A stretch of 59,133 nucleotides of DNA, filler included, from Babesia bigemina (taxonomy: Eukaryota): NCBI RefSeq assembly GCF_000981445.1. It is 10 parts of 10 records of this genome, joined end to end, with 100 filler letters (N's around TTAATTAATTAA, not from the genome) between each part and the next. Parts side by side here need not be neighbours in the genome. Positions count along the whole stretch, not along the records: positions 2,133 to 8,536 come from NW_012237373.1; 9 more parts are not named here. The stretch is one strand, 5' to 3'. The notes under the pieces are model-generated. The model was not told the origin of the DNA, did not search any database, and saw nothing but the letters and a program-made list of their open reading frames with translations. Within the stretch, counting starts at the first letter, position 1; the number at the start of each line of letters is the position of its first letter. The position numbers and the translations under genes are program-made. Shown piece by piece: positions 1-59,133 of this stretch.

Positions 1-1
1 A

Positions 2-2032
2 AATGAACAACTCAAAAGTCAAGTAGATAATTTGAACCAATGGATCACCGAAGCAGATGAAATCCGCAAGAATGCGCAGCAGAAAGCCGAGGAGGTTTAC
101 AAAAGTTTGACAGTTCATGAGCAGCTTAGTAAGAAAATCAAAGATATTCAGAATGCAAATAAGGAAATACAGAATGTTCATAGTGGTCTGAGTAGTGTGG
201 ACGACAAGTTGGAAGCGTGGAAGCAAGAGGCTGCGAATGTGATTCAAGGGGTGGTTGACAGGATGACGGAAGTGCATAAGAAGTTGGATCACGGAGATGA
301 ACATCAACCGATTGGTCGAGGAATCACTCAGATTAAAGATGCTAGAGCAAAGGTTGAAGAAGTCGATAACGGGTTAACATCTGTTAACGACGATTTGCAG
401 AAATGGAGGGAGGCGGCGAACATTGTGCTTAATATAGCGGTGAACAGAGCAAAGGATGTGCATAAAGCATTGGATCCTACGAAAGGAGATGCGAACCATC
501 CTATTGGTCAAAAACTTAATGAAATTGATACTGCTAATAATGAAATTAAAAGCGCAAATGAGAAGCTTAAAACACAAGTTGAGGCTTTGCACAAGTGGAT
601 TGAAACTGCAGAAAATATCCGCACCGCCGCTGAAGCAAGGGCCAAGGAAGCCTATGACAAGCTGGACGTTCATCAGGAGCTGAGCAAGAATGTTAAGAGG
701 ATTGTGGATGCTAAAGACAGGATTAACGAAGTGCATAGAGCAGTTGAAACGCAAGTTGAGGAGTTGGGACGGTGGAAAGATAAGGCTGAAGAGGTGATTG
801 GCGGGGCGGTTGAAAAGGCGCAGTACGTTCATGATAGGTTAGATATAGGTGGTAAAGGGACGCAGTTGAATAGACAAATAGAGGGAATTGAACAGGCAAA
901 TACGTCGATTCAAAATGCAAATAAAACGCTCGAAGAACATGTTGCCAATCTGGGTAAGTGGCAGACTGCAGCCAGGGATGTCATTGACAAGGCCGACGAT
1001 AAGTGTGATGAGATACTCAAGAGGGTTAAGACAGATCCCAGCAGCAAGAAGGATTCAATTTATAAGCAATCTGCATTGTTGAGAGATAGAGGCACAAAGC
1101 TTTTGCAAGCTGCTACTGACGCTAAGCATAAAGTTGAGTCCAAGGTGAAGGATGCTTTGGACGCTGTGGAGGCCATGGACTCCGATCTCAAGAAGGATTT
1201 GTTTGAAGTGAAGAAAAAAATTAAGGAGGGGATAAACAAAGTGATTAGTGAGTTGAAGGTTGGTGAGTTGGGTGAGGCAGTGCAGAAGGATTTGAAGCAG
1301 TTGAGGGATAGGATTGAGGGGCTTGGTAAAGGTCTGACAGACACCAACGAAGATAATCCGATGGTCGGCAGTCACATAAAAATTCTTAAAAGTCATAAGG
1401 ATACGCTGGGCGGTGCTGTTAACAACATTAAGACTGAAACGGAGAAGAAGCTAGTTGACAGCTTTAATGAGAATATCAGGGGTCCTCTTAACAAAGGGGT
1501 AGAAAAAGTCACAGAAGAAATTGGGAAACTTTACGAAAAATTTTACCCCCAAAACGGCAGCGTATCGGAGGCGGACAGAAAGCATCTTCAAAAGATTTTT
1601 GAGCATATTAAAAAGCAAGTTTCGGTGATTAAGGGGACTGGTGAGAAGAATCACGAAAGTGGCATTGATGGCATTGTCGCGAACGTAAGAGGTCTTTATG
1701 ACGCATTTGTTGAGGGCAACGGCAAAGGGGTTGAGGCAAGAGTAGATGGATGGCTTGGAAGTATTTTGGGGATCAATCAGAATCAACGAGGGACGCAGAC
1801 TGATGGGATGAAGGCTGTGACATCGTGGATTAACGTGTATCGACAGGCAACTAATGAGCGTGACAACGCTTTGAAAGCCGTCAAGGATCAAATAAAGGAA
1901 GCACTTGGAAATCAGATTAGAACCGGCCAGGCTAGAATATCATCCGGAGACGTAAAGGATAACATTGTGCAAAATCTTACGAAGGTCAAAGAGGCTTGCC
2001 AAGCATTTGTTGAGGCGCTTGATGCCTTGACT
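2..2032 (+). CDS. Internal fragment of a ves1b-type variant erythrocyte surface antigen (coiled-coil central region with Trp-anchored ~60-aa repeats); open at both contig ends
   Basis: Frame 2 is open from base 2 to the N-run. Motifs ALDAVEAMDSDLKKDL and GIDGIVANV...VDGWL align by eye with ALGEVKTMDDALRTNL and HLDKIVKGI...VKGWL of the ves at 9337 and with ALQAVKTMDEELKKDL of the ves at 25269. Confidence 0.8.
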
Positions 2033-2132
2033 NNNNNNNNNNNNNNNNNNNNNNNNNNNNNNNNNNNNNNNNNNNNTTAATTAATTAANNNNNNNNNNNN
2101 NNNNNNNNNNNNNNNNNNNNNNNNNNNNNNNN
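2033..2132. other. Artificial contig linker (N44 TTAATTAATTAA N44; stops in all six frames)
   Basis: Identical 100-nt block occurs nine times in the window. Confidence 0.99.
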
Positions 2133-2462
2133 AGGGGGCGATTTAGATGGGTTTAGGGAGCGATTTAAGGTGGTTAAGGGGCGATTTTAGAGTAGTTAAA
2201 GGGGCGATTTTGAAGTGGTTTAAGGGCCGATGTAGAGTGGGTTAGGGAGCGATTTTGAGTGGTAAAAGGGGCGATGTAGAGTGGATAAAGGGGCGATGTA
2301 GAGTGGGTTAAGGGGCGATGTAGAGTAAGTAAAGGAGCGATGTGGAGGGGGTTAAGGGAGCGATGTAGAGTGGGTTAGGGAGCGATGTAGAGTGGATAAA
2401 GGGGCGATGTGGAGTGGATTAGGGAGCGATGTAGAGTGGATAAGGGGCGATGTAGAGTGGAT
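2133..2462 (-). repeat. 21-bp satellite A (C-rich strand CCACTCTACATCGCYCCYTWA), degraded near contig end
   Basis: Tandem GCGATGTAGAGTGG-core units on the + strand. Confidence 0.95.
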
Positions 2463-2490
2463 AATAATCATTACTTAGGTCATCTGCTTG

Positions 2491-2638
2491 GTCACCATGT
2501 CATCGCTGCCGTGACCATGTCATCGCTGCCGTGACCATGTCATCGCTGCCGTGTCCATGTCATCCATGCCGTGACCATGACGTCGCTGCCGTAATTATGT
2601 CACCGCTGCCGTGACCATGTCATCGCTGCCGTGACCAT
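2491..2638 (-). repeat. 20-bp satellite B (GTCATCGCTGCCGTRACCAT on +), about 7 units
   Basis: Direct reading of tandem units. Confidence 0.95.
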
Positions 2639-2640
2639 CA

Positions 2641-2795
2641 ACTTGGTCAGGTGGTAGGTCGTGGCATTGGTCACCACGTTGGTCATGGCATTGGTCAGCA
2701 CCTTGGTCAGCACATTGGTCAACACGTTGGTCAACACTTTGGTCAGCATCTTGGTCAGCATCTTGGTCAGCATCTTGGTCAGCACTTTAGTTAAC
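2641..2795 (-). repeat. 12-bp repeat C (TTGGTCAGCACH-like on +)
   Basis: About 12 degenerate units with a TTGGTCA core. Confidence 0.9.
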
Positions 2796-2912
2796 TACTA
2801 CACAATCACATACAACGATTAGTGAGTGATGCAACAGATTAAAGTACAATTCATGAGTTAGGTGAGTAGGTGATATGCTAGGTGAGTGTAGGTAGTAAAC
2901 ACGTGAGTACGA

Positions 2913-5900
2913 TTATGGCTGCAGGTAAAACACTCTGTTAAGCTTGTTAACACGTGCAGCGGCGAGTAGTGATTGAGCAGCAATCCTATGACTCGAGGGA
3001 CTATGTAGATGCGATTTGATGTGGAGGAGGTCTAGGCGGATGACCATGATGTGGATGAGGTACAGGAAAGAGAGGAGCCAGAGGGTAAGGACAAGGTAGG
3101 AGAAGGGTTGTCTGATAGTCCAAATGAAGTTGTCACATTCCTCAAATAATTTGGTGAAATATTGCGATTTTAGTACGTTTTGTAATTGCGCGTACAGGTT
3201 ACGGCAGTATCTTCTTTGATCACCGGATAACAATTTTTTGACGTCGCCAAATGTGAAGCCGTAACTGTATAAAATGCTCATCACACCGCGGCATCCCACC
3301 AGCGATCGGCACTTGCAGCCGTAGCCATCGCCGTGCTTGCCCGGTTTACAAGAGCTGCCGTCGACGCATGTGCTGCATCCCCAATCTTGGCAAGAGATAC
3401 TGCTGAATGAATCAAACAATGATTTAAGATAGTCATACAGTGTCCATGGTAGATAAACGGCCCATGAGAGATACACGTTAGTATGTTTAGCTGCGATGTA
3501 GTAGTACGTGTCGCAGAATAGGGTCTGCAGGTACGGCCCGCAGTGGACGTTATCTTCGATTGCAAGCATACATGACTGACTCATCGCGAGGCTCGACATA
3601 TCAGCCGATTTTGGAATATGATTACTTGCATTATGACTACTCTGACTGTTGCCATAAGCGGCACTAAGCGCACCTGTGAGTTTGGTTGTCTCCTTATATA
3701 AGTCAATGGACAACTGTTTGGTTGTGATTTCAAAAGCCGTTTTGATAGCATCGGTACCAGAATCCGTATTACTATTCAGCACATTAACTAATGAGACGGC
3801 AAAATTGAAGTGCTCGGGTAGCGATGAGGGCGGTTTAGTCATTAAGCAAAATAGCGTTGTTATATATGAGTTTGCGAAGAAATTTTCTAGCATCTCACAT
3901 AATGCTCTACCCGTCTTCTCACTACCAGAAAACCCCCTGAAACCGAGAGGTGTCAAACACGGCATACCCTTCTTAGCTTTCGGGCACGTTGAACATACAG
4001 CTCTACACCCTATGGAACTGACATGATGAGGCAAGTGGCCAGGTAAGCAGTCGTTGAGGTAGCTCATTAAAGGGGAGTTTGGTTGGCAATTTGGTTGGGT
4101 ATTTGCCTGGCACGTTGGCAAACACCCTACTTGGCTCGTTGCTTTGTCTTTTGGGTGCTCGTTACATTGCCATTTAGCTGATGGGACGTTCTGGCCGTAT
4201 ACACAATCGGCCCACCCGTAGTGTTGAGCACCGATGCTACATTGCCTATACAAAAATCTCAGTGGCGGGTACAACCTGCTTAGGACATCCAGTAGCATCT
4301 GGAGGCAATCTTCGCCCTTGGATGGGTAGTGAAAGTTAAGCGAATTGGCGCAGTAGTCGACGGCGTACATGGTATGAGCATTTCCGTAACCGACGATTCT
4401 GGTCAGAACGTCATATGACTTTGAGCACAAACGCATCACCGCTTTCCGTGTATCATCATATAACATGTTGTTTGGATGCGCTGGGAGGAAGTCATCTCTC
4501 ATGTCTGTAACAGTTATCTCAAACCCGTCGAGATCTGCTGCGACCTGTTTATTTGGATCCTCAAATAATTCACTCACAGCATCACGCAGAACTTCTTCAT
4601 AAACGGAACTGCATGGAAGCCCTGACAGCCAACAAAGTATTTCGAACACGTTACATGGCCGCTTCTTGGCAGCAAACGTTGAGACGTGACAGACTTGATA
4701 GTAATCGTTAAGGTGCTCGTTCAGCATCTGAAGCGCAAGTTTGGTGTCTTTATCTGTGTGGTATATATGCTTGTAATCGTCGCTAATCAGAAGCTTTTTG
4801 ATTTTTGTGGCAGCAACGTTCTTATCTAACTCCCCCTTTTGCTTCTCTTTGACGGAGACATCATAGCCTTGATGGTAAAAGAACATTCCAACATCTGTGT
4901 TTTTGTTAATTTTCTGAAATCTCTGTTCCGTATAACAATACTTCTTCAGAACTTTAAAGGCAATGTGCAAGTTAGAGACAACAGTCAAACAGACCTTAGA
5001 CAGCTTTTCACCGTAAGGCGTTAATTTTTCGTTTTGACCAGAATTTTTACCAGCATCATTTTTAACAAGTGGATTTAACGTAAAATTGATTAATGTTCCA
5101 TCATCATACCCGTTCACATACACCCGCTCCATCTGCTCGACAAACCCCTGCAGCCCCGCTCTGACCGCATCGAGCAGCTCCGGGTGCCGGGGGTTGGCGA
5201 AGTGGGAGGGGTGGAGGAGGTGGAGGGAGGAGGAGAGGGATTCATGCTTTTTGGTGTATGTATGATCAAATATATATGTTCTAGAAGGTGTAGAGTCATT
5301 TTTGAGGTGGTCGAGTAATTCGTTGAATTTAGTGTTGACGGCGGTGAGGTGCTGGAGGTTGGTAGCATTGATGCCTTGAAGGGCCTGCGGTTCCGACGCA
5401 ATTTCGGATTTGATTTGGTAATCAGTATACTTATGAATATTAGTGAAATAGGCGTGGAATGCTGTGGAGAGTTCTTTGAATTTCCCAAGATGCTGTGCGC
5501 CCTTAGGTGACGGAGCAAGGGGCTGGGCAAGATTGGAAATTTCGTTAAACAATTCAGTGGGCAAATTATCATCAAAATATGAAGAATGGTCTGGTTTTAC
5601 AGTGTACTTATTACCTCCCATCACTCTCATCAACCCCTTGAACCCGATGCGCAGATCCCTCTCAATCTCCCCCGGCAACCCCTGCAACTCCTGGCTGACC
5701 TTGTCCGCGAACGCGGTGAGCATTAGTTTAGTATGACGAACGTAGCGTTTCCTGAGGTCTGTGATGATTATGTTTTTCGAGTCGGTGATTGCCGAGTTTA
5801 TATACGACTGCAGTCCGCTGACGCATTTGCTACGCAGTCCATCGATTGCGGAAATATATGACTCCACTTCCTGTAACCACGTATCTAATTTGCTTTCCAC

Positions 5901-7523
5901 TTCTTCGGCAACATCGAGTATCCTATTAATGCTTGTAGTTAGCGATCTCATGTTGGTGGGTAAGGTTTTAGTGATGCTTGTAAGCGTTGAGTCTGGTACA
6001 TTCGTATTGGTCGATTGAGTTTTAAGATTCGAAATGTCGTTTTTGATGCCTTGAACTAACTGCCCTATACGCTGTAAATCGCCTTTTGAATTTTCCATGA
6101 ATTTCTCAATATTGATTTTCATAGATCCGTACTTTTTAAGTACCGTATTACCTCTCTCGGCTGCCTTCGCATCAAGCGTCTTAATTACGCTTTCTAAAAC
6201 ATTATTTATGAATTCAGAACAAAGGCCAGCATATGCTTCACCATCACTTAAACTTGTAACGTATTCGTTCATCAATTTTGTGATTTGTATACGCAAGCTG
6301 TCTAGATCTGTCTCTATCGCTTTAGGAAATATTTCTACTGCATTATTTAGATCTTCGGCAAATCCTTCAAGCACTGGTTGGTTTTTCATACGGATACCGA
6401 TGGACATCAAATCATTCAGCGGCTGAACCACCTTTTTTATTTCCGCAAGCGCCGTATGAATCTTAGGATAACGATCTTCGAATATCAAAATATCGTCGCC
6501 GACGTAACTGCGGGATGCTACTAATTTCTCTTTATTGTTCTTAACCCAGTCGCTCAATGGTTGGTAAATGTCTTTTTTCATGGTACTTTGAAATGCGTTC
6601 ATTTTGTTTCTAATATCATTTAATAGAGCCTCCACTTTTGTCCTAGTCTCATCATCGACTTTTCTATGTATGTCATTGCACCTCTCAACAACTTTCTTAA
6701 TGCTGTATTCCAAATCGTGACTCTGATTCTGACACGAAAATTGCAGCACGTCTAATTCACGTTTCATGGCATTTATAGCATTATTAACATTATTACGAGT
6801 GTCGAAATTCAAATCAGCAATCTCAGTCTGCAAAGTCTTAGTAGTCTCGGTGAATCCGACAGTCGCCTTAATTGAATCCTTTAACTTTCGGTTCACGTCA
6901 TCAACCGCTTGCTTAGCGACATCGGCGTCCCCCGTCCTCAGGATCATAGTAGTACCTGCAACAGCATTATCATTTAATATAGCACTTACCTGAGTTTTAA
7001 GCTCTTTCATCTCCCCTTCAAGCTTTTTTATTGGTTGTTTAACTTTCTCATTCCCCTCCTGCACTTCCCTGTTATACCCCGCGATGCGAGCAGGCAACTC
7101 GGTGAAAAGCCTTTTAAAGCCCTCGTGACCTGAGCAAAGATGTTTGTTAATAAGCGTTAAAATGTTGTTAATTAATATATTTTTACCCACACTGTAAGGC
7201 TGTTTCTCGCTGACATCCCTAAGCACCTGATACAAAAATCCCATCACTGCATCACAAAGCCTATCCAAGTCAGAGTACACAATCCCCTGGCCAGTGTAGC
7301 CTTTGGAGTCTTTGTTGAAGCCAAGGAAGGTCTCGAGGCCGGTGCAGAGGTTATTAAGGATGTTAGTAGGGTTGTTATTTGAGGTATTTTTGAGGTTAAA
7401 AATTTTATCAAATTTCTTGTCAAGCTCCCTAGGCGGCCCATGGTCAGGGCAGTGGCAAGAGGTGGAAGAAGGGAGGTGAAGGGTGACAAGGCAGAAGTTA
7501 TTGTCATGGTGGATAGAGGTCAT
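2913..7523 (-). CDS. ves1: ves1b-type variant erythrocyte surface antigen, 1536 aa from the leader ATG; the only copy here that is open from leader to stop
   Basis: Contains LCxGLETFLG..GY.G.GIVYSDLDRLCD, coiled-coil centre, Cys-rich C-domain (SPLMSYLNDCLPGHLPH, GMPCLTPLGFRGF), TM helix (FSYLVLTLWLLSFLYLIHIMVI) and tail RLDLLHIKSHLHSPSSHRIAAQSLL...YLQP. Start moved from TTG 7589 (inside the satellite) to ATG 7523. Confidence 0.85.
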   Translation of the reverse strand: MTSIHHDNNFCLVTLHLPSSTSCHCPDHGPPRELDKKFDKIFNLKNTSNNNPTNILNNLCTGLETFLGFNKDSKGYTGQGIVYSDLDRLCDAVMGFLYQVLRDVSEKQPYSVGKNILINNILTLINKHLCSGHEGFKRLFTELPARIAGYNREVQEGNEKVKQPIKKLEGEMKELKTQVSAILNDNAVAGTTMILRTGDADVAKQAVDDVNRKLKDSIKATVGFTETTKTLQTEIADLNFDTRNNVNNAINAMKRELDVLQFSCQNQSHDLEYSIKKVVERCNDIHRKVDDETRTKVEALLNDIRNKMNAFQSTMKKDIYQPLSDWVKNNKEKLVASRSYVGDDILIFEDRYPKIHTALAEIKKVVQPLNDLMSIGIRMKNQPVLEGFAEDLNNAVEIFPKAIETDLDSLRIQITKLMNEYVTSLSDGEAYAGLCSEFINNVLESVIKTLDAKAAERGNTVLKKYGSMKINIEKFMENSKGDLQRIGQLVQGIKNDISNLKTQSTNTNVPDSTLTSITKTLPTNMRSLTTSINRILDVAEEVESKLDTWLQEVESYISAIDGLRSKCVSGLQSYINSAITDSKNIIITDLRKRYVRHTKLMLTAFADKVSQELQGLPGEIERDLRIGFKGLMRVMGGNKYTVKPDHSSYFDDNLPTELFNEISNLAQPLAPSPKGAQHLGKFKELSTAFHAYFTNIHKYTDYQIKSEIASEPQALQGINATNLQHLTAVNTKFNELLDHLKNDSTPSRTYIFDHTYTKKHESLSSSLHLLHPSHFANPRHPELLDAVRAGLQGFVEQMERVYVNGYDDGTLINFTLNPLVKNDAGKNSGQNEKLTPYGEKLSKVCLTVVSNLHIAFKVLKKYCYTEQRFQKINKNTDVGMFFYHQGYDVSVKEKQKGELDKNVAATKIKKLLISDDYKHIYHTDKDTKLALQMLNEHLNDYYQVCHVSTFAAKKRPCNVFEILCWLSGLPCSSVYEEVLRDAVSELFEDPNKQVAADLDGFEITVTDMRDDFLPAHPNNMLYDDTRKAVMRLCSKSYDVLTRIVGYGNAHTMYAVDYCANSLNFHYPSKGEDCLQMLLDVLSRLYPPLRFLYRQCSIGAQHYGWADCVYGQNVPSAKWQCNEHPKDKATSQVGCLPTCQANTQPNCQPNSPLMSYLNDCLPGHLPHHVSSIGCRAVCSTCPKAKKGMPCLTPLGFRGFSGSEKTGRALCEMLENFFANSYITTLFCLMTKPPSSLPEHFNFAVSLVNVLNSNTDSGTDAIKTAFEITTKQLSIDLYKETTKLTGALSAAYGNSQSSHNASNHIPKSADMSSLAMSQSCMLAIEDNVHCGPYLQTLFCDTYYYIAAKHTNVYLSWAVYLPWTLYDYLKSLFDSFSSISCQDWGCSTCVDGSSCKPGKHGDGYGCKCRSLVGCRGVMSILYSYGFTFGDVKKLLSGDQRRYCRNLYAQLQNVLKSQYFTKLFEECDNFIWTIRQPFSYLVLTLWLLSFLYLIHIMVIRLDLLHIKSHLHSPSSHRIAAQSLLAAARVNKLNRVFYLQP

Positions 7524-7550
7524 AGCGGTATTATGGCGAGGTGATTCAAG

Positions 7551-8536
7551 GGATGTAGAGTGGATAAAGGGGCGATGTAGAGTGGACAAAGGGGCGATGT
7601 AGAGTGGACAAAGGGGCGATGTGGAGTGGATTAAGGGGCGATGTAGAGTGGATAAGGGAGCGATGTAGAGTGGGTAAGGGGCGATGTAGAGTGGGTAAAG
7701 GGGCGATGTAGAGTGGGTAAAGGGGCGATGTAGAGTGGGTTAAGGGGCGATGTAGAGTGGGTTAAGGGGCGATGTGGAGTGGGTTAAGGGGCGATGTAGA
7801 GTGGGTTAAGGGGCGATGTGGAGTGTATAAAGGGGCGATGTGGAGTGGGTTAGGGAGCGATGTAGAGTGGGTTAGGGAGCGATGTAGAGTGGGTTAGGGA
7901 GCGATGTAGAGTGGGTTAGGGAGCGATGTAGAGTGGATAGAGGAGCGATGTAGAGTGGGTAAAGGGGCGATGTAGAGTGGGTTAAGGGGCGATGTAGAGT
8001 GGGTTAGGGAGCGATGTGGAGTGGATAAGGGAGCGATGTAGAGTGGGTTAAGGGGCGATGTAGAGTGGATAAAGGGGCTATGTAGAGTGGACAAAGGGGC
8101 GATGTAGAGTGGATTAAGGGGCGATGTAGAGTGGGTTAAGGGGCGATGTGGAGTGGATAAAGGGGCGATGTGGAGTGGATAAAGGAGCGATGTAGAGTGC
8201 ATAAAGGGGCGATGTAGAGTGGGTAAAGGGGCGATGTGGAGTGGATAAGGGGCGATGTGGAGTGGGTTAAGGAGCGATGTAGAGTGGAGAAAGGGGCGAT
8301 GTAGAGTGCGTTAGGGAGCGATGTAGAGTGGATAAAGGGGCGATGTAGAGTGGGTTAAGGGGCGATGTAGAGTGGGTTAAGGAGCGATGTGGAGTGGGTT
8401 AGGGAGCGATGTAGAGTGGATAGAGGAGCGATGTAGAGTGGATAAGGGAGCGATGTAGAGTGGGTAAGGGGCGATGTAGAGTGGGTAAAGGGACGAGTGT
8501 AGAGTGGGTAAAGGGGCGATGTAGAGTGGTTAAGGG
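7551..8536 (-). repeat. 21-bp satellite A directly upstream of the ves leader, at least 46 units, runs off contig
   Basis: Tandem units. Confidence 0.97.
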
Positions 8537-8636
8537 NNNNNNNNNNNNNNNNNNNNNNNNNNNNNNNNNNNNNNNNNNNNTTAATTAATTAANNNNNNNN
8601 NNNNNNNNNNNNNNNNNNNNNNNNNNNNNNNNNNNN
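8537..8636. other. Artificial contig linker
   Basis: N44 TTAATTAATTAA N44. Confidence 0.99.
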
Positions 8637-9310
8637 CTTATCACCCTACATCGCTCCTTTATCCACCTTACATCGCCCCTTTATCCACTCTACATCGCTC
8701 CTAATCCACTCCACATCGCCCCTTTATCCACTCTACATCGCCCCTTTATCCACTCTACATCGCCCCTTTATCCACTCTACATCGCCCCTTTATCCACCTT
8801 ACATCGCCCCTTTATCCACTCTACATCGCCCCTTTACCCACTCTACATCGCTCCCTAACCCACTCTACATCGCTCTCTAACCCACTCTACATCGCTCCCT
8901 AACCCACTCTTCATCGCCCCTTCACCCACTCTACATCGCCCCTTAACCCACTCTACATCGCTCCCTAATCCACTCTACATCGCCCCTTATCCACTCCACA
9001 TCGCCCCTTAACCCACTCTACATCGCCCCTTAACCCACTCCACATCGCCCCTTTATCCACTCTTCATCGCTCCCTAACCCACTCCACATCGCCCCTTTAT
9101 CCACTCTACATCGCCCCTTAACCCACTCTACATCGCCCCCTTATCCACTCTACATCGCCCCTTATCCACTCTACATCGCTCCCTAACCCACTCTACATCG
9201 CTCCCTAATCCACTCTACATCGCCCCTTAATCCACTCTACATCGCCCCTTATCCACTCTACATCGCTCCCTAATCCACTCTACATCGCTCCCTAACCCAC
9301 TCTACATCCC
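8637..9310 (+). repeat. 21-bp satellite A upstream of the ves leader
   Basis: Tandem CCACTCTACATCGC units. Confidence 0.97.
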
Positions 9311-9336
9311 TCGAATTACCTCGCCATAATACCGCT

Positions 9337-12300
9337 ATGACCTCTTTAGACCATTATAATAACTTGTGCCTTGTCACCCTTCACTTCCCCTCTTCCACCT
9401 CTTGCCACTGCCCTGACCATGTGTCGCCTAGGTAGCTTGACAAGAAATTTGATGAAATTTAAAACCTTAAAATTACCTCAAATAACAACCCTACCAACAA
9501 CCTTACTAACCTTTGTACTGGCCTTGAGACTTTCCTCGGCTTCAACAAAGACTCCAAAGGCTACGATGGCACTGGGATTGTGTACTCTGACTTGGATAGG
9601 CTGTGTGACGGGGTGATGGGATTTTTGAGTGGTGTGCTTGAGGATGTCAGCGAGAAACAGCCTTACAGTGTGGGTAAAACAATGCTAAAAGAGTTTGTTG
9701 AGAGTGAATTAAAGCCTAAATTATCCACCGGGCGTGAGGGTTTTGAGTTCATTGCGCAGGTGGCGGGGACGGTGAGGGAGTATAATGAGAGAGTGAAAGA
9801 GTCTAACAACCATGTGAAAACCATAATAAACAATATGGACAGAGACATGAAAACGCTCCAAAATGAGGTAGGTAAAATTTTACAACATAATCCTGATTCA
9901 GAAAATTTTGATGAAGTCAAGCAGGGTGAGACCTTGGTCACTAAGCTGGCCGACGAGTATGCAAAAAAAGGTATGAATTTCGATAGTAATTTTGTCATAA
10001 GAGAAATGAATGCATGGATGACAGGTGCTAAAGTTGAGCCAAAGCAGCAATTTAAAGACTTGAATGCTGACCTGAGATTAAAAATCACCCATGCGAGAAA
10101 CAATATCACGCATGAGGCTGAGAGGCTTACGACACTGTCGAAGAAGCAGAAAGAGAATTTGGCTGCGATGACTAGTATGATCAGTAATAAGCTCAAAACG
10201 CTTAAAAGCTGTGTGAATGATAGAATTATGAAAGATGTTAATGAGCTTGTTAGCAAGGTGAATGAGAAAGTTGCGGCAATTTTGAAATTGCTAAAGAGCA
10301 TCAGTGAAACGCTTTGGGATCATGTTAATGAATTAGGGAGGTGGATTAAAGAAGCAGACGAAATTTCCGTTGACGCGGTTAAGGATGTGAAAGGTATTAT
10401 TGACAATGGTGTTGGTTGGCATAAGTCCGATCCAATCAAAGAGCAAGCAAAGCAGTTGAAAGACAAGGCTACGGAACTTTACTGGAAATTTGAGGGTGCG
10501 ACGCGGTCTGTTGAGGATGGCGTAAAAAACGCGAAAACGGAGAAAGTTAGCGAGTTGGATAAGTGGAAAGCAGCGGGCGACGCGGCCGTTAATAAGGCGA
10601 AGGAGAAGTGTGATCAGATAGTTGGGAAGTTGAAGGGGCAGGGAAGTGAGACAGGTATAGTAGGCGAACGGAAGGCAGTAACAAATGCAGCGGAGCAATT
10701 GAAGATAAAGGCCGATGAGCTTAGGGGGAAGGCGTACGCTGCTAAGACGCAGATTGAGACGTTGGTGAGTCAGGCTTTGGGGGAAGTTAAAACGATGGAC
10801 GATGCGCTGAGGACGAATTTGAGAACAGTGAGGGATGGAATTAAAAGTGGGATAATGGACTATATTAAAAATGGATTGAATGGGAAGATTAAAGTGGCGC
10901 TGACGGAGATGACCGATAAGATTGCGCATCGTGATGAAGAAAAGCCTGCAAAGCCTGGACATTTGGATAAGATTGTTAAAGGTATTAAAACGTATGCGGA
11001 GAGGTTTAGTAAGGAGGACGAGAAAACTGGTTTCAAAGGTGTAGTGAAAGGATGGTTGGCTGACATCTTGCAGAGTACGCCGGTCACGACTACGTTGGCG
11101 ACCTATATTGGCGGGAGTAAGGTCGGAACTTTGGACAATGCCGAAGGTATTGCGCAAGCAATTGTCGCTGAGCTAAAGGTGGAAGTTACGACAGCTGTTG
11201 ATACGTTCAAAAATCATGTGCAGGATGCCGGCGACTCCAGCACAAAGATTGAAGATTATATACTTGCTGTCAACAATGTCTGCGAAAAATTCGCCAAAGC
11301 AGTTGGATTGAAAATAAAAGGTCAGGTAGAAATTGGCGGGGTTTCCCGGCAAATGGCCGAAAACATTAAGCACGTTTTCACGAAAGTTCAGTCTCCGGTG
11401 GGACGTGAAAGTGACCTCGCACAAGCAATACGTTTAATTCTTCTCCAGCTCATTGGTGCCGCGAGCCAGGCTGGGAATGCAGTCCACTCTTTTGCTAGTA
11501 TCGCTGATGATGGTTTGGACGACGACGATTATGACCTGGGGAAAAACTTGACAGACGGCGTTGGTGGCGTCAAGAAGCTTGGCACTCAACTCTATCAACA
11601 GCTTCAACAAGCCGGTGGCGATAGGTCATCTCACTTTGCTGACTTTAACGGGCAGATTGCGAGCACAGTTAATCCTATTATTGGGACGGAAGATGTCACA
11701 GATAGATCACATAAAGTCACTCTTGATGAAACCAAATTCAGTGGTTACCTCCATAGCGTATCGAAAACAGTCGCTGGCAAAAAAGAGCTTATCGGCGATA
11801 CAGGCGAAGGCTCTCTCCCGCAATCCATCAAGAAGATTCAAAATGAGATCAACGAAAAGCAAGAGTATTTGAAAAACGTTAGTAACGGTGAAAGTGGCGG
11901 CAATGGAACGTTCGATGCGAAAACTTTCGAAACCTTGAATGGACAAATCACCTCCAACCTCACCGCCTTCACCGGCGCCGTCGAGCAGCTTGTTAAAAAG
12001 GACAGAGTCAATACAACCGTAAATGCCTACCTAGAAGATGTGTCTCTTCTGCTCAATAGTGGAGATCCCGTTGACCTCAAGTCCGATATAAAAGATACCC
12101 ACCCCTCCGTCAAAGGCCTCGTGACGATCAAAGAAGAAATCGACTCCGCGCTCGACGGGATTAAAAATAAAGCTGACGCAGAATTTGATGCCGCAAAAGC
12201 AACTACAGACAGCGGAAACATATTCACAACTTTGTCCACCGCGATCACTACGAATCTCAAAGACCTTTTGGCAGCTTTCGAGGAGGCAGGCAAACAAGTG

Positions 12301-12763
12301 AACAAACATTTGCAAAAATTAAAAACCAACATCGGCAAGAAGGAACATGGCGCTGATGCTGCAGTTGGTACGCTGCAGAAAATCCACGACAATCTTGTTA
12401 CCTTGTTGAACGGTGACATTAGCCAAGTCATCAATGACGCCACTGCCTTCAAAAAACAAGCCAATCAATTGCGTGATAAAACAATCGGAGCACTCAACGG
12501 ACACGTCGAAGATGAAGTTAAAAAAGCCGAAACCGCCCTCATCACCCAGGCCAACAAAAACTACGTCACGTCCGTCAAAGAGATGCTGACTGCCTTCGCC
12601 GACAAGGTGCAGAAGGAACTGAAGCCCCTCCCCGGCGAGATCGACACCGACAGGCAGCACGGCTTTAAGGGTTTCATGCGGACGTTGCAGGGGACGTTCA
12701 ACGGTGATGAGACTTTGACTGACAATATTGACAAACTCAAGGGTCTCGTAAGTGAACTGTCAG
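9337..12763 (+). CDS. ves1: ves1b-type antigen, 5' part. Leader ATG 9337 is in frame but interrupted by TAG 9433 and TAA 9460; next in-frame ATG is 9616 (MGFL); 3' end cut by the contig end. Coding or pseudogene status unresolved.
   Basis: GIVYSDLDRLCDGVMGFL motif, coiled-coil centre, FADKVQKELKPLPGEI motif shared with the 2913 gene. Confidence 0.8.
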
Positions 12764-12863
12764 NNNNNNNNNNNNNNNNNNNNNNNNNNNNNNNNNNNNN
12801 NNNNNNNTTAATTAATTAANNNNNNNNNNNNNNNNNNNNNNNNNNNNNNNNNNNNNNNNNNNN
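12764..12863. other. Artificial contig linker
   Basis: N44 TTAATTAATTAA N44. Confidence 0.99.
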
Positions 12864-12945
12864 CTAAACGTTCTGCTGTCACTATCGTAATACACATAGC
12901 GTTGTCTGCTAACGTTTTGTGAGCGACATTCCCTTTTGCGTAACA

Positions 12946-14388
12946 ATGAGGAGCTTGTTGGGTGTGTGTTTTGGAGCTCTCTTGCTCGTAGCAAGGAGCG
13001 GTTCTGCTATTCGTTATACTCACCGTTCGGGTGTTATGTCAGCAGAGGTGGTTGGAGATGTGTCCAAGACCTTGCTGGCAGCCAACGAGGTTGTCAATGC
13101 TGAGATGGAAGCTGCTCAGATTAACGAAGATATGAAGATTCAGTTGGCGAACGTCAAGCAGACCATCGTTGATGAGGTCTGCAGAAAAGATGCTGGAAGC
13201 CCTACGTGCCGTAAGAACGTAATTGCCTATGTTGACCGTTGTGATGAGGGCGATTGTCTGACGCTCGACAGCATGAAGTACAAGCCGTTGAGTCTGCCAA
13301 ATCCTTACCAGTTGGACGCTGCCTTCATGCTTTTCAGGGAATGTGATTCTAACCCTGCGAAGAATGAGGTGAAGCGCTTCTGGATGCGTTCGAGGAGCAG
13401 TCACGGCGACTACCATCACTTTGTTGTTAGCCTGTTGAAGAAGAATGTTGTACGCGACCCTGAATCCAATGATGTTGAGAACTTCGCATCGCAGTACTTC
13501 TACATGACTACGTTGTACTACAAGACTTACCTGACCGTTGACTTTACGGCGGCTAAGTTCTTCAACAAGCTTGCTTTCACAACCCGCCTGTTCGGTTTCG
13601 GTATCCAGAGGGCGTTGAAGCGTTTGGTTAGGAGCAACCTTCCCGTTGACCTTGGAACCCACCCTGAGGCCACCATCCGCGAGATAGCTAGCGGCTACGG
13701 CGAATACATGATGACCCAGGTGCCTGCGATGACCTCGTTCGCTGAGCGTTTCTCCAAGATGGCTACTAAGACTCTGTTGGTTACCGTCAGCGACTACGTC
13801 CGGTTGCCCGCGTACAAGAGGTGGTACAGGAAGTTCAAGGAGTTCATTGTGACCTTCTTTACCGACCCTGCCAAGTTGATTTTGAAGCACGTCTCTCAGC
13901 CTGTGAAGACTGCGTACACAAAGCTGGTCCCCGAAGAACATAGGCAGGCTATCAGGAATGCCGTCGGTCAAAGCACCAAGCGTGTTGCCAACGGTGTACG
14001 TGATTTGGCAAAGAAGATTAAGGAGCCTAGCCAACAAATAATTCGTGAGAAGCTGCCTCACTACCTTTCTAAGGCAAAGGGAGCCGTTGAGCACGTTGTT
14101 GACAAGGTTAAATCCGTTGTGCCGATTAAGAAAAAGCGCGACCAACCATCCGAATCAGCTGTAGAGGAAGCCGTTCCGTCTGGCGATTCCGCGGAAACTG
14201 AATTTGAGGTCCCTGAAGAACAATACGTCGATGCTGTTACTACTGAGGAGGTTAACACCGAGAAGATGGATGCCGACGATGCGGGTAATGCCGAAACCCA
14301 GCAGCTTCCAGATGCAGAAAATGAAGTGCGCGCTGATGAACCCCAAAATGAAGATTCTTCAAGTTCTTCAGATGATTCAGATGCGTAA
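12946..14388 (+). CDS. rap-1a: Rhoptry-associated protein 1a (p58), 480 aa, long acidic C-terminus ending SDDSDA
   Basis: Signal peptide MRSLLGVCFGALLLVARSGSA, four conserved Cys, RAP-1 motifs PLSLPNPYQLDAAF and YYKTYL. True start is ATG 12946, not GTG 12919. Confidence 0.96.
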   Translation: MRSLLGVCFGALLLVARSGSAIRYTHRSGVMSAEVVGDVSKTLLAANEVVNAEMEAAQINEDMKIQLANVKQTIVDEVCRKDAGSPTCRKNVIAYVDRCDEGDCLTLDSMKYKPLSLPNPYQLDAAFMLFRECDSNPAKNEVKRFWMRSRSSHGDYHHFVVSLLKKNVVRDPESNDVENFASQYFYMTTLYYKTYLTVDFTAAKFFNKLAFTTRLFGFGIQRALKRLVRSNLPVDLGTHPEATIREIASGYGEYMMTQVPAMTSFAERFSKMATKTLLVTVSDYVRLPAYKRWYRKFKEFIVTFFTDPAKLILKHVSQPVKTAYTKLVPEEHRQAIRNAVGQSTKRVANGVRDLAKKIKEPSQQIIREKLPHYLSKAKGAVEHVVDKVKSVVPIKKKRDQPSESAVEEAVPSGDSAETEFEVPEEQYVDAVTTEEVNTEKMDADDAGNAETQQLPDAENEVRADEPQNEDSSSSSDDSDA

Positions 14389-14548
14389 CAGCAATTTAGC
14401 TGTACATTTCGATCGTGTTGCTGTCAAATAATCGCCATATAACAATTTTGAATGCCTAATCTCCATCGTTTTTCACTTTTGGGTTGCTCAGGTGTTCATA
14501 TTTGCCAAGGCACCGTCCTGAGATCACTGCGTCGTTTTTGCGTGTAAT

Positions 14549-14914
14549 ATGTCGTATAATGTGCGTCCCATGGCTGCGCTGCTATTCGCTACATGCGCTG
14601 CCACCATGGCCGTAGATAGCGTGTCTGCAGGCAACGCTGCAATAATAAAAAATTTCGTGACTGAGTTACGCACGCGCCATAACGTTATACAATCAGTATT
14701 TGAAGAGTACAGCGTCGATTGCAAAATTTTCGTAGGTGCGTGTGATTCCTACCCGACAGGCAGCATTCAAAGGCAACGACTTAAGAAGCTATGCCGTCCA
14801 CACACTCTCATGAGAGTGATAACTGTTCAAAAGTCGTTCACTTTTAATCAAATAAGAGCCAATGGTGATTGCATTGACCTTTGCTGTAAGGATGTGTATG
14901 AACGCCGCCGCTAG
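14549..14914 (+). CDS. Possible small secreted Cys-containing protein (121 aa) between rap-1a and rap-1b; speculative
   Basis: ATG-started ORF with hydrophobic N-terminus MAALLFATCAATMAVDSVSA; same ORF at 41255 and 46256. No homology recognised. Confidence 0.25.
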   Translation: MSYNVRPMAALLFATCAATMAVDSVSAGNAAIIKNFVTELRTRHNVIQSVFEEYSVDCKIFVGACDSYPTGSIQRQRLKKLCRPHTLMRVITVQKSFTFNQIRANGDCIDLCCKDVYERRR

Positions 14915-15258
14915 ACACGGCAGCGCAATTGAGAAAAGAGACATTTGAGTATTGCTACACAATGTTGCAATTATAAGCGTTGGGTGTATCACGAATGATG
15001 CGATTCTTTTGTGTTTGGATTTGTCTAGGCCACGTGCGAGGTTTCGCACTTTTTTGCATCAACGTACCTTACGGTCAACTAGATCGGTCGGCAACGGTTC
15101 CTAGGCCTTCTTCTTTGTATAATATAGCTCATTGCGGTGTACTTTATTGTATGAGGTACGACTTAGCAGTATTTGTTTCCGTCCTTGCATCCAATTTCGT
15201 GCAGACTACACTTAACACACTGATAGGTCTTTAAGTTATACACCAGATTCCGGAGGTC

Positions 15259-16311
15259 ATGATGGCACCTGTTTTGAAGCGCGTCGTGTCATTGTATGCT
15301 GCGCTGGCTGTGCCCCTTGTCCTCAGTGTATCTTATCGTACCCCGCGCTTGTCTAGGGGCATGAATGTGGACATGCCGTCCGAATCACTGGGACAGGAAG
15401 ACGCTGTTGCCAACGTATCGCGTGTCCGTCAAAGGTTGAATAAAGCCATGTCTCAATCTGCGGCTTATTTCAGTACAGTAGTTATGGATTCTGTCTGCAA
15501 GGGACGCAGGAGCGAAATGGAAGCTTGTCGCTCCGCGCTGCAACCCTACATGGCTCGTTGCGAGGATGGCGACTGTTTGCATATCGACATGGAGAGTATT
15601 GAGGTATCAGGAAGCACTAGTGTACCGCTACCTAATAAATTTCAACTGGATTGCGCCTTCGAGTTGTACAAAATGAGCTCTGCATTTCCATTCAGGGCTT
15701 TCCGCGGTATCGTAGCTCGATTCCAGAAAGGAGGACGCTACACTGCATACCGCGACTTTATATTGCATCTTATGTTGGCCAATGTGGAAGAAGGGACGTC
15801 AAGCGATTTTGAGACGTTCATGAAGAAATATCTTTTCATGGCGGCTGTCCAATACAAGACTTATTTGATGTTGGAAAACTGGAAAGTAAAACTCCAGAAT
15901 ATGACTGATTTATCGCATTTTATATTTGTGGACAAAATTGAACGATCTCTGGTTCAAATAATCGTGCAGACTGCACCCAAGTCCGCTATAGGAACGCCTA
16001 TAAGTGCGATTGAACCATACGTGAAGAGCTTCGCTGCTTACATAAATTCGTTCCGACTCAATCATGAGCGATTTGCGGAATTATATTCTTCAGTAGTCTT
16101 CATTGCGCTTAGGTCGTCAATCAGCAACACTCGCCACAAGGAATTAAGAGCAAGGGATCACAAGCTGGAGCCCTGGAAAAACTTTTACCGGAAATACGTG
16201 ATGCCGGTATTTGGCGCATTTAAGGGCATGTACAGCTACGTGTCAGGTAAGGTCGTGAACTCGTTTGGCGGGTCAGCTAAGAGAAAGTTGCAAACAGAGG
16301 ACGCCGCCTAG
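15259..16311 (+). CDS. rap-1b: Rhoptry-associated protein 1b, 350 aa
   Basis: Signal peptide, RAP-1 Cys pattern, VPLPNKFQLDCAF and QYKTYL motifs; alternates with rap-1a as known for B. bigemina. Confidence 0.92.
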   Translation: MMAPVLKRVVSLYAALAVPLVLSVSYRTPRLSRGMNVDMPSESLGQEDAVANVSRVRQRLNKAMSQSAAYFSTVVMDSVCKGRRSEMEACRSALQPYMARCEDGDCLHIDMESIEVSGSTSVPLPNKFQLDCAFELYKMSSAFPFRAFRGIVARFQKGGRYTAYRDFILHLMLANVEEGTSSDFETFMKKYLFMAAVQYKTYLMLENWKVKLQNMTDLSHFIFVDKIERSLVQIIVQTAPKSAIGTPISAIEPYVKSFAAYINSFRLNHERFAELYSSVVFIALRSSISNTRHKELRARDHKLEPWKNFYRKYVMPVFGAFKGMYSYVSGKVVNSFGGSAKRKLQTEDAA

Positions 16312-17655
16312 GAGAGCGGAGCCCTGCCCTTAGAATACGGGATGATTATTCGGAAGGTAAAATCAAATATTAGCCAGAATCGGTTCCCTAACCCGGTCAC
16401 TGAGAACAATGCAGGACATTCCGTTACATTTAGAGATATAATGAAGTAACGGTTATGGGACATGCCCTTATCGCATGAAGCGTCGTTAGGTGAATAAAAG
16501 ACTGCCTCGTATCCTTCTCGATCTCTTCTTCATCTATACAATAAACGTTTCCTTAGGCTGTCCCATTTTGTCACCTATTGTATAATATCAATGGGGGAAT
16601 TTTGAAAGTGATGCACAGGGCGATTGTGGATCATATCCAGGCTTAGTTAGCTTGCGCGTAGATATTCGGGCGGCGTGGTTTTCGAAACGATTCGAGTTGT
16701 AAGCGACTATAGTCACTAACTTCGCGTTGGTAAATCATGAAATCCACCTTTATATGTACAACATTTTGTTATGCTCTGCGGTGTAGAGAGCGGTGCGCTA
16801 AGGTATTCTAAGAGCACTTAACTCGAGCATCAATAGATGCGCAATTTCGGCCAATCCACATGACGTCTGCGCGCGATGCGCGCACGGTTGTGTCTTGGCC
16901 TGAATGTTGTGGTTGTTGGTCATAGATATTTGGGCGTATTGAACGCGTGATGTTTAGCGGCGGCGATCGAAAATCTCGCAGCAGTGCTCCCACCATTCAT
17001 ACAAAACTAGGGGCGGTGTCGTACATAGCGACAACTGCGGCGTAAATGCGTCATCATTAAGCGTACTGACTGGTCAGTATACATGGCCGTAGTCTACGCA
17101 TGACGCGGAGGAACAGAACTACCTAATTCACGCAATTTCAACTTTAAAACGCGTGAAATAAAACACATTAAGCCAACGCATTAGCGGCAACGCATTACCT
17201 CGAGGTGGCATAAATTACAGGTGGACACGTTTACATAAACTAGTGTCAACATTGATAAGAACGTTCAAAATGCGAAAACACGCCTAATAATGTACACAAA
17301 ATGTATACGCCGTCCTGACGAGGAATCATCAACTCAACCTGGAATTAGACACGGTAAAGAAGTTCAGTGTGTGGCACACATTCGCCCTCGAGGGGAATGA
17401 TTTCACCCAGTTGTACGCATTGCTTATGATATGGTACACGTACGGCAGTGTGAAAGATTTAATAATGTATCCTTATATATATATCAGGATTCCGTAGAAG
17501 GTGCGTGTCACTACGCGAAAGAGCCGGTGAGCATGAATGCGTAGCGCAATATGGGCGGATGTGAAGGCCAAGGGTTATGAGTAGCGTGTAAACAGTAAAA
17601 TATTACGAGGCATCCGTCACATAGAGCGTGTGTCTAGAGCAGCCGTCGTCTACAG

Positions 17656-17752
17656 TCACTGCATCGCACTTGTCTGCAGTGATGTTTGTTTTAGACATGT
17701 GCGTCGAGTATGTGTGAGAAATTGACGCATTGGCGCATAAGCACTCTCAATA
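17656..17752 (+). promoter_or_regulatory. Putative rap-1a core promoter region (TCGCACTTGTCTGCAG box inside a TCACTGCA/TGCAGTGA inverted repeat), variant lacking GGTGCA
   Basis: About 150-250 nt upstream of the ATG; same block at 44360 and 49363. Resembles conserved rap-1 upstream boxes as I recall them; unverified. Confidence 0.45.
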
Positions 17753-17905
17753 AGTGATTGTGAACGCGGAATTAGGTCGGCCGTGCCGTTTTTCCGTTAG
17801 AATAATATTTCAAGCAGATTCGTCTAAACGTTCTGCTGTCACTATCGTAATACACATAGCGTTGTCTGCTAACGTTTTGTGAGCGACATTCCCTTTTGCG
17901 TAACA

Positions 17906-18170
17906 ATGAGGAGCTTGTTGGGTGTGTGTTTTGGAGCTCTCTTGCTCGTAGCAAGGAGCGGTTCTGCTATTCGCTATACTCACCGTTCGGGTGTTATGTC
18001 AGCAGAGGTGGTTGGAGATGTGTCCAAGACCTTGCTGGCAGCCAACGAGGTTGTCAATGCTGAGATGGAGGCAACTCAGGTCAACGCAGATATGCAAAGT
18101 CAATTGGCTAATGTTAAGGAGACCATTGTTGGTGAGGTCTGCAGAAAAGATGCTGGAAGTCCTACGTGCC
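17906..18170 (+). CDS. rap-1a: rap-1a 5' fragment (hybrid N-terminal type), cut by contig end
   Basis: Appears identical to the start of the 44610 copy. Confidence 0.93.
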
Positions 18171-18270
18171 NNNNNNNNNNNNNNNNNNNNNNNNNNNNNN
18201 NNNNNNNNNNNNNNTTAATTAATTAANNNNNNNNNNNNNNNNNNNNNNNNNNNNNNNNNNNNNNNNNNNN
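18171..18270. other. Artificial contig linker
   Basis: N44 TTAATTAATTAA N44. Confidence 0.99.
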
Positions 18271-18347
18271 GTAGAGTGGATTAGGGAGCGGTGTAGGGTG
18301 GATAAAGGGGCGATGTAGAGTGGGTAAAGGGGCGATGTGGAGTGGGT
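18271..18347 (-). repeat. 21-bp satellite A, edge of array
   Basis: 3-4 units, then junction sequence TAATAATCACCACTT. Confidence 0.9.
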
Positions 18348-18363
18348 AATAATCACCACTTCG

Positions 18364-18925
18364 GTCATGTCATCGCTGCCGTAACCATGTCATCGCTGCC
18401 GTGACCATGTCATCGCTGCCGTAACCATGTCATCGCTGCCGTAACCATGTCATCGCTGCCGTGACCATGTCATCGCTGCCGTCACCACGTCATCGCTGCC
18501 GTGACCGTGTCATCGCTGCCGTGACCATGCCATCGCTGCCGTGTCCATGTCATCGCTGCCGTAACCATGTCATCGCTGCCTAACCATGTCATCGCTGCCG
18601 TGACCATGTCATCGCTGCCGAGACCATGTCATCGCTGCCGTGACCATGTCATCGCTGCCGAGACCATGTCATCGCTGCCGTGTCCATGTCATCGCTGCCG
18701 TGACCATGTCATCGCTGCCGTGTCCATGTCATCGCTGCCGTGACCATGTCATCGCTGCCGTGTCCATGTCATCGCTGCTGTAACCATGTCATCGCTGCTG
18801 TGACCATGTCATCGCTGCCGTAACCATGTCATCGCTGCCGTGACCATGTCATCGCTGCTGTAACCATGTCATCGCTGCTGTGACCATGTCTTTGCTGCCG
18901 TAACCATGTCATCGCTGCCGTAACA
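18364..18925 (-). repeat. 20-bp satellite B, about 28 units
   Basis: Tandem GTCATCGCTGCCGTRACCAT. Confidence 0.97.
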
Positions 18926-18928
18926 TTA

Positions 18929-19115
18929 ACTTGGTCAGGTGCTTGGTCATCACGTTGGTCAGCACATTGGTCAGCACTTTGGTCATGGCATTGGTCAACA
19001 CGTTGGTCAGACATTGGTCACCACTTTGGTCAGCACCTTGGTCAGCACTCTGGTCATGGCATTGGTCAGCACCTTGGTCAGCACATTGGTCATCACGTTG
19101 GTCACCACTTTAGTT
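18929..19115 (-). repeat. 12-bp repeat C (TTGGTCA core), about 15 units
   Basis: Direct reading. Confidence 0.9.
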
Positions 19116-19233
19116 AACTATTACACAATCACATACAACGATTAATGAGTGATTCAAAACATTAGACAACAATTAGTTGTATAGGTGAGTAGGTGATGCT
19201 AGGTGAGTGTAGATAGTGAACACGTGAGTACGA

Positions 19234-22200
19234 TTATGGTTGCAGATAAAACACTTTGCCCAGTTTGTTAACACGTGCTGCGGCGAGTAGTGATTGAGCG
19301 GCTATACGATGACTCGAGGGACTATGTAGATGCGATTTGATGTGGAGCAGGTCGAGGCGGATGACCATGATGTGGAGGAGGTACAGGACAGAGAGGAGCC
19401 AGAGAGCGAGGACAAGGTAGGAGAAGGGTTCGCGGATTCTCCACAGTAACATGTCGCATTGCTTAAATAGGTCAGTGAAATAGTCGGAGTTAACAACATT
19501 GTACAGGTGACTTCGCATGTTGAAGCAGTTTCTTTTTAACGATATCAAATTCTGCGCATCCCTGAATGTGAAACCGTATTGGTATAACGTTGGCGATACG
19601 CCGTTGCAATGCACAACGGAAGTACATTGGCAACCCGTTCCTTTCTCCGCCGGATTAAGCATACCATGACTCTCTCCCTTGCATATATCGGTATGCAAGC
19701 AGTTCCTGCATCCCCAGTCTTCACATCTTATAGCCTTAAACGCGTCGAGGAGACTTGCAAGATATTTATGGAATGTCCACGGCAAGTAAACTGCCCATGA
19801 CAGGTACGAGTTAGATTGCTTGTTGACAAGGTAATGATAAGTGTCGCAGCTTAGGGGGGATAGGTACGGGACGCAGTGCTCCTGAGTGATGCAGGAATTG
19901 GTCAGTGAAATGCACGACAGATTAAGTTTATTGTTGGTACGATTCGGGCTGCGATGCTCGGTTGGTGTATTGCCATAGGCTTTACACATCGGTGTTGTCA
20001 ACTCATCCGTATTTTCATACAGCTTGATGGAGCTAGCGTTAATAGAATTTGCGATGGTGTCTGCCAATGTTTTAATGCCGTCAACCTTACTCTGCTTTGA
20101 AGCACTAAGTCCCTTGGCAAGTGACACTGCAAACTGGAAGTGCTCCGGCAAGTTAGTTGGAGGCCTGGGTGCGAGGGTGAATAGACACGCAATAATACCG
20201 TTGCCTAATATCTCTTTAATAATGCGGCATAATTGTTCACCCGTTTTAATTGACCCAGAAAAGCCTCTGAATCCAAGGGGCGTTAAGCATGGCATTCCAG
20301 GCTTATTACCGGGGCACGTTTTGCATTCGGATTTACAACCGACATTCGTGAGCTGATGAGGCAAGTGACCCGGCAAACAGTCATTTAAGTAACTCATCAA
20401 CGGAGAGGTTGGCTGGCAATTTGGTTGACTGTTTGGTTGACTGTTTGGTCGGCACTTTGGTTGACACTTTGCCTGGCACGTTACTTCCTCCGTTGATCTG
20501 TCGTTACAATGCGATTTGGTCGTAGGCACATTTTTACCGTACTGGCAGTCCGCCCAACCGAACTCCATGGCCGAATAACTACACTTGGATTCGAGGAATC
20601 GGAACACGGAGAGCAATCTACGAAGCATGTCGACTAACATTGGCAAGCAGTCGTCCGCCGTCTTAGGGTAATGCAGCTTGAGGGAATTGTTTGCGTATTC
20701 GCAGGCGTACCTGGTGTGCTCATCACCTGTGCCGGCGATTCTAGCCAACACGTCGTATGATTTGGAGCAAATTAGTTCAATCACAGCATAGATATCTTTA
20801 TATGTGAACTTATGTGGATGCGCATCCAGGTAGTACGCGTTTTCATCATCGAACTCAATTTCAATTCCCGAGTCACCGCTATCTATGGCTTGCTTCTTAG
20901 GTTTATCAAGCAGCTTGGTGATGCCGCCAGGTAACGCTGAATATACGGTACTATGAGGGAGCCCTGAGAACCAGCAGAGTATTTCGTATATACTGCACGG
21001 ATGCCTTTTGGAGAATAACGTTGATAGATGACATACTTCGTTATACTCGTCGAGGTGACTGTAGAGGCATGCTATGAAATCCATGATATTAAAGTTCCAT
21101 TCTTTCTCCCGTGATCTACACTGCGGAACGTGTTCTAGATTCGACATTTGTATGATCTTACCGAGAATTCCATCGATATGTTTGCCAGTGAACGTATGTC
21201 TGCACTGCAGCTCCCCGTCCTGATGCGACTTCTGACTGGTAGGAACAATGTAACCGCACTGCTTGAGGAACTCACCAAGAGGGTTTTCTTTATCAATTTC
21301 ATCTTTAAGATGTATAGCTTTCTTGCTCCAACTACCCTCGCACCTCCTCTTCAACTCCCCGAGGTCCTCCACCCACATCGGCAGGCAGCTCATAAACACC
21401 TTGGCGCAGCGCGTAGCGTCGGCGGCTGTCTCCTGTTTGCCGCCCTTTACCTCCTCCCAAGTAATTCCCTTACTACCACAATACCTATTAACATACGCCT
21501 TTTCCATCTCCTTTACCAGCCCTTGCATCCCTGCCTTCAGCGCATCCAGGAGTTGCGGGTGGTGCGGGTTCGCGAAGGTAGCGGGGTCGAACGAGGACAG
21601 GGTGGAGGTCAGGTCGTGGAGGAGGGAGCGGAAACCGGAGTCAAAGGTGAAGGTGCGTTTGTTGTCGTGGAGGTGGGACAGGAGGGCGTGGGTGCGGGCT
21701 TGGAGGCCGGCGACCAGTTGGGAGGAGGGGGTGGGGGTGAGTTGGGAGGTGATGTAGGTAAAGAGGGGATGTAAGTAATGTCTAATTTTATCTGCTGTCC
21801 ATTTTGACTCTTGTACGCCCGTAAGTTCCGTAAGTGTTTTGTGATTTTGATTCATGTACCAGAGCAGGCACTTGATACCGCTGGCTCTGTCCTCGTCGAT
21901 GATGTGATCGATGGCGGAAATTTGAGTGGAGACGAGGGATCTGAGGGCTTCTAAGTCCGATTTGTGTTGGATGGCATACATTTTTCTCACATGGGTAGTG
22001 ACGACGGTAAAGGCAGATTCGGCTTTAGTGAGGAGGGTTGTTTTGAGTTCTGAGACAGCTTTAACAAGCGACGTTTTGGCAGTTTTTGAAGTTTCTCGTA
22101 AAGCTTTTATGGCATCTTGTAGAGCGCCGTCAGCAAGTTCTACAGCTTCACTAATGGCTCTTACTTTTGTTTTAATCTTACTTCTCAAGACCTCCATCTT

Positions 22201-25200
22201 CTGTAAAGCATTCTGCCTAGCATTGTCGACTTTTTTTGGAAGTGATTCTAAATCGTTGATTATGCTATTCATATATCGTGCATTGGTGTTTGACGTGACT
22301 TGTGAAACTCTTTTCTGTAGCGCTTCAAGGTTACTATATATATCGGTCAGTTTATCCACTTCGTCAGGGTATATACCATTATCGTCACCAACCATGGCTC
22401 CGAGTTTTGCCAAATGGTAACTAAGACTATTGTTTTTTCCCCCATCGCTCTTCTCGACCAAATCCTTAACGGCGCCGGTAAATTCGCTGAGTCGAGTGTA
22501 CACCGCTAGAAGGGCATCGGAGAGTACAGTTGCAGTAATAAATTCGGTACCATTGTTATTCAACGCTCCTGTTACTTTTGTTTCAATATCCCTAATTTTC
22601 CGGGGCAGTGTGCCTCCCAGCTTATCGAGTGGACCCGAAAGGCTGGATTGAGTAATTTGGCGTTCATAATTTAGAAAAACTCCAGCCTTTAAACTGACGC
22701 TGTTGGTTGTATGATCGTCGCCAATGGCGGCATTAAGTTTTCCGTATACATCACTTTCAAAGGCTGACTTTCCTAGCTTACCGCTGAGACCATCGTAGGC
22801 GCCTTTAAAAGCATTCATGAGGCCATCTCTACCATTTATCTGTATATCATTTTTGCCAGTACCTGGAATATGTTTTTCAACTTCCGCAGCGACATCCTTG
22901 TCGGCGTTATACATTGAAAGATCAACCGAGGTGCCATCTGCGGATACAAGAGTGGCGGAACCAGAGACAATTCCAGTATGGCGGTCACTTTGAGCTTCAA
23001 CAAGATTATTGAGAAGAGTCTCCGCTGTTTTGTAAGCGTCGTCCACATTCACAATTTTTGATTGCTTTAGTTGGTCCTGGAGATCGGTAAACGCTTTCAA
23101 CTCCGTGGCGGCTTGATTGGCTGTGTATTACAGCGCTATTACAATGTAACGGACGGCAGCCTGAAGATAGTTTTTCAGAGTTCGTGTTTTGTTAGCCTTT
23201 TTCACTGCTTTATCTTCGATTGCATCCACTATGCCATCGACAAACGCATCGCTACTAGCGGTGACATTCATAATTGTTATTTGATCATTAAGCTTCCTCG
23301 CAAACCCACTTATGCAAGCGTGTATTTTTTGAACGCATTTCGAGATGTCATCATCGTCAGAAACTGAAGTGAAAGTGAAAGCTCCTGAGATCCCCTTCAG
23401 CTTGTTCTTGATCTGCACTGCGATGTCATTGATTCTTCCCGATTCTATGGCACAATTATTCTCGTTCACATATTGCGGCTCGAAATACTCCCTTCCCTTG
23501 TTCTTTTGAACGTACTGCTCAATATATTTTCTCACCACGTTATTATTTTTTAAAATGTTTTCTAACCATATTATCACCGTATTCTCAAACCCTGTTGTCT
23601 GCTTGAACTGCTTTGCATACGTCGAAGTGACGTGTTTCACATATCCGTGCAAACCGTTGCCATTTCCATCATTGCCCTTAATAGCGCTAACTTGCGTCTG
23701 AATTGTTTTGAGAAGATTCTTAACATGGTTTTGCAAACTACTGACAAGCTTCATTTCTAAGCCATGTAAATCCCCTTTCACATTATTTTCTAGACCATCC
23801 CAATACTGTGTCTTCAAAAGATTGACATGACTCCAAATTTCATCTCTTATTCTCCCTTTCACAATTCGTAAATCTTTCTTAAGCTCCTCGTCCATTGTCT
23901 TAACAGCCTGTAATGCCACATTAATACTACTTGTAAGTGCTTTCTTAGCCTCCGCTATGGACGTCATAAATCTATCAGCCTTTTCTTTTAGATTATCAGC
24001 TGCGAATTGAACTTTTTGATATTCCGCACTTGAGAGCCTATCTTTGTCTAGTTTCATGATAATGTCACCAATCTTTGTTTTCACTGCATAAACGACATCT
24101 TGCGCCTTTTTTTTCCATTCATTCAACTTGCGATTCTCCGTTACCATGTCCACACGAATGTGCGTCGTATCCATCATCATTGCGCTGAATTTCTGCTTCA
24201 GGTTAGAATCGGATGTTTCAGTGCTCGTAATATCACTCATTTGGTCGTTCACATCTGCAAAGAGTTTTTCGATTTCATTTCTGTAATCGTTGCTAAATTC
24301 GTCATGTAAAAACGCATCAGCTTCTTTCAATTTTTCGTGGATACCTTGAAACTGATCTTTTTTCTTATCTTCCAAAGCGGAGACGCTTCGACGAATTTTA
24401 TATAATTCCTTATGCACATCATCTCCGACTTTTTCACACACCTGATCGACGTGTTTCTTAACGTCATTCCTTTGCCACTCCAACTCTGCGTCCACCCTCT
24501 GCACCTGTGTCAACAAATCCGGATTTTTTGCAGATTTATTTAACATTTCTACCGATTTCTTAACAATCTTTATCTCATTCATTACGTTGGTTTTTAACGA
24601 TTTATCAAGCTCACTAATTTTATCTTCTTCAATTTGGCTGACGTCAAAGTCAATGTTACCGATAACCTCCGACCAAGTCGACAGCTGATCAGTGAGGGAA
24701 GAGTTTTCATTAATTTTATTTTTGTAATTACCGTTCATATTATTAATTAACCAAGTTAATTCATCTGTTACTTTTTTGGTTTTATCATTTATCTCCCTCT
24801 CATACCCCTCCAACCACTCCTTCACCGCGCCGACAGCATCCGCAAGCCCTTCACGCCCGGAGCCAATTTTACTATCTACAAGTTTGAGAACACTTTTAAG
24901 CTTTTTAGTGTCTCCACTGATGTAATTATCATAAGTTGTCACCTCATTTTCGTTTTTCACCGCATCAAGCACACCACTCAAAAACGCCATCACCCCGTCA
25001 CACAGCCTGTCCAGGTCGGAGTACACAATCCCAGTGCCATCGTAGCCTTTGGAAGCAGAGTTGAAGCCGAGGAAAGTCTCGAGGCCAGTGCAAAGGTTAG
25101 TAAGGATGTTAGTAGGGTTGTTATTTGAGGTATTTTTGAGGTTCAAAATTTCATCGAATTTCTTGCCAGGCTCCCTAGGCGGCACACGGTCAGGGCAGTG

Positions 25201-25269
25201 GCAAGAGGTAGAAGAGAGGAAGTGAAGGGTGACAAGGCACAAGTTATTAGGATGGTTTATAGAGGTCAT
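19234..25269 (-). pseudogene. ves1: Full-length ves1b-type gene (2011 codons) with a single in-frame TAA at 23130..23128
   Basis: ORFs 23128..25269 and 19234..23100 are in the same frame (offset 2169 nt). Reads AVRYIVIAL*YTANQAATELKAF versus AIRALLTALQSTVQRINDELQTF in the 29829 paralog. C-terminal TM and tail are intact. Confidence 0.85.
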
Positions 25270-25296
25270 AGCGGTATTAAGGCGAGGTAATTCAAG

Positions 25297-25907
25297 GGAT
25301 GTGGAGTGGGTTAAGGGAGCGATGTAGAGTGGGTTAGGGAGCGATGTAGAGTGGGTTAAAGAGCGATGTAGAGTGGATAAAGGGGCGATGTAGAGTGGAT
25401 AAAGGAGCGATGTAGAGTGGATAAAGGGGCGATGTAGAGTGGGTTAAGGAGCGATGTAGAGTGGGTTAAGGAGCGATGTAGAGTGGGTTAAGGGGCGATG
25501 TAGAGTGGGTAAAGGGGCGATGTAGAGTGGGTTAGGGAGCGATGTAGAGTGGATTAAGGGGCGATGTAGAGTGGGTTAAGGGGCGATGTAGAGTGGGTTA
25601 AGGGGCGATGTAGAGTGGGTAGAGGAGCGATGTAGAGTGGGTTAAGGGGCGATGTAGAGTGGATAAGGGAGCGATGTAGAGTGGATAAAGGGGCGATGTA
25701 GAGTGGATAAAGGAGCGATGTAGAGTGGATAAAGGGGCGATGTAGAGTGGGTTAAGGAGCGATGTGGAGTGGATAAGGGGCGATGTAGAGTGGATTAAGG
25801 GGCGATGTAGAGTGGATAAAGGGGCGATGTAGAGTGGGTTAAGGAGCGATGTAGAGTGGGTTAAGGAGCGATGTAGAGTGGGTAAAGGAGCGATGTGGAG
25901 TGGGTAA
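25297..25907 (-). repeat. 21-bp satellite A, complete array of about 29 units
   Basis: Both ends visible within one contig. Confidence 0.97.
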
Positions 25908-25929
25908 TAATCACCACTTAGGTCACCAC

Positions 25930-27871
25930 TGTCATCGCTGCCGTAACCATGTCATCGCTGCCGTGTCCATGTCGTCGCTGCCGTGTTGATGTCATCGCTG
26001 CCGTGACCATGTCATCGCTGCCGTGACCATGTCATCGCTGTCGTAACCATGTCATCGCTGCCGTGACCATGTCATCGCTGTCGTAACCATGTCATCGCTG
26101 CCGTAACTATGTCATCGCTGCCGTAACCAAGACATCGCTGCCGTAACCAAGACATCGCTGCCGTGACCATGTCATCGCTGTCGTAACCATGTCATCGCTG
26201 CCGTGACCATGTCATCGCTGTCGTAACCATGTCATCGCTGCCGTAACCAAGACATCGCTGCCGTAACCAAGACATCGCTGCCGTGACCATGACATCGCTG
26301 CCGTGACCATGTCATCGCTGCCGTAACCAAGACATCGCTGCCGTGACCATGACATCGCTGCCGTGACCATGTCATCGCTGCCGTAACCATGTCATCGCTG
26401 CCGTGTCCATGTCATCGCTGCCGTGACCAAGACATCGCTGCCGTCACCACTGTCATCGCTGCCGTAACCATGTCATCGCTGCCGTGTCCATGTCGTCGCT
26501 GCCGTGTTGATGTCATCGCTGCCGTGACCATGTCATCGCTGTCGTAACCATGTCATCGCTGCCGTGACCATGTCATCGCTGTCGTAACCATGTCATCGCT
26601 GCCGTAACTATGTCATCGCTGCCGTAACCAAGACATCGCTGCCGTAACCAAGACATCGCTGCCGTGACCATGACATCGCTGCCTCAACCATGTCATCGCT
26701 GCCTCAACCATGTCATCGCTGCCTCAACCATGTCATCGCTGCCGTGACCGTGTCATCGCTGCCGTGACCATGTCATCGCTGTCGTAACCATGTCATCGCT
26801 GCCGTAACTATGTCATCGCTGCCGTAACCAAGACATCGCTGCCGTAACCAAGACATCGCTGCCGTGACCATGACATCGCTGCCTCAACCATGTCATCGCT
26901 GCCTCAACCATGTCATCGCTGCCTCAACCATGTCATCGCTGCCGTGACCGTGTCATCGCTGCCGTGACCGTGTCATCGCTGCCGTGACCATGTCATCGCT
27001 GCTGTAGCCATGTCATCGCTGCCGTGACCATGACATCGCTGCCGTGACCATGTCATCGCTGCCGTGTCCATGTCGTCGCTGCCGTGTTGATGTCATCGCT
27101 GCCGTGACCATGTCATCGCTGTCGTAACCATGTCATCGCTGCCGTGACCATGTCATCGCTGTCGTAACCATGTCATCGCTGCCGTAACTATGTCATCGCT
27201 GCCGTAACCAAGACATCGCTGCCGTAACCAAGACATCGCTGCCGTAACCATGTCATCGCTGCCGTGACCGTGTCATCGCTGCCGTGACCATGTCATCGCT
27301 GCCGTAACCATGTCATCGCTGCCGTAACCATGTCATCGCTGCCGTGACCGTGTCATCGCTGCCGTGACCATGTCATCGCTGCTGTAGCCATGTCATCGCT
27401 GCCGTGACCATGACATCGCTGCCGTGACCATGTCATCGCTGCTGTAGCCATGTCATCGCTGCCGTGACCATGACATCGCTGCCGTGTCCATGTCACCGCT
27501 GCCGTGTCCATGTCATCGCTGCCGTAACCATGCCATCGCTGCCGTAACCATGTCATCGCTGCCGTTGCCATGTCATCGCTGCCGTGACCAAGACATCGCT
27601 GCCGTAACCATGTCATCGCTGCCGTAATTATGTCATCGCTGCCGTGACCATATCATCGCTGCCGTGTCCATGTCATCGCTGCCGTGACCAAGACATCGCT
27701 GCCGTGACCATGTCATCGCTGCCGTGACCATGTCATCGCTGCCGTAACCATGTCATCGCTGTCGTAGCCATGTCATCGCTGCTGTGTCCATGTCATCGCT
27801 GCTGTGTCCATGTCATCGCTGCTGTGTCCATGTCATTGCTGCCGTGTCCATGTCATCGCTGCAGTAACCAT
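25930..27871 (-). repeat. 20-bp satellite B, about 97 units with higher-order duplications
   Basis: Tandem units; variant blocks recur. Confidence 0.97.
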
Positions 27872-27873
27872 CA

Positions 27874-27980
27874 ACTTGGTCAGGTGCTTGGTCAGCACTT
27901 TGGTCACCACTCTGGTCATGGCATTGGTCAGCACTTTGGTCAGCCACTAGGTCACTCACTGCTCATGTGATTGGTCAGCA
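27874..27980 (-). repeat. 12-bp repeat C (TTGGTCA core)
   Basis: About 7 degenerate units. Confidence 0.85.
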
Positions 27981-28077
27981 ATGTAATCATTACTCTGTCT
28001 AGCACATTAGGTGTAGTTGCCAGTCAGGTGATCTGTGGGATTTGGATTACGATGTTTGCGCTAACACATTGCTGAGA

Positions 28078-28960
28078 TCAGCTGTAGAACGCGATGCAGA
28101 AGGGTATCTTGCGTACGAGGAAATCGCGGATGTTGCGGCCCACCGGAAAGCGGAAGATGCACAGGTCGAGCAGGATGATGGCGACGATGAGGGCAACGAT
28201 GACGGCGGCGATGGCTTTGGGGTCAGGGCGGAAAGGTGGAGCTTTGTTTTCTAGCTTGAGAGCTTCGGGAGGAGATTGATGCTCTTGTTTGGCGGCTTGT
28301 TGCTGAGCTTCGGAGGAATCAGGGAGAGAATGTTGACTGGTGGAATGAAGGGAGGCGGCGGCAAGGCGTTTACTTTCCTCTTCACGTTTATGTAAACAAC
28401 ATTTACACTCACATTGACATGTATTCCCGTTGCCTCTACATTGGTCGTTACATGGCGTAGGTTCGCACTTGTAAGACCTCAGGTTACCAGTGCGCTTATT
28501 GCGATCATACCAACATCCATTGCAATTGCCAGAAGATTTAGTACACTCAACACAACACCAATAACAACAGATACAATTGAGAAACCTACAACTCGTAACA
28601 CACGTACACTTCCGCCAATCCAACCCTGACATCTTCCCTCTCCCTCCCACTCCCCTCAAGCTGCAAACATATCAATTACCTAAGCAAACACTCACCAACT
28701 GCAACACGTACCACTGCCGCTCCCAGTCCCCTCAACCTGCAAACATATCAATCACCTAGCAAAGCACTCACCAACTGCAACACGTACACTGCCGCGCCCA
28801 GTCGCATCAACCTGCAGACATATCAATCACTAACCAACGCACTCACCAACTGCAACACGTACCACTGCCGCTCCCAGTCCCCTTAACCTGCAAACTTATC
28901 AATCACTTAAGCAGCACTCACCAACTTCAACACTACCACTGCCGCTCCCAGTCCCCTCAT
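28078..28960 (-). CDS. Predicted 5-exon, 247-aa small Cys-rich membrane protein with a ves-family-like C-terminus. Exons 28960-28922, 28887-28847, 28811-28772, 28736-28696, 28660-28078.
   Basis: Last exon is the 193-aa ORF (Cys-rich domain, TM IAAVIVALIVAIILLDLCIF, tail RFPVGRNIRDFLVRKIPFCIAFYS). Four GTGAGT...TGCAG introns of 34-35 nt splice to a stop-free 744-nt frame from ATG 28960. Confidence 0.6.
28644..28960 (-). repeat. About 75-bp tandem repeat, about 4.2 units, each one mini-exon plus one mini-intron
   Basis: Unit on - strand: GTTGAGGGGACTGGGAGCGGCAGTGGTACGTGTTGCAGTTG|GTGAGTGCTTTGCTAGGTGATTGATATGTTTGCAG. Confidence 0.92.
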
Positions 28961-29476
28961 CAACACGCACCCTCACCCCTGTGTCCCCCCAGCCCAGGCC
29001 ACCGACACCCACGCTGCCCAGGATACCACAGATGCCCTGACGCGACGCATGTGATCGGCACCAACTGTCACTCTAAATTATTCACTATTCGCAACGCCAT
29101 TAAAATTGCAGCGAACCCCGTGCGCTCAACTCCCACAGTGCAGCAGCACCGTGCTACGAGCCGCCGTATCGGCGCCATGCTGGCGGAGCGTGTCGGCTAC
29201 GTGCCTAAATGTGATATCAACATTCGCTACATCGCCGCCTATAAACGCTACTTAACCAGACCAACGCGGATTACGCCACCCTGCCAGTGACTCGCAACAG
29301 ACGGCTTAGATCACCCGCCGCGGTCTTCACGACCGCCTATGTTAGCGACCAATCACCCAGCCTCACGTGACACTGACTCAATGGGCAACGCGGACGCCTC
29401 TCACAGTCAACGCACAGCTCAACGCAACAACTAATCAACGTGCTACAACACCCACCAAATTACGGTTCATCCGCCA

Positions 29477-29682
29477 GCTTAGCACGTTGCCTGGTTGCTA
29501 GGTTAACACTTTGCCTGTGTGCTAGCTTAGCACTTCGCCTGGGTGCTAGCTTAGCACTTTGCCTGCTTGCTAGGTTAGCACCTTGCCTGGTTGCTATCTT
29601 AGCACTTTGCCTGTGTGCTAGCTTAGCACGTTGCCTGTGTGCTAGCTTATCACTTTGCCTGGGTGCTAGCTTAGCACGTTGC
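29477..29682. repeat. 24-bp tandem repeat GCTTAGCACTTTGCCTGTGTGCTA, about 8.6 units, internally palindromic
   Basis: Units start at 29477, 29501, 29525 and so on; TAGCAC...GTGCTA arms in the consensus. Confidence 0.95.
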
Positions 29683-29828
29683 ATTGTCGTTTACTCATAA
29701 CCCAATTTAGGTGCTATTTAGTTTACAGGTTGCCGCTAGAGTAATTCGAGACATTAGACTACGTTTGTCGGTTAGGTGAGTAGGTGAGTAGTTACGTGAG
29801 TTGCTGTGAATTACAATCGTGAATACAA

Positions 29829-32800
29829 TTACGGCTGTAGATACGATATCTTGGCAAGCCTTCCGACTTGCGCTGCCGCCAACAATGATTGCGCCGTTAT
29901 CCTGTGCGACGACGGTGTTCGCAGGTGTGAGCGTATGTGGAGCACATCCAGTCTGCCAACCATTACGCAAATGAGGTAGAAGAGGGACAGTGACCAGAGC
30001 GCGACGTTCATCCACAAGAAAGGTGCGCGGATGGTGAACATGAATTTATCAATGGCTTTGAAAAACTGCACAAGATGTGAGTCCTTCTCAAATGCCTCCG
30101 CAAATACATAGCAGAAATCTCTGCACGTGCGTTTCTTCTCAATGCCTGCGCTTCCGTTCAGCCTCTCTGGATCGCCGAGAACGAAGCCGTACTTCGCCAA
30201 TGTCGGCAGCGTAGCATTGCACTGTACAATGGATTTGCAATTGCGATCGTGATATCGTGGCGGATCTTTTTTGGATGTAGTAGGACACCCCTTGATGCAC
30301 GATTTACCATGGCAATTCGATCCCCTGGCACCGCATTTGGAATTGCACTCATCATACAATTTCTTAAGCAGATCGTAGAACGATGCCGTCAGGTAAACGA
30401 TCCACGACAAATACTTATCGGCGTGTTTTGACGAGAACGTCTCGTAGATGGCGTGAGTGATGGGCCGCAAATAAGGACCGCATACTACGGCGTCCCTTGA
30501 TAAGCATACGAGACTGCCCAGGCTACCATCGGAGTGGCCCTTCTTCAATGCTGAGTGACTAGGGGTAAATAAGTGGTAGACGTTCAACTCACCATAACTA
30601 CGTCCGAAATTGGCTGCTTTAACTTTCTCCTCAAATGCCTCTTTCTTGTGTTTGTTACCGTGCATACCCCAGCGATCGGTGAGGTGATAGTAGAAGCTGA
30701 ACATGTCCGTTAGTGTTTTCGGAGCACTGGGTAGCAGGCAGTTGAGGTAACCGCACAGTCTAGTGAGAGGGGAGTTAGGACGGCCACAAAAATCGTAAAG
30801 CACCTCGCATATATTGCGGCCCATCATCGTATGCGACGCGGTGGCACCGATGTCAGCGAAGCCCATCGGAGTTCGGCACGGCATACCAGGTGTACTACCA
30901 CACGTGCCACATGACAGACTGGATCCCCTAGCCGTAACCGAATGCGGCAGGTGGCCTTTCAAACCGTCCTCCAAGAACGATTGCAGTGGCGACTTGACGC
31001 CGCAGTTGGGATATTGGCCACCCGTTTGGTTGCCACTTTGGTCATGCCGTTGGTCGCAGTCTTGCTTAGGGCACTGCTTCGTGTTGCACTGCCAGCCCGA
31101 CCCACCGATGTACCTGCCGTAGTGGCAGTCCCTCCAGCCGCTGAGCTGAGTTGTAAGTTGACACTGCTGCAGCAGGAAGTACAGCTGGTGGTAGAGGCGC
31201 TTGAGCAGGTCGAACAACGTACACAGTAACTGAATCATGCTGGTTGGGTAATCTAACTTGAGCGAGTTGTCGGAGAATTCACACGCGTAGATTCCGTCCT
31301 TGTGACCGTGGCCTAGTATAGCAGTGAGGACGGCGTGGGAGTGGGCAGACACATTGTAGAGCTGCTTTTCGACGTCAGTGTATTTGACAGGTGACGGGTG
31401 CGCTTCGAAGGGCTGCAGCGTTTTAGTACCCGGCCTTTGCTTGTCCTCCTTCATGAACTCAGATTCAACGTGCTTCTTGAACCTCTCGTACACGGGGTTG
31501 AACTGCAGGCCGCAGCACCAGACGAGAATTTCGTAAACGGAGCAAGGAGCCCGGGGTTTCTCAATACGAGTAAGGTGGCATACGGTGAAGTAATCGTGTA
31601 GACTTGAATATAGCTTTTGAACGACGCCATCATCCGTGGCGACCTCTACGGTCAGGTCAGCAGAACCATCGGTACGGAGAAGTGAGGCATCCGCGGGCTC
31701 ACCTGCGACGAACAACTTATGTTCAGCGTTTGTGAGATGTTTGAGAATGCTGCTACCGTTGAAGTCTTGTCTGTGATTCAGCTCGCCATATGGAATGGTC
31801 GGCTGAGCACCAATGTCGTAACCCTGATCATGGAAGAATGTTTTGTGCAAACTATGATTGGGGTTCGTGGAATCGTACATTTTGTAGCTTTCCCAGCCTT
31901 CAGCATCAAGTCCAGATTTGAGGTGATCAAGTGCAGTGTATACAATGGGAATCATGCTTAGACACACCATTGCGCCACGTTTTCCGTCAAGTGTTAATTC
32001 GACATCTTTCTGTTTCGCACTTTCGGATGATGCCTTATCCTTCAGTGTGTCGACGGTAGTTGTCGTTTTAGATTTTTCGGAATCAGGCAGCTCTATCACC
32101 CAGTGCTTGATGGGCTTCGCTCCTTCGTACATGTTTATGTAGGTCTTGTCAAGCTCGCCAACCAGACCCATAAAACCTAATCTTAGAGCGTCTAGAATTA
32201 ATGCGGAAGACTCACAGAGCTTGTCGGATGTCAAGCCGCCAAGTGCCTTTCTAAGCCTGTTTAGGTAGTCCATGAACGTCCTATCATACCGCTGCGAATC
32301 TTCGATGGCAGTAAGCAGCATACGCAATGCGTCGTGTGACGGGTTGGCTTTACCAAAATTGTACGTAAGATCCGGCTGTTTAGCTAGATAATGGAAGAGA
32401 CGCTTTAATGCTCCGTAAAGTTTCGTTGATGCTTGGCTAAGCGGCGATTTTTGTCCAGGGGAAGCTTTATCCGGAATCTTTTTCAAGGCCTGCAAACCTT
32501 TCTCGTGCTTGAGGAACTGAGTGTCCATTATGCTCATAAACCCCTTAAATCCGGACTCCGACTCTTTAGTGATCAACCCAGGCAGCGGTTGTAATTCCGT
32601 CTCAGCTTTTGTTGAAAAAGCCACGAGCAGACCTTGTAGAGATGTAACGTACTGCTTTCTGGCTTGTGTGATTAAAGTCCTCTTAGCGCTCTCCACTTGT
32701 GAATCGACGTCTCTTCCTAGTGCCTGGATGGTGGCGGTACCGGAGTGGTCTACAGTTCCAAGAAATTTTTTGGCAGCATCCAGGGCTACTGCGACCGGAT

Positions 32801-35114
32801 GTTTCAAATCGTTGAAGGAGTGTTGAAGTTCCTGGAGTTCACCTTTATTGGGAGTTTTTCCAACCTTAAAATTTTTAAGGTTCTCTAATTTTTTGTTTGC
32901 GAAAAAAGCGGCATCAGATATTGTGCGTGTGAGCAACTTGAGAGTATCAGTAATTTTAGTGGACATCTCGGTAATAGCTTTGGTAGTTATCTCCACTGTG
33001 ATGTCGTTAATTTGGGATTTCAAAGAGCCGCCATCTTCTTTCAGTATTGGGTCGAGATCGTTAACTCTCCCTGTCACAGCCGACAATGAATCAGTGATCT
33101 GTCGAGCTAAACTAGTATTGTGATTGTCATCTATGCTAATGTTTTGTTTAATCTGTTTGATCTTGTCTACAGTGCCCTTCACGTTGATGCCGAGATCGCA
33201 TAGCGATACGGCAAATGTTTGCAGTTCGTCGTTAATTCGCTGTACAGTGGATTGTAAAGCTGTTAGAAGTGCACGAATCGCAGACTTAAGATGTGAATCG
33301 CTGTAGCTGATGTAACTCGGAGGCCTACCTTTGGTACAAAAAACACTCTCAATATCTCCGCATATCTCCTCCGCAAATTTCAATACCGCATTAGTTGGAT
33401 CATTGAACTTATCTGCTATCGCTTGCGCAAACCTACCGCAAACCTCCTGGACATATTCCACTTTCTTCTTCAAGTTCTTGCTTTTTATTACAACGTCGCT
33501 TTCTGCACGGGCACTGCTTATTTGGTTGCTCAGCTTATTCTTAATCCTCGTTGCGATTCCTTGAATATTTTTATAATTCAATTCATCTTTTTCGGTAGTT
33601 ACATATTCCGCATTAAACGGAAAGCCATTTTTTAATCTATCCTTATTTTCGCTTATATACCTCTTCATACAATATTTAACTGCAGCATTATTTTTTAAAG
33701 CATCACTCACCCACTGTTCCACCTTCTTTCCAAACTCATCCGCATTGAATCCACTAGCATACTCCTCAATACCGTTAACAATTTTATCTAGATGGCCATT
33801 TTTGATTGTATTTGTCACACCTGAACCCAGCGTTTGTAGTTCACTACTAAGGAAATGCCAATCCTTCACTAATCCCTGCTTACTTCCACCGACTTCTCCT
33901 TGAACGTTTAATTTCAACACTTTAAAATACTCTTCAACCTGCGTAACCAACCCTGTGAGTCCACCTTTTACTGTGCTCTCAATATACGTACTAAGCTCAT
34001 CCCTACGTTTCCTTAATTCCGTCACCGCATCCTCAATAGGATATTTCAGACTAGTAAGGCTGTTGTCGGTCTGCTCAGTAATTTTTTTCAGATGTCCCTG
34101 CGTGACTTCAATTTCTTTATCAGCATTGTTGATCCATTCCTGTAATTCGTCAACGTGCTGCGGCAGCTCTTTGTTTATCTTCTCAAGCTGCTGGAATATC
34201 GTCTGCACCATCTGCCTCAAACCGCGGATCAACTCATTTACTTTATTACCAATTTCGCGATTAACGCACGTACCAACACCTACGAGCGTTGTTTTAATAC
34301 ACGCCTCCAAGCTCTGAAAGCGCTCCTTCTCCTTCGCTGCCAACTCACTCAACCTGGTTTTCTCATGCACAACGGTCCTACGTACATTATCTATTCTATC
34401 ACGTAATTTATCACTAAGATCATTAATTGCGTTTCTAGTTGTTTCATCATTATTCTGCATATCTAAAGTTTTATTAAAGTCGGCGGCTCTCTTTTCATAT
34501 TCTGCCAACCTCCTCTGGACCTCTTCCGCAGCTTGTTCATATTTCAAAGTCTCATCTGCTACACGATTATTTTGTACAATTTCACTTACCGTTTTTTTGA
34601 GTCTCTTCATCTCTCTGTCGAAATCTGTTATTTTGTTCTTGACATGGTTGCTGGAATTTCTGACACCATCATTATACCTCCCCACCCCTTCGACCACCTT
34701 TACAATCGCATCATTAAAACCTTTTTTACCGGCGTGTTTATTGGTGTTAAGACTCTCAATTGCATCATTCAAAGTATCTTTATGCTGCCCTAAATGCTCT
34801 TTGATGTTACTGAGAACACCACTCAAAAATCCCATCACTGCATCACACAGCCTGTCAAGGTCAGAGTACACAATACCACTGCCATCGTAGCCTTTGGAAG
34901 CAGAGTTGAAGCCGAGGAAAGTCTCGAGGCCGGAGCAGAAATTAGTAAGGATGTTAGTAGGGTTGTTATTTGAGGTATTTTTAAGGTTTTAAATTTTGTC
35001 AAATTTCTTGCCAAGCTCCCTAGGCGGCACATGGTCAGGGCAGTGGCAAGAGGTGGAGGAAGGAAAGTGAAGGGTGACAAGGCACAAGTTATTATTGTGG
35101 TCTAAAGAGGTCAT
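29829..35114 (-). CDS. ves1: ves1b-type antigen of a second C-terminal subclass. Leader ATG 35114 is in frame but has TAA at 34991; open from 34988 to the stop; first downstream ATG is 34835 (MGFL).
   Basis: GIVYSDLDRLCD, KSPLQSFLED..GHLPH, GMPCRTPMGF, TM FLWMNVALWSLSLFYLICVMVG, tail RLDVLHIRSHLRTPSSHRITAQSLL...YLQP. Confidence 0.85.
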
Positions 35115-35141
35115 AGCGGTATTATGGCGAGGTAATTCGAG

Positions 35142-36169
35142 GGATGTAGACTGGATAGAGGAGCGATGTAGAGTGGATAAAGGGGCGATGTAGAGTGGGT
35201 AAAGGGGCGATGTAGAGTGGGTTAAGGGGCGATGTGGAGTGGATTAGGGAGCGATGTGGAGTGGGTTAAAGAGCGATGTAGAGTGGGTAAAGGAGCGATG
35301 TAGAGTGGGTTAGGGAGCGATGAAGAGTGGGTTAAGTAGCGATGTAGAGTGGGTTAGGGAGCGATGTAGAGTGGGTTAGGGAGCGATGAAGAGTGGATAA
35401 GGGAGCGATGTAGAGTGGGTTAGGGAGCGATGTGGAGTGGATAAAGGGGCGATGTAGAGTGGATAAGGGGCGATGTGGAGTGGGTTAGGGAGCGATGTAG
35501 AGTGGGTAAAGGGGCGATGTAGAGTGGATAAAGGGGCGATGTAGAGTGGATAAAGGGGCGATGTAGAGTGGGTTAGGGAGCGATGTGGAGTGCGTTAAGG
35601 GGTGATGGAGAGTGGGTTAAGGGGCGATGTAGAGTGGGTTAAGGGGCGATGTAGAGTGGATAAAAGGGCGATGTAGAGTGAATAAAGGGGCGATGTAAGG
35701 TGGGTTAAGGGGCGATGTAGAGTGGTTTAAGGAGCGATGTAGAGTGGTTTAAGGAGCGATGTGGAGTGGGTAAAGGGGCGATGCAGAGTGGGTTAAGGAG
35801 CGATGTAGAGTGGATAAAGGGGCGATGTAGAGTGGGTTAGGGAGCGATGTAGAGTGGATAAAGGGGTGATGTAGAGTGGGTTAGGGAGCGATGTAGAGTA
35901 GGTAAAGGGGCGATGTAGAGTGGGTAAGGGAGCGATGTAGAGTGGATAAGGGGCGATGTGGAGTGGATAAAGGGGCGATGTGGAGTGGATAAAGGGGCGA
36001 TGTAGAGTGGATAAAGGGGCGACTAAAGGAGGTTAAGGGGCGATGTAAGGTGGATAAAGGGGCGATGTAGAGTGGGTTAGGGAGCGATGTAGAGTGGGTA
36101 AAGGGGCGATGTAGAGTGGGTTAGGGAGCGATGAAGAGTGGGTAAGGGAGCGATGTAGAGTGGGTAAAG
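35142..36169 (-). repeat. 21-bp satellite A upstream of the ves leader, runs off contig
   Basis: Tandem units. Confidence 0.97.
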
Positions 36170-36269
36170 NNNNNNNNNNNNNNNNNNNNNNNNNNNNNNN
36201 NNNNNNNNNNNNNTTAATTAATTAANNNNNNNNNNNNNNNNNNNNNNNNNNNNNNNNNNNNNNNNNNNN
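36170..36269. other. Artificial contig linker
   Basis: N44 TTAATTAATTAA N44. Confidence 0.99.
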
Positions 36270-37784
36270 GTGGATATCGGAGCCTTCGGTGTTCTGTACT
36301 TTAGTGACGCCGGTGATAACTAATTGCAGTCTTTCGTTAATAGTATCTCTGATGTGTTTTATCACATTTTGCGTTGCCTTCAATTGACCATTTGAACGAA
36401 AATAGCTTTTAGTCACGTTAGTATGCGCATATGCATCAATCGACGAATATACTGGTTCTCCGGATTTGAAAACGTCTTCCAACCATTGTTCAACCTTTGC
36501 CTTGAAACTTTCTCCTTCAAACGTTTTGGCATAATCCTTGACTTTCTTTTCGATATTACCGAGATTGCTTGCTTGTTCACTCTCTACGTATATTCCGTCA
36601 ACAAGCTTACGAATGTGCGCCTGCAACGCCTCCCATTTATTCTCTATACTTTCCTCATTCGTCTCAGTTGTTCCGTTTTTTTGAACACCTTTGCGTATCG
36701 CATCAAACTCTTCATGAGCAAAAGCTGCCAAATTGCTCATTGCCAACGTGTTGGATTTTAAATTTCTATGAATTTCCTCAACCGCATTCCTAATGGTATC
36801 GAAATAAAACGTTATGTACGATTTGTAATCTACGTCCAATCTGCCAGCCTGCTTCAACGCTTCTTCCAGGAGCCCATTTATTATTTTAAAACGATCTTTC
36901 CTTGTTTTATTAAGCTCATGAATTCCGTCTAATATCATCGTGAATTTCTGCTCTAACATATATTTGACGTTCTCACTCTGTCTATTTATGTCGTTCTGAA
37001 GACGTTTCTTTTGCTTACGTAACTCATCGTCCACCCTCTTTGCCTGCTCCGCAAATTTTGCGCCGAATGCAGTATTTTTTAAAACATGTACTGCCCCTGC
37101 AATCTGATTCATTTCGCGTGTTATTTTCATTTTTAATGCGATGTCTAAGGTATCAACATCGTTTTCAATTTCAGTGACCGTTGATGATATACCGTCAACA
37201 GTCGACTGCCAGCGCTGCAACTGTTTTTCTAGGTTTTGAGTGGCATCTATTTCTGTTATTTTTGCGCTTATTTTATCGTCTCTCAAGGTTGCTAATTTAG
37301 AATTAACTGCCTCAGTCCGCTTATTCAACTCGGCAACATAGTCATGAAGTACACGCATCACATGGTCTATGCAAACACCAAATCCATAAACACCATTATG
37401 CATATTATCTAAAATTTTATTAAGGTCAAGTTCAGTTATCAAAGTGTATGTCTTAACGCTTGGATCATCTTTCACCGCACCAAGCACGCCACTCAAAAAT
37501 CCCATCACCCCGTCACACAGCCTGTCCAAGTCAGAGTACACAATCCCAGTGCCGTCGTAGCCTTTGGTCTCAGAGTTGAAGCCGAGGAAAGTTTCGAGCC
37601 CAGAGCAGAGGTTATTAAGGATGTTATTAGGGGTGTTATTTGAGGTAATTTTAGGGTTCAAAATTTAGTCAAATTTCTTGTCAAGCTCCCTAGGCGACAC
37701 ATGGTCAGGGCAGTGGCAAGAGGTGGAAGAGGGGAAGTGAAGGGTGACAAGGCACAAGTTATTGCTATGGCTAATGGAGGTCAT
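36270..37784 (-). CDS. ves1: ves1b-type antigen, 5' part. Leader ATG 37784 is in frame with TAA at 37667; next ATG is 37505 (MGFL); 3' end cut by the contig end.
   Basis: NILNNLCSGLETFLGFN..GYDGTGIVYSDLDRLCDGVMGFL followed by coiled coil. Confidence 0.8.
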
Positions 37785-37809
37785 AGCGGTATTATGGCGA
37801 GGTGATTCG

Positions 37810-38643
37810 AGCGATGTAGAGTGGATAAAGGGGCGATGTAGAGTGGGTTAGGGAGCGATGTGTAGTGGGTAAAGGAGCGATGTGTAGTGGGTAAAGGAGC
37901 GATGTAGAGTGGATTAAGGAGCGATGTAGAGTGGGTAAGGTAGCGATGTAGAGTGGGTTAAGGGGCGATGTAGAGTGCGTTAAGGAGCGATGTAGAGTGG
38001 GTTAGGGAGCGATGTGGAGTGGTTAAAGGGGCGATGTGGAGTGGGTTAGGGAGCGATGTAGAGTGGGTAAAGGGGCGATGTAGAGTGGGTAAAGGGGCGA
38101 TGTAGGGTGGATAAGGGAACGATGTAGAGTGGGTTAGGGAGCGATGTAGAGTGGGTTAAGCGGCGATGTAGAGTGGATAAAGGAGCGATGTAGAGTGGGT
38201 AAAGGGGCGATGTAGAGTGGATAAAAGGGCGATGTAGAGTGGGTTAGGGAGCGATGTGGAGTGGGTTAAGGGGCGATGTAGAGTGGATTAGGGAGCGATG
38301 TAGAGTGGGTAAAGGGGCGATGTAGAGTGGATAAAGGCGCGATGTAGAGTGGATAAAGGGGCGATGTAGAGTGGGTTAGGGAGCGATGAAGGGTGGGTTA
38401 GTGAGCGATGTAGAGTGGATAAAAGGGCGATGTAGAGTGGGTTAGGGGGCGATGTAGAGTGGGTTAAGGGGCGATGTGGAGTGGATTAGGGAGCGATGTA
38501 GAGTTGGTTAAGGGGCGATGTAGGGTGAATAAAGGAGCGATGTCGAGTGGATTAGGGAGCGATGTGGAGTGGATAAAGGGGCGATGTAGAGTGGATTAAG
38601 GAGCGATGTAGAGTGGGTTTAGGGGCCATGTGGAATTGAATTA
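37810..38643 (-). repeat. 21-bp satellite A upstream of the ves leader
   Basis: Tandem units. Confidence 0.97.
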
Positions 38644-38743
38644 NNNNNNNNNNNNNNNNNNNNNNNNNNNNNNNNNNNNNNNNNNNNTTAATTAATTAAN
38701 NNNNNNNNNNNNNNNNNNNNNNNNNNNNNNNNNNNNNNNNNNN
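38644..38743. other. Artificial contig linker
   Basis: N44 TTAATTAATTAA N44. Confidence 0.99.
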
Positions 38744-39427
38744 AATCTCGCAGCAGTGCTCCCACCATTCATACAAAACTAGGGGCGGTGTCGTACATAG
38801 CGACAACTGCGGCGTAAATGCGTCATCATTAAGCGTACTGACTGGTCAGTATACATGGCCGTAGTCTACGCATGACGCGGAGGAACAGAACTACCTAATT
38901 CACGCAATTTCAACTTTAAAACGCGTGAAATAAAACACATTAAGCCAACGCATTAGCGGCAACGCATTACCTCGAGGTGGCATAAATTACAGGTGGACAC
39001 GTTTACATAAACTAGTGTCAACATTGATAAGAACGTTCAAAATGCGAAAACACGCCTAATAATGTACACAAAATGTATACGCCGTCCTGACGAGGAATCA
39101 TCAACTCAACCTGGAATTAGACACGGTAAAGAAGTTCAGTGTGTGGCACACATTCGCCCTCGAGGGGAATGATTTCACCCAGTTGTACGCATTGCTTATG
39201 ATATGGTACACGTACGGCAGTGTGAAAGATTTAATAATGTATCCTTATATATATATCAGGATTCCGTAGAAGGTGCGTGTCACTACGCGAAAGAGCCGGT
39301 GAGCATGAATGCGTAGCGCAATATGGGCGGATGTGAAGGCCAAGGGTTATGAGTAGCGTGTAAACAGTAAAATATTACGAGGCATCCGTCACATAGAGCG
39401 TGTGTCTAGAGCAGCCGTCGTCTACAG

Positions 39428-39523
39428 TCACTGCATCGCACTTGTCTGCAGTAATTCTTGTTTTAGACAGGTGCACCGCCTATGTGTGAGAATATGGCAC
39501 ATTGGCGCATAAGCACTCTCAAT
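39428..39523 (+). promoter_or_regulatory. Putative rap-1a core promoter region, variant containing AGGTGCAC (39469-39476)
   Basis: Differs from the three other visible upstream regions only within about 39453-39500. Confidence 0.5.
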
Positions 39524-39677
39524 AAGTGATTGTGAACGCGGAATTAGGTCGGCCGTGCCGTTTTTCCGTTAGAATAATATTTCAAGCAGATTCGTCTAAA
39601 CGTTCTGCTGTCACTATCGTAATACACATAGCGTTGTCTGCTAACGTTTTGTGAGCGACATTCCCTTTTGCGTAACA

Positions 39678-41063
39678 ATGAGGAGCTTGTTGGGTGTGTG
39701 TTTTGGAGCTCTCTTGCTCGTAGCAAGGAGCGGTTCTGCTATTCGTTATACTCACCGTTCGGGTGTTATGTCAGCAGAGGTGGTTGGAGATGTGTCCAAG
39801 ACCTTGCTGGCAGCCAATGAGGTTGTCAATGCTGAAATGGAAGCAACTCAGGTCAACAAAGATATGCAAACTCAATTGGCTAATGTTAAGGAGACCATTG
39901 TTGGTGAGGTCTGCGAGAAAGTTGCTGGAAACTCTACCTGCGGTGAGAGCGTAATTGCCTATGTTAACCGTTGTGACGAGGGCGATTGTCTGACGCTCGA
40001 CAGCATGAAGTACAAGCCGTTGAGTCTGCCAAATCCTTACCAGTTGGACGCTGCCTTCATGCTTTTCAGGGAATGTGATTCTAACCCTGCGAAGAATGAG
40101 GTGAAGCGCTTCTGGATGCGTTCGAGGAGCAGTCACGGCGACTACCATCACTTTGTTGTTAGCCTGTTGAAGAAGAATGTTGTACGCGACCCTGAATCCA
40201 ATGATGTTGAGAACTTCGCATCGCAGTACTTCTACATGACTACGTTGTACTACAAGACTTACCTGACCGTTGACTTTACGGCGGCTAAGTTCTTCAACAA
40301 GCTTGCTTTCACAACCCGCCTGTTCGGTTTCGGTATCCAGAGGGCGTTGAAGCGTTTGGTTAGGAGCAACCTTCCCGTTGACCTTGGAACCCACCCTGAG
40401 GCCACCATCCGCGAGATAGCTAGCGGCTACGGCGAATACATGATGACCCAGGTGCCTGCGATGACCTCGTTCGCTGAGCGTTTCTCCAAGATGGCTACTA
40501 AGACTCTGTTGGTTACCGTCAGCGACTACGTCCGGTTGCCCGCGTACAAGAGGTGGTACAGGAAGTTCAAGGAGTTCATTGTGACCTTCTTTACCGACCC
40601 TGCCAAGTTGATTTTGAAGCACGTCTCTCAGCCTGTGAAGACTGCGTACACAAAGCTGGTCCCCGAAGAACATAGGCAGGCTATCAGGAATGCCGTCGGT
40701 CAAAGCACCAAGCGTGTTGCCAACGGTGTACGTGATTTGGCAAAGAAGATTAAGGAGCCTAGCCAACAAATAATTCGTGAGAAGCTGCCTCACTACCTTT
40801 CTAAGGCAAAGGGAGCCGTTGAGCACGTTGTTGACAAGGTTAAATCAAAAACTTTTAAGAAGCGTGCTGGTGAATCATCGGAAGAATCATACAGCGATTC
40901 CGAAGAAGAAATTCTCAAGGAATCACAATACAACCCAGCAAAGAGTGTTGCGGAGTCAGCTGATAAGGATGACTATCTGTACGCAGATTGGAAAGATGCA
41001 GCTCTTTATAAAAAGTATAACTGGGTAGATGGTGTGGGCTACGAAATAAAGGACGACGAATAA
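39678..41063 (+). CDS. rap-1a: RAP-1a, 461 aa, N-type EKVAGNSTCGES, C-terminus ending YEIKDDE
   Basis: Same motifs as the 12946 copy; central region appears identical. Confidence 0.96.
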   Translation: MRSLLGVCFGALLLVARSGSAIRYTHRSGVMSAEVVGDVSKTLLAANEVVNAEMEATQVNKDMQTQLANVKETIVGEVCEKVAGNSTCGESVIAYVNRCDEGDCLTLDSMKYKPLSLPNPYQLDAAFMLFRECDSNPAKNEVKRFWMRSRSSHGDYHHFVVSLLKKNVVRDPESNDVENFASQYFYMTTLYYKTYLTVDFTAAKFFNKLAFTTRLFGFGIQRALKRLVRSNLPVDLGTHPEATIREIASGYGEYMMTQVPAMTSFAERFSKMATKTLLVTVSDYVRLPAYKRWYRKFKEFIVTFFTDPAKLILKHVSQPVKTAYTKLVPEEHRQAIRNAVGQSTKRVANGVRDLAKKIKEPSQQIIREKLPHYLSKAKGAVEHVVDKVKSKTFKKRAGESSEESYSDSEEEILKESQYNPAKSVAESADKDDYLYADWKDAALYKKYNWVDGVGYEIKDDE

Positions 41064-41964
41064 AATAACAAAGCATCGCATCATTATGCTGCAAAATTGT
41101 AGTTCTACTTAATCAAAAATGCACCAATGCCTTCTTTATATCGCACGTTCACATTATATATCTAATCTCCATCGTTTTTTACTTTTATGTTGGTCAGGTG
41201 TTCATATTTGCCAAGGCACCGTGCTGAGATCGCTGCGTCATTTTTGCGTGTAATATGTCGTATAATGTGCGTCCCATGGCTGCGCTGCTATTCGCTACAT
41301 GCGCTGCCACCATGGCCGTAGATAGCGTGTCTGCAGGCAACGCTGCAATAATAAAAAATTTCGTGACTGAGTTACGCACGCGCCATAACGTTATACAATC
41401 AGTATTTGAAGAGTACAGCGTCGATTGCAAAATTTTCGTAGGTGCGTGTGATTCCTACCCGACAGGCAGCATTCAAAGGCAACGACTTAAGAAGCTATGC
41501 CGTCCACACACTCTCATGAGAGTGATAACTGTTCAAAAGTCGTTCACTTTTAATCAAATAAGAGCCAATGGTGATTGCATTGACCTTTGCTGTAAGGATG
41601 TGTATGAACGCCGCCGCTAGACACGGCAGCGCAATTGAGAAAAGAGACATTTGAGTATTGCTACACAATGTTGCAATTATAAGCGTTGGGTGTATCACGA
41701 ATGATGCGATTCTTTTGTGTTTGGATTTGTCTAGGCCACGTGCGAGGTTTCGCACTTTTTTGCATCAACGTACCTTACGGTCAACTAGATCGGTCGGCAA
41801 CGGTTCCTAGGCCTTCTTCTTTGTATAATATAGCTCATTGCGTCGTACTTTATTGTATGAGGTACGACTTAGCAGTATTTGTTTCCGTCCTTGCATCCAA
41901 TTTCGTGCAGACTACACTTAACACACTGATAGGTCTTTAAGTTATACACCAGATTCCGGAGGTC

Positions 41965-43015
41965 ATGATGGCACCTGTTTTGAAGCGCGTCGTGTCATTG
42001 TATGCTGCGCTGGCTGTGCCCCTTGTCCTCAGTGTATCTTATCGTACCCCGCGCTTGTCTAGGGGCATGAATGTGGACATGCCGTCCGAATCACTGGGAC
42101 AGGAAGACGCTGTTGCCAACGTATCGCGTGTCCGTCAAAGGTTGAATAAAGCCATGTCTCAATCTGCGGCTTATTTCAGTACAGTAGTTATGGATTCTGT
42201 CTGCAAGGGACGCAGGAGCGAAATGGAAGCTTGTCGCTCCGCGCTGCAACCCTACATGGCTCGTTGCGAGGATGGCGACTGTTTGCATATCGACATGGAG
42301 AGTATTGAGGTATCAGGAAGCACTAGTGTACCGCTACCTAATAAATTTCAACTGGATTGCGCCTTCGAGTTGTACAAAATGAGCTCTGCATTTCCATTCA
42401 GGGCTTTCCGCGGTATCGTAGCTCGATTCCAGAAAGGAGGACGCTACACTGCATACCGCGACTTTATATTGCATCTTATGTTGGCCAATGTGGAAGAAGG
42501 GACGTCAAGCGATTTTGAGACGTTCATGAAGAAATATCTTTTCATGGCGGCTGTCCAATACAAGACTTATTTGATGTTGGAAAACTGGAAAGTAAAACTC
42601 CAGAATATGACTGATTTATCGCATTTTATATGTGTGGACAAAATTGAACGATCTCTGGTTCAAATAATCGTGCAGACTGCACCCCAGTCCGCTATAGGAA
42701 CGCCTATAAGTGCGATTGACCATACGTGAAGAGCTTCGCTGCTTACATAAATTCGTTCCGACTCAATCATGAGCGATTTGCGGAATATATTCTTCAGTAG
42801 TCTTCATTGCGCTTATGTCGTCAATCAGCAACACTCGCCACAAGGAATTAAGAGCAAGGGATCACAAGCTGGAGCCCTGGAAAAACTTTTACCGGAAATA
42901 CGTGATGCCGGTATTTGGCGCATTTAAGGGCATGTACAGCTACGTGTCAGGTAAGGTCGTGAACTCGTTTGGCGGGTCAGCTAAGAGAAAGTTGCAAACA
43001 GAGGACGCCGCCTAG
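41965..43015 (+). pseudogene. rap-1b: rap-1b copy with two 1-nt deletions (about 42719 and 42787) and three substitutions; probably sequencing error
   Basis: 1051 nt versus 1053 nt in intact copies. GATTGACCAT versus GATTGAACCAT; GGAATATATT versus GGAATTATATT. Confidence 0.8.
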
Positions 43016-44609
43016 GAGAGCGGAGCCCTGCCCTTAGAATACGGGATGATTATTCGGAAGGTAAAATCAAATATTAGCCAGAATCGGTTCCCTAACCCGG
43101 TCACTGAGAACAATGCAGGACATTCCGTTACATTTAGAGATATAATGAAGTAACGGTTATGGGACATGCCCTTATCGCATGAAGCGTCGTTAGGTGAATA
43201 AAAGACTGCCTCGTATCCTTCTCGATCTCTTCTTCATCTATACAATAAACGTTTCCTTAGGCTGTCCCATTTTGTCACCTATTGTATAATATCAATGGGG
43301 GAATTTTGAAAGTGATGCACAGGGCGATTGTGGATCATATCCAGGCTTAGTTAGCTTGCGCGTAGATATTCGGGCGGCGTGGTTTTCGAAACGATTCGAG
43401 TTGTAAGCGACTATAGTCACTAACTTCGCGTTGGTAAATCATGAAATCCACCTTTATATGTACAACATTTTGTTATGCTCTGCGGTGTAGAGAGCGGTGC
43501 GCTAAGGTATTCTAAGAGCACTTAACTCGAGCATCAATAGATGCGCAATTTCGGCCAATCCACATGACGTCTGCGCGCGATGCGCGCACGGTTGTGTCTT
43601 GGCCTGAATGTTGTGGTTGTTGGTCATAGATATTTGGGCGTATTGAACGCGTGATGTTTAGCGGCGGCGATCGAAAATCTCGCAGCAGTGCTCCCACCAT
43701 TCATACAAAACTAGGGGCGGTGTCGTACATAGCGACAACTGCGGCGTAAATGCGTCATCATTAAGCGTACTGACTGGTCAGTATACATGGCCGTAGTCTA
43801 CGCATGACGCGGAGGAACAGAACTACCTAATTCACGCAATTTCAACTTTAAAACGCGTGAAATAAAACACATTAAGCCAACGCATTAGCGGCAACGCATT
43901 ACCTCGAGGTGGCATAAATTACAGGTGGACACGTTTACATAAACTAGTGTCAACATTGATAAGAACGTTCAAAATGCGAAAACACGCCTAATAATGTACA
44001 CAAAATGTATACGCCGTCCTGACGAGGAATCATCAACTCAACCTGGAATTAGACACGGTAAAGAAGTTCAGTGTGTGGCACACATTCGCCCTCGAGGGGA
44101 ATGATTTCACCCAGTTGTACGCATTGCTTATGATATGGTACACGTACGGCAGTGTGAAAGATTTAATAATGTATCCTTATATATATATCAGGATTCCGTA
44201 GAAGGTGCGTGTCACTACGCGAAAGAGCCGGTGAGCATGAATGCGTAGCGCAATATGGGCGGATGTGAAGGCCAAGGGTTATGAGTAGCGTGTAAACAGT
44301 AAAATATTACGAGGCATCCGTCACATAGAGCGTGTGTCTAGAGCAGCCGTCGTCTACAGTCACTGCATCGCACTTGTCTGCAGTGATGTTTGTTTTAGAC
44401 ATGTGCGTCGAGTATGTGTGAGAAATTGACGCATTGGCGCATAAGCACTCTCAATAAGTGATTGTGAACGCGGAATTAGGTCGGCCGTGCCGTTTTTCCG
44501 TTAGAATAATATTTCAAGCAGATTCGTCTAAACGTTCTGCTGTCACTATCGTAATACACATAGCGTTGTCTGCTAACGTTTTGTGAGCGACATTCCCTTT
44601 TGCGTAACA

Positions 44610-45938
44610 ATGAGGAGCTTGTTGGGTGTGTGTTTTGGAGCTCTCTTGCTCGTAGCAAGGAGCGGTTCTGCTATTCGCTATACTCACCGTTCGGGTGTTA
44701 TGTCAGCAGAGGTGGTTGGAGATGTGTCCAAGACCTTGCTGGCAGCCAACGAGGTTGTCAATGCTGAGATGGAGGCAACTCAGGTCAACGCAGATATGCA
44801 AAGTCAATTGGCTAATGTTAAGGAGACCATTGTTGGTGAGGTCTGCAGAAAAGATGCTGGAAGTCCTACGTGCCGTAAGAACGTAATTGCCTATGTTGAC
44901 CGTTGTGATGAGGGCGATTGTCTGACGCTCGACAGCATGAAGTACAAGCCGTTGAGTCTGCCAAATCCTTACCAGTTGGACGCTGCCTTCATGCTTTTCA
45001 GGGAATGTGATTCTAACCCTGCGAAGAATGAGGTGAAGCGCTTCTGGATGCGTTCGAGGAGCAGTCACGGCGACTACCATCACTTTGTTGTTAGCCTGTT
45101 GAAGAAGAATGTTGTACGCGACCCTGAATCCAATGATGTTGAGAACTTCGCATCGCAGTACTTCTACATGACTACGTTGTACTACAAGACTTACCTGACC
45201 GTTGACTTTACGGCGGCTAAGTTCTTCAACAAGCTTGCTTTCACAACCCGCCTGTTCGGTTTCGGTATCCAGAGGGCGTTGAAGCGTTTGGTTAGGAGCA
45301 ACCTTCCCGTTGACCTTGGAACCCACCCTGAGGCCACCATCCGCGAGATAGCTAGCGGCTACGGCGAATACATGATGACCCAGGTGCCTGCGATGACCTC
45401 GTTCGCTGAGCGTTTCTCCAAGATGGCTACTAAGACTCTGTTGGTTACCGTCAGCGACTACGTCCGGTTGCCCGCGTACAAGAGGTGGTACAGGAAGTTC
45501 AAGGAGTTCATTGTGACCTTCTTTACCGACCCTGCCAAGTTGATTTTGAAGCACGTCTCTCAGCCTGTGAAGACTGCGTACACAAAGCTGGTCCCCGAAG
45601 AACATAGGCAGGCTATCAGGAATGCCGTCGGTCAAAGCACCAAGCGTGTTGCCAACGGTGTACGTGATTTGGCAAAGAAGATTAAGGAGCCTAGCCAACA
45701 AATAATTCGTGAGAAGCTGCCTCACTACCTTTCTAAGGCAAAGGGAGCCGTTGAGCACGTTGTTGACAAGGTTAAATCAAAAACTTTAAAGAAGCGTGCT
45801 GGTGAAACATCGGACGAATCATCCAGCGATTCCGAAGAAGAAATTCTCATGGAATCACAATACGACCCAGATCGCGAAAATGATGAGGACTCATCCGACG
45901 AGTCAGCATATGAAACTGCTCCGGAATCACTAGATTAA
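44610..45938 (+). CDS. rap-1a: RAP-1a, 442 aa, hybrid N-type, C-terminus ending APESLD
   Basis: RAP-1 motifs as above. Confidence 0.96.
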   Translation: MRSLLGVCFGALLLVARSGSAIRYTHRSGVMSAEVVGDVSKTLLAANEVVNAEMEATQVNADMQSQLANVKETIVGEVCRKDAGSPTCRKNVIAYVDRCDEGDCLTLDSMKYKPLSLPNPYQLDAAFMLFRECDSNPAKNEVKRFWMRSRSSHGDYHHFVVSLLKKNVVRDPESNDVENFASQYFYMTTLYYKTYLTVDFTAAKFFNKLAFTTRLFGFGIQRALKRLVRSNLPVDLGTHPEATIREIASGYGEYMMTQVPAMTSFAERFSKMATKTLLVTVSDYVRLPAYKRWYRKFKEFIVTFFTDPAKLILKHVSQPVKTAYTKLVPEEHRQAIRNAVGQSTKRVANGVRDLAKKIKEPSQQIIREKLPHYLSKAKGAVEHVVDKVKSKTLKKRAGETSDESSSDSEEEILMESQYDPDRENDEDSSDESAYETAPESLD

Positions 45939-46965
45939 TCGGCTTTAAAAAGCCATTCATGATCACATTGTATGCAATTGAATATTAAGCAAAAGGTATT
46001 ACAACAGTTTTCCTAACTCCACCGATATAATGAACAATAACGCTAATGCTGACAAATAATAAGTTGATACTACAATATTTTTACGTAAATAGCAACGCTT
46101 GCATCATAAAAAAATGTAACGCTGCTACTGTCAAATAATCGCCATATAACAATTTTGAATGCCTAATCTCCATCGTTTTTCACTTTTGGGTTGCTCAGGT
46201 GTTCATATTTGCCAAGGCACCGTCCTGAGATCACTGCGTCGTTTTTGCGTGTAATATGTCGTATAATGTGCGTCCCATGGCTGCGCTGCTATTCGCTACA
46301 TGCGCTGCCACCATGGCCGTAGATAGCGTGTCTGCAGGCAACGCTGCAATAATAAAAAATTTCGTGACTGAGTTACGCACGCGCCATAACGTTATACAAT
46401 CAGTATTTGAAGAGTACAGCGTCGATTGCAAAATTTTCGTAGGTGCGTGTGATTCCTACCCGACAGGCAGCATTCAAAGGCAACGACTTAAGAAGCTATG
46501 CCGTCCACACACTCTCATGAGAGTGATAACTGTTCAAAAGTCGTTCACTTTTAATCAAATAAGAGCCAATGGTGATTGCATTGACCTTTGCTGTAAGGAT
46601 GTGTATGAACGCCGCCGCTAGACACGGCAGCGCAATTGAGAAAAGAGACATTTGAGTATTGCTACACAATGTTGCAATTATAAGCGTTGGGTGTATCACG
46701 AATGATGCGATTCTTTTGTGTTTGGATTTGTCTAGGCCACGTGCGAGGTTTCGCACTTTTTTGCATCAACGTACCTTACGGTCAACTAGATCGGTCGGCA
46801 ACGGTTCCTAGGCCTTCTTCTTTGTATAATATAGCTCATTGCGGTGTACTTTATTGTATGAGGTACGACTTAGCAGTATTTGTTTCCGTCCTTGCATCCA
46901 ATTTCGTGCAGACTACACTTAACACACTGATAGGTCTTTAAGTTATACACCAGATTCCGGAGGTC

Positions 46966-48018
46966 ATGATGGCACCTGTTTTGAAGCGCGTCGTGTCATT
47001 GTATGCTGCGCTGGCTGTGCCCCTTGTCCTCAGTGTATCTTATCGTACCCCGCGCTTGTCTAGGGGCATGAATGTGGACATGCCGTCCGAATCACTGGGA
47101 CAGGAAGACGCTGTTGCCAACGTATCGCGTGTCCGTCAAAGGTTGAATAAAGCCATGTCTCAATCTGCGGCTTATTTCAGTACAGTAGTTATGGATTCTG
47201 TCTGCAAGGGACGCAGGAGCGAAATGGAAGCTTGTCGCTCCGCGCTGCAACCCTACATGGCTCGTTGCGAGGATGGCGACTGTTTGCATATCGACATGGA
47301 GAGTATTGAGGTATCAGGAAGCACTAGTGTACCGCTACCTAATAAATTTCAACTGGATTGCGCCTTCGAGTTGTACAAAATGAGCTCTGCATTTCCATTC
47401 AGGGCTTTCCGCGGTATCGTAGCTCGATTCCAGAAAGGAGGACGCTACACTGCATACCGCGACTTTATATTGCATCTTATGTTGGCCAATGTGGAAGAAG
47501 GGACGTCAAGCGATTTTGAGACGTTCATGAAGAAATATCTTTTCATGGCGGCTGTCCAATACAAGACTTATTTGATGTTGGAAAACTGGAAAGTAAAACT
47601 CCAGAATATGACTGATTTATCGCATTTTATATTTGTGGACAAAATTGAACGATCTCTGGTTCAAATAATCGTGCAGACTGCACCCAAGTCCGCTATAGGA
47701 ACGCCTATAAGTGCGATTGAACCATACGTGAAGAGCTTCGCTGCTTACATAAATTCGTTCCGACTCAATCATGAGCGATTTGCGGAATTATATTCTTCAG
47801 TAGTCTTCATTGCGCTTAGGTCGTCAATCAGCAACACTCGCCACAAGGAATTAAGAGCAAGGGATCACAAGCTGGAGCCCTGGAAAAACTTTTACCGGAA
47901 ATACGTGATGCCGGTATTTGGCGCATTTAAGGGCATGTACAGCTACGTGTCAGGTAAGGTCGTGAACTCGTTTGGCGGGTCAGCTAAGAGAAAGTTGCAA
48001 ACAGAGGACGCCGCCTAG
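46966..48018 (+). CDS. rap-1b: RAP-1b, 350 aa, identical protein to the 15259 copy
   Basis: ORF-track translations match. Confidence 0.92.
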   Translation: MMAPVLKRVVSLYAALAVPLVLSVSYRTPRLSRGMNVDMPSESLGQEDAVANVSRVRQRLNKAMSQSAAYFSTVVMDSVCKGRRSEMEACRSALQPYMARCEDGDCLHIDMESIEVSGSTSVPLPNKFQLDCAFELYKMSSAFPFRAFRGIVARFQKGGRYTAYRDFILHLMLANVEEGTSSDFETFMKKYLFMAAVQYKTYLMLENWKVKLQNMTDLSHFIFVDKIERSLVQIIVQTAPKSAIGTPISAIEPYVKSFAAYINSFRLNHERFAELYSSVVFIALRSSISNTRHKELRARDHKLEPWKNFYRKYVMPVFGAFKGMYSYVSGKVVNSFGGSAKRKLQTEDAA

Positions 48019-49612
48019 GAGAGCGGAGCCCTGCCCTTAGAATACGGGATGATTATTCGGAAGGTAAAATCAAATATTAGCCAGAATCGGTTCCCTAACC
48101 CGGTCACTGAGAACAATGCAGGACATTCCGTTACATTTAGAGATATAATGAAGTAACGGTTATGGGACATGCCCTTATCGCATGAAGCGTCGTTAGGTGG
48201 ATAAAAGACTGCCTCGTATCCTTCTCGATCTCTTCTTCATCTATACAATAAACGTTTCCTTAGGCTGTCCCATTTTGTCACCTATTGTATAATATCAATG
48301 GGGGAATTTTGAAAGTGATGCACAGGGCGATTGTGGATCATATCCAGGCTTAGTTAGCTTGCGCGTAGATATTCGGGCGGCGTGGTTTTCGAAACGATTC
48401 GAGTTGTAAGCGACTATAGTCACTAACTTCGCGTTGGTAAATCATGAAATCCACCTTTATATGTACAACATTTTGTTATGCTCTGCGGTGTAGAGAGCGG
48501 TGCGCTAAGGTATTCTAAGAGCACTTAACTCGAGCATCAATAGATGCGCAATTTCGGCCAATCCACATGACGTCTGCGCGCGATGCGCGCACGGTTGTGT
48601 CTTGGCCTGAATGTTGTGGTTGTTGGTCATAGATATTTGGGCGTATTGAACGCGTGATGTTTAGCGGCGGCGATCGAAAATCTCGCAGCAGTGCTCCCAC
48701 CATTCATACAAAACTAGGGGCGGTGTCGTACATAGCGACAACTGCGGCGTAAATGCGTCATCATTAAGCGTACTGACTGGTCAGTATACATGGCCGTAGT
48801 CTACGCATGACGCGGAGGAACAGAACTACCTAATTCACGCAATTTCAACTTTAAAACGCGTGAAATAAAACACATTAAGCCAACGCATTAGCGGCAACGC
48901 ATTACCTCGAGGTGGCATAAATTACAGGTGGACACGTTTACATAAACTAGTGTCAACATTGATAAGAACGTTCAAAATGCGAAAACACGCCTAATAATGT
49001 ACACAAAATGTATACGCCGTCCTGACGAGGAATCATCAACTCAACCTGGAATTAGACACGGTAAAGAAGTTCAGTGTGTGGCACACATTCGCCCTCGAGG
49101 GGAATGATTTCACCCAGTTGTACGCATTGCTTATGATATGGTACACGTACGGCAGTGTGAAAGATTTAATAATGTATCCTTATATATATATCAGGATTCC
49201 GTAGAAGGTGCGTGTCACTACGCGAAAGAGCCGGTGAGCATGAATGCGTAGCGCAATATGGGCGGATGTGAAGGCCAAGGGTTATGAGTAGCGTGTAAAC
49301 AGTAAAATATTACGAGGCATCCGTCACATAGAGCGTGTGTCTAGAGCAGCCGTCGTCTACAGTCACTGCATCGCACTTGTCTGCAGTGATGTTTGTTTTA
49401 GACATGTGCGTCGAGTATGTGTGAGAAATTGACGCATTGGCGCATAAGCACTCTCAATAAGTGATTGTGAACGCGGAATTAGGTCGGCCGTGCCGTTTTT
49501 CCGTTAGAATAATATTTCAAGCAGATTCGTCTAAACGTTCTGCTGTCACTATCGTAATACACATAGCGTTGTCTGCTAACGTTTTGTGAGCGACATTCCC
49601 TTTTGCGTAACA

Positions 49613-49684
49613 ATGAGGAGCTTGTTGGGTGTGTGTTTTGGAGCTCTCTTGCTCGTAGCAAGGAGCGGTTCTGCTATTCGCTAT
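49613..49684 (+). CDS. rap-1a: rap-1a first 24 codons, cut by contig end
   Basis: MRSLLGVCFGALLLVARSGSAIRY. Confidence 0.9.
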
Positions 49685-49784
49685 NNNNNNNNNNNNNNNN
49701 NNNNNNNNNNNNNNNNNNNNNNNNNNNNTTAATTAATTAANNNNNNNNNNNNNNNNNNNNNNNNNNNNNNNNNNNNNNNNNNNN
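49685..49784. other. Artificial contig linker
   Basis: N44 TTAATTAATTAA N44. Confidence 0.99.
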
Positions 49785-51733
49785 AATCCACTCCACATCG
49801 CTCCCTAACCCACTCTACATCGCCCCTTATCCACTCCACATCGCCCCTTTACCCACTCTACATCGCTCCCTAACCCACTCCACATCGCTCCCTAACTCAC
49901 TCTACATCGCCCCTTTATCCACTCTACATCGCTCCCTAACCCTCTTTACATCGCTCCCTAACCCACTCTTCATCGCTCCTTAACCCACTCTACATCGCCC
50001 CTTAACCCACTCTACATCGCCCCTTAACCCACTCTACATCGCCCCTTTATCCACTCCACATCGCTCCCTAACCCACTCTACATCGCCCCTTTATCCACTC
50101 TACATCGCCCCTTTATCCACTCTTCATCGCTCCCTAACCCACTACACATCGCTCCCTAATCCACTCTACATCGCTCCCTAATCCACCCTTCATCGCCCCT
50201 TTATCCTCTCCACATCGCTCCCTAATCCACTCTACATCGCTCCCTAACCCACTCTACATCGCTCCCTAACCCACTCCACATCGCTCCTTAACCCACTCTA
50301 CATCGCTCCCTAACCCACTCTACATCGCCCCTTAACCCACTCTACATCGCTCCCTTATCCACTCTACATCGCCCCTTAACCCACTCTACATCGCTCCCTT
50401 ACCCACTCTACATCGCCCCTTAACCCACTCTACATCGCTCCTTTACCCACTCTACATCGCTCCCTAACCCACTCCTCATAGCTCCTTAACCGACTCCACA
50501 TCGCCCCTTAACCCACTCTACATCGCCCCTTAACCCACTACACATCGCTCCCTAATCCACTCTACATCGCTCCCTAATCCACCCTTCATCGCCCCTTTAT
50601 CCTCTCCACATCGCTCCCTAATCCACTCTACATCGCTCCCTAACCCACTCTACATCGCTCCCTAACCCACTCTACATCGCTCCCTAATCCACTCTACATC
50701 GCCCCTTATCCACTCCACATCGCCCCTTTATCCACTCTACATCGCTCCCTAACCCACCCTTCATCGCCCCTTAACCCACTCTACATCGCCCCTTAACCCA
50801 CTCTACATCGCCCCTTTACCCACTCTACATCGCCCCTTTATCCACTCTACATCGCTCCTTTATCCACTCTACATCGCCCCTTTATCCACTCTACATCGCT
50901 CCTTTATCCACTCTACATCGCCCCTTTATCCACTCCACATCGCCCCTTTATCCACTCCACATCGCCCCTTTATCCACTCTACATCGCCCCTTTATCCACT
51001 CTACATCGCTCCCTAATCCACTCTACATCGCTCCCTAATCCACTCTACATCGCTCCCTAATCCACTCTACATCGCTCCCTAACCCACTCTACATCGCCCC
51101 TTAACCCACTCTACATCGCTCCTTAAACCACTCTACATCGCTCCCTAACCGACTCCACATCGCTCCCTTACCCACTCTACATCGCTCCCTAACCCACTCC
51201 ACATCGCCCCTTTATCCACTCTACATCGCCCCTTTACCCACTCTACATCGCTCCCTAACCCACTCTACATCGCCCCTTACCCACTCTACATCGCTCCTTA
51301 ACCCACTCCACATCGCTCCCTAACCCACTCTTCATCGCCCCTTTACCCACTATACATCGCCCCTTACCCACTGTACATCGCTCCCTAACCCACTCTACAT
51401 CGCTCCTCTATCCACTCTACATCGCTCCTTTACCCACTCTACATCGCTCCTTAACCCACTCCACATCGCTCCCTTATCCACTCTCCATCGCTCCCTAACT
51501 CACCTTACATCGCCCCTTAATCCACCCTACATCGCTCCTTTATCCACTCTACATCGCCCCTTACTCCACTCCACATCGCTCCCTAACCCACTCTACATCG
51601 CTCCCTAACCCACTCTTCATCGCCCCTTAACCCACTCTACATCTTTCCTTATCCACTCCACATCGCCCCTTTATCCACTCTACATCGCCCCTTTATCCAC
51701 TCTACATCGCTCCCTAACCCACTCTACATCGCT
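49785..51733 (+). repeat. 21-bp satellite A, at least 90 units (longest array here)
   Basis: Tandem units. Confidence 0.97.
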
Positions 51734-52079
51734 CGAATCACCTCGCCATAATACCGCTATGACCTCCATAAACCATCCTCAAAACTTGTGCCTTGTCACC
51801 CTTCACTTCCCTTCTTCCACCTCTTGCCACTGCCATGTCCCATCATGTTCACCCTATCTCCAAATCTCTCGAATTAGCTCGTCTTATTAACGCTATGACC
51901 TCTATAAACCATTATAAGAATTTGCTGATACTGACCATTCTCTCACTGACGATGCTACTAAAAGAGCCTTGGATGGCATTGAGTCCAAGCTTGTTAGCCT
52001 TGGTCACCTTGCTGGTCAACTTGGCGGATTTGTTAGTGAGAGTGAGAGTGTTAAGAAAGCCGTTAAGAATGCTTAGATA
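51734..52079 (+). pseudogene. ves leader (duplicated) followed by a degenerate remnant resembling the ves1 N-terminal domain
   Basis: Leader MTSINHPQNLCLVTLHFPSSTSCHC, then frame 51918..52076 reads EFADTDHSLTDDATKRALDGIESKLVSLGHLAGQLGGFVSESESVKKAVKNA*, similar to the SLGxLAGQLxGF motif I recall from Babesia VESA1 N-termini. Confidence 0.6.
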
Positions 52080-52179
52080 NNNNNNNNNNNNNNNNNNNNN
52101 NNNNNNNNNNNNNNNNNNNNNNNTTAATTAATTAANNNNNNNNNNNNNNNNNNNNNNNNNNNNNNNNNNNNNNNNNNNN
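52080..52179. other. Artificial contig linker
   Basis: N44 TTAATTAATTAA N44. Confidence 0.99.
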
Positions 52180-52237
52180 CCGTGCCTCCTGCAGAGGAAG
52201 CATGGAGTACTAACTACTGGACCATGAGGAAATTCCC
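52180..52237 (-). mobile_element. CHR-2-like cetartiodactyl SINE, 5' end fragment (host DNA)
   Basis: CCTGCAGAGGAAGCATGGAGTACTAACTACTGGACCATGAGGAAATTCCC resembles the reverse complement of the tRNA-derived head. Confidence 0.6.
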
Positions 52238-52310
52238 TATTTGAGGATTTTATCTCAGTATTGTTCTTCTTGTATCTTTTTTTTTTTTTTCTCACAGCTT
52301 TATTGAGGTA

Positions 52311-54229
52311 TCAGATCAGATCAAATCAGTCGCTCAGTTGTGTCCGACTCTTTGCAACCCCATGAATCGCAGCACGCCAGGCCTCCCTGTCCATCACCAA
52401 CTCCCGGAGTTCACTCAGACTCACATCCAGCGAGTCAGTGATGCCATCCAGCCATCTCATCCTCTGGCGTCCCCTTCTCCTCCTGCCCCCAATCCCGCCC
52501 AGCATCAGAGTCTTTTCCAATGAGTCAACACTTAGCATGAGGTGGCCAAAGTACTGGAGTTTCAGCTTCAGCATCATTCCTTCCAAAGAAATCCCAGGGC
52601 TGATCTCCTTCAGAATGGACTGGTTGGATCTCCTTGCAGTCCAAGGGACTCTCAAGAGTCTTCTCCAACACCACAGTTCAAAAGCATCAATTCTTCAGCG
52701 CTCAGCCTTCTTCACAGTCCAACTCTCACATCCATACATGACCACTGGAAAAACCATAGCCTTGACTAGATGGACCTTTGTTGGCAAAGTAATGTCTCTG
52801 GTCATAACTTTCCTTCCAAGGAGTAAGCGTCTTTTAATTTCATGGCTGCAATCACCATCTGCAGTGATTTTGGAGCCCCAAAAAATAAAGTCAGGCACTG
52901 TTTCCACTGTTTCCCCTAACCCTAACCCTAACGCTATCCCTAACCCTAACCCTAACCCTAACCCATGAAGTGATGGGACCAGATGCCATGATCTTCGTTT
53001 TCTGAATGTTGAGCTTTAAGCCAACTTTTTCACTCTCCACTTTCACTTTCATCAAGAGGCTTTTGAGTTCCTCTTCACTTTCTGCCATAAGGGTGGTGTC
53101 ATCTGCATATCTGAGGTTATTGATATTTCTCCTGGCAATCTTGATTCCAGCTTGTGCTTCTTCCAGTCCAGCGTTTCTCATGATGTACTCTGCATATAAG
53201 TTAAATAAGCAGGGTGACAATATGCAGCCTTGACGTACTCCTTTTCCTATTTGAACCTATTTTCCATGTCCAGTTCTAACTGTTGCTTCCTGACCTGCAT
53301 ATAGGTTTCTCAAGAGGCAGGTCAGGTGGTCTGGTACTCCCATCTCTTTCAGAATTTTCCACAGTTTATTGTGATCCACACAGTCAAAGGCTTTGGCATA
53401 GTCAATAAACCAGAAATAGATGTTTGTTTTTTGTTTTTTTTTTCCCCTGGAATCTCTTGCTTTTTTGATGATCCAGTGGATGTTGGCAATTTGATCTCTG
53501 GTTCCTCTGCCTTTTCTAAAACCAGCTTGAACATCAGGAAGTTCACAGTTCACATATTGCTGAAGCCTGGCTTGGAGAATTTTGAGCATTACTTTTCTAG
53601 AGTGTGAGATGAGTGCAATTGTGTGGTAGTTTGAGCATTCTTTGGCATTGCCTTTCTTTGGATTGGAATGAAAATTGACCTTTTCCAGTCCTGTGGCCAT
53701 TGCTGAGTTTTCCAAATTTGCTGGCGTATTTAGTGCAGCACTTTCACAGCATCATCTTTCAGGATTTGAAATAGTTCAAGTGGAATTCCATAACCTCCAC
53801 TAGCTTTGTTCATAGTGATGCTTTCTAAGGCCCACTTGACTTCACATTCCAGGATGTCTGGCTCTAGGTGAGTGATCACACCATCGTGATCATCTGGGAC
53901 ATGATCTTTTTTTGCACAGTTCTTCTGTGTATTCTTGCCACCTCTTCTTAATATCTTCTGCTTCTGTTAGGTCCATACCATTTCTGACCTTTATTGAGCC
54001 CATCTTCACATTTAATGTTCCCTTGGTATCTCTAATTTTCTTGAAGAGATCTCTAGTCTTTCCCATTCTGTTGTTTTCCTCTATTTCTTTGCATTGATCG
54101 CTGAGGAAGGCTTTCTTATCTCTCCTTGCTATTCTTTGGAACTCTGCATTCAGATGCTTATATCTTTCCTTTTCTCCTTTGCTTTTCGCTTCTCTTCTTT
54201 TCACAGCTATTTGTAAGCCCTCCTCAGAC
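52311..54229 (-). mobile_element. BovB (RTE-clade LINE), 5'-truncated and degenerate (host DNA)
   Basis: RT motifs [13 protein letters not shown] and [21 protein letters not shown], 3' end with (CTGAT)n-type tail; frameshifts and small deletions. Confidence 0.96.
52914..52961 (-). repeat. Interstitial vertebrate telomeric repeat (CCCTAA)8, one unit degenerate, inside BovB
   Basis: Replaces ATCTATTT present at the equivalent site of the BovB near 58426. Confidence 0.93.
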
Positions 54230-55710
54230 GCCTTAGGGAGCATCACTACAAACAAAGCTAGTGGAGGTGATGGAATTCCAGTTGAGCTATTTCAAATCCT
54301 GAAAGATGATGCTTTGAAAGTGTTGCACTCAATATGCCAGCAAATTTGGAAAACTCAGCAGCGGCCACAGGACTGGAAAAGGTCAGTTTTCATTCCAATC
54401 CCAAAGAAAGGCAATGACAAAGAATGTTCAAACTACCGCATAATTGCACTTATCTCACATACTAGTAAAATAATACTTAAAATTCTCTAAGCCAGGCTTT
54501 AGCAATACATGAACTGTGAACTTCCAGATGTTCAAGCTGGTTTTAGAAAAGGCAGAGGAACCAGAGATCAAATTGTCAACATCTGCTGGATCATTTAAAA
54601 ATGCAAGAGAGCTCCAGAAAAACATATATTTCTGCTTTATTGACTATGCCAAAGCCTTTGACTGTGTGGTCACAATAAACTGTGGAAAATTCTGAAAGAG
54701 ATGGGAACACCAGACCACCTGACCTGCCTCTTGAGAAACCTATATGCAGGTCAGGAAACAACAGTCAGAACTGGACATGGAATAACAGACTCGTTCCAAA
54801 CAGGAAAAGGAGTACATCAAGGCTGTATATTATCACCCTGCTTATGTAATTTATATGCAGAGTACATCATGAGAAACGCTGGGCTGAAAGAAGCACAAGC
54901 TGGAATCAAGATTGCCGGGAGAAATATCAATAACCTCAGATATGCAGATGACACCACCCTTATGGCAGAAAGTGAAGAGGAACTAAAAAGCCTCTTGATG
55001 AAGGTGAAAGAGGAGCATGAAAAAGTTGGCTTAAAACTCAACATTCAGAAAACAAAGATCATGGCATCTGGTCCCATCACTTCATGGGAAATAGCTGGGG
55101 AAACAGTGTCAGACTTTATTTTTTGGGGCTCCAAAATCACTGCAGATGGTGATTGCAGCCATGAAATTAAAAGACGCTTACTCCTTGGAAGGAAAGCTAT
55201 GACCAACCTAGATAGCATATTCAAAAGCAGAGACCTTAGTTTGCCAACAAAGGTCCGTCTAGTCAAGGCTATGGTTTTTCCTGTGGTCATGTGTGGATAT
55301 GAGTGTTGGACTGTGAAGAAAGCTGAGCGCCAAAGAATTGATGCTTTTGAACTGTGGTATTGGAGAAGACTCTTGAGAGTCCCTTGGACTGCAAGGAGAT
55401 CCAACCAGTCCATCCTAAAGGAGATCAGCCCTGGGATTTCTTTGGAGGGAATGATGCTAAAGCTGAAACTCCAGTACTTTGGCCACCTCATGCGAAGAGT
55501 TGACTCATTGGAAAAGACTCTGATGCTGGGAGGGATTGGGGGCAGGAGGAGAAGGGGACGACAGAGGATGAGATGGCTGGATGGCATCACTGACTCGATG
55601 GACGTGAGTCTGAGTGAACTCTGGGAGTTGATGATGGACAGGGAGGCCTGGCGTGCTGCGATTCATGGGGTCGCAAAGAGTCGGACATGACTGAGCGACT
55701 GAACTGAACC
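54230..55710 (+). mobile_element. BovB LINE, 5'-truncated, head-to-head with the previous copy (host DNA)
   Basis: 329-aa RT C-terminal ORF 54701..55690 (QGCILSP, RYADD); tail GACTGAACTGAA. Confidence 0.96.
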
Positions 55711-56171
55711 GACTAAACTGCTTACTCAGTGTGGGCCTCCTCTGTGGTAAATGAATCCCTCTCACTGGGTACACTGTGATTCCTAATGAATGCCTGAACT
55801 TAAAGGCTTCTAATTTCTTTGTTGGAAGTCTCAAGTGATACTGGCATCCACACAGTGCTCTACAAAGTCCCCTCTGTGTCATTCTCTGAACTAGTTCTAA
55901 CCTCACTCTGGGTTTGGATTACAATCTCAAGGGATTCTGAGATTCAGATGCAAAATCTACAAAAAATGATATCCTGCAGCCTGTCCAGAAGTTTGTCAAT
56001 GAAGAAGAGTTCAAAAAGAACCGGAGACTAAACTAGACCCCAGCACACAAGCAAACACATTATAAAAAGTGACAACCATCTCTTTTAATTGCTCATGTGT
56101 CTCTCTCTGATTATTCTTTTGTTTTTCCTAACACATATTTTGTGTCCTAACCCACCAGACCTTTGAATACC

Positions 56172-56271
56172 NNNNNNNNNNNNNNNNNNNNNNNNNNNNN
56201 NNNNNNNNNNNNNNNTTAATTAATTAANNNNNNNNNNNNNNNNNNNNNNNNNNNNNNNNNNNNNNNNNNNN
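56172..56271. other. Artificial contig linker
   Basis: N44 TTAATTAATTAA N44. Confidence 0.99.
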
Positions 56272-56367
56272 GGATGCTGCTAAACATCCTGAAATGTACA
56301 GGGCACCTCCTCACAATTGAGAACTGTCAAGTTCAAAATGTCAAGATGAAGAAGTCAAGAATCCCTG
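56272..56367 (+). mobile_element. MER20-like hAT DNA transposon end (host DNA)
   Basis: GGATGCTGCTAAACATCCT...CAAAATGTCAA...AGAATCCCTG matches my recollection of the MER20 terminus. Confidence 0.65.
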
Positions 56368-56786
56368 TGTTAAAGCTAAAGACAGGTTTCTGTACCTTGT
56401 GCATCCGAACACTAAGAAAGAGGCACAATCATAGTGGGCCCATTTGGATTTTGAAGGCAACATACACCACATCTGGATGTATTTCTCTGAGCCATTTACT
56501 TAGAAACCTGTGTTCCCAGAAAATAAAAAGGCTCTGCAGCAGGTCCAGGCTCTGCCAATCAAGTCTAATAATCCAGAAGATCTAAGTTTCTGTGACGAGT
56601 GAGGATGCTGTATGGACCCCTGCACAAATCCCGATAAGAGATTCAAAGCACAGGACCTCAAGTTTTTTACACTATACCATGCTCTCTTATGCTAAAAAAG
56701 CACTAGATTCTGATAGACTGGATCGTGATGACATAAAGACTGATGTTCTCTGATCTGCCAGTCTTGAAGTGCCATGACATGAGACA

Positions 56787-56951
56787 TGTGCATGTGTGCT
56801 AAGTCACTTCAGTCATCTCCAACTCTTTGTGACACATGGACCATAGCCCGCCAGGTTCCTCTGTGCATTAGATTCTCCAGGCAAGAACACTGGAGTGGGT
56901 TGCTGTGCCCTCCTCCAGAAGATCTTCCCATCCCAGGGACTGAATCCACTT
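56787..56951 (-). mobile_element. Bov-tA SINE (host DNA)
   Basis: TGTGCTAAGTCACTTCAGTC...TCTCCAGGCAAGAACACTGGAGTGGGTTGC...GATCTTCCCATCCCAGGGA. Confidence 0.85.
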
Positions 56952-56953
56952 CA

Positions 56954-57041
56954 CTGGGCCACAATGAGCTCAGATCTTGCTCAAGTAATATTCTAGGTGT
57001 TTCTGTGAGGTGTTTTCAAATGAAATTAATATTTAAATCAG
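56954..57041 (+). mobile_element. MLT2-like LTR fragment (host DNA)
   Basis: CTGGGCCACA...ATTCTAGGTGTTTCTGTGAGG...ATTAATATTTAAATCAGT; recognised from memory. Confidence 0.5.
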
Positions 57042-57220
57042 TGTGTGTTAGTGGCTCAGTTTTCTGATTCTTTGTGACCCCATGGACTGCAGCCCACCAG
57101 GCTCCTCTATCCATGGGATTTCCCAAGCAAGATTATTGGAATGAGTTGCCAGTTCCTATTCTAGGGGATCTTCTTGACCCAGGGATAAAACCCAGGTTTC
57201 CTGTCTCCTGCATTGGCAGG
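57042..57220 (-). mobile_element. Bov-tA SINE (host DNA)
   Basis: GACCCCATGGACTGCAGCCCACCAGGCTCCTCTATCCATGGGATT...CTCCTGCATTGGCAGG. Confidence 0.85.
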
Positions 57221-57544
57221 AGGAGACAGTCAAATTCTGGAAATACTACCTACTAGCTTTGTGGCATAGGGTTATTTGAACATCTCTCTGGTTAACAGAT
57301 ATGATCAAGAGATTTATTTGTAAAGAATCAATGCAATGTCCATCAATTAGACAATTTTGTTTTAAAAAATAAAATCTAGGTATGTAATCTGAAAAACAGA
57401 TTAATAGCATTTGTTAATCAAGAGCCCTGTAAATAAACCAAACATTTAAAATCATCTATTATAGAATATGACCCATGGTAAACTCTCAATAAACATTAAT
57501 TTTTCTTCTTTATGTCATTAATTCTTACATATTTAAGCCAAGTC

Positions 57545-57744
57545 TGGTCAGTGGTAAAGAATCTGCCTGCCAGTGCAGGATACGCAGATTTGATCACTGG
57601 ATTGGCAAGATCCGCTGGAGAAGGAAACGACAATCAACTCCAGTATTCTTGCCTGGGGAATCCCACAGACAGAGGAGCTTGGAGGACTACAGTCCATGGG
57701 GTCTCAAAGAGTCAAACACAACTTAGTGACTAAACAACAACAAC
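57545..57744 (+). mobile_element. Bov-tA SINE (host DNA)
   Basis: CAGTGGTAAAGAATCTGCCTGCC...CTCCAGTATTCTTGCCTGG...ACAGTCCATGGGGTC...(AAC)n tail. Confidence 0.88.
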
Positions 57745-57796
57745 ATGTCACTGGTAAATATTTTGGACATATATCTTTAATCTGCTTACAGTAAGC

Positions 57797-59110
57797 TCAG
57801 TTCAGTTCAGTTCAGTCGCTCAGTCATGTCTGACTCTTTGTGACCCCATGAATCGTAGCACGCCAGGCCTCCCGGTCCATCACCAACTCCCAGAGTTTAC
57901 CCAAACTCATATCCAATGAATTGGTGATGCCATCCAGGCGTCTCATCCTCTGTCGTCCCCTTCTCCTCCTGCCCTCAATCTTTCCCAGCATCAGGGTCTT
58001 TTCAAATGAGTCAGTTCTTCGCATCAGGTGGCAAAAGTATTGGAGTTTCAGCTTCAACATCAGTCCTTCCAATGAACACCCAGGACTTATCTCCTTTAGG
58101 ATGGACTGGTTGGATCTCCTTGCAGACCAAGGGACTCTGAAAAGTCTTCTCCAACACCACAGTTCAAAAGCATCAACTCTGGTGCTGAGCTTTCTTTATA
58201 GTCCAAATCTCACATCCATACATGACTCTGGTAAAACCATAGCCTTGACTAGATGGACTTTTGTGGGCAAAGTAATTTCTTGACTTTTTTTAATATGCTC
58301 CCTAGGTTGGGCATAACTTTACTTCCAAGGAGTAAGCATTTTTCAATTTCATGGCTGCAATCACCATCTGCAGTGATTTTGGAGCCCCCCAAAGTAATGT
58401 CAGCCACTGTTTCCACTGTTTCCCCATCTATTTCCCATGAAGTGATGGGACCAGAGGCCATGATTTAGTTTTTTGAATGTTGAGCTTTAAGCCAATTTTT
58501 TCACTCTCCTCTTTCATGTTCATCAAGAGGCTCTTTAGTTCCTCTTCACTTTCTGCCATTAGAGTAGGATCATCTGCATATCTGAGGTTGTTGCTATTTT
58601 TCCCAGCAAACTTCCTTTTGTTGTTGTTTTCTTAACTGTGTGAATTCCCAATCTTAGAAACTGCTGGTTAACTTTGGTTGTGATTCATCCAGCCCAGAAT
58701 TGCACATGATGTATTCTGCAGAGAAGTTAAATAAGCAGGCTGACAATATACAGCCTTGCCGTGCTCCTTTCCCAATTTTGAACCAGTCTGTTGTTCCAGG
58801 TCCAGTTCTAACTGTTGCTTCTTGACCTGCATACAGGTTTCCCATGAGACAGGTAGGGTGATCTAGTAGTCCCATGTATTTAAGTATTTTCCAGTTTGTT
58901 ATGATCTACACAGTCAAAGACTTTAGTGTAGTCAATAAAGCAAAAAGAGGTGTTTTTCTGGAATTTCCTTGCTTTCTCTACAATCCAACAAATGTTGGCA
59001 ACTTGATCTCTTGTTCCTCTGCCTCTTTTAGACTCAAGCTTGTACATCTGGAAGTTTTCAGTTCAAGAACTGCTGAAGCCTAGCTTGAAGTATTTTAAGC
59101 ATAACCTTAC
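57797..59110 (-). mobile_element. BovB LINE 3' portion, degenerate, with a ~60-nt interruption near 58610-58675 (host DNA)
   Basis: (TTCAG)n tail on +; RT C-terminal peptides KLKLQYF and [12 protein letters not shown]. Confidence 0.93.
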
Positions 59111-59133
59111 TATATATATACTATATATAACAC

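What the first reader, a model, noticed from the sequence alone, without database searches (positions are those of the whole stretch)
7551..8536. 21-bp satellite with telomere-like GGGTTAGGG and G4 potential abuts every ves 5' end in a fixed orientation
Seen: all six visible ves 5' ends (ATG 7523, 9337, 25269, 35114, 37784, 51759) lie within about 30 nt of a 0.6-2 kb array, always with the C-rich strand as sense. Many units carry two G-tracts (GGGTTAGGG, GGGTTAAGGGG), so two units supply four tracts. Known: repeats or G4 upstream of variant antigens drive switching elsewhere (T. brucei 70-bp repeats, Neisseria pilE G4). Inference: the satellite is a conversion boundary, a break-prone site or a heterochromatin nucleator for ves.
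Basis: partly seen in the sequence, partly recalled or inferred. Interest (0 to 1): 0.75.

Follow-up and report, generated by a model that had tools for sequence, protein, structure and literature searches.

The report
Repeat caps on headless surface-antigen genes
In the cattle parasite Babesia bigemina a 22-base DNA repeat ends exactly 28 bases in front of six surface-antigen (ves1b) gene copies that lack the family's normal front end, and it likely marks a chromosome-end archive of spare gene bodies rather than a four-stranded-DNA switch.

Summary
The placement is real and tighter than reported: a 22-bp (not 21-bp) satellite ends 28 nt before the same leader ATG at 6 of 6 loci, C-rich strand as sense, and the junction recurs in two other studies' DNA. 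But these are not ordinary ves 5' ends. All six lack the canonical ves1b N-terminus (first ~110-140 residues); 4 of 6 have a stop within 44 codons of the ATG while the bodies stay open. Where visible, the 22-mer is the last block of a 12-/20-/22-mer spacer between head-to-tail copies. Annotated relatives lie on unplaced contigs or at chromosome ends, pointing inward, so the G-strand likely faces the telomere. Bodies intermix with full-length ves1b, and similarity breaks at a shared coding block, not at the repeat. G4 support is modest: 42% of units carry two G3 tracts, not clustered beyond chance; the Babesia telomere unit TTTAGGG occurs twice. Best reading: a telomere-associated spacer co-amplified with an archive of truncated ves1b donors (0.55). 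Against 'silent': published proteomics assigns peptides to such genes. The window is joined contigs (7 of 8 arrays end at a contig edge) and includes cattle DNA.

The parts
7545..8536 (-). 22-bp satellite array (43 units counted), C-rich strand = sense of the adjacent gene; runs into the contig end
7380..7551 (-). Fixed junction, 28-nt spacer and ~48-codon leader (ATG 7523) that replaces the canonical ves1b N-terminus
   Evidence: junction seen in runs X1 and X2
2913..7523 (-). 5'-truncated ves1b-like gene, 1536 codons, the only one of the six open from leader ATG to its stop
2133..2785 (-). Downstream compound spacer in gene sense: 12-mer (2643-2785), 20-mer (2494-2638), junction, 22-mer (2133-2462, cut by contig edge)
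8537..8636 (.). Artificial contig spacer; the two flanking arrays are not shown to be neighbours
8637..9315 (+). 22-bp array (30 units), starts at contig edge
9337..12763 (+). 5'-truncated ves1b-like gene; in-frame stops at codons 33 and 42, then open to the contig end
18271..19108 (-). Compound spacer: 12-mer (18930-19108), 20-mer (18366-18921), junction, 22-mer (18271-18349, cut)
19234..25269 (-). 5'-truncated ves1b-like gene; one in-frame stop at codon 714
25291..27960 (-). The only complete spacer: 12-mer (27888-27960), 20-mer (25925-27871, 97 units), junction, 22-mer (25291-25906, 27 units)
29829..35114 (-). 5'-truncated ves1b-like gene; in-frame stop at codon 42, then open to codon 1761
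35136..36169 (-). 22-bp array (45 units), runs into contig end
36270..37784 (-). 5' part of a truncated ves1b-like gene; in-frame stop at codon 40; cut by contig edge
37806..38643 (-). 22-bp array (37 units), runs into contig end
49785..51737 (+). 22-bp array (88 units), starts at contig edge
51738..52079 (+). Second leader type: leader ATG 51759 (stops at codons 44, 53), a diverged second leader copy (ATG 51895), joining the ves1b profile further upstream (node ~110) in another frame

Best explanation
The 22-bp satellite is the gene-proximal block of a 12-/20-/22-mer spacer fused, through a fixed leader, to ves1b copies that lack the canonical N-terminus, and this unit likely forms head-to-tail arrays at B. 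bigemina chromosome ends that would act as a mostly silent archive of donor gene bodies. Shown: the junction, the spacer order at 3 sites, the missing N-terminus, the stops in the leader, the mixing of bodies with full-length genes. Inferred: one old fusion of a telomere-side satellite to a broken ves1b was amplified by subtelomeric recombination; bodies are swapped between these slots and full-length ves1b through the conserved ~43-residue block (codons ~54-96) and the C-terminal domain; the satellite works like a telomere-associated repeat (silencing and pairing of chromosome ends), not as the break or boundary of conversion.
For: Array ends 28 nt before the ATG in 6 of 6; same 20-mer/22-mer junction at 3 of 3 visible far ends. 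Junction present in two runs of different studies: loose ends at 7547 read as the 22-mer in 3 (X1) and 5 (X2) contigs. A profile of 28 canonical N-termini matches the window copies only from node ~138-146 (two type-A copies tested) or ~110 (51759) of 193; tblastn of five canonical N-termini finds no hit below E 0.05 in the window. Among the 120 listed homologs, 27 have the canonical start, 24 the leader, none both. Stops: 4 in 240 leader codons versus 1 in 6715 body codons of the five collinear copies, Fisher P 7e-6. Leader-type proteins lie on chromosome-sized records in 2 of 24 cases against 14 of 17 canonical B. bigemina ones (P 2e-6); the two are BBBOND_0212310 (near the right end of chromosome II) and BBBOND_0300010 (first gene of chromosome III; tied by accession order and mass), both pointing inward; 19 of 19 large unlabelled terminal genes seen in Table S1 of PMC4066756 point inward (only 4 tied to my homolog set). 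C-terminal tree: leader label needs 15 changes, shuffled mean 16.0. Identical blocks of 20 or more residues: leader-canonical 24 of 432 pairs, leader-leader 17 of 276, canonical-canonical 4 of 153; longest coverage 444 residues. Identity between copies falls from 86-93% to ~50% at nt ~288, the end of a block 84% identical to canonical genes. Precedent: truncated B. bovis ves1 were proposed as functional pseudogenes for segmental conversion (PMC2034396).
Against: Published proteomics of another isolate assigns peptides to leader-type models: BBBOND_0300010 has 5 peptides (3 used for quantitation) and iBAQ 11,090, above the top gene labelled VESA1B (8,525); BBBOND_0212310 has 6 (1). Mosaic expressed genes would explain this, but so would direct expression. 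One of six copies (7523) is fully open, 24 annotated relatives have an open leader, and the leader still shows pN/pS 0.51 (domain 0.27). Stops could partly be errors in unplaced contigs. Low placement on chromosomes is partly circular, since arrays break assemblies. The tree is the quick IQ-TREE search only, and one window protein (P0121) was mislabelled 'other' by my pattern. No evidence on chromatin or transcription was obtained; the silencing role rests on analogy.
Confidence: 0.55

Rival explanations
1. Neutral hitchhiker: the satellite and leader are a decayed spacer copied along with tandem subtelomeric duplications and have no function of their own; the cassettes may still donate sequence.
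For: All six junctions descend from one event. Unit variation looks like simple haplotype drift: double-tract units 121 observed versus 121.3 expected, no clustering (349 of 2000 permutations as high). The exchange boundary lies in coding sequence. None of the 38 B. ovata homologs has the leader, so the unit may be young.
Against: The 28-nt spacing, leader and block order are kept across copies whose bodies are only ~50% alike and scattered over the tree, and across isolates; this needs either selection or frequent homogenisation.
Confidence: 0.25
2. The leader-type genes are an expressed ves1b subfamily with a new N-terminus; the array supplies the promoter or 5' UTR.
For: Peptides assigned to BBBOND_0300010 and other terminal genes; 7523 gene open over 1536 codons and 24 annotated relatives start at the leader ATG; pN/pS 0.51 in the leader; in B. 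caballi the dominant ves1c transcript is from a near-telomeric gene (PMC10463595).
Against: 4 of 6 window copies have a stop within 44 codons while bodies stay open; the peptides came from a different isolate than the gene models, so they need not come from these loci; only 28 nt separate array and ATG.
Confidence: 0.12
3. One reading: the G-rich strand folds into G4 and triggers breaks or bounds conversion for ves switching, as at Neisseria pilE or the T. brucei 70-bp repeats.
For: 27 of 33 relaxed motifs (loops up to 12) lie in the arrays; two arrays exceed shuffles for that motif (13 and 1 of 200); the second tract is kept in 236 of 286 units by two alternative haplotypes; G4 enrichment near ves loci was proposed for B. 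bovis (PMC9047050).
Against: Strict motifs 2 in arrays, 4 outside; mean G4Hunter ~1.0 with coverage at 1.2 not above shuffles in 7 of 8 arrays; every two-unit G4 needs an 11-12-nt loop and is predicted at only -1.3 to -2.0 kcal/mol on a free strand; 139 of 286 units lack the first tract; the repeat sits at the truncated copies, while pilE's G4 sits at the expression locus (PMC4412290); similarity breaks ~290 nt inside the gene.
Confidence: 0.08

Closest known systems
[quoted passage not shown]
   Same: Ordered series of distinct non-coding repeat blocks in fixed orientation on the telomere side of variant-antigen genes; candidate heterochromatin landmark.
   Different: There the blocks occur once per chromosome end and SPE2 lies ~2.2 kb upstream of intact, expressible genes; here the block series is repeated in front of each tandem copy, ends 28 nt from the leader, and the genes are 5'-truncated. 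No binding protein is known here.
Truncated Babesia bovis ves1 genes proposed as functional pseudogenes for segmental gene conversion (PMC2034396 passages; PMC6630957 passages)
   Same: Same gene superfamily; truncated copies outside head-to-head loci as likely donors.
   Different: B. bovis subtelomeres are described with genes within 2-3 kb of the telomere repeat and on both strands; I saw no satellite cap or common truncation point described. Here a shared leader and satellite mark every truncated copy seen.
Trypanosoma brucei 70-bp repeats upstream of archival VSGs (PMC4858185, abstract read)
   Same: Oriented repeat directly upstream of archived variant-antigen genes.
   Different: 70-bp repeats lie both in the expression site and at donors and supply the upstream homology for whole-gene conversion. 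Here full-length ves1b carry 110 or more extra codons where the satellite sits, so it cannot abut the shared block in them; homology is supplied by coding sequence.
Neisseria gonorrhoeae pilE G4; G4 motifs near P. falciparum var and B. bovis ves (PMC4412290, PMC9047050, passages read)
   Same: G-tract-bearing DNA next to variant-antigen genes.
   Different: pilE G4 is one 16-bp element at the expression locus with a tested requirement; here the tracts are polymorphic, long-looped and at the truncated copies.
BbigVes1b family (PMC4066756)
   Same: Conserved internal block and VESA-type C-terminal domain with transmembrane segment; bodies intermix on the tree.
   Different: Canonical N-terminus absent; the paper's proteomics table labels the two chromosome-placed leader-type genes 'hypothetical protein' and 'undefined product', while the 7 of 18 BbigVes1b rows I could tie to my homologs are all canonical.

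Membership tests
BbigVes1b | Conserved VESA C-terminal domain with transmembrane helix | tested here: met
   Three complete window genes end in the same domain as canonical BbigVes1b proteins; leader and canonical types interleave on its tree.
BbigVes1b | Canonical N-terminus (MAPKKLTDCPENLRE..IDWLIQV type, as read from the homologs) | tested here: not met
   Absent from the window. The copies are truncated derivatives, not canonical members.
BbigVes1b | Pfam VESA1_N (PF12785) at the curated cut-off | tested here: not met
   Only 16.8 bits against a cut-off of 22, in 1 of 6 ves-like frames scanned; the model is rarely hit in this family (1 of 120 homologs), so this is weak.
B. bovis-type locus of active transcription (LAT) | Divergent ves pair sharing a short bidirectional promoter | tested here: not met
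   The only head-to-head appearance (7523/9337) straddles a contig spacer; within the 17.9-kb contig all genes are head-to-tail.
Telomere-associated repeat elements (TARE-like) | Ordered distinct repeat blocks in fixed orientation | tested here: met
   12-mer, 20-mer, 22-mer in the same order at 3 of 3 visible sites.
Telomere-associated repeat elements (TARE-like) | Subtelomeric position | tested here: inconclusive
   Inferred from the two chromosome-placed leader-type genes and 19 inward-pointing terminal genes; no DNA linking an array to a telomere was seen.
Telomere-associated repeat elements (TARE-like) | H3K9me3/HP1 heterochromatin or a sequence-specific binder | not testable with these tools
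   No chromatin data available here.
Telomeric repeat | Tandem TTTAGGG units (Babesia; PMC10463595) | tested here: not met
   TTTAGGG 2 times in 6521 array bases; TTAGGG 78 times, as part of a 22-bp unit.
70-bp-repeat-type conversion boundary | Same repeat upstream of both expression site and donors | not testable with these tools
   No DNA of canonical loci held. Canonical proteins extend 110 or more residues where the repeat sits.
70-bp-repeat-type conversion boundary | Exchange boundary falls in the repeat | tested here: not met
   Identity among five copies stays 86-93% for ~290 nt past the ATG and then drops to ~50%. Indirect: no switch junctions were seen.
pilE-type G4 switch element | Conserved short-loop four-tract motif | tested here: not met
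   2 strict motifs in 8 arrays; tract positions polymorphic.
pilE-type G4 switch element | Folds in vitro and is required for switching | not testable with these tools
   Only a marginal ViennaRNA prediction.

The most novel reading that the evidence does not exclude
B. bigemina has built a dedicated, telomere-polarised archive of dozens of headless ves1b cassettes, each capped by its own satellite block that silences and pairs chromosome ends, and this unrecognised compartment, left out of the ves1b label in the reference proteome, supplies (or itself expresses) the most abundant VESA-like protein: a VSG-style archive in an apicomplexan.
Probability: 0.22. Interest if true: 0.75.

Novelty: new variant of a known kind. 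Interest (0 to 1): 0.48.

Why it matters
How B. bigemina varies its surface antigen is open: only 35% of its ves1 genes are in head-to-head pairs and no VESA1A was detected (PMC4066756). A marked class of truncated chromosome-end copies gives a concrete donor pool and a concrete way to tell donors from expression-competent genes (leader plus satellite versus canonical first exons). It also explains why the chromosome ends of this genome do not assemble, warns that many annotated starts in this family are probably not real starts, and suggests that the published VESA1 abundance ranking missed a class of genes. If the array is only a hitchhiker it remains a useful species marker and assembly landmark.

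Tried and rejected
Whole-genome co-location: no genome is held, so not run. Head-to-head LAT reading of 7523/9337: rejected, contig spacer. CCCTAA run at 52914-52964 as a parasite telomere: rejected, it lies in cattle LINE/SINE DNA. Idea that the 20-mer is a decayed copy of the missing N-terminal exon (its translation resembles the canonical WLIQVRHG stretch): not supported, 16 of 300 shuffled units score as high, and the antisense 22-mer does equally well (17 of 300). Splice acceptor in the leader as a way round the stops: rejected by inspection, the stops at codons 33-42 lie downstream of the candidate acceptor. RNA: no RNA holder listed; of four runs guessed to be RNA, X6 gave one contig on the conserved block only, X7, X10, X12 gave none: no evidence either way. 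Second lay on the 3' flank: covered in X2 and X3, but no listed loose end showed the 12-mer (34 rows not shown): inconclusive. Summed contig depths were not used as copy numbers. Satellite pattern in metagenome contigs: 0 matches. Naming the 28078-28671 relic: no hit at E 0.001 among longer proteins; the atlas did not answer. Family clusters for BBBOND tags in the B. ovata supplements: no hits. Earlier scan findings: none in three look-ups. The careful tree did not finish; the quick tree is reported.

Full report
What the window is. The window is ten contigs joined by nine identical spacers of 44 N, TTAATTAATTAA, 44 N. The first eight are Babesia bigemina: the gene at 2916-7523 is 100% identical over 54% of its length to a B. 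bigemina protein, and all 120 listed homologs are B. bigemina (82) or B. ovata (38); five frames are RAP-1. The last two contigs (52180-59133) are host DNA with a reverse transcriptase that I recognise from memory as a bovine BovB LINE with SINEs; the CCCTAA run at 52914 lies there. No whole genome is held. Some public homologs are probably the window's own loci (P0121 is listed as such; P0069 ends like the 29829 gene), so they are not independent.

The observation. Tandem Repeats Finder and my own unit split give a period of 22 bp: 263 of 286 units, with 17 of 21 bp. There are eight arrays; seven end at a contig edge, so only 25291-25906 is complete. Six abut the same leader, and the last unit ends exactly 28 nt before the ATG in 6 of 6, C-rich strand as sense; the other two are cut by a contig edge on the side where a leader would follow. 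No unit with up to four mismatches lies outside the arrays. At the 3 sites where the far side is visible, the order in gene sense is: 3' end of the previous gene, 12-mer array, 20-mer array, a fixed short junction, 22-mer array. The junction with the leader is not an assembly artefact: in two DNA runs from different studies the loose ends beyond position 7547 read as the 22-mer (3 contigs in X1, 5 in X2; 75 further loose-end rows were not shown). The apparent head-to-head pair at 7523/9337 straddles a spacer and means nothing.

The genes are headless. Their C-terminus is the VESA-type domain of BbigVes1b. But 27 of the 120 homologs begin with a canonical N-terminus and 24 with the window's leader; none has both (69 start elsewhere and were left unclassified; my pattern missed the window's own P0001/P0121). 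Five canonical N-termini find nothing below E 0.05 in the window, and a 193-node profile of 28 canonical N-termini matches the window copies only from node 138-146 (7523 and 25269 tested) or 110 (51759). The leader ATG is doubtful as a start: in-frame stops fall at codons 33 and 42 (9337), 42 (35114), 40 (37784), 44 and 53 (51759); 25269 has one at codon 714; only 7523 is open throughout. In the five collinear copies that is 4 stops in 240 leader codons against 1 in 6715 body codons (Fisher P 7e-6). pN/pS is 0.51 in the leader and 0.27 in the following block, which is mixed: relaxed but below 1.

Where such genes lie. Read from the record lengths, 2 of 24 leader-type proteins are on chromosome-sized records against 14 of 17 canonical B. 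bigemina ones (P 2e-6); this is partly circular because arrays break assemblies. The two placed ones are BBBOND_0212310, seven accessions before the first chromosome III gene, and that first gene, BBBOND_0300010 (tied to P0013 by accession order and by mass, 236,049 against 236,055). In Table S1 of Jackson et al. 2014 (PMC4066756) the 19 large unlabelled genes I retrieved by searching terminal locus tags all point inward from the assembled ends, with gaps of about 1-5 kb between consecutively numbered neighbours, like the 2.8-kb spacer here; I could tie only 4 of the 19 to my homologs, and the canonical BBBOND_0300080 points outward. If the arrays precede these genes as in the window (inferred through the leader, not seen), the G-rich strand runs toward the telomere, the polarity of telomeric DNA. 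The same table labels 18 rows BbigVes1b; the 7 I can tie to my set are all canonical, while the two leader-type genes are 'hypothetical protein' and 'undefined product'.

Exchange of bodies. On a tree of 63 C-terminal domains (18 leader, 15 canonical, 24 other, 6 of 23 B. ovata rows; quick search, the careful one did not finish) the leader label needs 15 changes against 16.0 for shuffled labels (165 of 500 as low), so leader-type genes are not a clade. Identical body blocks of 20 or more residues are shared by 24 of 432 leader-canonical pairs, 17 of 276 leader-leader pairs and 4 of 153 canonical pairs; at 30 residues 5, 5 and 1; the largest shared coverage is 444 residues (the three largest cases involve canonical genes on unplaced records). 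Among the five collinear window copies identity is 86-93% from the array to nt 288 and about 50% after; the last 43 residues of that stretch are 84% identical to canonical genes, against 86% among the copies. The swap point therefore appears to be this coding block, which donors and full-length genes share, not the satellite, which stands where full-length genes have 110 or more further codons.

G4. For: 27 of 33 motifs with loops up to 12 in the parasite contigs lie in the arrays, which are 12.7% of the bases; two arrays beat shuffles for this motif (13 and 1 of 200); the second tract is kept in 236 of 286 units through two alternative haplotypes; Allred 2022 (PMC9047050) reports such motifs enriched near B. 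bovis ves loci. Against: strict motifs (loops up to 7) are 2 inside and 4 outside; mean G4Hunter is about 1.0, and the share of windows at 1.2 or more (0.16-0.30) is no higher than in shuffles (0.22-0.30) for the seven arrays over 300 bp; three of the most variable positions (13, 17, 20) make or break the tracts; two-tract units number 121 against 121.3 expected, and neighbouring pairs 53 of 278 against 48.8 (349 of 2000 permutations as high); the folding program gives -1.3 to -2.0 kcal/mol for a free strand, a rough figure. For sense transcription the G-rich strand is the template. The Babesia telomere unit is TTTAGGG (PMC10463595; PMC2034396) and occurs twice in 6521 array bases. Weak G4 folding is possible, but nothing suggests selection for it.

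Mechanism. Most likely (0.55) the spacer and leader are the fixed telomere-side cap of tandem subtelomeric slots, each holding a ves1b body that is kept open and is exchanged with full-length genes through conserved coding blocks; the satellite would act as telomere-associated repeats do in P. falciparum (PMC2829057), in silencing and end pairing. The anatomy is shown (about 0.85); subtelomeric position and donor role are inferred; silencing is analogy only. The main result against: peptides from another isolate were assigned to these models, BBBOND_0300010 with iBAQ 11,090 above the top labelled VESA1B at 8,525. The table rows I saw give no peptide sequences, so mosaic origin and direct expression cannot be told apart. 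Rivals: neutral hitchhiker 0.25, expressed subfamily 0.12, G4 switch 0.08.

Novelty. Eight searches of the held library listed no paper describing this satellite or this gene class, judged by titles and abstracts and by the papers opened. What I saw: PMC4066756 passages, sections 13, 21, 22 (part 1 of 2), 23, the legends file and searches of the table (figures and supplement file 1 not seen; Figures 3 and S1 may show the class); PMC9047050, PMC4412290, PMC5660447, PMC10463595, PMC6630957, PMC2034396 passages; PMC2829057 abstract and passages; PMC4858185 abstract. Older work on repetitive DNA probes of B. bigemina (recalled, not in the library) may have cloned the repeat. Each ingredient has precedent (TAREs, truncated ves1 donors, repeats upstream of archival VSGs); their combination in Babesia appears undescribed.

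Noticed in passing
window 28078-29682 (-): A short relic ending in a transmembrane-like C-terminus that I recall as ves1a-type (unconfirmed; one search found no hit), with a 76-bp repeat made of GT..AG intron-like units, preceded by a 24-bp array instead of the 22-mer; so not every ves-like 5' end here has the satellite.
   Followed up: partly
window 52180-59133: Two contigs of cattle host DNA (reverse transcriptase hit; BovB LINE and SINE identity recalled) with a CCCTAA run at 52914-52964: contamination in the parasite assembly.
   Followed up: partly
window 12864-18170 and 38744-49684: Pieces of the tandem rap-1 locus, copies 98-100% identical; both contigs end inside a further rap-1 copy.
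   Followed up: partly
PMC4066756 Table S1, BBBOND_0300010 and 18 other terminal genes: Large inward-pointing terminal genes carry peptide matches but are not labelled ves1b; one outranks the top labelled VESA1B by iBAQ.
   Followed up: partly
window 51738-52079: The leader itself is duplicated (second, diverged copy 136 nt downstream), and many annotated relatives start with peptides from this second type, so there are at least two truncation points.
   Followed up: partly
window 25925-27871 (-): The 20-mer translates to a stretch resembling the canonical WLIQVRHG motif in the orientation and place of the missing exon; 16 of 300 shuffles score as high, so unproven.
   Followed up: yes
window 21675-21746, 28636-28995, 5182, 5643: The strongest short-loop G4 motifs of the parasite contigs lie inside ves1b bodies and the relic, not in the satellite.
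   Followed up: no
window 7230-7380 (-) and the like block in each copy: As I recall, the widely used SpeI-AvaI diagnostic PCR for B. bigemina targets sequence like this conserved ves1b block, which would explain its multicopy sensitivity; not tested (search 55 returned nothing).
   Followed up: no

What the first reader, a model, noticed from the sequence alone, without database searches (positions are those of the whole stretch)
9337..9618. Shared ves leader is open in some copies and stopped at different codons in others: uORF switch or silent cassette archive
Seen: five copies share the leader MTS..H.NN.CLVTLH..SSTSCHCPD...PRE..KKFD.I.N.K.TSNN, in frame with the gene and with no frameshifts. 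It is open in the 7523 and 25269 copies. It is stopped at codon 33 (TAG 9433) and 42 (TAA 9460), at codon 42 (34991), and at codon 40 (37667) in the others. I found no conserved GT-AG pair spanning the stops. Stopped copies become a 32-41 codon uORF ahead of the conserved MGFL/MAFL ATG (9616, 34835, 37505). The longer N-terminal domain I recall for VESA1 is absent. Inference: either 5'-truncated silent donors for segmental conversion, or single-base translational on/off control (compare the var2csa uORF).
Basis: partly seen in the sequence, partly recalled or inferred. Interest (0 to 1): 0.78.

Follow-up and report, generated by a model that had tools for sequence, protein, structure and literature searches.

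The report
Headless ves1b copies in repeat arrays
These are tandem copies of a cattle blood parasite's (Babesia bigemina-type) variant surface antigen gene that lack the gene's normal front end and sit behind repeat arrays; the stop codons are in the sequence, and the copies are likely a silent archive that donates pieces to full-length expressed genes, not an on/off translation switch.

Summary
All stops and coordinates are confirmed, plus a sixth, differently joined copy and a body stop in the 'open' 25269 copy; only 7523 is whole. The genes are Babesia bigemina-type ves1b. Full-length ves1b begin with a conserved block (KLTDCPENL, IDWLIQV) found nowhere in the window; the 9 of 18 proteomically detected VESA1b that I could match all have it. 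The MGFL Met is an internal residue downstream of the family's most conserved motif, so restarting there is unlikely. The leader is poorly constrained (7 of 49 positions invariant against 26 of 43 just downstream) and caps bodies scattered over the ves1b tree. Copies share DNA mainly in the first ~300 and last ~250 coding bases and follow 12/20/22-bp repeat arrays. Truncated copies swap long identical tracts with each other and with two unplaced full-length genes. Best reading: a repeat-capped, 5'-truncated donor archive, VSG-like in layout; the stops are tolerated damage. Against: codons 1-20 show a synonymous excess, stops cluster more than a shuffle gives, and no reads were available. The uORF switch has no support.

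The parts
8642..9308 (+). 22-bp tandem array (30 copies, cut by a contig gap) ending 28 bases before the leader ATG
9337..9495 (+). Shared leader (codons 1-53), weakly constrained; likely a chimera of intron-1-like and internal exon-2 sequence
   Evidence: origin inferred
9433..9435 (+). TAG, codon 33
9460..9462 (+). TAA, codon 42 (shared with the 35114 copy)
9496..9630 (+). Conserved ves1b block (NLC..GLE.FLG to IVYSDLDRLCD..M.FL); the ATG at 9616 is its internal Met
9631..12763 (+). Variable ves1b body, open to the contig gap
2913..7523 (-). 5'-truncated ves1b copy, open from leader ATG to the family C-terminus (1,536 aa)
7552..8533 (-). 22-bp array upstream of the 7523 copy, cut by a gap
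2133..2785 (-). 12-, 20- and 22-bp arrays following the 7523 copy
19234..25269 (-). 5'-truncated ves1b copy, leader open, TAG at codon 714 (23128-23130)
18271..19108 (-). 12-, 20- and 22-bp arrays following the 25269 copy
25298..27960 (-). Complete spacer: 12-bp, 20-bp (97 copies) and 22-bp (28 copies) arrays directly ahead of the 25269 leader; no exon-1 motif
28078..28671 (-). Cysteine-rich, single-transmembrane 3' gene fragment (P0136) inside the array; ves1a-type tail by recall only
   Evidence: atlas gave no hit at 0.9 or more
29829..35114 (-). 5'-truncated ves1b copy, TAA at codon 42 (34989-34991), body open to the family C-terminus
35143..36169 (-). 22-bp array upstream of the 35114 copy, cut by a gap
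36270..37784 (-). 5'-truncated ves1b copy, TAA at codon 40 (37665-37667), body cut by a gap
37809..38631 (-). 22-bp array upstream of the 37784 copy
49788..51734 (+). 22-bp array (89 copies) upstream of the sixth copy
51759..52079 (+). Sixth copy: same first ~25 codons, then another ves1b N-terminal segment; stops at codons 44, 53, 106; a second leader-like ATG block at 51895 is out of frame with the ves segment

Best explanation
The five copies are 5'-truncated ves1b genes in repeat-spaced tandem arrays that likely serve as silent donors, their variable bodies likely being copied by gene conversion into full-length expressed ves1b genes, so that stops in the leader would cost nothing. Shown: the stops; absence of the conserved N-terminal block from the whole window, including the one gap-free 4.5-kb upstream stretch; DNA homology between copies mostly confined to both ends; a [12][20][22]-bp repeat spacer; weak constraint on the leader; tract exchange among family members. 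Inferred: that the copies are not transcribed on their own; that the leader is a relic junction (3' end of intron 1 and/or an internal N/S/P-rich segment fused to exon-2 sequence) spread by homogenisation; that repeat plus first ~300 bases and the last ~250 bases act as conversion anchors; that full-length genes like P0117/P0121 are recipients. Direction of transfer is not shown.
For: No match to the exon-1 or IDWL motifs in six frames of the window. 20 of 91 B. bigemina models retrieved are full-length: 18 of 24 on chromosome-size contigs, 2 of 67 on small contigs (search biased to leader relatives). 9 of 18 VESA1b rows of the proteomics sheet of PMC4066756 could be matched by tag, 9 of 9 full-length. 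In 27 full-length or near-full-length ves1b, 13 of 32 invariant columns lie in the missing block and 16 more before the MGFL Met. In 27 leader rows, 7 of 49 positions invariant (codons 2-50) against 26 of 43 (51-93), p=4e-6, with more radical changes. Codons 21-50 in the five copies look neutral (4 synonymous of 16 changes, 4.7 expected), codons 51-98 constrained (22 of 43, 12.8 expected, p=0.001). Leader copies are scattered on the C-terminal tree: 12 changes for 13 rows, shuffled mean 12.4 (quick tree). Identical tracts of 30 aa or more: 32 of 2,485 truncated-truncated pairs, 2 of 1,278 with chromosomal full-length genes, 5 of 142 with P0117/P0121 (p=2e-4, pairs not independent). 34 of 49 truncated models have P0121 or P0117 as best N-terminal match among six full-length genes, starting at staggered points. 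Bodies break too: codon 714 here, and 6 of 12 short relatives end early without a 'partial' label.
Against: No RNA or DNA reads were examined. Codons 1-20 show a synonymous excess in the leader frame (9 of 21 changes, 4.5 expected, p=0.01), and 24 database models keep leader and gene in one frame, so the leader frame is or was under some coding constraint. Three stop alleles in codons 21-50 exceed the 0.6 expected from the same changes placed at random (p=0.012, post hoc), which plain neutrality does not predict. Five of six copies end in a gap inside the 22-bp array, so an exon further upstream is excluded only for 25269. The proteomics used one strain's peptides against another's proteome and I searched only rows labelled as variant antigens. 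The window's own copies share few long tracts with full-length genes (best 23 aa). The published RNA-seq table lacks 12 of 12 leader-type genes looked up but also the 4 full-length ones, so it tells nothing. The intron-1 match is 6 of 7 residues and chance matches that good occur elsewhere in the window.
Confidence: 0.6

Rival explanations
1. Plain decay: truncated duplicates amplified by repeat-driven recombination in unstable arrays, never used as donors; bodies stay open only because they are young or are refreshed from functional genes.
For: Tract sharing has no direction; frameshifted and stopped sister copies are common; long tracts shared with chromosomal full-length genes are rare, 2 of 1,278 pairs.
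Against: Bodies are very divergent from each other yet hold 1 stop in 6,705 codons here; the conserved block stays constrained; the repeat-leader-body-end layout is uniform over 6 copies.
Confidence: 0.2
2. The leader ATG is a real start for a short VESA1b subfamily; open copies make protein and stopped copies are ordinary recent pseudogenes of that subfamily.
For: Synonymous excess in codons 1-20 (p=0.01; pN/pS 0.37 in frame against 1.14 and 1.46 in the other frames); 24 database models start in or include the leader in frame; no indels in 27 rows; residues 4-10 resemble an internal coding segment in register.
Against: Lacks 13 invariant N-terminal columns; leader residues vary radically; predicted pLDDT under 50 for residues 1-53 (weak evidence); none of 9 matched expressed VESA1b is of this type; database models are open by selection.
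Confidence: 0.12
3. uORF or read-through switch: a single base turns the leader into a uORF that controls translation from the MGFL ATG, as with var2csa.
For: Stops cluster in codons 33-42 beyond a shuffle; no stop between codon 43 and 93 in 5 copies.
Against: The Met is internal and replaced in P0022, P0056, P0094, P0116; restarting there drops 29 of 32 invariant columns; uORF length varies and 1-3 out-of-frame ATGs intervene; var2csa has one conserved uORF on a conserved single gene with reversible control (PMC4437904 passages), whereas a DNA stop is not reversible per stage; codons 51-93 are constrained as protein, which a 5' UTR would not be.
Confidence: 0.04
4. Artefact or splicing: the stops are base-call errors, or lie in an intron as in the public model P0066.
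For: Draft contigs; in-frame GT-AG pairs exist in 3 of 3 stopped copies; P0066 is modelled so.
Against: The codon-42 stop recurs on two contigs; donors are far from consensus and the skipped part would include the conserved NLC..GLE helix; the one acceptor-like site shared by all five copies lies upstream of the stops; 7 further models start downstream of the stop zone, as if their leaders were broken too (inferred).
Confidence: 0.04

Closest known systems
BbigVes1b family of Babesia bigemina (Jackson et al. 2014, PMC4066756)
   Same: Large single-transmembrane VESA1-type proteins with the conserved C-terminus; top hits are B. bigemina 'hypothetical, conserved' models and tagged ves1b loci.
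   Different: The paper's sections I read describe about 80 ves1b, transposition and mosaicism, but no class of 5'-truncated, repeat-capped copies; these lack the N-terminal block of every matched expressed VESA1b.
Truncated ves1 of Babesia bovis as proposed functional pseudogenes; segmental gene conversion into the LAT (PMC2034396, PMC7485966)
   Same: Truncated non-LAT copies proposed as donors; conversion tracts of about 109 bases match the 30-70 aa identical tracts seen here.
   Different: No head-to-head pair is shown here (the apparent one spans a gap); copies are head-to-tail with a shared leader and three repeat arrays; ves1b is not orthologous to ves1-beta.
Trypanosoma brucei silent VSG archive with 70-bp repeats; Anaplasma msp2 pseudogenes (PMC3467770)
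   Same: Arrays of largely broken variant genes, upstream repeats, conserved flanks around a variable middle, mosaics.
   Different: Unrelated genes; no expression site carrying the 22-bp array has been shown; role of the repeats here is inferred only.
var2csa uORF of Plasmodium falciparum (PMC4437904)
   Same: A short ORF ahead of a downstream ATG in a variant surface antigen locus.
   Different: One conserved gene with a fixed, reversible uORF and an intact main ORF; here the short ORF is made by scattered nonsense changes and the downstream ATG is internal.

Membership tests
BbigVes1b | Conserved VESA1 C-terminal domain with transmembrane helix | tested here: met
   3 of 3 complete window copies fall among tagged ves1b on the C-terminal tree; Pfam VESA1_N only marginal (E=0.003, below cut-off, 1 of 6 pieces)
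BbigVes1b | Conserved N-terminal core (FLG..KGY.G.GIVYSD.DRL.D) | tested here: met
BbigVes1b (expression-competent form) | N-terminal block KLTDCPENL / IDWLIQV | tested here: not met
   absent from six frames of the window; upstream gap-free only for the 25269 copy
Silent donor archive for gene conversion | Copies cannot make the full product in place | tested here: met
   6 of 6 lack the N-terminal block within their contigs; 5 of 6 carry stops
Silent donor archive for gene conversion | Conserved flanks around a variable middle | tested here: met
   DNA matches in the first ~300 bases (86-90%) in 10 of 10 pairs; last ~250 coding bases in 1 of 3 pairs of complete copies
Silent donor archive for gene conversion | Sequence exchange with full-length members | tested here: inconclusive
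   5 of 142 pairs with P0117/P0121, 2 of 1,278 with chromosomal genes; no direction
Silent donor archive for gene conversion | Transcriptional silence and appearance of donor tracts in expressed mRNA | not testable with these tools
   no reads obtained; published table uninformative
var2csa-type uORF control | Conserved uORF upstream of the true start of an intact main ORF | tested here: not met
   uORF 32-41 codons or absent; downstream ATG is an internal, non-invariant Met
var2csa-type uORF control | Transcript present, translation repressed and reversible | not testable with these tools
   needs RNA and ribosome data
B. bovis-type LAT (divergent ves1 pair) | Head-to-head pair with short shared promoter | tested here: inconclusive
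   7523 and 9337 face apart only across an N-linker; linked copies are head-to-tail

The most novel reading that the evidence does not exclude
B. bigemina has evolved a trypanosome-like cassette system: dozens of headless ves1b cassettes, each capped by a 22-bp repeat array and a homogenised ~300-base anchor, are converted whole or in part into one or a few dedicated full-length expression genes of the P0117/P0121 type, and nonsense changes in the anchor are favoured because they keep donors from making protein.
Probability: 0.3. Interest if true: 0.75.

Novelty: new variant of a known kind. Interest (0 to 1): 0.5.

Why it matters
How B. bigemina varies its erythrocyte surface antigen is open: PMC9806345 calls the role of its VES proteins unknown, and many ves1b loci could not be assembled across strains (PMC4066756, Table 2). 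If the truncated arrays are the archive, the repertoire is larger than the annotated ~80 genes, many 'hypothetical' models starting at MTS or MGFL are mis-started, and the 22-bp array, the shared leader and the two candidate full-length recipients give direct handles for finding the expression site. The sister species B. caballi has 481 ves1c genes with one dominant transcript near a contig end (PMC10463595), so the layout may be wider.

Tried and rejected
No whole genome is held for this window, so the genome-wide stop table could not be made; no sequencing runs were obtained, so stops, splicing and expression are untested. Metagenome scan: 7 loci of 271 candidate stretches, all 10-17-residue chance matches, unused. 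Representative search with the first 60 residues: 21 hits, 20 of them already-seen B. bigemina models and one unrelated repeat protein, P0135; no leader hit named from another species. Pfam gave only coiled-coil noise for 10 full-length and leader proteins. G-quadruplex excess in the 22-bp arrays: none over shuffles in 7 of 7 arrays. A shared acceptor-like site in the leader cannot bypass the stops, which lie behind it. Search for more intron read-through models gave 10 hits and no new example. B. ovata GFF3 supplement that would show the ves1b intron is not readable. RNA-seq table look-ups uninformative. Folds were low-confidence (mean pLDDT 64 and 67) and give no contacts; no fold search was run. 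The careful tree did not finish; the quick tree was used. Earlier-findings look-ups returned nothing.

Full report
OBSERVATION. The five leaders, their frames, the four stop codons and the codon-94 ATGs are exactly as reported. Stops are much denser in the leader than in the bodies: 3 distinct alleles in 250 codons against 1 in 6,705, Fisher p=2e-4, post hoc. Additions: the 25269 copy has a TAG at codon 714, so only 7523 is open end to end; a sixth copy at +51759 shares the first ~25 codons, then joins another ves1b segment and has three stops. The window is a chain of contigs with nine N-linkers; five of six leaders have a 22-bp array that runs into a gap, and only 25269 has gap-free upstream DNA.

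IDENTITY. A search with residues 1-110 of the open copy gave 130 proteins (120 listed), all named B. bigemina or B. ovata; 12 shorter ones followed. Tagged ves1b loci of the proteomics sheet of PMC4066756 are among them, and the three complete window copies lie among these on a C-terminal tree. The genes are ves1b. Rap-1 genes on other contigs fit the species.

WHAT IS MISSING. Full-length ves1b start with KLTDCPENL then IDWLIQV and have roughly 135-300 residues before the IVYS motif; the leader copies have 80. Neither motif occurs in six frames of the window. In an alignment of 27 full-length or near-full-length proteins of two species, 32 columns are invariant within the 1,162 residues of the first row: 13 in the missing block, 16 more before the MGFL Met, 3 after (the C-terminal domain is not counted because the first row lacks it). 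That Met is internal and is replaced in P0022, P0056, P0094 and P0116. Of 91 B. bigemina models retrieved, 20 are full-length: 18 of 24 on chromosome-size contigs and 2 of 67 on small contigs (the search favours leader relatives and classes rest on public gene models, so this is no census). Of 18 VESA1b rows in the proteomics sheet, 9 could be matched by tag and 9 of 9 are full-length; the peptides came from another strain than the reference and I searched only rows labelled as variant antigens.

WHAT THE LEADER IS. It is not a fixed N-terminus. The same first 15-25 codons are joined to different internal points of the ves1b N-terminus in different models (P0019, P0031, P0099, P0020, P0056, and the sixth copy), and public models start in all three frames of it or read the ves segment out of frame. 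From about codon 21 it matches internal coding sequence of full-length genes (P0036, P0039). Bases 38-58 read SPFTSLL in the next frame, 6 of 7 like the residues just before SIDWL in P0086 and P0059, where four models of two species switch from pyrimidine-rich sequence to the conserved protein; this suggests the 3' end of intron 1. It is a lead only: matches that good occur by chance elsewhere in the window, no DNA of a full-length gene was available, and residues 4-10 also resemble an internal N/S/P-rich coding segment in register.

CONSTRAINT. In 27 distinct leader rows (5 window, 22 database; P0001 and P0066 left out) 7 of 49 positions are invariant in codons 2-50 against 26 of 43 in 51-93, p=4e-6; mean BLOSUM of changes -0.96 against -0.24, p=0.04. 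On DNA of the five copies, codons 21-50 look neutral (4 synonymous of 16, 4.7 expected) and 51-98 constrained (22 of 43, 12.8 expected, p=0.001). Two results go against simple decay: codons 1-20 have 9 synonymous of 21 changes (4.5 expected, p=0.01), and the three stop alleles exceed the 0.6 expected (p=0.012, post hoc); the leader-versus-core contrast in synonymous share is itself not significant on five copies (p=0.18). A fold of the open copy's first 350 residues has pLDDT under 50 for 1-53, while a full-length relative has helices at 10-25 and 31-62 with pLDDT about 57-67; weak evidence.

LAYOUT AND EXCHANGE. Each unit reads 22-bp array, 28 bases, leader, conserved block, variable body, conserved end, then 12-, 20- and 22-bp arrays again. 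All 10 pairs of copies match at 86-90% over the first ~300 bases (one pair extends to ~550 at 76%); beyond that blastn finds only the last ~250 coding bases and one 180-base stretch, in one pair. On a quick tree of 95 C-terminal rows (42 proteins without an intact C-terminus dropped), the 13 small-contig leader rows need 12 changes, as many as shuffled labels (mean 12.4), so one homogenised leader caps bodies from all over the family. Identical tracts of 30 residues or more join 32 of 2,485 truncated pairs, 2 of 1,278 pairs with chromosomal full-length genes, and 5 of 142 pairs with the two small-contig full-length genes P0117 and P0121 (p=2e-4, pairs not independent). These two are also the best N-terminal match, among six full-length genes, for 34 of 49 truncated models, at staggered start points; 8 had no hit. 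The window's own copies share tracts of up to 70 residues with truncated models but at most 23 with a full-length one. Bodies break as well: 6 of 12 short relatives end early without a 'partial' label, though assembly errors may contribute.

MECHANISM. Most likely (0.6) these are headless donors: deletions removed the first exon and part of the second, the junction was spread through repeat-spaced arrays, and conversion moves body sequence among copies and, by inference, into full-length expressed genes. The conserved block stays constrained because it is exchanged with functional genes; the leader upstream of it has no counterpart to be copied into, so stops there are tolerated. Rivals: pure decay (0.2), a translated short subfamily with ordinary pseudogenes (0.12), a uORF switch (0.04), splicing or sequencing error (0.04). 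In-frame GT-AG pairs spanning the stops exist in 3 of 3 stopped copies and P0066 is modelled with one, but donors are poor and conserved residues would be lost.

COMPARISON AND NOVELTY. Truncated ves1 as functional pseudogenes was proposed for B. bovis (PMC2034396, passages), where segmental conversion with tracts of about 109 bases is shown (PMC7485966, passages; PMC6630957, passages). The layout works like the VSG archive with upstream repeats (PMC3467770, passages) without being related to it. It fails the var2csa test (PMC4437904, passages). For B. bigemina I read passages and sections 22 (part 1 of 2), 23, 24, 25 and two supplement searches of PMC4066756, passages of PMC5660447, PMC10463595 and PMC9806345 with part of section 14 and supplement rows; none describes repeat-capped truncated ves1b arrays. 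Eight library searches (listings only for papers not named here) found no such description; figures, subscription papers and the B. ovata GFF3 supplement were not seen and could bear on this. The RNA-seq table lists 23 unplaced-contig genes, about ten of 4.5-6.3 kb at low, blood-only counts, none of which I could tie to the leader class; 0 of 12 leader-type and 0 of 4 full-length genes looked up were in it, so it is uninformative.

VERDICT. Observation confirmed; donor-archive reading favoured, switch reading unsupported. New variant of a known kind; interest 0.5. The bold form, a dedicated cassette-and-expression-site system with P0117/P0121-type recipients and stops favoured in donors, has probability about 0.3 and would merit 0.75.

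Noticed in passing
window, nine N44-TTAATTAATTAA-N44 linkers (e.g. 8537-8636): The window is a chain of at least ten contigs; orientations across linkers mean nothing.
   Followed up: yes
12913-16311, 39645-42729, 44577-48018: Repeated rap-1 locus pieces; Pfam RAP-1 above cut-off for the 3 ORFs tested.
   Followed up: partly
52180-59133: Sequence that reads like ruminant SINE/LINE host DNA (a YADD reverse-transcriptase motif near 54920; SINE resemblance is recalled), with 8.5 CCCTAA units at 52914-52964. Likely host contamination.
   Followed up: no
28078-28671 (-): Cysteine-rich single-transmembrane 3' fragment (P0136) sits inside the array ahead of the same 12/20/22-bp spacer; ves1a-type by recall, so the arrays may archive ves1a pieces too.
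   Followed up: partly
28644-28959 and 29476-29682: Further 76-bp and 24-bp repeats after the 35114 copy.
   Followed up: no
51759 and 51895: The leader's first 60 bases occur twice in the sixth copy (40 of 60 identical); the second overlaps real ves coding sequence in another frame. Origin unexplained.
   Followed up: partly
P0003 and P0057: Two models with different N-terminal joins share an identical last 702 residues.
   Followed up: partly
1-2032 (+): Open-ended coiled-coil frame weakly like ves1b bodies.
   Followed up: no

What the first reader, a model, noticed from the sequence alone, without database searches (positions are those of the whole stretch)
18271..36169. Head-to-tail ves cassette array with an invariant three-repeat spacer
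Seen, reading in gene direction: stop, 3' flank, 12-bp repeat C, 20-bp satellite B, fixed junction (GGRTAATAATCAYYACTTMGGTCA on + at about 2459, 18344, 25903), 21-bp satellite A, leader, next ves. The order recurs three times on two contigs and is complete at 27980 to 25269. Array lengths vary widely (satellite B 7, 28, 97 units). No unique sequence that could be a promoter lies between the upstream gene and the 25269 ves. Known: B. bovis expresses ves1 from a divergent head-to-head pair and varies it by segmental gene conversion. Inference: this is a differently organised, repeat-punctuated and probably promoterless donor library.
Basis: partly seen in the sequence, partly recalled or inferred. 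Interest (0 to 1): 0.75.

Follow-up and report, generated by a model that had tools for sequence, protein, structure and literature searches.

The report
Repeat-punctuated archive of headless antigen genes
In this cattle blood parasite, surface-antigen genes that lack their normal front end sit nose-to-tail, separated by short DNA repeats in a fixed order, and they likely form a mostly silent chromosome-end store that would be copied from to vary the parasite's coat.

Summary
The window is ten joined contigs, the first eight from Babesia bigemina. The order C (12 bp), B (20 bp), junction, A, leader, ves1b is real (3 junctions, none in 100 shuffles) and is covered in an independent DNA run. Corrections: A is 22 bp. 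The spacer is not invariant, because the only complete copy follows a short non-ves gene and one of three ves 3' ends leads into other repeats. Among database proteins 15 of 15 interior ves1b carry it, 6 of 7 chromosome-end ones and 55 of 55 small-contig ones lack its first motif. Stops cluster in the leader (4 in 280 codons) and not in the bodies (1 in about 6,700). Published coordinates put such genes in head-to-tail arrays pointing away from chromosome ends. Published blood-stage RNA-seq shows one full-length gene at 98-310 CPM and end genes at 2 CPM or less. Against silence: a proteome assigns its highest ves1b-like abundance to a leader-bearing end gene. Donor use is inferred, not shown. 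New variant of a known design (VSG, msg archives). Interest 0.55.

The parts
18271..18343 (-). Satellite A, last 3 units at the contig edge
18344..18367 (.). Fixed junction J between A and B
18366..18921 (.). Satellite B, 20 bp x 28
18930..19108 (-). Repeat C, 12 bp x about 14; resembles the 4-codon repeat inside ves1b about 1.2 kb before the stop
19109..19233 (-). Conserved 3' flank (86% to the flank at 2786-2915)
19234..25269 (-). 5'-truncated ves1b gene; leader ATG at 25269; one in-frame stop at codon 714 (23128-23130)
24976..25101 (-). Anchor block (about codons 57-98) shared by truncated and full-length ves1b; pN/pS 0.26 over 5 window copies
25102..25297 (-). Leader: about 30 bp plus 56 codons, seen in B. 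bigemina hits only; holds stops in 3 of 5 window copies (not this one)
25298..25905 (-). Satellite A, 22 bp x 28, complete; strongly G/C-skewed (0.83), G4Hunter mean 0.97
25902..25925 (.). Fixed junction J
25925..27871 (.). Satellite B, 20 bp x 97
27872..27960 (-). Repeat C, about 6 units
27961..28077 (-). 3' flank of the short gene; no blastn match to the ves flanks
28078..28632 (-). Short Cys-rich single-pass membrane-protein gene (184 aa), member of a B. bigemina multigene family
28644..28959 (-). 76-bp repeat x 4 upstream of the short gene
28960..29475 (.). Unique 516 bp; only candidate non-repetitive promoter region in the contig (for the short gene; inferred)
29476..29682 (-). 24-bp repeat x 8.6, in the position that C takes after other ves genes
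29829..35114 (-). 5'-truncated ves1b gene; leader ATG at 35114; stop at leader codon 42, then 1,719 open codons
35143..36169 (-). Satellite A, 47 units to the contig end
2133..8536 (-). Second contig with the same order: A, J (2459), B x 7, C, flank, ves1b 2913-7523 (open from the leader ATG), leader, A
8637..12763 (+). A, leader (ATG 9337, two stops in the leader), ves1b 5' part
36270..38643 (-). ves1b 5' part, leader (ATG 37784, one stop in the leader), A
49785..52079 (+). A x 89, leader (ATG 51759), a second partial leader copy, then a longer ves1b 5' remnant

Best explanation
These are Babesia bigemina ves1b surface-antigen genes that lack the canonical front end and lie head-to-tail behind a fixed run of short repeats, likely at chromosome ends and mostly silent, and they likely serve as a sequence store that would be copied by gene conversion into full-length, expressed ves1b genes. 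Shown: anatomy, loss of the canonical N-terminus, stops in the leader but not the body, shared blocks at both gene ends. Inferred: subtelomeric position of these contigs (from look-alike genes in the published reference); near-silence (from another isolate's RNA); satellites, leader and 3' flank as homology for exchange among archive copies; the anchor block and C-terminal block as the only homology shared with full-length genes and hence the crossover points for donation.
For: Truncation: a profile of 27 canonical N-termini finds nothing in six frames of the window (best E 1.1). 15 of 15 interior reference ves1b carry the canonical N-terminus, 6 of 7 chromosome-end ones lack it (Fisher p 9e-5), and 0 of 55 small-contig hits have the first-exon motif. 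For the 25269 gene the whole upstream DNA to the previous stop is visible and holds no such exon. Selection pattern: 4 stops at 3 sites in 280 leader codons, against 1 stop in about 6,700 body codons (my count); anchor pN/pS 0.26. Position: 29 of 30 large chromosome-end genes in a published table point away from the nearer end, with 14 consecutive gaps of 1.2-4.6 kb. Expression: in published calf blood RNA-seq one full-length gene has 98-310 CPM; six chromosome-end tag prefixes return only two ves-sized rows, at 0.8-2.0 CPM. Independent DNA run X1: anchor, leader, J, B, C and 3' flank are each covered by several contigs while the gene interior is patchy; one contig bridges A-J-B. Truncated and full-length genes are interleaved on a C-terminal tree. 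Rare exact 12-mers shared between the classes cover 2.7% of full-length genes, against 1.0% with B. ovata partners.
Against: A published proteome assigns peptides to many chromosome-end genes; the leader-bearing first gene of chromosome 3 has the highest ves1b-like iBAQ among the rows I saw (11,090 against 8,525), on 3 quantified peptides, one fraction and another isolate. The leader ATG is invariant in 6 of 6 copies, codons 1-25 have pN/pS 0.36, and 2 of 5 copies are open through the leader. Exchange is stronger within the truncated class than across: exact tracts of 40 aa or more in 19 of 1,830 truncated pairs, 0 of 976 cross pairs. The dominant transcribed gene shows no cross-class tract over 21 aa. 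10 of 13 full-length tags searched are also absent from the RNA table, and cross-isolate mapping can hide divergent genes. No full-length ves1b DNA was available, so whether an expressed locus carries satellite A or C is unknown. B. ovata hits also often lack the canonical N-terminus as annotated (28 of 41 without IDW), so annotation error contributes to the class counts.
Confidence: 0.5

Rival explanations
1. Satellite-led copies are genes in their own right: the repeats or junction act as a switchable promoter, translation starts at the leader ATG, and one telomere-proximal copy is expressed at a time as a shorter VESA1b.
For: Invariant ATG in 6 of 6 leaders; leader codons 1-25 pN/pS 0.36; 24 of 77 B. 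bigemina hits are annotated from this ATG; top ves1b-like iBAQ falls on a leader-bearing end gene; the dominant ves1c transcript of B. caballi comes from near a telomere (PMC10463595 passages); VESA1 has no N-terminal signal peptide to lose (PMC6630957).
Against: Stops in the leader of 3 of 5 copies; end genes at 2 CPM or absent in blood RNA-seq, including that top-iBAQ gene; its peptides could come from a mosaic full-length protein; all 9 of the 18 labelled VESA1b proteome rows that I could match to a sequence are full-length.
Confidence: 0.25
2. The arrays are by-products of subtelomeric turnover: one truncated unit with slippage-born minisatellites was spread by block duplication and ectopic exchange, so the fixed order reflects common descent and the copies donate little or nothing.
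For: Long exact tracts are shared almost only among truncated copies; the dominant expressed gene has no donor-like tract; repeat C looks like a copy of an in-gene repeat; array lengths vary freely; the leader is absent from 41 of 41 B. ovata hits, so it is young.
Against: Bodies of 4.5-6 kb stay almost free of stops while differing greatly from each other; anchor pN/pS 0.26; the two classes are interleaved on the tree, with at least 5 changes forced by strongly supported branches.
Confidence: 0.2
3. Satellite A (or the whole spacer) is a long intron, and the canonical first exon lies further upstream, so the genes are complete.
For: Five of six 5' ends run off the contig inside A, so their upstream DNA is unseen; canonical ves1b appear to have a short first exon (annotation pattern).
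Against: For the 25269 gene all upstream DNA to the previous stop is seen and has no such exon; two other A arrays abut J-B-C and a previous gene's 3' end; the profile search is negative; most of the roughly 150 residues before the anchor are missing, not only the first exon.
Confidence: 0.05

Closest known systems
BbigVes1b family of Babesia bigemina (PMC4066756)
   Same: Sequence family: anchor block, C-terminal membrane block; best hits are B. bigemina proteins, including tags the paper labels BbigVes1b. The paper reports ves1b loci as often unassembled, mostly subtelomeric, and almost never orthologous between strains.
   Different: In the sections and supplements read, the paper does not describe a truncated class, the leader, the satellites or the junction; chromosome-end copies are 'hypothetical' or 'undefined' in its proteome table.
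Babesia bovis ves1 LAT and truncated non-paired ves1 (PMC2034396, PMC6630957)
   Same: Segmental gene conversion from silent donors; truncated unpaired genes were proposed as functional pseudogenes; pieces of each gene recur as repeat blocks downstream of the coding region, like repeat C here.
   Different: B. bovis genes are mostly divergent pairs on a bidirectional promoter and 75% interstitial; here tandem, one strand, with a shared leader and upstream satellites.
Trypanosoma brucei silent VSG archive with 70-bp repeats (PMC4858185, abstract)
   Same: Silent antigen genes with an upstream repeat of variable copy number and conserved ends.
   Different: The 70-bp repeat is also in the expression site and was shown to give recombination homology. 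Here no expressed locus with satellite A is known, the donors are 5'-truncated, and three repeats plus a junction occur.
Pneumocystis msg-I arrays with CRJE and a single UCS (PMC10622565, passages)
   Same: Subtelomeric antigen genes without their own 5' part, a conserved block at the start of each, conserved flanks, mosaic sequences.
   Different: One genome-wide promoter and N-terminal UCS there; here at least 15 full-length interior genes exist. No satellites are described in the passages read.
Plasmodium falciparum Rep20 and upsB var genes (recalled, no call)
   Same: A degenerate repeat of about 21 bp on the telomere side of antigen genes transcribed away from the telomere.
   Different: Once per chromosome end, and the var gene is complete with its own promoter; here the repeat recurs before every gene in the array.

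Membership tests
BbigVes1b | Conserved VESA C-terminal domain with one membrane helix | tested here: met
   All three complete window genes end in the family C-terminus and fall inside the tree of B. bigemina and B. ovata relatives
BbigVes1b | Homology to B. bigemina genes labelled BbigVes1b | tested here: met
   Hits include 9 tags labelled BbigVes1b in the paper's table
BbigVes1b (full-length, expressed type) | Canonical N-terminus before the anchor block | tested here: not met
   Profile search of the window negative, best E 1.1; tblastn matches begin only near the anchor
B. bovis-type LAT | Divergent ves pair sharing a short bidirectional promoter | tested here: not met
   All genes of the contig are on one strand
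B. bovis VESA1 | Pfam VESA1_N domain above cut-off | tested here: not met
   One sub-threshold match, 16.7 bits against 22, in 1 of the 7 ves pieces among 10 proteins scanned
BbigVes2 | Short secreted protein from the ves1b 5' end without membrane anchor | tested here: not met
   Genes lack that 5' end and keep the C-terminus; the short gene has a hydrophobic C-terminal stretch and no ves hit
Silent donor archive (VSG / msg-I type) | Conserved homology blocks at both ends of a variable body | tested here: met
   Leader, anchor, C-terminus and 3' flank conserved between copies and covered by many X1 contigs; interior patchy
Silent donor archive (VSG / msg-I type) | Subtelomeric tandem arrays | tested here: inconclusive
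   Shown for look-alike reference genes from published coordinates; the window's own contigs carry no telomere tract and are unplaced
Silent donor archive (VSG / msg-I type) | Not transcribed in place | tested here: inconclusive
   Published RNA-seq low; published proteome has peptides; both from other isolates; no RNA run listed
Silent donor archive (VSG / msg-I type) | Sequence is copied into the expressed gene | tested here: inconclusive
   Cross-class tracts up to 36 aa, above species background but below within-class sharing; direction unknown
T. brucei 70-bp-repeat system | The same repeat lies in the expression site | not testable with these tools
Pneumocystis UCS system | A single promoter and N-terminal exon per genome | tested here: not met
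   16 B. bigemina hits carry the canonical N-terminus

The most novel reading that the evidence does not exclude
B. bigemina runs a two-tier antigenic variation system unlike the B. bovis paired locus: a few dozen full-length interior ves1b genes that can be expressed, fed by a telomeric archive of headless cassettes. In each cassette a telomere-oriented, G-rich satellite, a fixed junction and a gene-derived repeat mark the boundaries, seed silencing or breaks, and let cassettes shuffle among chromosome ends before segments are donated between the anchor and C-terminal blocks.
Probability: 0.4. Interest if true: 0.75.

Novelty: new variant of a known kind. Interest (0 to 1): 0.55.

Why it matters
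How B. bigemina varies its surface antigen is open: it lacks the B. bovis paired-locus layout for most genes, and a 2022 RNA-seq paper says the role of its VES proteins is unknown and found no differential ves expression (PMC9806345), although its own table holds a full-length ves1b that is 180-fold up in blood. Splitting ves1b into full-length interior genes and headless chromosome-end cassettes gives testable candidates for expression loci and donors, explains why ves1b loci fail to assemble, and gives fixed landmarks (junction, leader, anchor) for tracking conversion. It would be a third lineage converging on a repeat-marked archive. The multicopy junction and satellites may also suit sensitive species-specific detection.

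Tried and rejected
No RNA holder listed; this is no evidence on expression. The junction pattern and a full-length ves1b query found nothing in metagenome contigs. Three look-ups of earlier findings returned nothing. Satellite B as a relic of the canonical N-terminal coding sequence: tblastn best seen E 0.06, profile E 1.1, rejected. A and B share a 7-bp core in opposite orientation about the junction: p 0.035 in 5,000 unit shuffles, one of six pair comparisons, kept as a weak lead only; B-C shared 6-mer p 0.10, rejected. The 24-bp repeat as a copy of an in-gene repeat: 1 of 40 shuffles reach it against one gene, 10 of 40 against another, not established. My interim reading that only full-length genes have peptides was overturned. 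The careful tree did not finish; the quick tree was used. A leader-only protein search gave only 10 hits from 13 candidates, all seen before. The short protein has no Pfam match and no Atlas hit at 0.9. Locus tags were not found in the B. ovata paper's supplements. The B. bovis promoter paper is not held. X1 depth sums were not read as copy numbers, and uncovered gene parts in X1 were not interpreted. The run X1 share (0.07) says nothing on host or strain.
Full report
What the window is. It is ten contigs joined by nine N-padded spacers. The finding is contig 5 (18271-36169). The organism is Babesia bigemina: the N-terminal 500 aa of the gene at 2913 hit 124 proteins, the 120 listed all B. bigemina or B. 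ovata, the first at 100%, and rap-1 genes lie on two contigs. The last two contigs look like host LINE DNA (recalled, not tested).

Observation. The junction occurs three times and never in 100 shuffles. B has 7, 28 and 97 units, C is 12 bp, A is 22 bp and reaches 89 units. The order is the same in all three places, and all six ves 5' ends follow A and one leader. The spacer is not invariant: the complete copy follows a 184-aa Cys-rich membrane-protein gene, and the ves ending at 29829 leads into a 24-bp repeat, 516 unique bases, a 76-bp repeat and that gene. The unit is better written A-leader-ves1b-(optional short-gene module)-C-B-J. In an independent DNA run (X1), at least 9 contigs cover the junction and one 83-base contig spans A-J-B with 9 differences. 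The leader is covered by at least 22 contigs and the anchor by at least 54, while the interior is patchy, with pieces near 90% identity.

The genes are headless. Interior reference ves1b begin with a conserved N-terminus about 170-200 residues before a conserved anchor block; satellite-led ones begin with a 79-residue leader. Among 22 hits on chromosome-scale contigs, 15 of 15 interior genes have the canonical N-terminus and 6 of 7 end genes lack it (p 9e-5; 'end' assigned by me from tag numbers). Among 55 small-contig hits none has the first-exon motif, 1 has the next motif and 4 have the stretch after it (P0001 and P0053 dropped as likely the window's own genes). Limits: the query was itself a truncated gene, only 7,992 candidates were scored, and small-contig annotation may be poorer. 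A profile of 27 canonical N-termini finds nothing in the window, and for the 25269 gene all upstream DNA is visible. The leader occurs in 24 of 77 B. bigemina and 0 of 41 B. ovata hits.

Selection pattern. Three of five leaders hold stops (4 stops, 3 sites, 280 codons); the five bodies hold one stop in about 6,700 codons (my count). pN/pS is 0.36 for codons 1-25, 0.70 for 26-56 and 0.26 for the anchor, on five sequences only. The body and anchor are thus kept as coding sequence while the leader frame often is not, which fits use after copying into another locus.

Position. The proteome table of PMC4066756 gives coordinates. Converted with contig lengths (checked against an independent coordinate), 29 of 30 large genes near chromosome ends point away from the nearer end, up to 14 in a row at the right end of chromosome 3, with 14 consecutive gaps of 1.2-4.6 kb. 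The spacer here is 2.8 kb. Only 5 of the 30 were confirmed as truncated ves1b by sequence, one more is labelled ves1b, and only genes with peptides under my tag prefixes were seen. If the window's contigs are such ends, the G-rich strand of A (skew 0.83, G4Hunter about 1.0) runs toward the telomere as telomeric DNA does; this is inference.

Expression. In calf blood RNA-seq (PMC9806345) the full-length interior gene BBBOND_0304560 has 98-310 CPM; 2 more of 13 full-length tags searched (of 16) appear, at 3-15 CPM. Six end prefixes return two ves-sized rows at 0.8-2.0 CPM, and six unplaced ves-sized genes picked by fold change have 0.5-5 CPM (class unknown). Other ends and most unplaced genes were not looked up. 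Against this, the proteome assigns peptides to many end genes, and BBBOND_0300010, matched to leader-bearing P0060 by mass and position, has iBAQ 11,090 against 8,525 for the paper's dominant VESA1b, on 3 quantified peptides in one fraction. Both data sets map another isolate onto the reference, and ves1b are almost never orthologous between strains, so neither settles the point.

Exchange. On a quick tree of 69 C-termini the classes are interleaved (full-length label 12 changes, shuffled mean 13.9). Exact tracts of 25 aa or more occur in 39 of 1,830 truncated pairs, 8 of 976 cross pairs and 1 of 120 full-length pairs; of 40 aa or more in 19, 0 and 1. Rare 12-mers cover 7.0% within the truncated class, 2.7% across and 1.0% against B. 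ovata. The dominant transcribed gene shows no cross-class tract over 21 aa. Shuffling within the archive is well supported; donation to expressed genes is plausible and unproven. Repeat C best matches the 4-codon repeat 1.2 kb before the stop in all three genes (27 of 36 bases for one gene; 40 shuffles reach at most 25), so C probably derives from the gene.

Mechanism. Most likely (0.5): a mostly silent chromosome-end archive, shuffled through its shared satellites and flanks, that donates segments between the anchor and C-terminal blocks to full-length genes. Rivals: in-place expression from the leader ATG (0.25), functionless turnover (0.2), intronic satellite (0.05).

What is known. Donor archives with upstream repeats or junction elements are known in T. 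brucei (PMC4858185, abstract only) and Pneumocystis (PMC10622565, passages); truncated donors and gene-derived downstream repeats were noted in B. bovis (PMC2034396, passages and first part of section 11; PMC6630957, section 7 and passages). For B. bigemina I read PMC4066756 (sections 8, 21, first part of 22, 23, 24, 26, passages, the supplementary legends, and searched rows of the proteome file), PMC9806345 (passages, second part of section 14, searched rows of one supplement), PMC5660447 and PMC10463595 (passages). None of what I saw describes the satellites, junction, leader or truncated class. Babesia searches; subscription journals and figures were not visible, and one supplement file of PMC4066756 was not searchable. 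Rep20 is recalled.

Verdict. The grammar is real but not invariant; the stronger result is the split into headless end cassettes and full-length interior genes. New variant of a known kind, interest 0.55.

Noticed in passing
window 28078-28632 (-): Short Cys-rich single-pass membrane protein; 36 hits, all B. bigemina (one likely the gene itself), with a near-invariant C-terminus and tags often next to ves1b genes; no Pfam or Atlas lead. Looks like an unnamed ves-associated family.
   Followed up: partly
window 28644-28959: 76-bp repeat x 4 just upstream of the short gene; several database relatives have it translated into a spurious-looking N-terminal extension.
   Followed up: no
PMC9806345 supplement 1, BBBOND_0304560 (P0101): A full-length ves1b is about 180-fold up in blood stages at 98-310 CPM although the paper reports no differential ves expression; it is annotated only as hypothetical. 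Candidate expression locus.
   Followed up: partly
PMC4066756 supplement 3, BBBOND_0300010 (P0060): An 'undefined product' that is a leader-bearing ves1b has a higher iBAQ than the paper's dominant VESA1b.
   Followed up: partly
window 51735-52079 (+): Leader followed by a second, diverged partial leader copy and a longer ves1b 5' remnant in another frame; truncation points differ among cassettes.
   Followed up: partly
window 12864-18170 and 38744-49684: rap-1 tandem loci: rap-1a variants with different C-termini alternating with a second rap-1 type, one copy of which ends early at 42729. The alternating layout is published.
   Followed up: no
window 52180-59133: Two contigs of lower GC that look like ruminant LINE sequence (recalled resemblance), probably host contamination of the assembly; one has a short CCCTAA run at 52914-52964.
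   Followed up: no
window 1-2032 (+): Open coiled-coil-rich frame with internal repeats of about 80 residues, no blastn match elsewhere in the window; probably the middle of another ves1b.
   Followed up: no
satellites A and B about the junction: A and B share a 7-bp core in opposite orientation either side of J (p 0.035), and the B unit holds a short spaced palindrome; possible protein-binding sites, untested.
   Followed up: partly

What the first reader, a model, noticed from the sequence alone, without database searches (positions are those of the whole stretch)
28078..28960. Cryptic gene built from a tandemly repeated mini-exon/mini-intron unit read in alternating frames
Seen: the ~75-bp repeat upstream of the 193-aa ORF has, on the - strand, four canonical introns (28921-28888, 28846-28812, 28771-28737, 28695-28661; GTGAGT...TGCAG; 34-35 nt, a typical Babesia size). 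Exons of 39, 41, 40 and 41 nt splice without a stop from ATG 28960 into the last exon: MRGLGAAVVVLKL-VKGTGSGSGTCCSW-LMRLGAAVYVLQL-VEGTGSGSGTCCSC-LRGVGGRGK..., total 744 nt. The same DNA unit yields either a hydrophobic signal-like peptide or a Gly/Ser-CC linker depending on 1-2 nt indels. Skipping the second and third exons (81 nt) keeps frame. The product has a Cys-rich ectodomain, TM helix and ves-like tail, and occupies a ves slot in the cassette array. Inference: a miniature VESA-like protein with a repeat-derived N-terminus. Caveat: the units are stop-poor, so frame continuity alone could be chance.
Basis: partly seen in the sequence, partly recalled or inferred. Interest (0 to 1): 0.85.

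Follow-up and report, generated by a model that had tools for sequence, protein, structure and literature searches.

The report
Overlooked Babesia cysteine-rich membrane protein family
This cattle-parasite gene is one of about forty look-alike, unnamed genes for small cysteine-rich proteins with one predicted membrane anchor, likely variable surface antigens, and the repeated intron-like units in front of it likely form a non-coding leader rather than the start of the protein.

Summary
The four 34-35 nt GTGAGT...TGCAG elements, the exon lengths and the open 744-nt spliced frame are exactly as described. The ORF belongs to an unnamed Babesia bigemina family: 42 public records, with no hit from another species. 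Members share an 18-20-Cys scaffold, a Pro/Ser stalk, one TM helix and a near-invariant tail. There is no detectable homology to VESA. The repeat recurs in 19 of 42 models. In 13 of 17 informative paralogs, the frame leading to the conserved internal ATG is inferred, from predicted proteins, to open with the unit's own TGA stop. So the array is most likely a 5' leader built by duplicating an exon-plus-intron unit, and the protein the 184-aa product of ATG 28632. This copy's open frame is a minority state (about 1% by simulation). Splicing and expression are unshown. No parasite reads were available, and 0 of 36 members appear in a blood/kinete RNA table. Best reading: a PIR-like variant surface family, silent in the sampled stages. 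Interest 0.45.

The parts
28078..28632 (-). Main ORF, 184 aa plus stop, from the family-conserved internal ATG; likely the whole coding sequence
   Evidence: paralogs have a Met a few residues before the first Cys; A at -3
28396..28608 (-). Cys-rich domain, residues 9-79, 19 Cys; fixed Cys spacing (including CCxWCC and CxCxCC) with variable residues between
   Evidence: 18-20 Cys in 14 complete paralogs; fold not resolved, pLDDT 47
28216..28395 (-). Charged helix, then a Pro/Ser/Gln-rich variable stalk, residues 80-139
28153..28215 (-). Predicted single transmembrane helix, about residues 140-160
   Evidence: hydropathy 3.2 over 19 residues; helix 138-160 is the only confident part of the model
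28081..28152 (-). 24-residue basic tail, near-invariant in the family (type A)
   Evidence: last 31 residues identical in 31 of 38 type-A records
28633..28660 (-). 5' part of the last exon, a degenerate fifth unit ending in the AAGATG start context; 28 nt here (phase 1), inferred phase 2 in most paralogs
28661..28695 (-). Intron-like element 4 (35 nt)
28696..28736 (-). Unit exon 4 (41 nt), likely leader; third frame opens with a stop
28737..28771 (-). Intron-like element 3 (35 nt)
28772..28811 (-). Unit exon 3 (40 nt; one base short at a different place than in unit 1; holds upstream ATG 28807)
28812..28846 (-). Intron-like element 2 (35 nt)
28847..28887 (-). Unit exon 2 (41 nt)
28888..28921 (-). 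Intron-like element 1 (34 nt)
28922..28963 (-). Unit exon 1, holding upstream ATG 28960 (T at -3); one base short of the 41-nt type
28964..29475 (-). Presumed promoter and 5' leader; ATG 29050 opens a 25-codon upstream ORF whose sequence recurs in three paralog models, not all in the same frame
   Evidence: transcription start unknown
29476..29682 (.). 24-bp tandem repeat between the upstream ves gene and this gene; found only here in the window

Best explanation
The locus holds an intact 184-codon reading frame of a roughly 40-member Babesia bigemina family, whose product is predicted to be a small single-pass membrane protein and likely a variable surface antigen, and the 75-bp array upstream is likely a spliced, non-coding 5' leader. 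How it would work: transcription starts upstream of 28960 (inferred). The four mini-introns, made by tandem duplication of one exon-plus-intron unit, are removed (inferred from conserved ends). Ribosomes pass the weak upstream ATGs and start at ATG 28632 (inferred). The protein has no signal peptide (shown for the 184-aa frame) and would be exported through its TM helix, as VESA1 is thought to be (by analogy). A disulfide-locked Cys scaffold would display variable loops on a flexible stalk (inferred), while the invariant tail would carry a shared trafficking or anchoring signal (inferred). Most copies are silent, or uncounted, in blood stages and kinetes (absent from published tables). The open frame through the array in this one copy is likely incidental.
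For: Family: 36 hits, 5 more, 1 more; all 42 labelled B. bigemina. Cys spacing is fixed while identity is 41-57% in the 29 of 36 hits not dominated by the tail or near-identical. Start site: 14 records match a Met-plus-complete-domain pattern. In 9 of 9 models that read the start context as Glu-Asp, the next residue has a G-initial codon, as an ATG requires; 33% of residues do. Leader: inferred phase 2 in 13 of 17 paralogs, where the in-frame reading opens with TGA. In 5 of 15 out-of-frame models the shifted frame from that ATG can spell the family's first Cys motif, against 1 of 15 in the control frame; all 5 are phase 2. Only 3 of 19 repeat-bearing models reach the Met in frame, and each shows a non-canonical joint; models show 16 cryptic-donor joints against 15 canonical ones. 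Context is A at -3 for 28632 and T, T, C for the three upstream ATGs outside the introns. Disulfides: two Cys after the last cluster are present together in 21, absent together in 14, single in 1 of 36, with 5 changes on a 14-row tree. Precedent: VESA1 has no signal sequence and a C-terminal TM (PMC6630957, passages); PIR proteins have this layout (PMC7749308, passages).
Against: No transcript or peptide evidence. 0 of 28 named paralogs are in the B. bigemina PR proteome table of about 456 proteins (PMC4066756 supplement). 0 of 36 searched members are among the 3,721 genes kept at 1 read per million in blood stages or kinetes (PMC9806345 supplement). Paralog phases are inferred from predicted proteins, not DNA; P0012 and P0018 are the least sure. 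This copy keeps frame through two one-base losses at different places, which a simple model gives 4-6% of the time at its phase and about 1% overall. A 24-residue tail is short enough for tail-anchored insertion, which would leave the Cys domain in the cytosol (my knowledge). Charges beside the TM do not settle topology (+4/-2 against +4/-1). The Cys-pair result rests on only 2 independent pairs on well-supported branches. This copy has an odd Cys count (19).
Confidence: 0.5

Rival explanations
1. One reading: the array is coding. Translation starts at ATG 28960, the first unit is a signal peptide, and one-base indels in the array decide which copies join it to the Cys domain.
For: Open 744-nt path. 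Hydrophobic stretch close to that of rap-1a (2.5 against 2.72). Two frame-keeping losses at different positions, about 1% by simulation. Exons less diverged than introns, 7.5% against 16%. The same upstream Met begins 4 of 42 models, one of them this locus's own. A domain with up to ten disulfides needs ER entry.
Against: 13 of 17 informative paralogs are closed by an in-frame stop, yet 5 of them still appear to keep the domain in frame with the internal ATG. None of the 19 repeat-bearing models reaches the domain by canonical sites alone. Weak start context. With about 40 copies, one open by chance is not rare (expected about 0.3-0.4). The unit-3 loss is in a GG run, and the phase difference is likely in a G run (inferred), where assembly errors are common.
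Confidence: 0.1
2. Same 184-aa protein, but the array is unspliced promoter or leader DNA, like the 12-, 20-, 22- and 24-bp repeats around the ves genes; the splice-like ends are incidental.
For: One founding unit has a 2.8% chance of such ends. Every gene cassette here has an upstream tandem repeat. No spliced read was seen.
Against: Variable columns avoid the ends (p 0.006-0.03). Canonical joints recur 15 times in public models, so the sites are kept in paralogs.
Confidence: 0.15
3. The protein is tail-anchored with the Cys domain in the parasite cytosol, binding zinc or another metal; it is not a surface antigen.
For: No signal peptide in the 184-aa frame. TM ends about 24 residues from the C-terminus. 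CC and CxxC-like spacings.
Against: Hypervariable loops on a fixed scaffold in a 40-copy family; in this window the gene lies between ves genes. Paired loss of two Cys fits a disulfide. No metal-binding Pfam match in 14 members.
Confidence: 0.12
4. A silent or decaying repeat family, spread and homogenised by gene conversion, with few or no working genes; or, a ves 3' fragment.
For: 0 of 36 in the RNA table and 0 of 28 in the proteome. Tail-only records and doubled tails exist (P0037, P0042, P0033, P0035, P0036). Three neighbouring ves copies carry premature stops.
Against: Cys are conserved while other residues diverge, with complete frames in at least 14 records. No ves homology. Read counting may drop multi-mapping or strain-divergent reads (my knowledge), and sporozoite and gut stages were not in these tables.
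Confidence: 0.13

Closest known systems
Plasmodium PIR (CIR/VIR/YIR) small variant surface antigens (PMC7749308, passages)
   Same: Multigene family; a Cys-stabilised, sequence-diverse domain that starts close to the N-terminus; variable flexible linker; one TM helix; small C-terminal peptide.
   Different: No sequence match to Pfam families or solved structures. Domain of about 70-90 residues with 18-20 Cys, against about 240 residues with five disulfides. Different genus. An analogue, not a homologue on present evidence.
Babesia VESA1 (ves1a/ves1b of B. bigemina; PMC4066756 sections, PMC6630957 passages)
   Same: No N-terminal signal sequence; Cys-rich region, then one C-terminal TM and a short conserved tail; this copy lies inside a ves array.
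   Different: 184 aa against about 100 kDa or more; no homology to the conserved VESA C-terminal domain; its own upstream repeat.
B. bigemina VESA2 and B. bovis SmORF (PMC4066756, PMC9477259)
   Same: Short species-specific multigene families placed among ves1 genes.
   Different: Those have a signal peptide and no TM; this family has a TM and, from the likely start, no signal peptide; no homology to the window's ves 5' ends.
Intron gain by tandem duplication of an exon-intron unit (for example PMC4974935, search listing only)
   Same: Several near-identical introns that arose by tandem duplication.
   Different: Here the array appears to lie in a leader and to recur across a gene family; splicing is not shown.

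Membership tests
VESA1 (ves1) | [quoted passage not shown] | tested here: not met
   hhalign of A2 against 3 window ves C-termini: probability 0.2%, E 0.38 (shallow profile). Family HMM against six frames of the window: no ves hit, best other E 1.1. All 24 hits among 1.84 billion representatives are 65-280 aa. Longer-protein searches empty (weak evidence).
VESA1 (ves1) | Large size, about 100 kDa or more | tested here: not met
   184 aa, or 247 aa if the array is coding.
VESA1 (ves1) | One C-terminal TM helix, short conserved tail, no N-terminal signal | tested here: met
   for the 184-aa product (prediction).
VESA1 (ves1) | Exposure on the infected red-cell surface | not testable with these tools
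   Needs localisation.
VESA2 (ves2) | Homology to the 5' end of ves1b | tested here: not met
   Family HMM finds none of the ves N-terminal frames in the window; those ves copies were not typed as ves1a or ves1b.
VESA2 / SmORF | Signal peptide and no membrane anchor | tested here: not met
   A strong TM helix is present.
PIR | N-terminal Cys-stabilised variable domain, flexible linker, TM, short tail | tested here: met
   Layout; disulfides inferred only.
PIR | Sequence homology to PIR families | tested here: not met
   No such Pfam match in 14 members; solved-structure search hits only an unrelated TM peptide at E 0.12-0.51.
PIR | The PIR helical fold | tested here: inconclusive
   Models at pLDDT 52 and 47, too poor for a fold search; none was run.
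Spliceosomal GT-AG intron | GTRAGT donor and YAG acceptor conserved relative to the interior | tested here: met
Spliceosomal GT-AG intron | Removal from the transcript | tested here: inconclusive
   8 of 24 listed RNA runs were laid and gave 0 reads; they were not shown to contain the parasite, so this is no test.
   Inferred phase 2 (closed) in 13 of 17, phase 1 in 2, phase 0 in 2; inferred from predicted proteins, paralog DNA not available.

The most novel reading that the evidence does not exclude
The exon-intron array is a phase-variation switch. One-base indels and unit gain or loss decide whether the upstream ATG's signal-like peptide is spliced in frame to the Cys domain (an ER-targeted, surface-displayed antigen) or ends as a repressive upstream ORF at the unit's own stop. 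A 40-gene Babesia antigen family would then be switched copy by copy through its splicing array, and this locus is a rare 'on' copy.
Probability: 0.08. Interest if true: 0.85.

Novelty: new variant of a known kind. Interest (0 to 1): 0.45.

Why it matters
B. bigemina is credited, in the papers read, with ves1a, ves1b, ves1ba, ves2, mfs, 6-Cys and rap-1 families. If the best reading holds, it also has an unnamed family of about 40 small variable membrane proteins of PIR-like layout, hidden in 'hypothetical' models of which at least 15 run out of frame across the true start. Corrected models would make the family searchable in existing RNA and proteome data and testable as stage-specific antigens; the near-invariant tail gives one primer or antibody for most members. 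The leader would be a natural series of recent intron duplications with upstream ORFs. Without any expression evidence the significance remains potential.

Tried and rejected
No whole genome is held for the window, so paralog DNA could not be read. Locus searches in prokaryotic, viral and metagenome contigs found no relative. Sequencing runs: no RNA holder listed; 8 of the 24 added runs were laid with 0 reads and were not shown to hold the parasite, so no test. Two AlphaFold jobs gave pLDDT 52 and 47; no fold search was run on them. ESM Atlas gave only generic small TM proteins at 0.86 or less, with low recognition. Pfam found nothing above cut-off. The leader has no unusual RNA structure (z +1.4). 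The bacterial promoter scan is irrelevant here and was empty. Earlier findings of the scan: nothing relevant. P0001 was rejected as evidence for a different unit number, because it can be spelled from the window's own DNA; it was dropped from the paralog phase count (17 of 18 rows kept). P0011 shows no start context and was never in that count. Positive-inside charge did not decide topology. Literature: searches and passages of seven Babesia genome, transcriptome or review papers showed no description of this family. Supplements not seen that could list it: the cluster table of PMC5660447, the VESA list of PMC9531838, and the ves sequence set cited in PMC4066756.

Full report
Setting. The window is Babesia DNA: it holds rap-1 genes (Pfam RAP-1) and long ves-type frames, and the closest proteins are labelled B. 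bigemina. It is made of pieces separated by N runs; the finding lies in the gap-free piece 18271-36169, between two ves-type genes on the same strand. The name ves for these genes rests on their C-terminal layout, a weak VESA1_N match in one copy (E 0.004) and recall.

Observation. All coordinates hold. There are four elements of 34, 35, 35 and 35 nt with GTGAGTG and TGCAG ends, exons of 39, 41, 40, 41 and 583 nt, and an open 744-nt joined frame. Of 34 paths from ATG 28960 through these sites, 3 stay open. The units are copies of one, so the real sample is one founding unit: 2.8% of shuffled units carry such an element. Better evidence is that the 10 variable intron columns avoid both ends (p 0.006-0.03) and that introns have diverged twice as much as exons. 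I judge them probable introns. Splicing itself could not be tested: 8 of 24 listed RNA runs were laid, gave no reads, and were not shown to contain the parasite.

The protein family. The ORF has 36 relatives in the first search, 5 more in a profile search of 1.84 billion representatives and one more cluster member, 42 records in all, each labelled B. bigemina hypothetical protein. Whether the proteomes of sister species are in those libraries was not checked. Members share a fixed Cys spacing (18-20 Cys in 14 complete records) with very variable residues between, a Pro/Ser stalk, one TM helix and a tail whose last 31 residues are identical in 31 of 38 type-A records. A second tail type occurs in 8 records. 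There is no sign of VESA homology: hhalign gives 0.2%, the family HMM misses every ves frame in the window, and no long protein was hit. Pfam, the ESM Atlas, solved structures and two low-confidence models give no fold.

Is the array coding? The unit reads Val-Glu-Gly in frame 0 and Leu-Arg-Gly in frame 1, and opens with a stop in frame 2 in all three full units and the last exon. Only strict alternation of 40- and 41-nt units avoids that stop. Repeat-derived peptides appear in 19 of 42 public models, which lets the DNA phase be inferred. In the window the last exon pairs frame 0 with Glu-Asp, frame 1 with Lys-Met and frame 2 with Arg-Cys at the ATG 28632 context. Applying this to the 18 models that show both a unit frame and the start context gives phase 2 in 13, phase 1 in 3 and phase 0 in 2. 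One phase-1 row, P0001, can be spelled from the window's own DNA and is dropped, leaving 13, 2 and 2 of 17. At phase 2 the frame leading to the ATG begins with the unit's TGA, an in-frame stop shortly before the start codon. A weak GAG acceptor six bases further on could bypass it, and one model (P0012) may use it.

Checks on that inference. In 9 of 9 Glu-Asp readings the next residue has a G-initial codon, as an ATG needs (33% of residues do; the rows are related, so not independent). In 5 of 15 out-of-frame models the shifted frame from the inferred ATG can spell the family's first Cys motif without a stop, against 1 of 15 in the other frame. Only P0003, P0012 and P0015 reach the Met in frame, each with a non-canonical joint, and cryptic-donor joints (16) are as common as canonical ones (15). 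A gene finder should favour open phases, so the excess of closed ones is likely not a selection artefact (inference). All of this is read from predicted proteins, not DNA.

Against my reading. This copy keeps frame through two one-base losses at different places; a simple model gives that 4-6% at its phase and about 1% overall. Over about 40 copies that is 0.3-0.4 expected, so it is unusual but not decisive. The extension's hydrophobic stretch is close to that of rap-1a. A 24-residue tail could make the protein tail-anchored with a cytosolic domain (my knowledge). Expression is absent where I could look: 0 of 28 named paralogs in the proteome table of PMC4066756 (control identifiers were found) and 0 of 36 searched members in the 3,721-gene table of PMC9806345 (neighbouring genes were found; 6 records were not searched). 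Sporozoite and gut stages were not sampled there, and multi-mapped or divergent reads may have been lost.

Mechanism. Shown: the ORF, the family, the conserved scaffold and tail, the intron-like array. Inferred: a spliced leader with weak upstream ATGs (T, T or C at -3, against A for 28632); initiation at 28632; export without a signal peptide, as described for VESA1 (PMC6630957); a disulfide-bonded domain, suggested by two Cys that are present or absent together in 35 of 36 records, with 5 changes on a poorly resolved 14-row tree and only 2 well-supported independent pairs. The layout matches PIR proteins (PMC7749308) without homology. I put this whole reading at 0.5; that the family's protein normally starts at the internal ATG, about 0.75.

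Novelty. Searches found no description of the family or its identifiers. PMC4066756 does remark in general that many non-ves species-specific proteins have a conserved C-terminal end and a TM domain, which may cover it, and unseen supplements may list it as a cluster. What I saw of each paper: PMC4066756 abstract, passages, section 20, part 1 of section 22, part 1 of 11 of the proteome table plus searches of it; PMC9806345 abstract, section 10, part 1 of section 14, searches of its supplements; passages only of PMC10463595, PMC5660447, PMC9531838, PMC6630957, PMC9477259, PMC10471129, PMC12626333, PMC2612703 and PMC7749308; search listing only for PMC4974935.

Verdict. A coding, alternately read repeat is unlikely as the family rule (0.1), and the protein is not a miniature VESA. 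The better finding is an unnamed, mis-modelled family of small variable membrane proteins with a repeat-built, probably spliced leader: a new variant of a known kind, interest 0.45, limited by the lack of any expression evidence.

Noticed in passing
window 34989-34991, 23128-23130 and 37665-37667 (minus strand): Three of the ves-type genes carry an in-frame premature stop, two of them about 40 codons after the start. Pseudogenes or sequence errors; not resolved.
   Followed up: partly
window 41941-42900: One rap-1b-type copy breaks frame near 42720, while the copies at 15235 and 46942 are whole.
   Followed up: partly
window 52180-59133: Pieces with reverse-transcriptase frames (Pfam RVT_1) that resemble a ruminant BovB-type retroelement (label recalled), plus a short CCCTAA array at 52914-52964. 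Probably host DNA in the assembly.
   Followed up: no
window 25298-27960, 18271-19108, 2133-2785: A fixed block of 12-, 20- and 22-bp tandem repeats lies between one gene's end and the next downstream position; the 22-mer directly precedes ves start codons, so the block may be a ves promoter module and not a 3' flank.
   Followed up: partly
P0033, P0035, P0036, P0042, P0037: Four public models have a type-B TM-and-tail piece followed directly by a type-A TM and tail, and two records are little more than a tail; this suggests the tail moves as a cassette by duplication or gene conversion.
   Followed up: no
BBBOND_0312480 and BBBOND_0100170 (P0019, P0006): By identifier, these members lie next to genes that are raised about 47,000-fold and 1,100-fold in kinetes (PMC9806345 Table 2). 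P0019's gene is absent from that table, as is P0006's.
   Followed up: no
window, nine double N runs (for example 18171-18270): The window is a string of pieces joined by 44 N, 12 bases, 44 N, so gene order across these joins is not evidence of real adjacency.
   Followed up: yes
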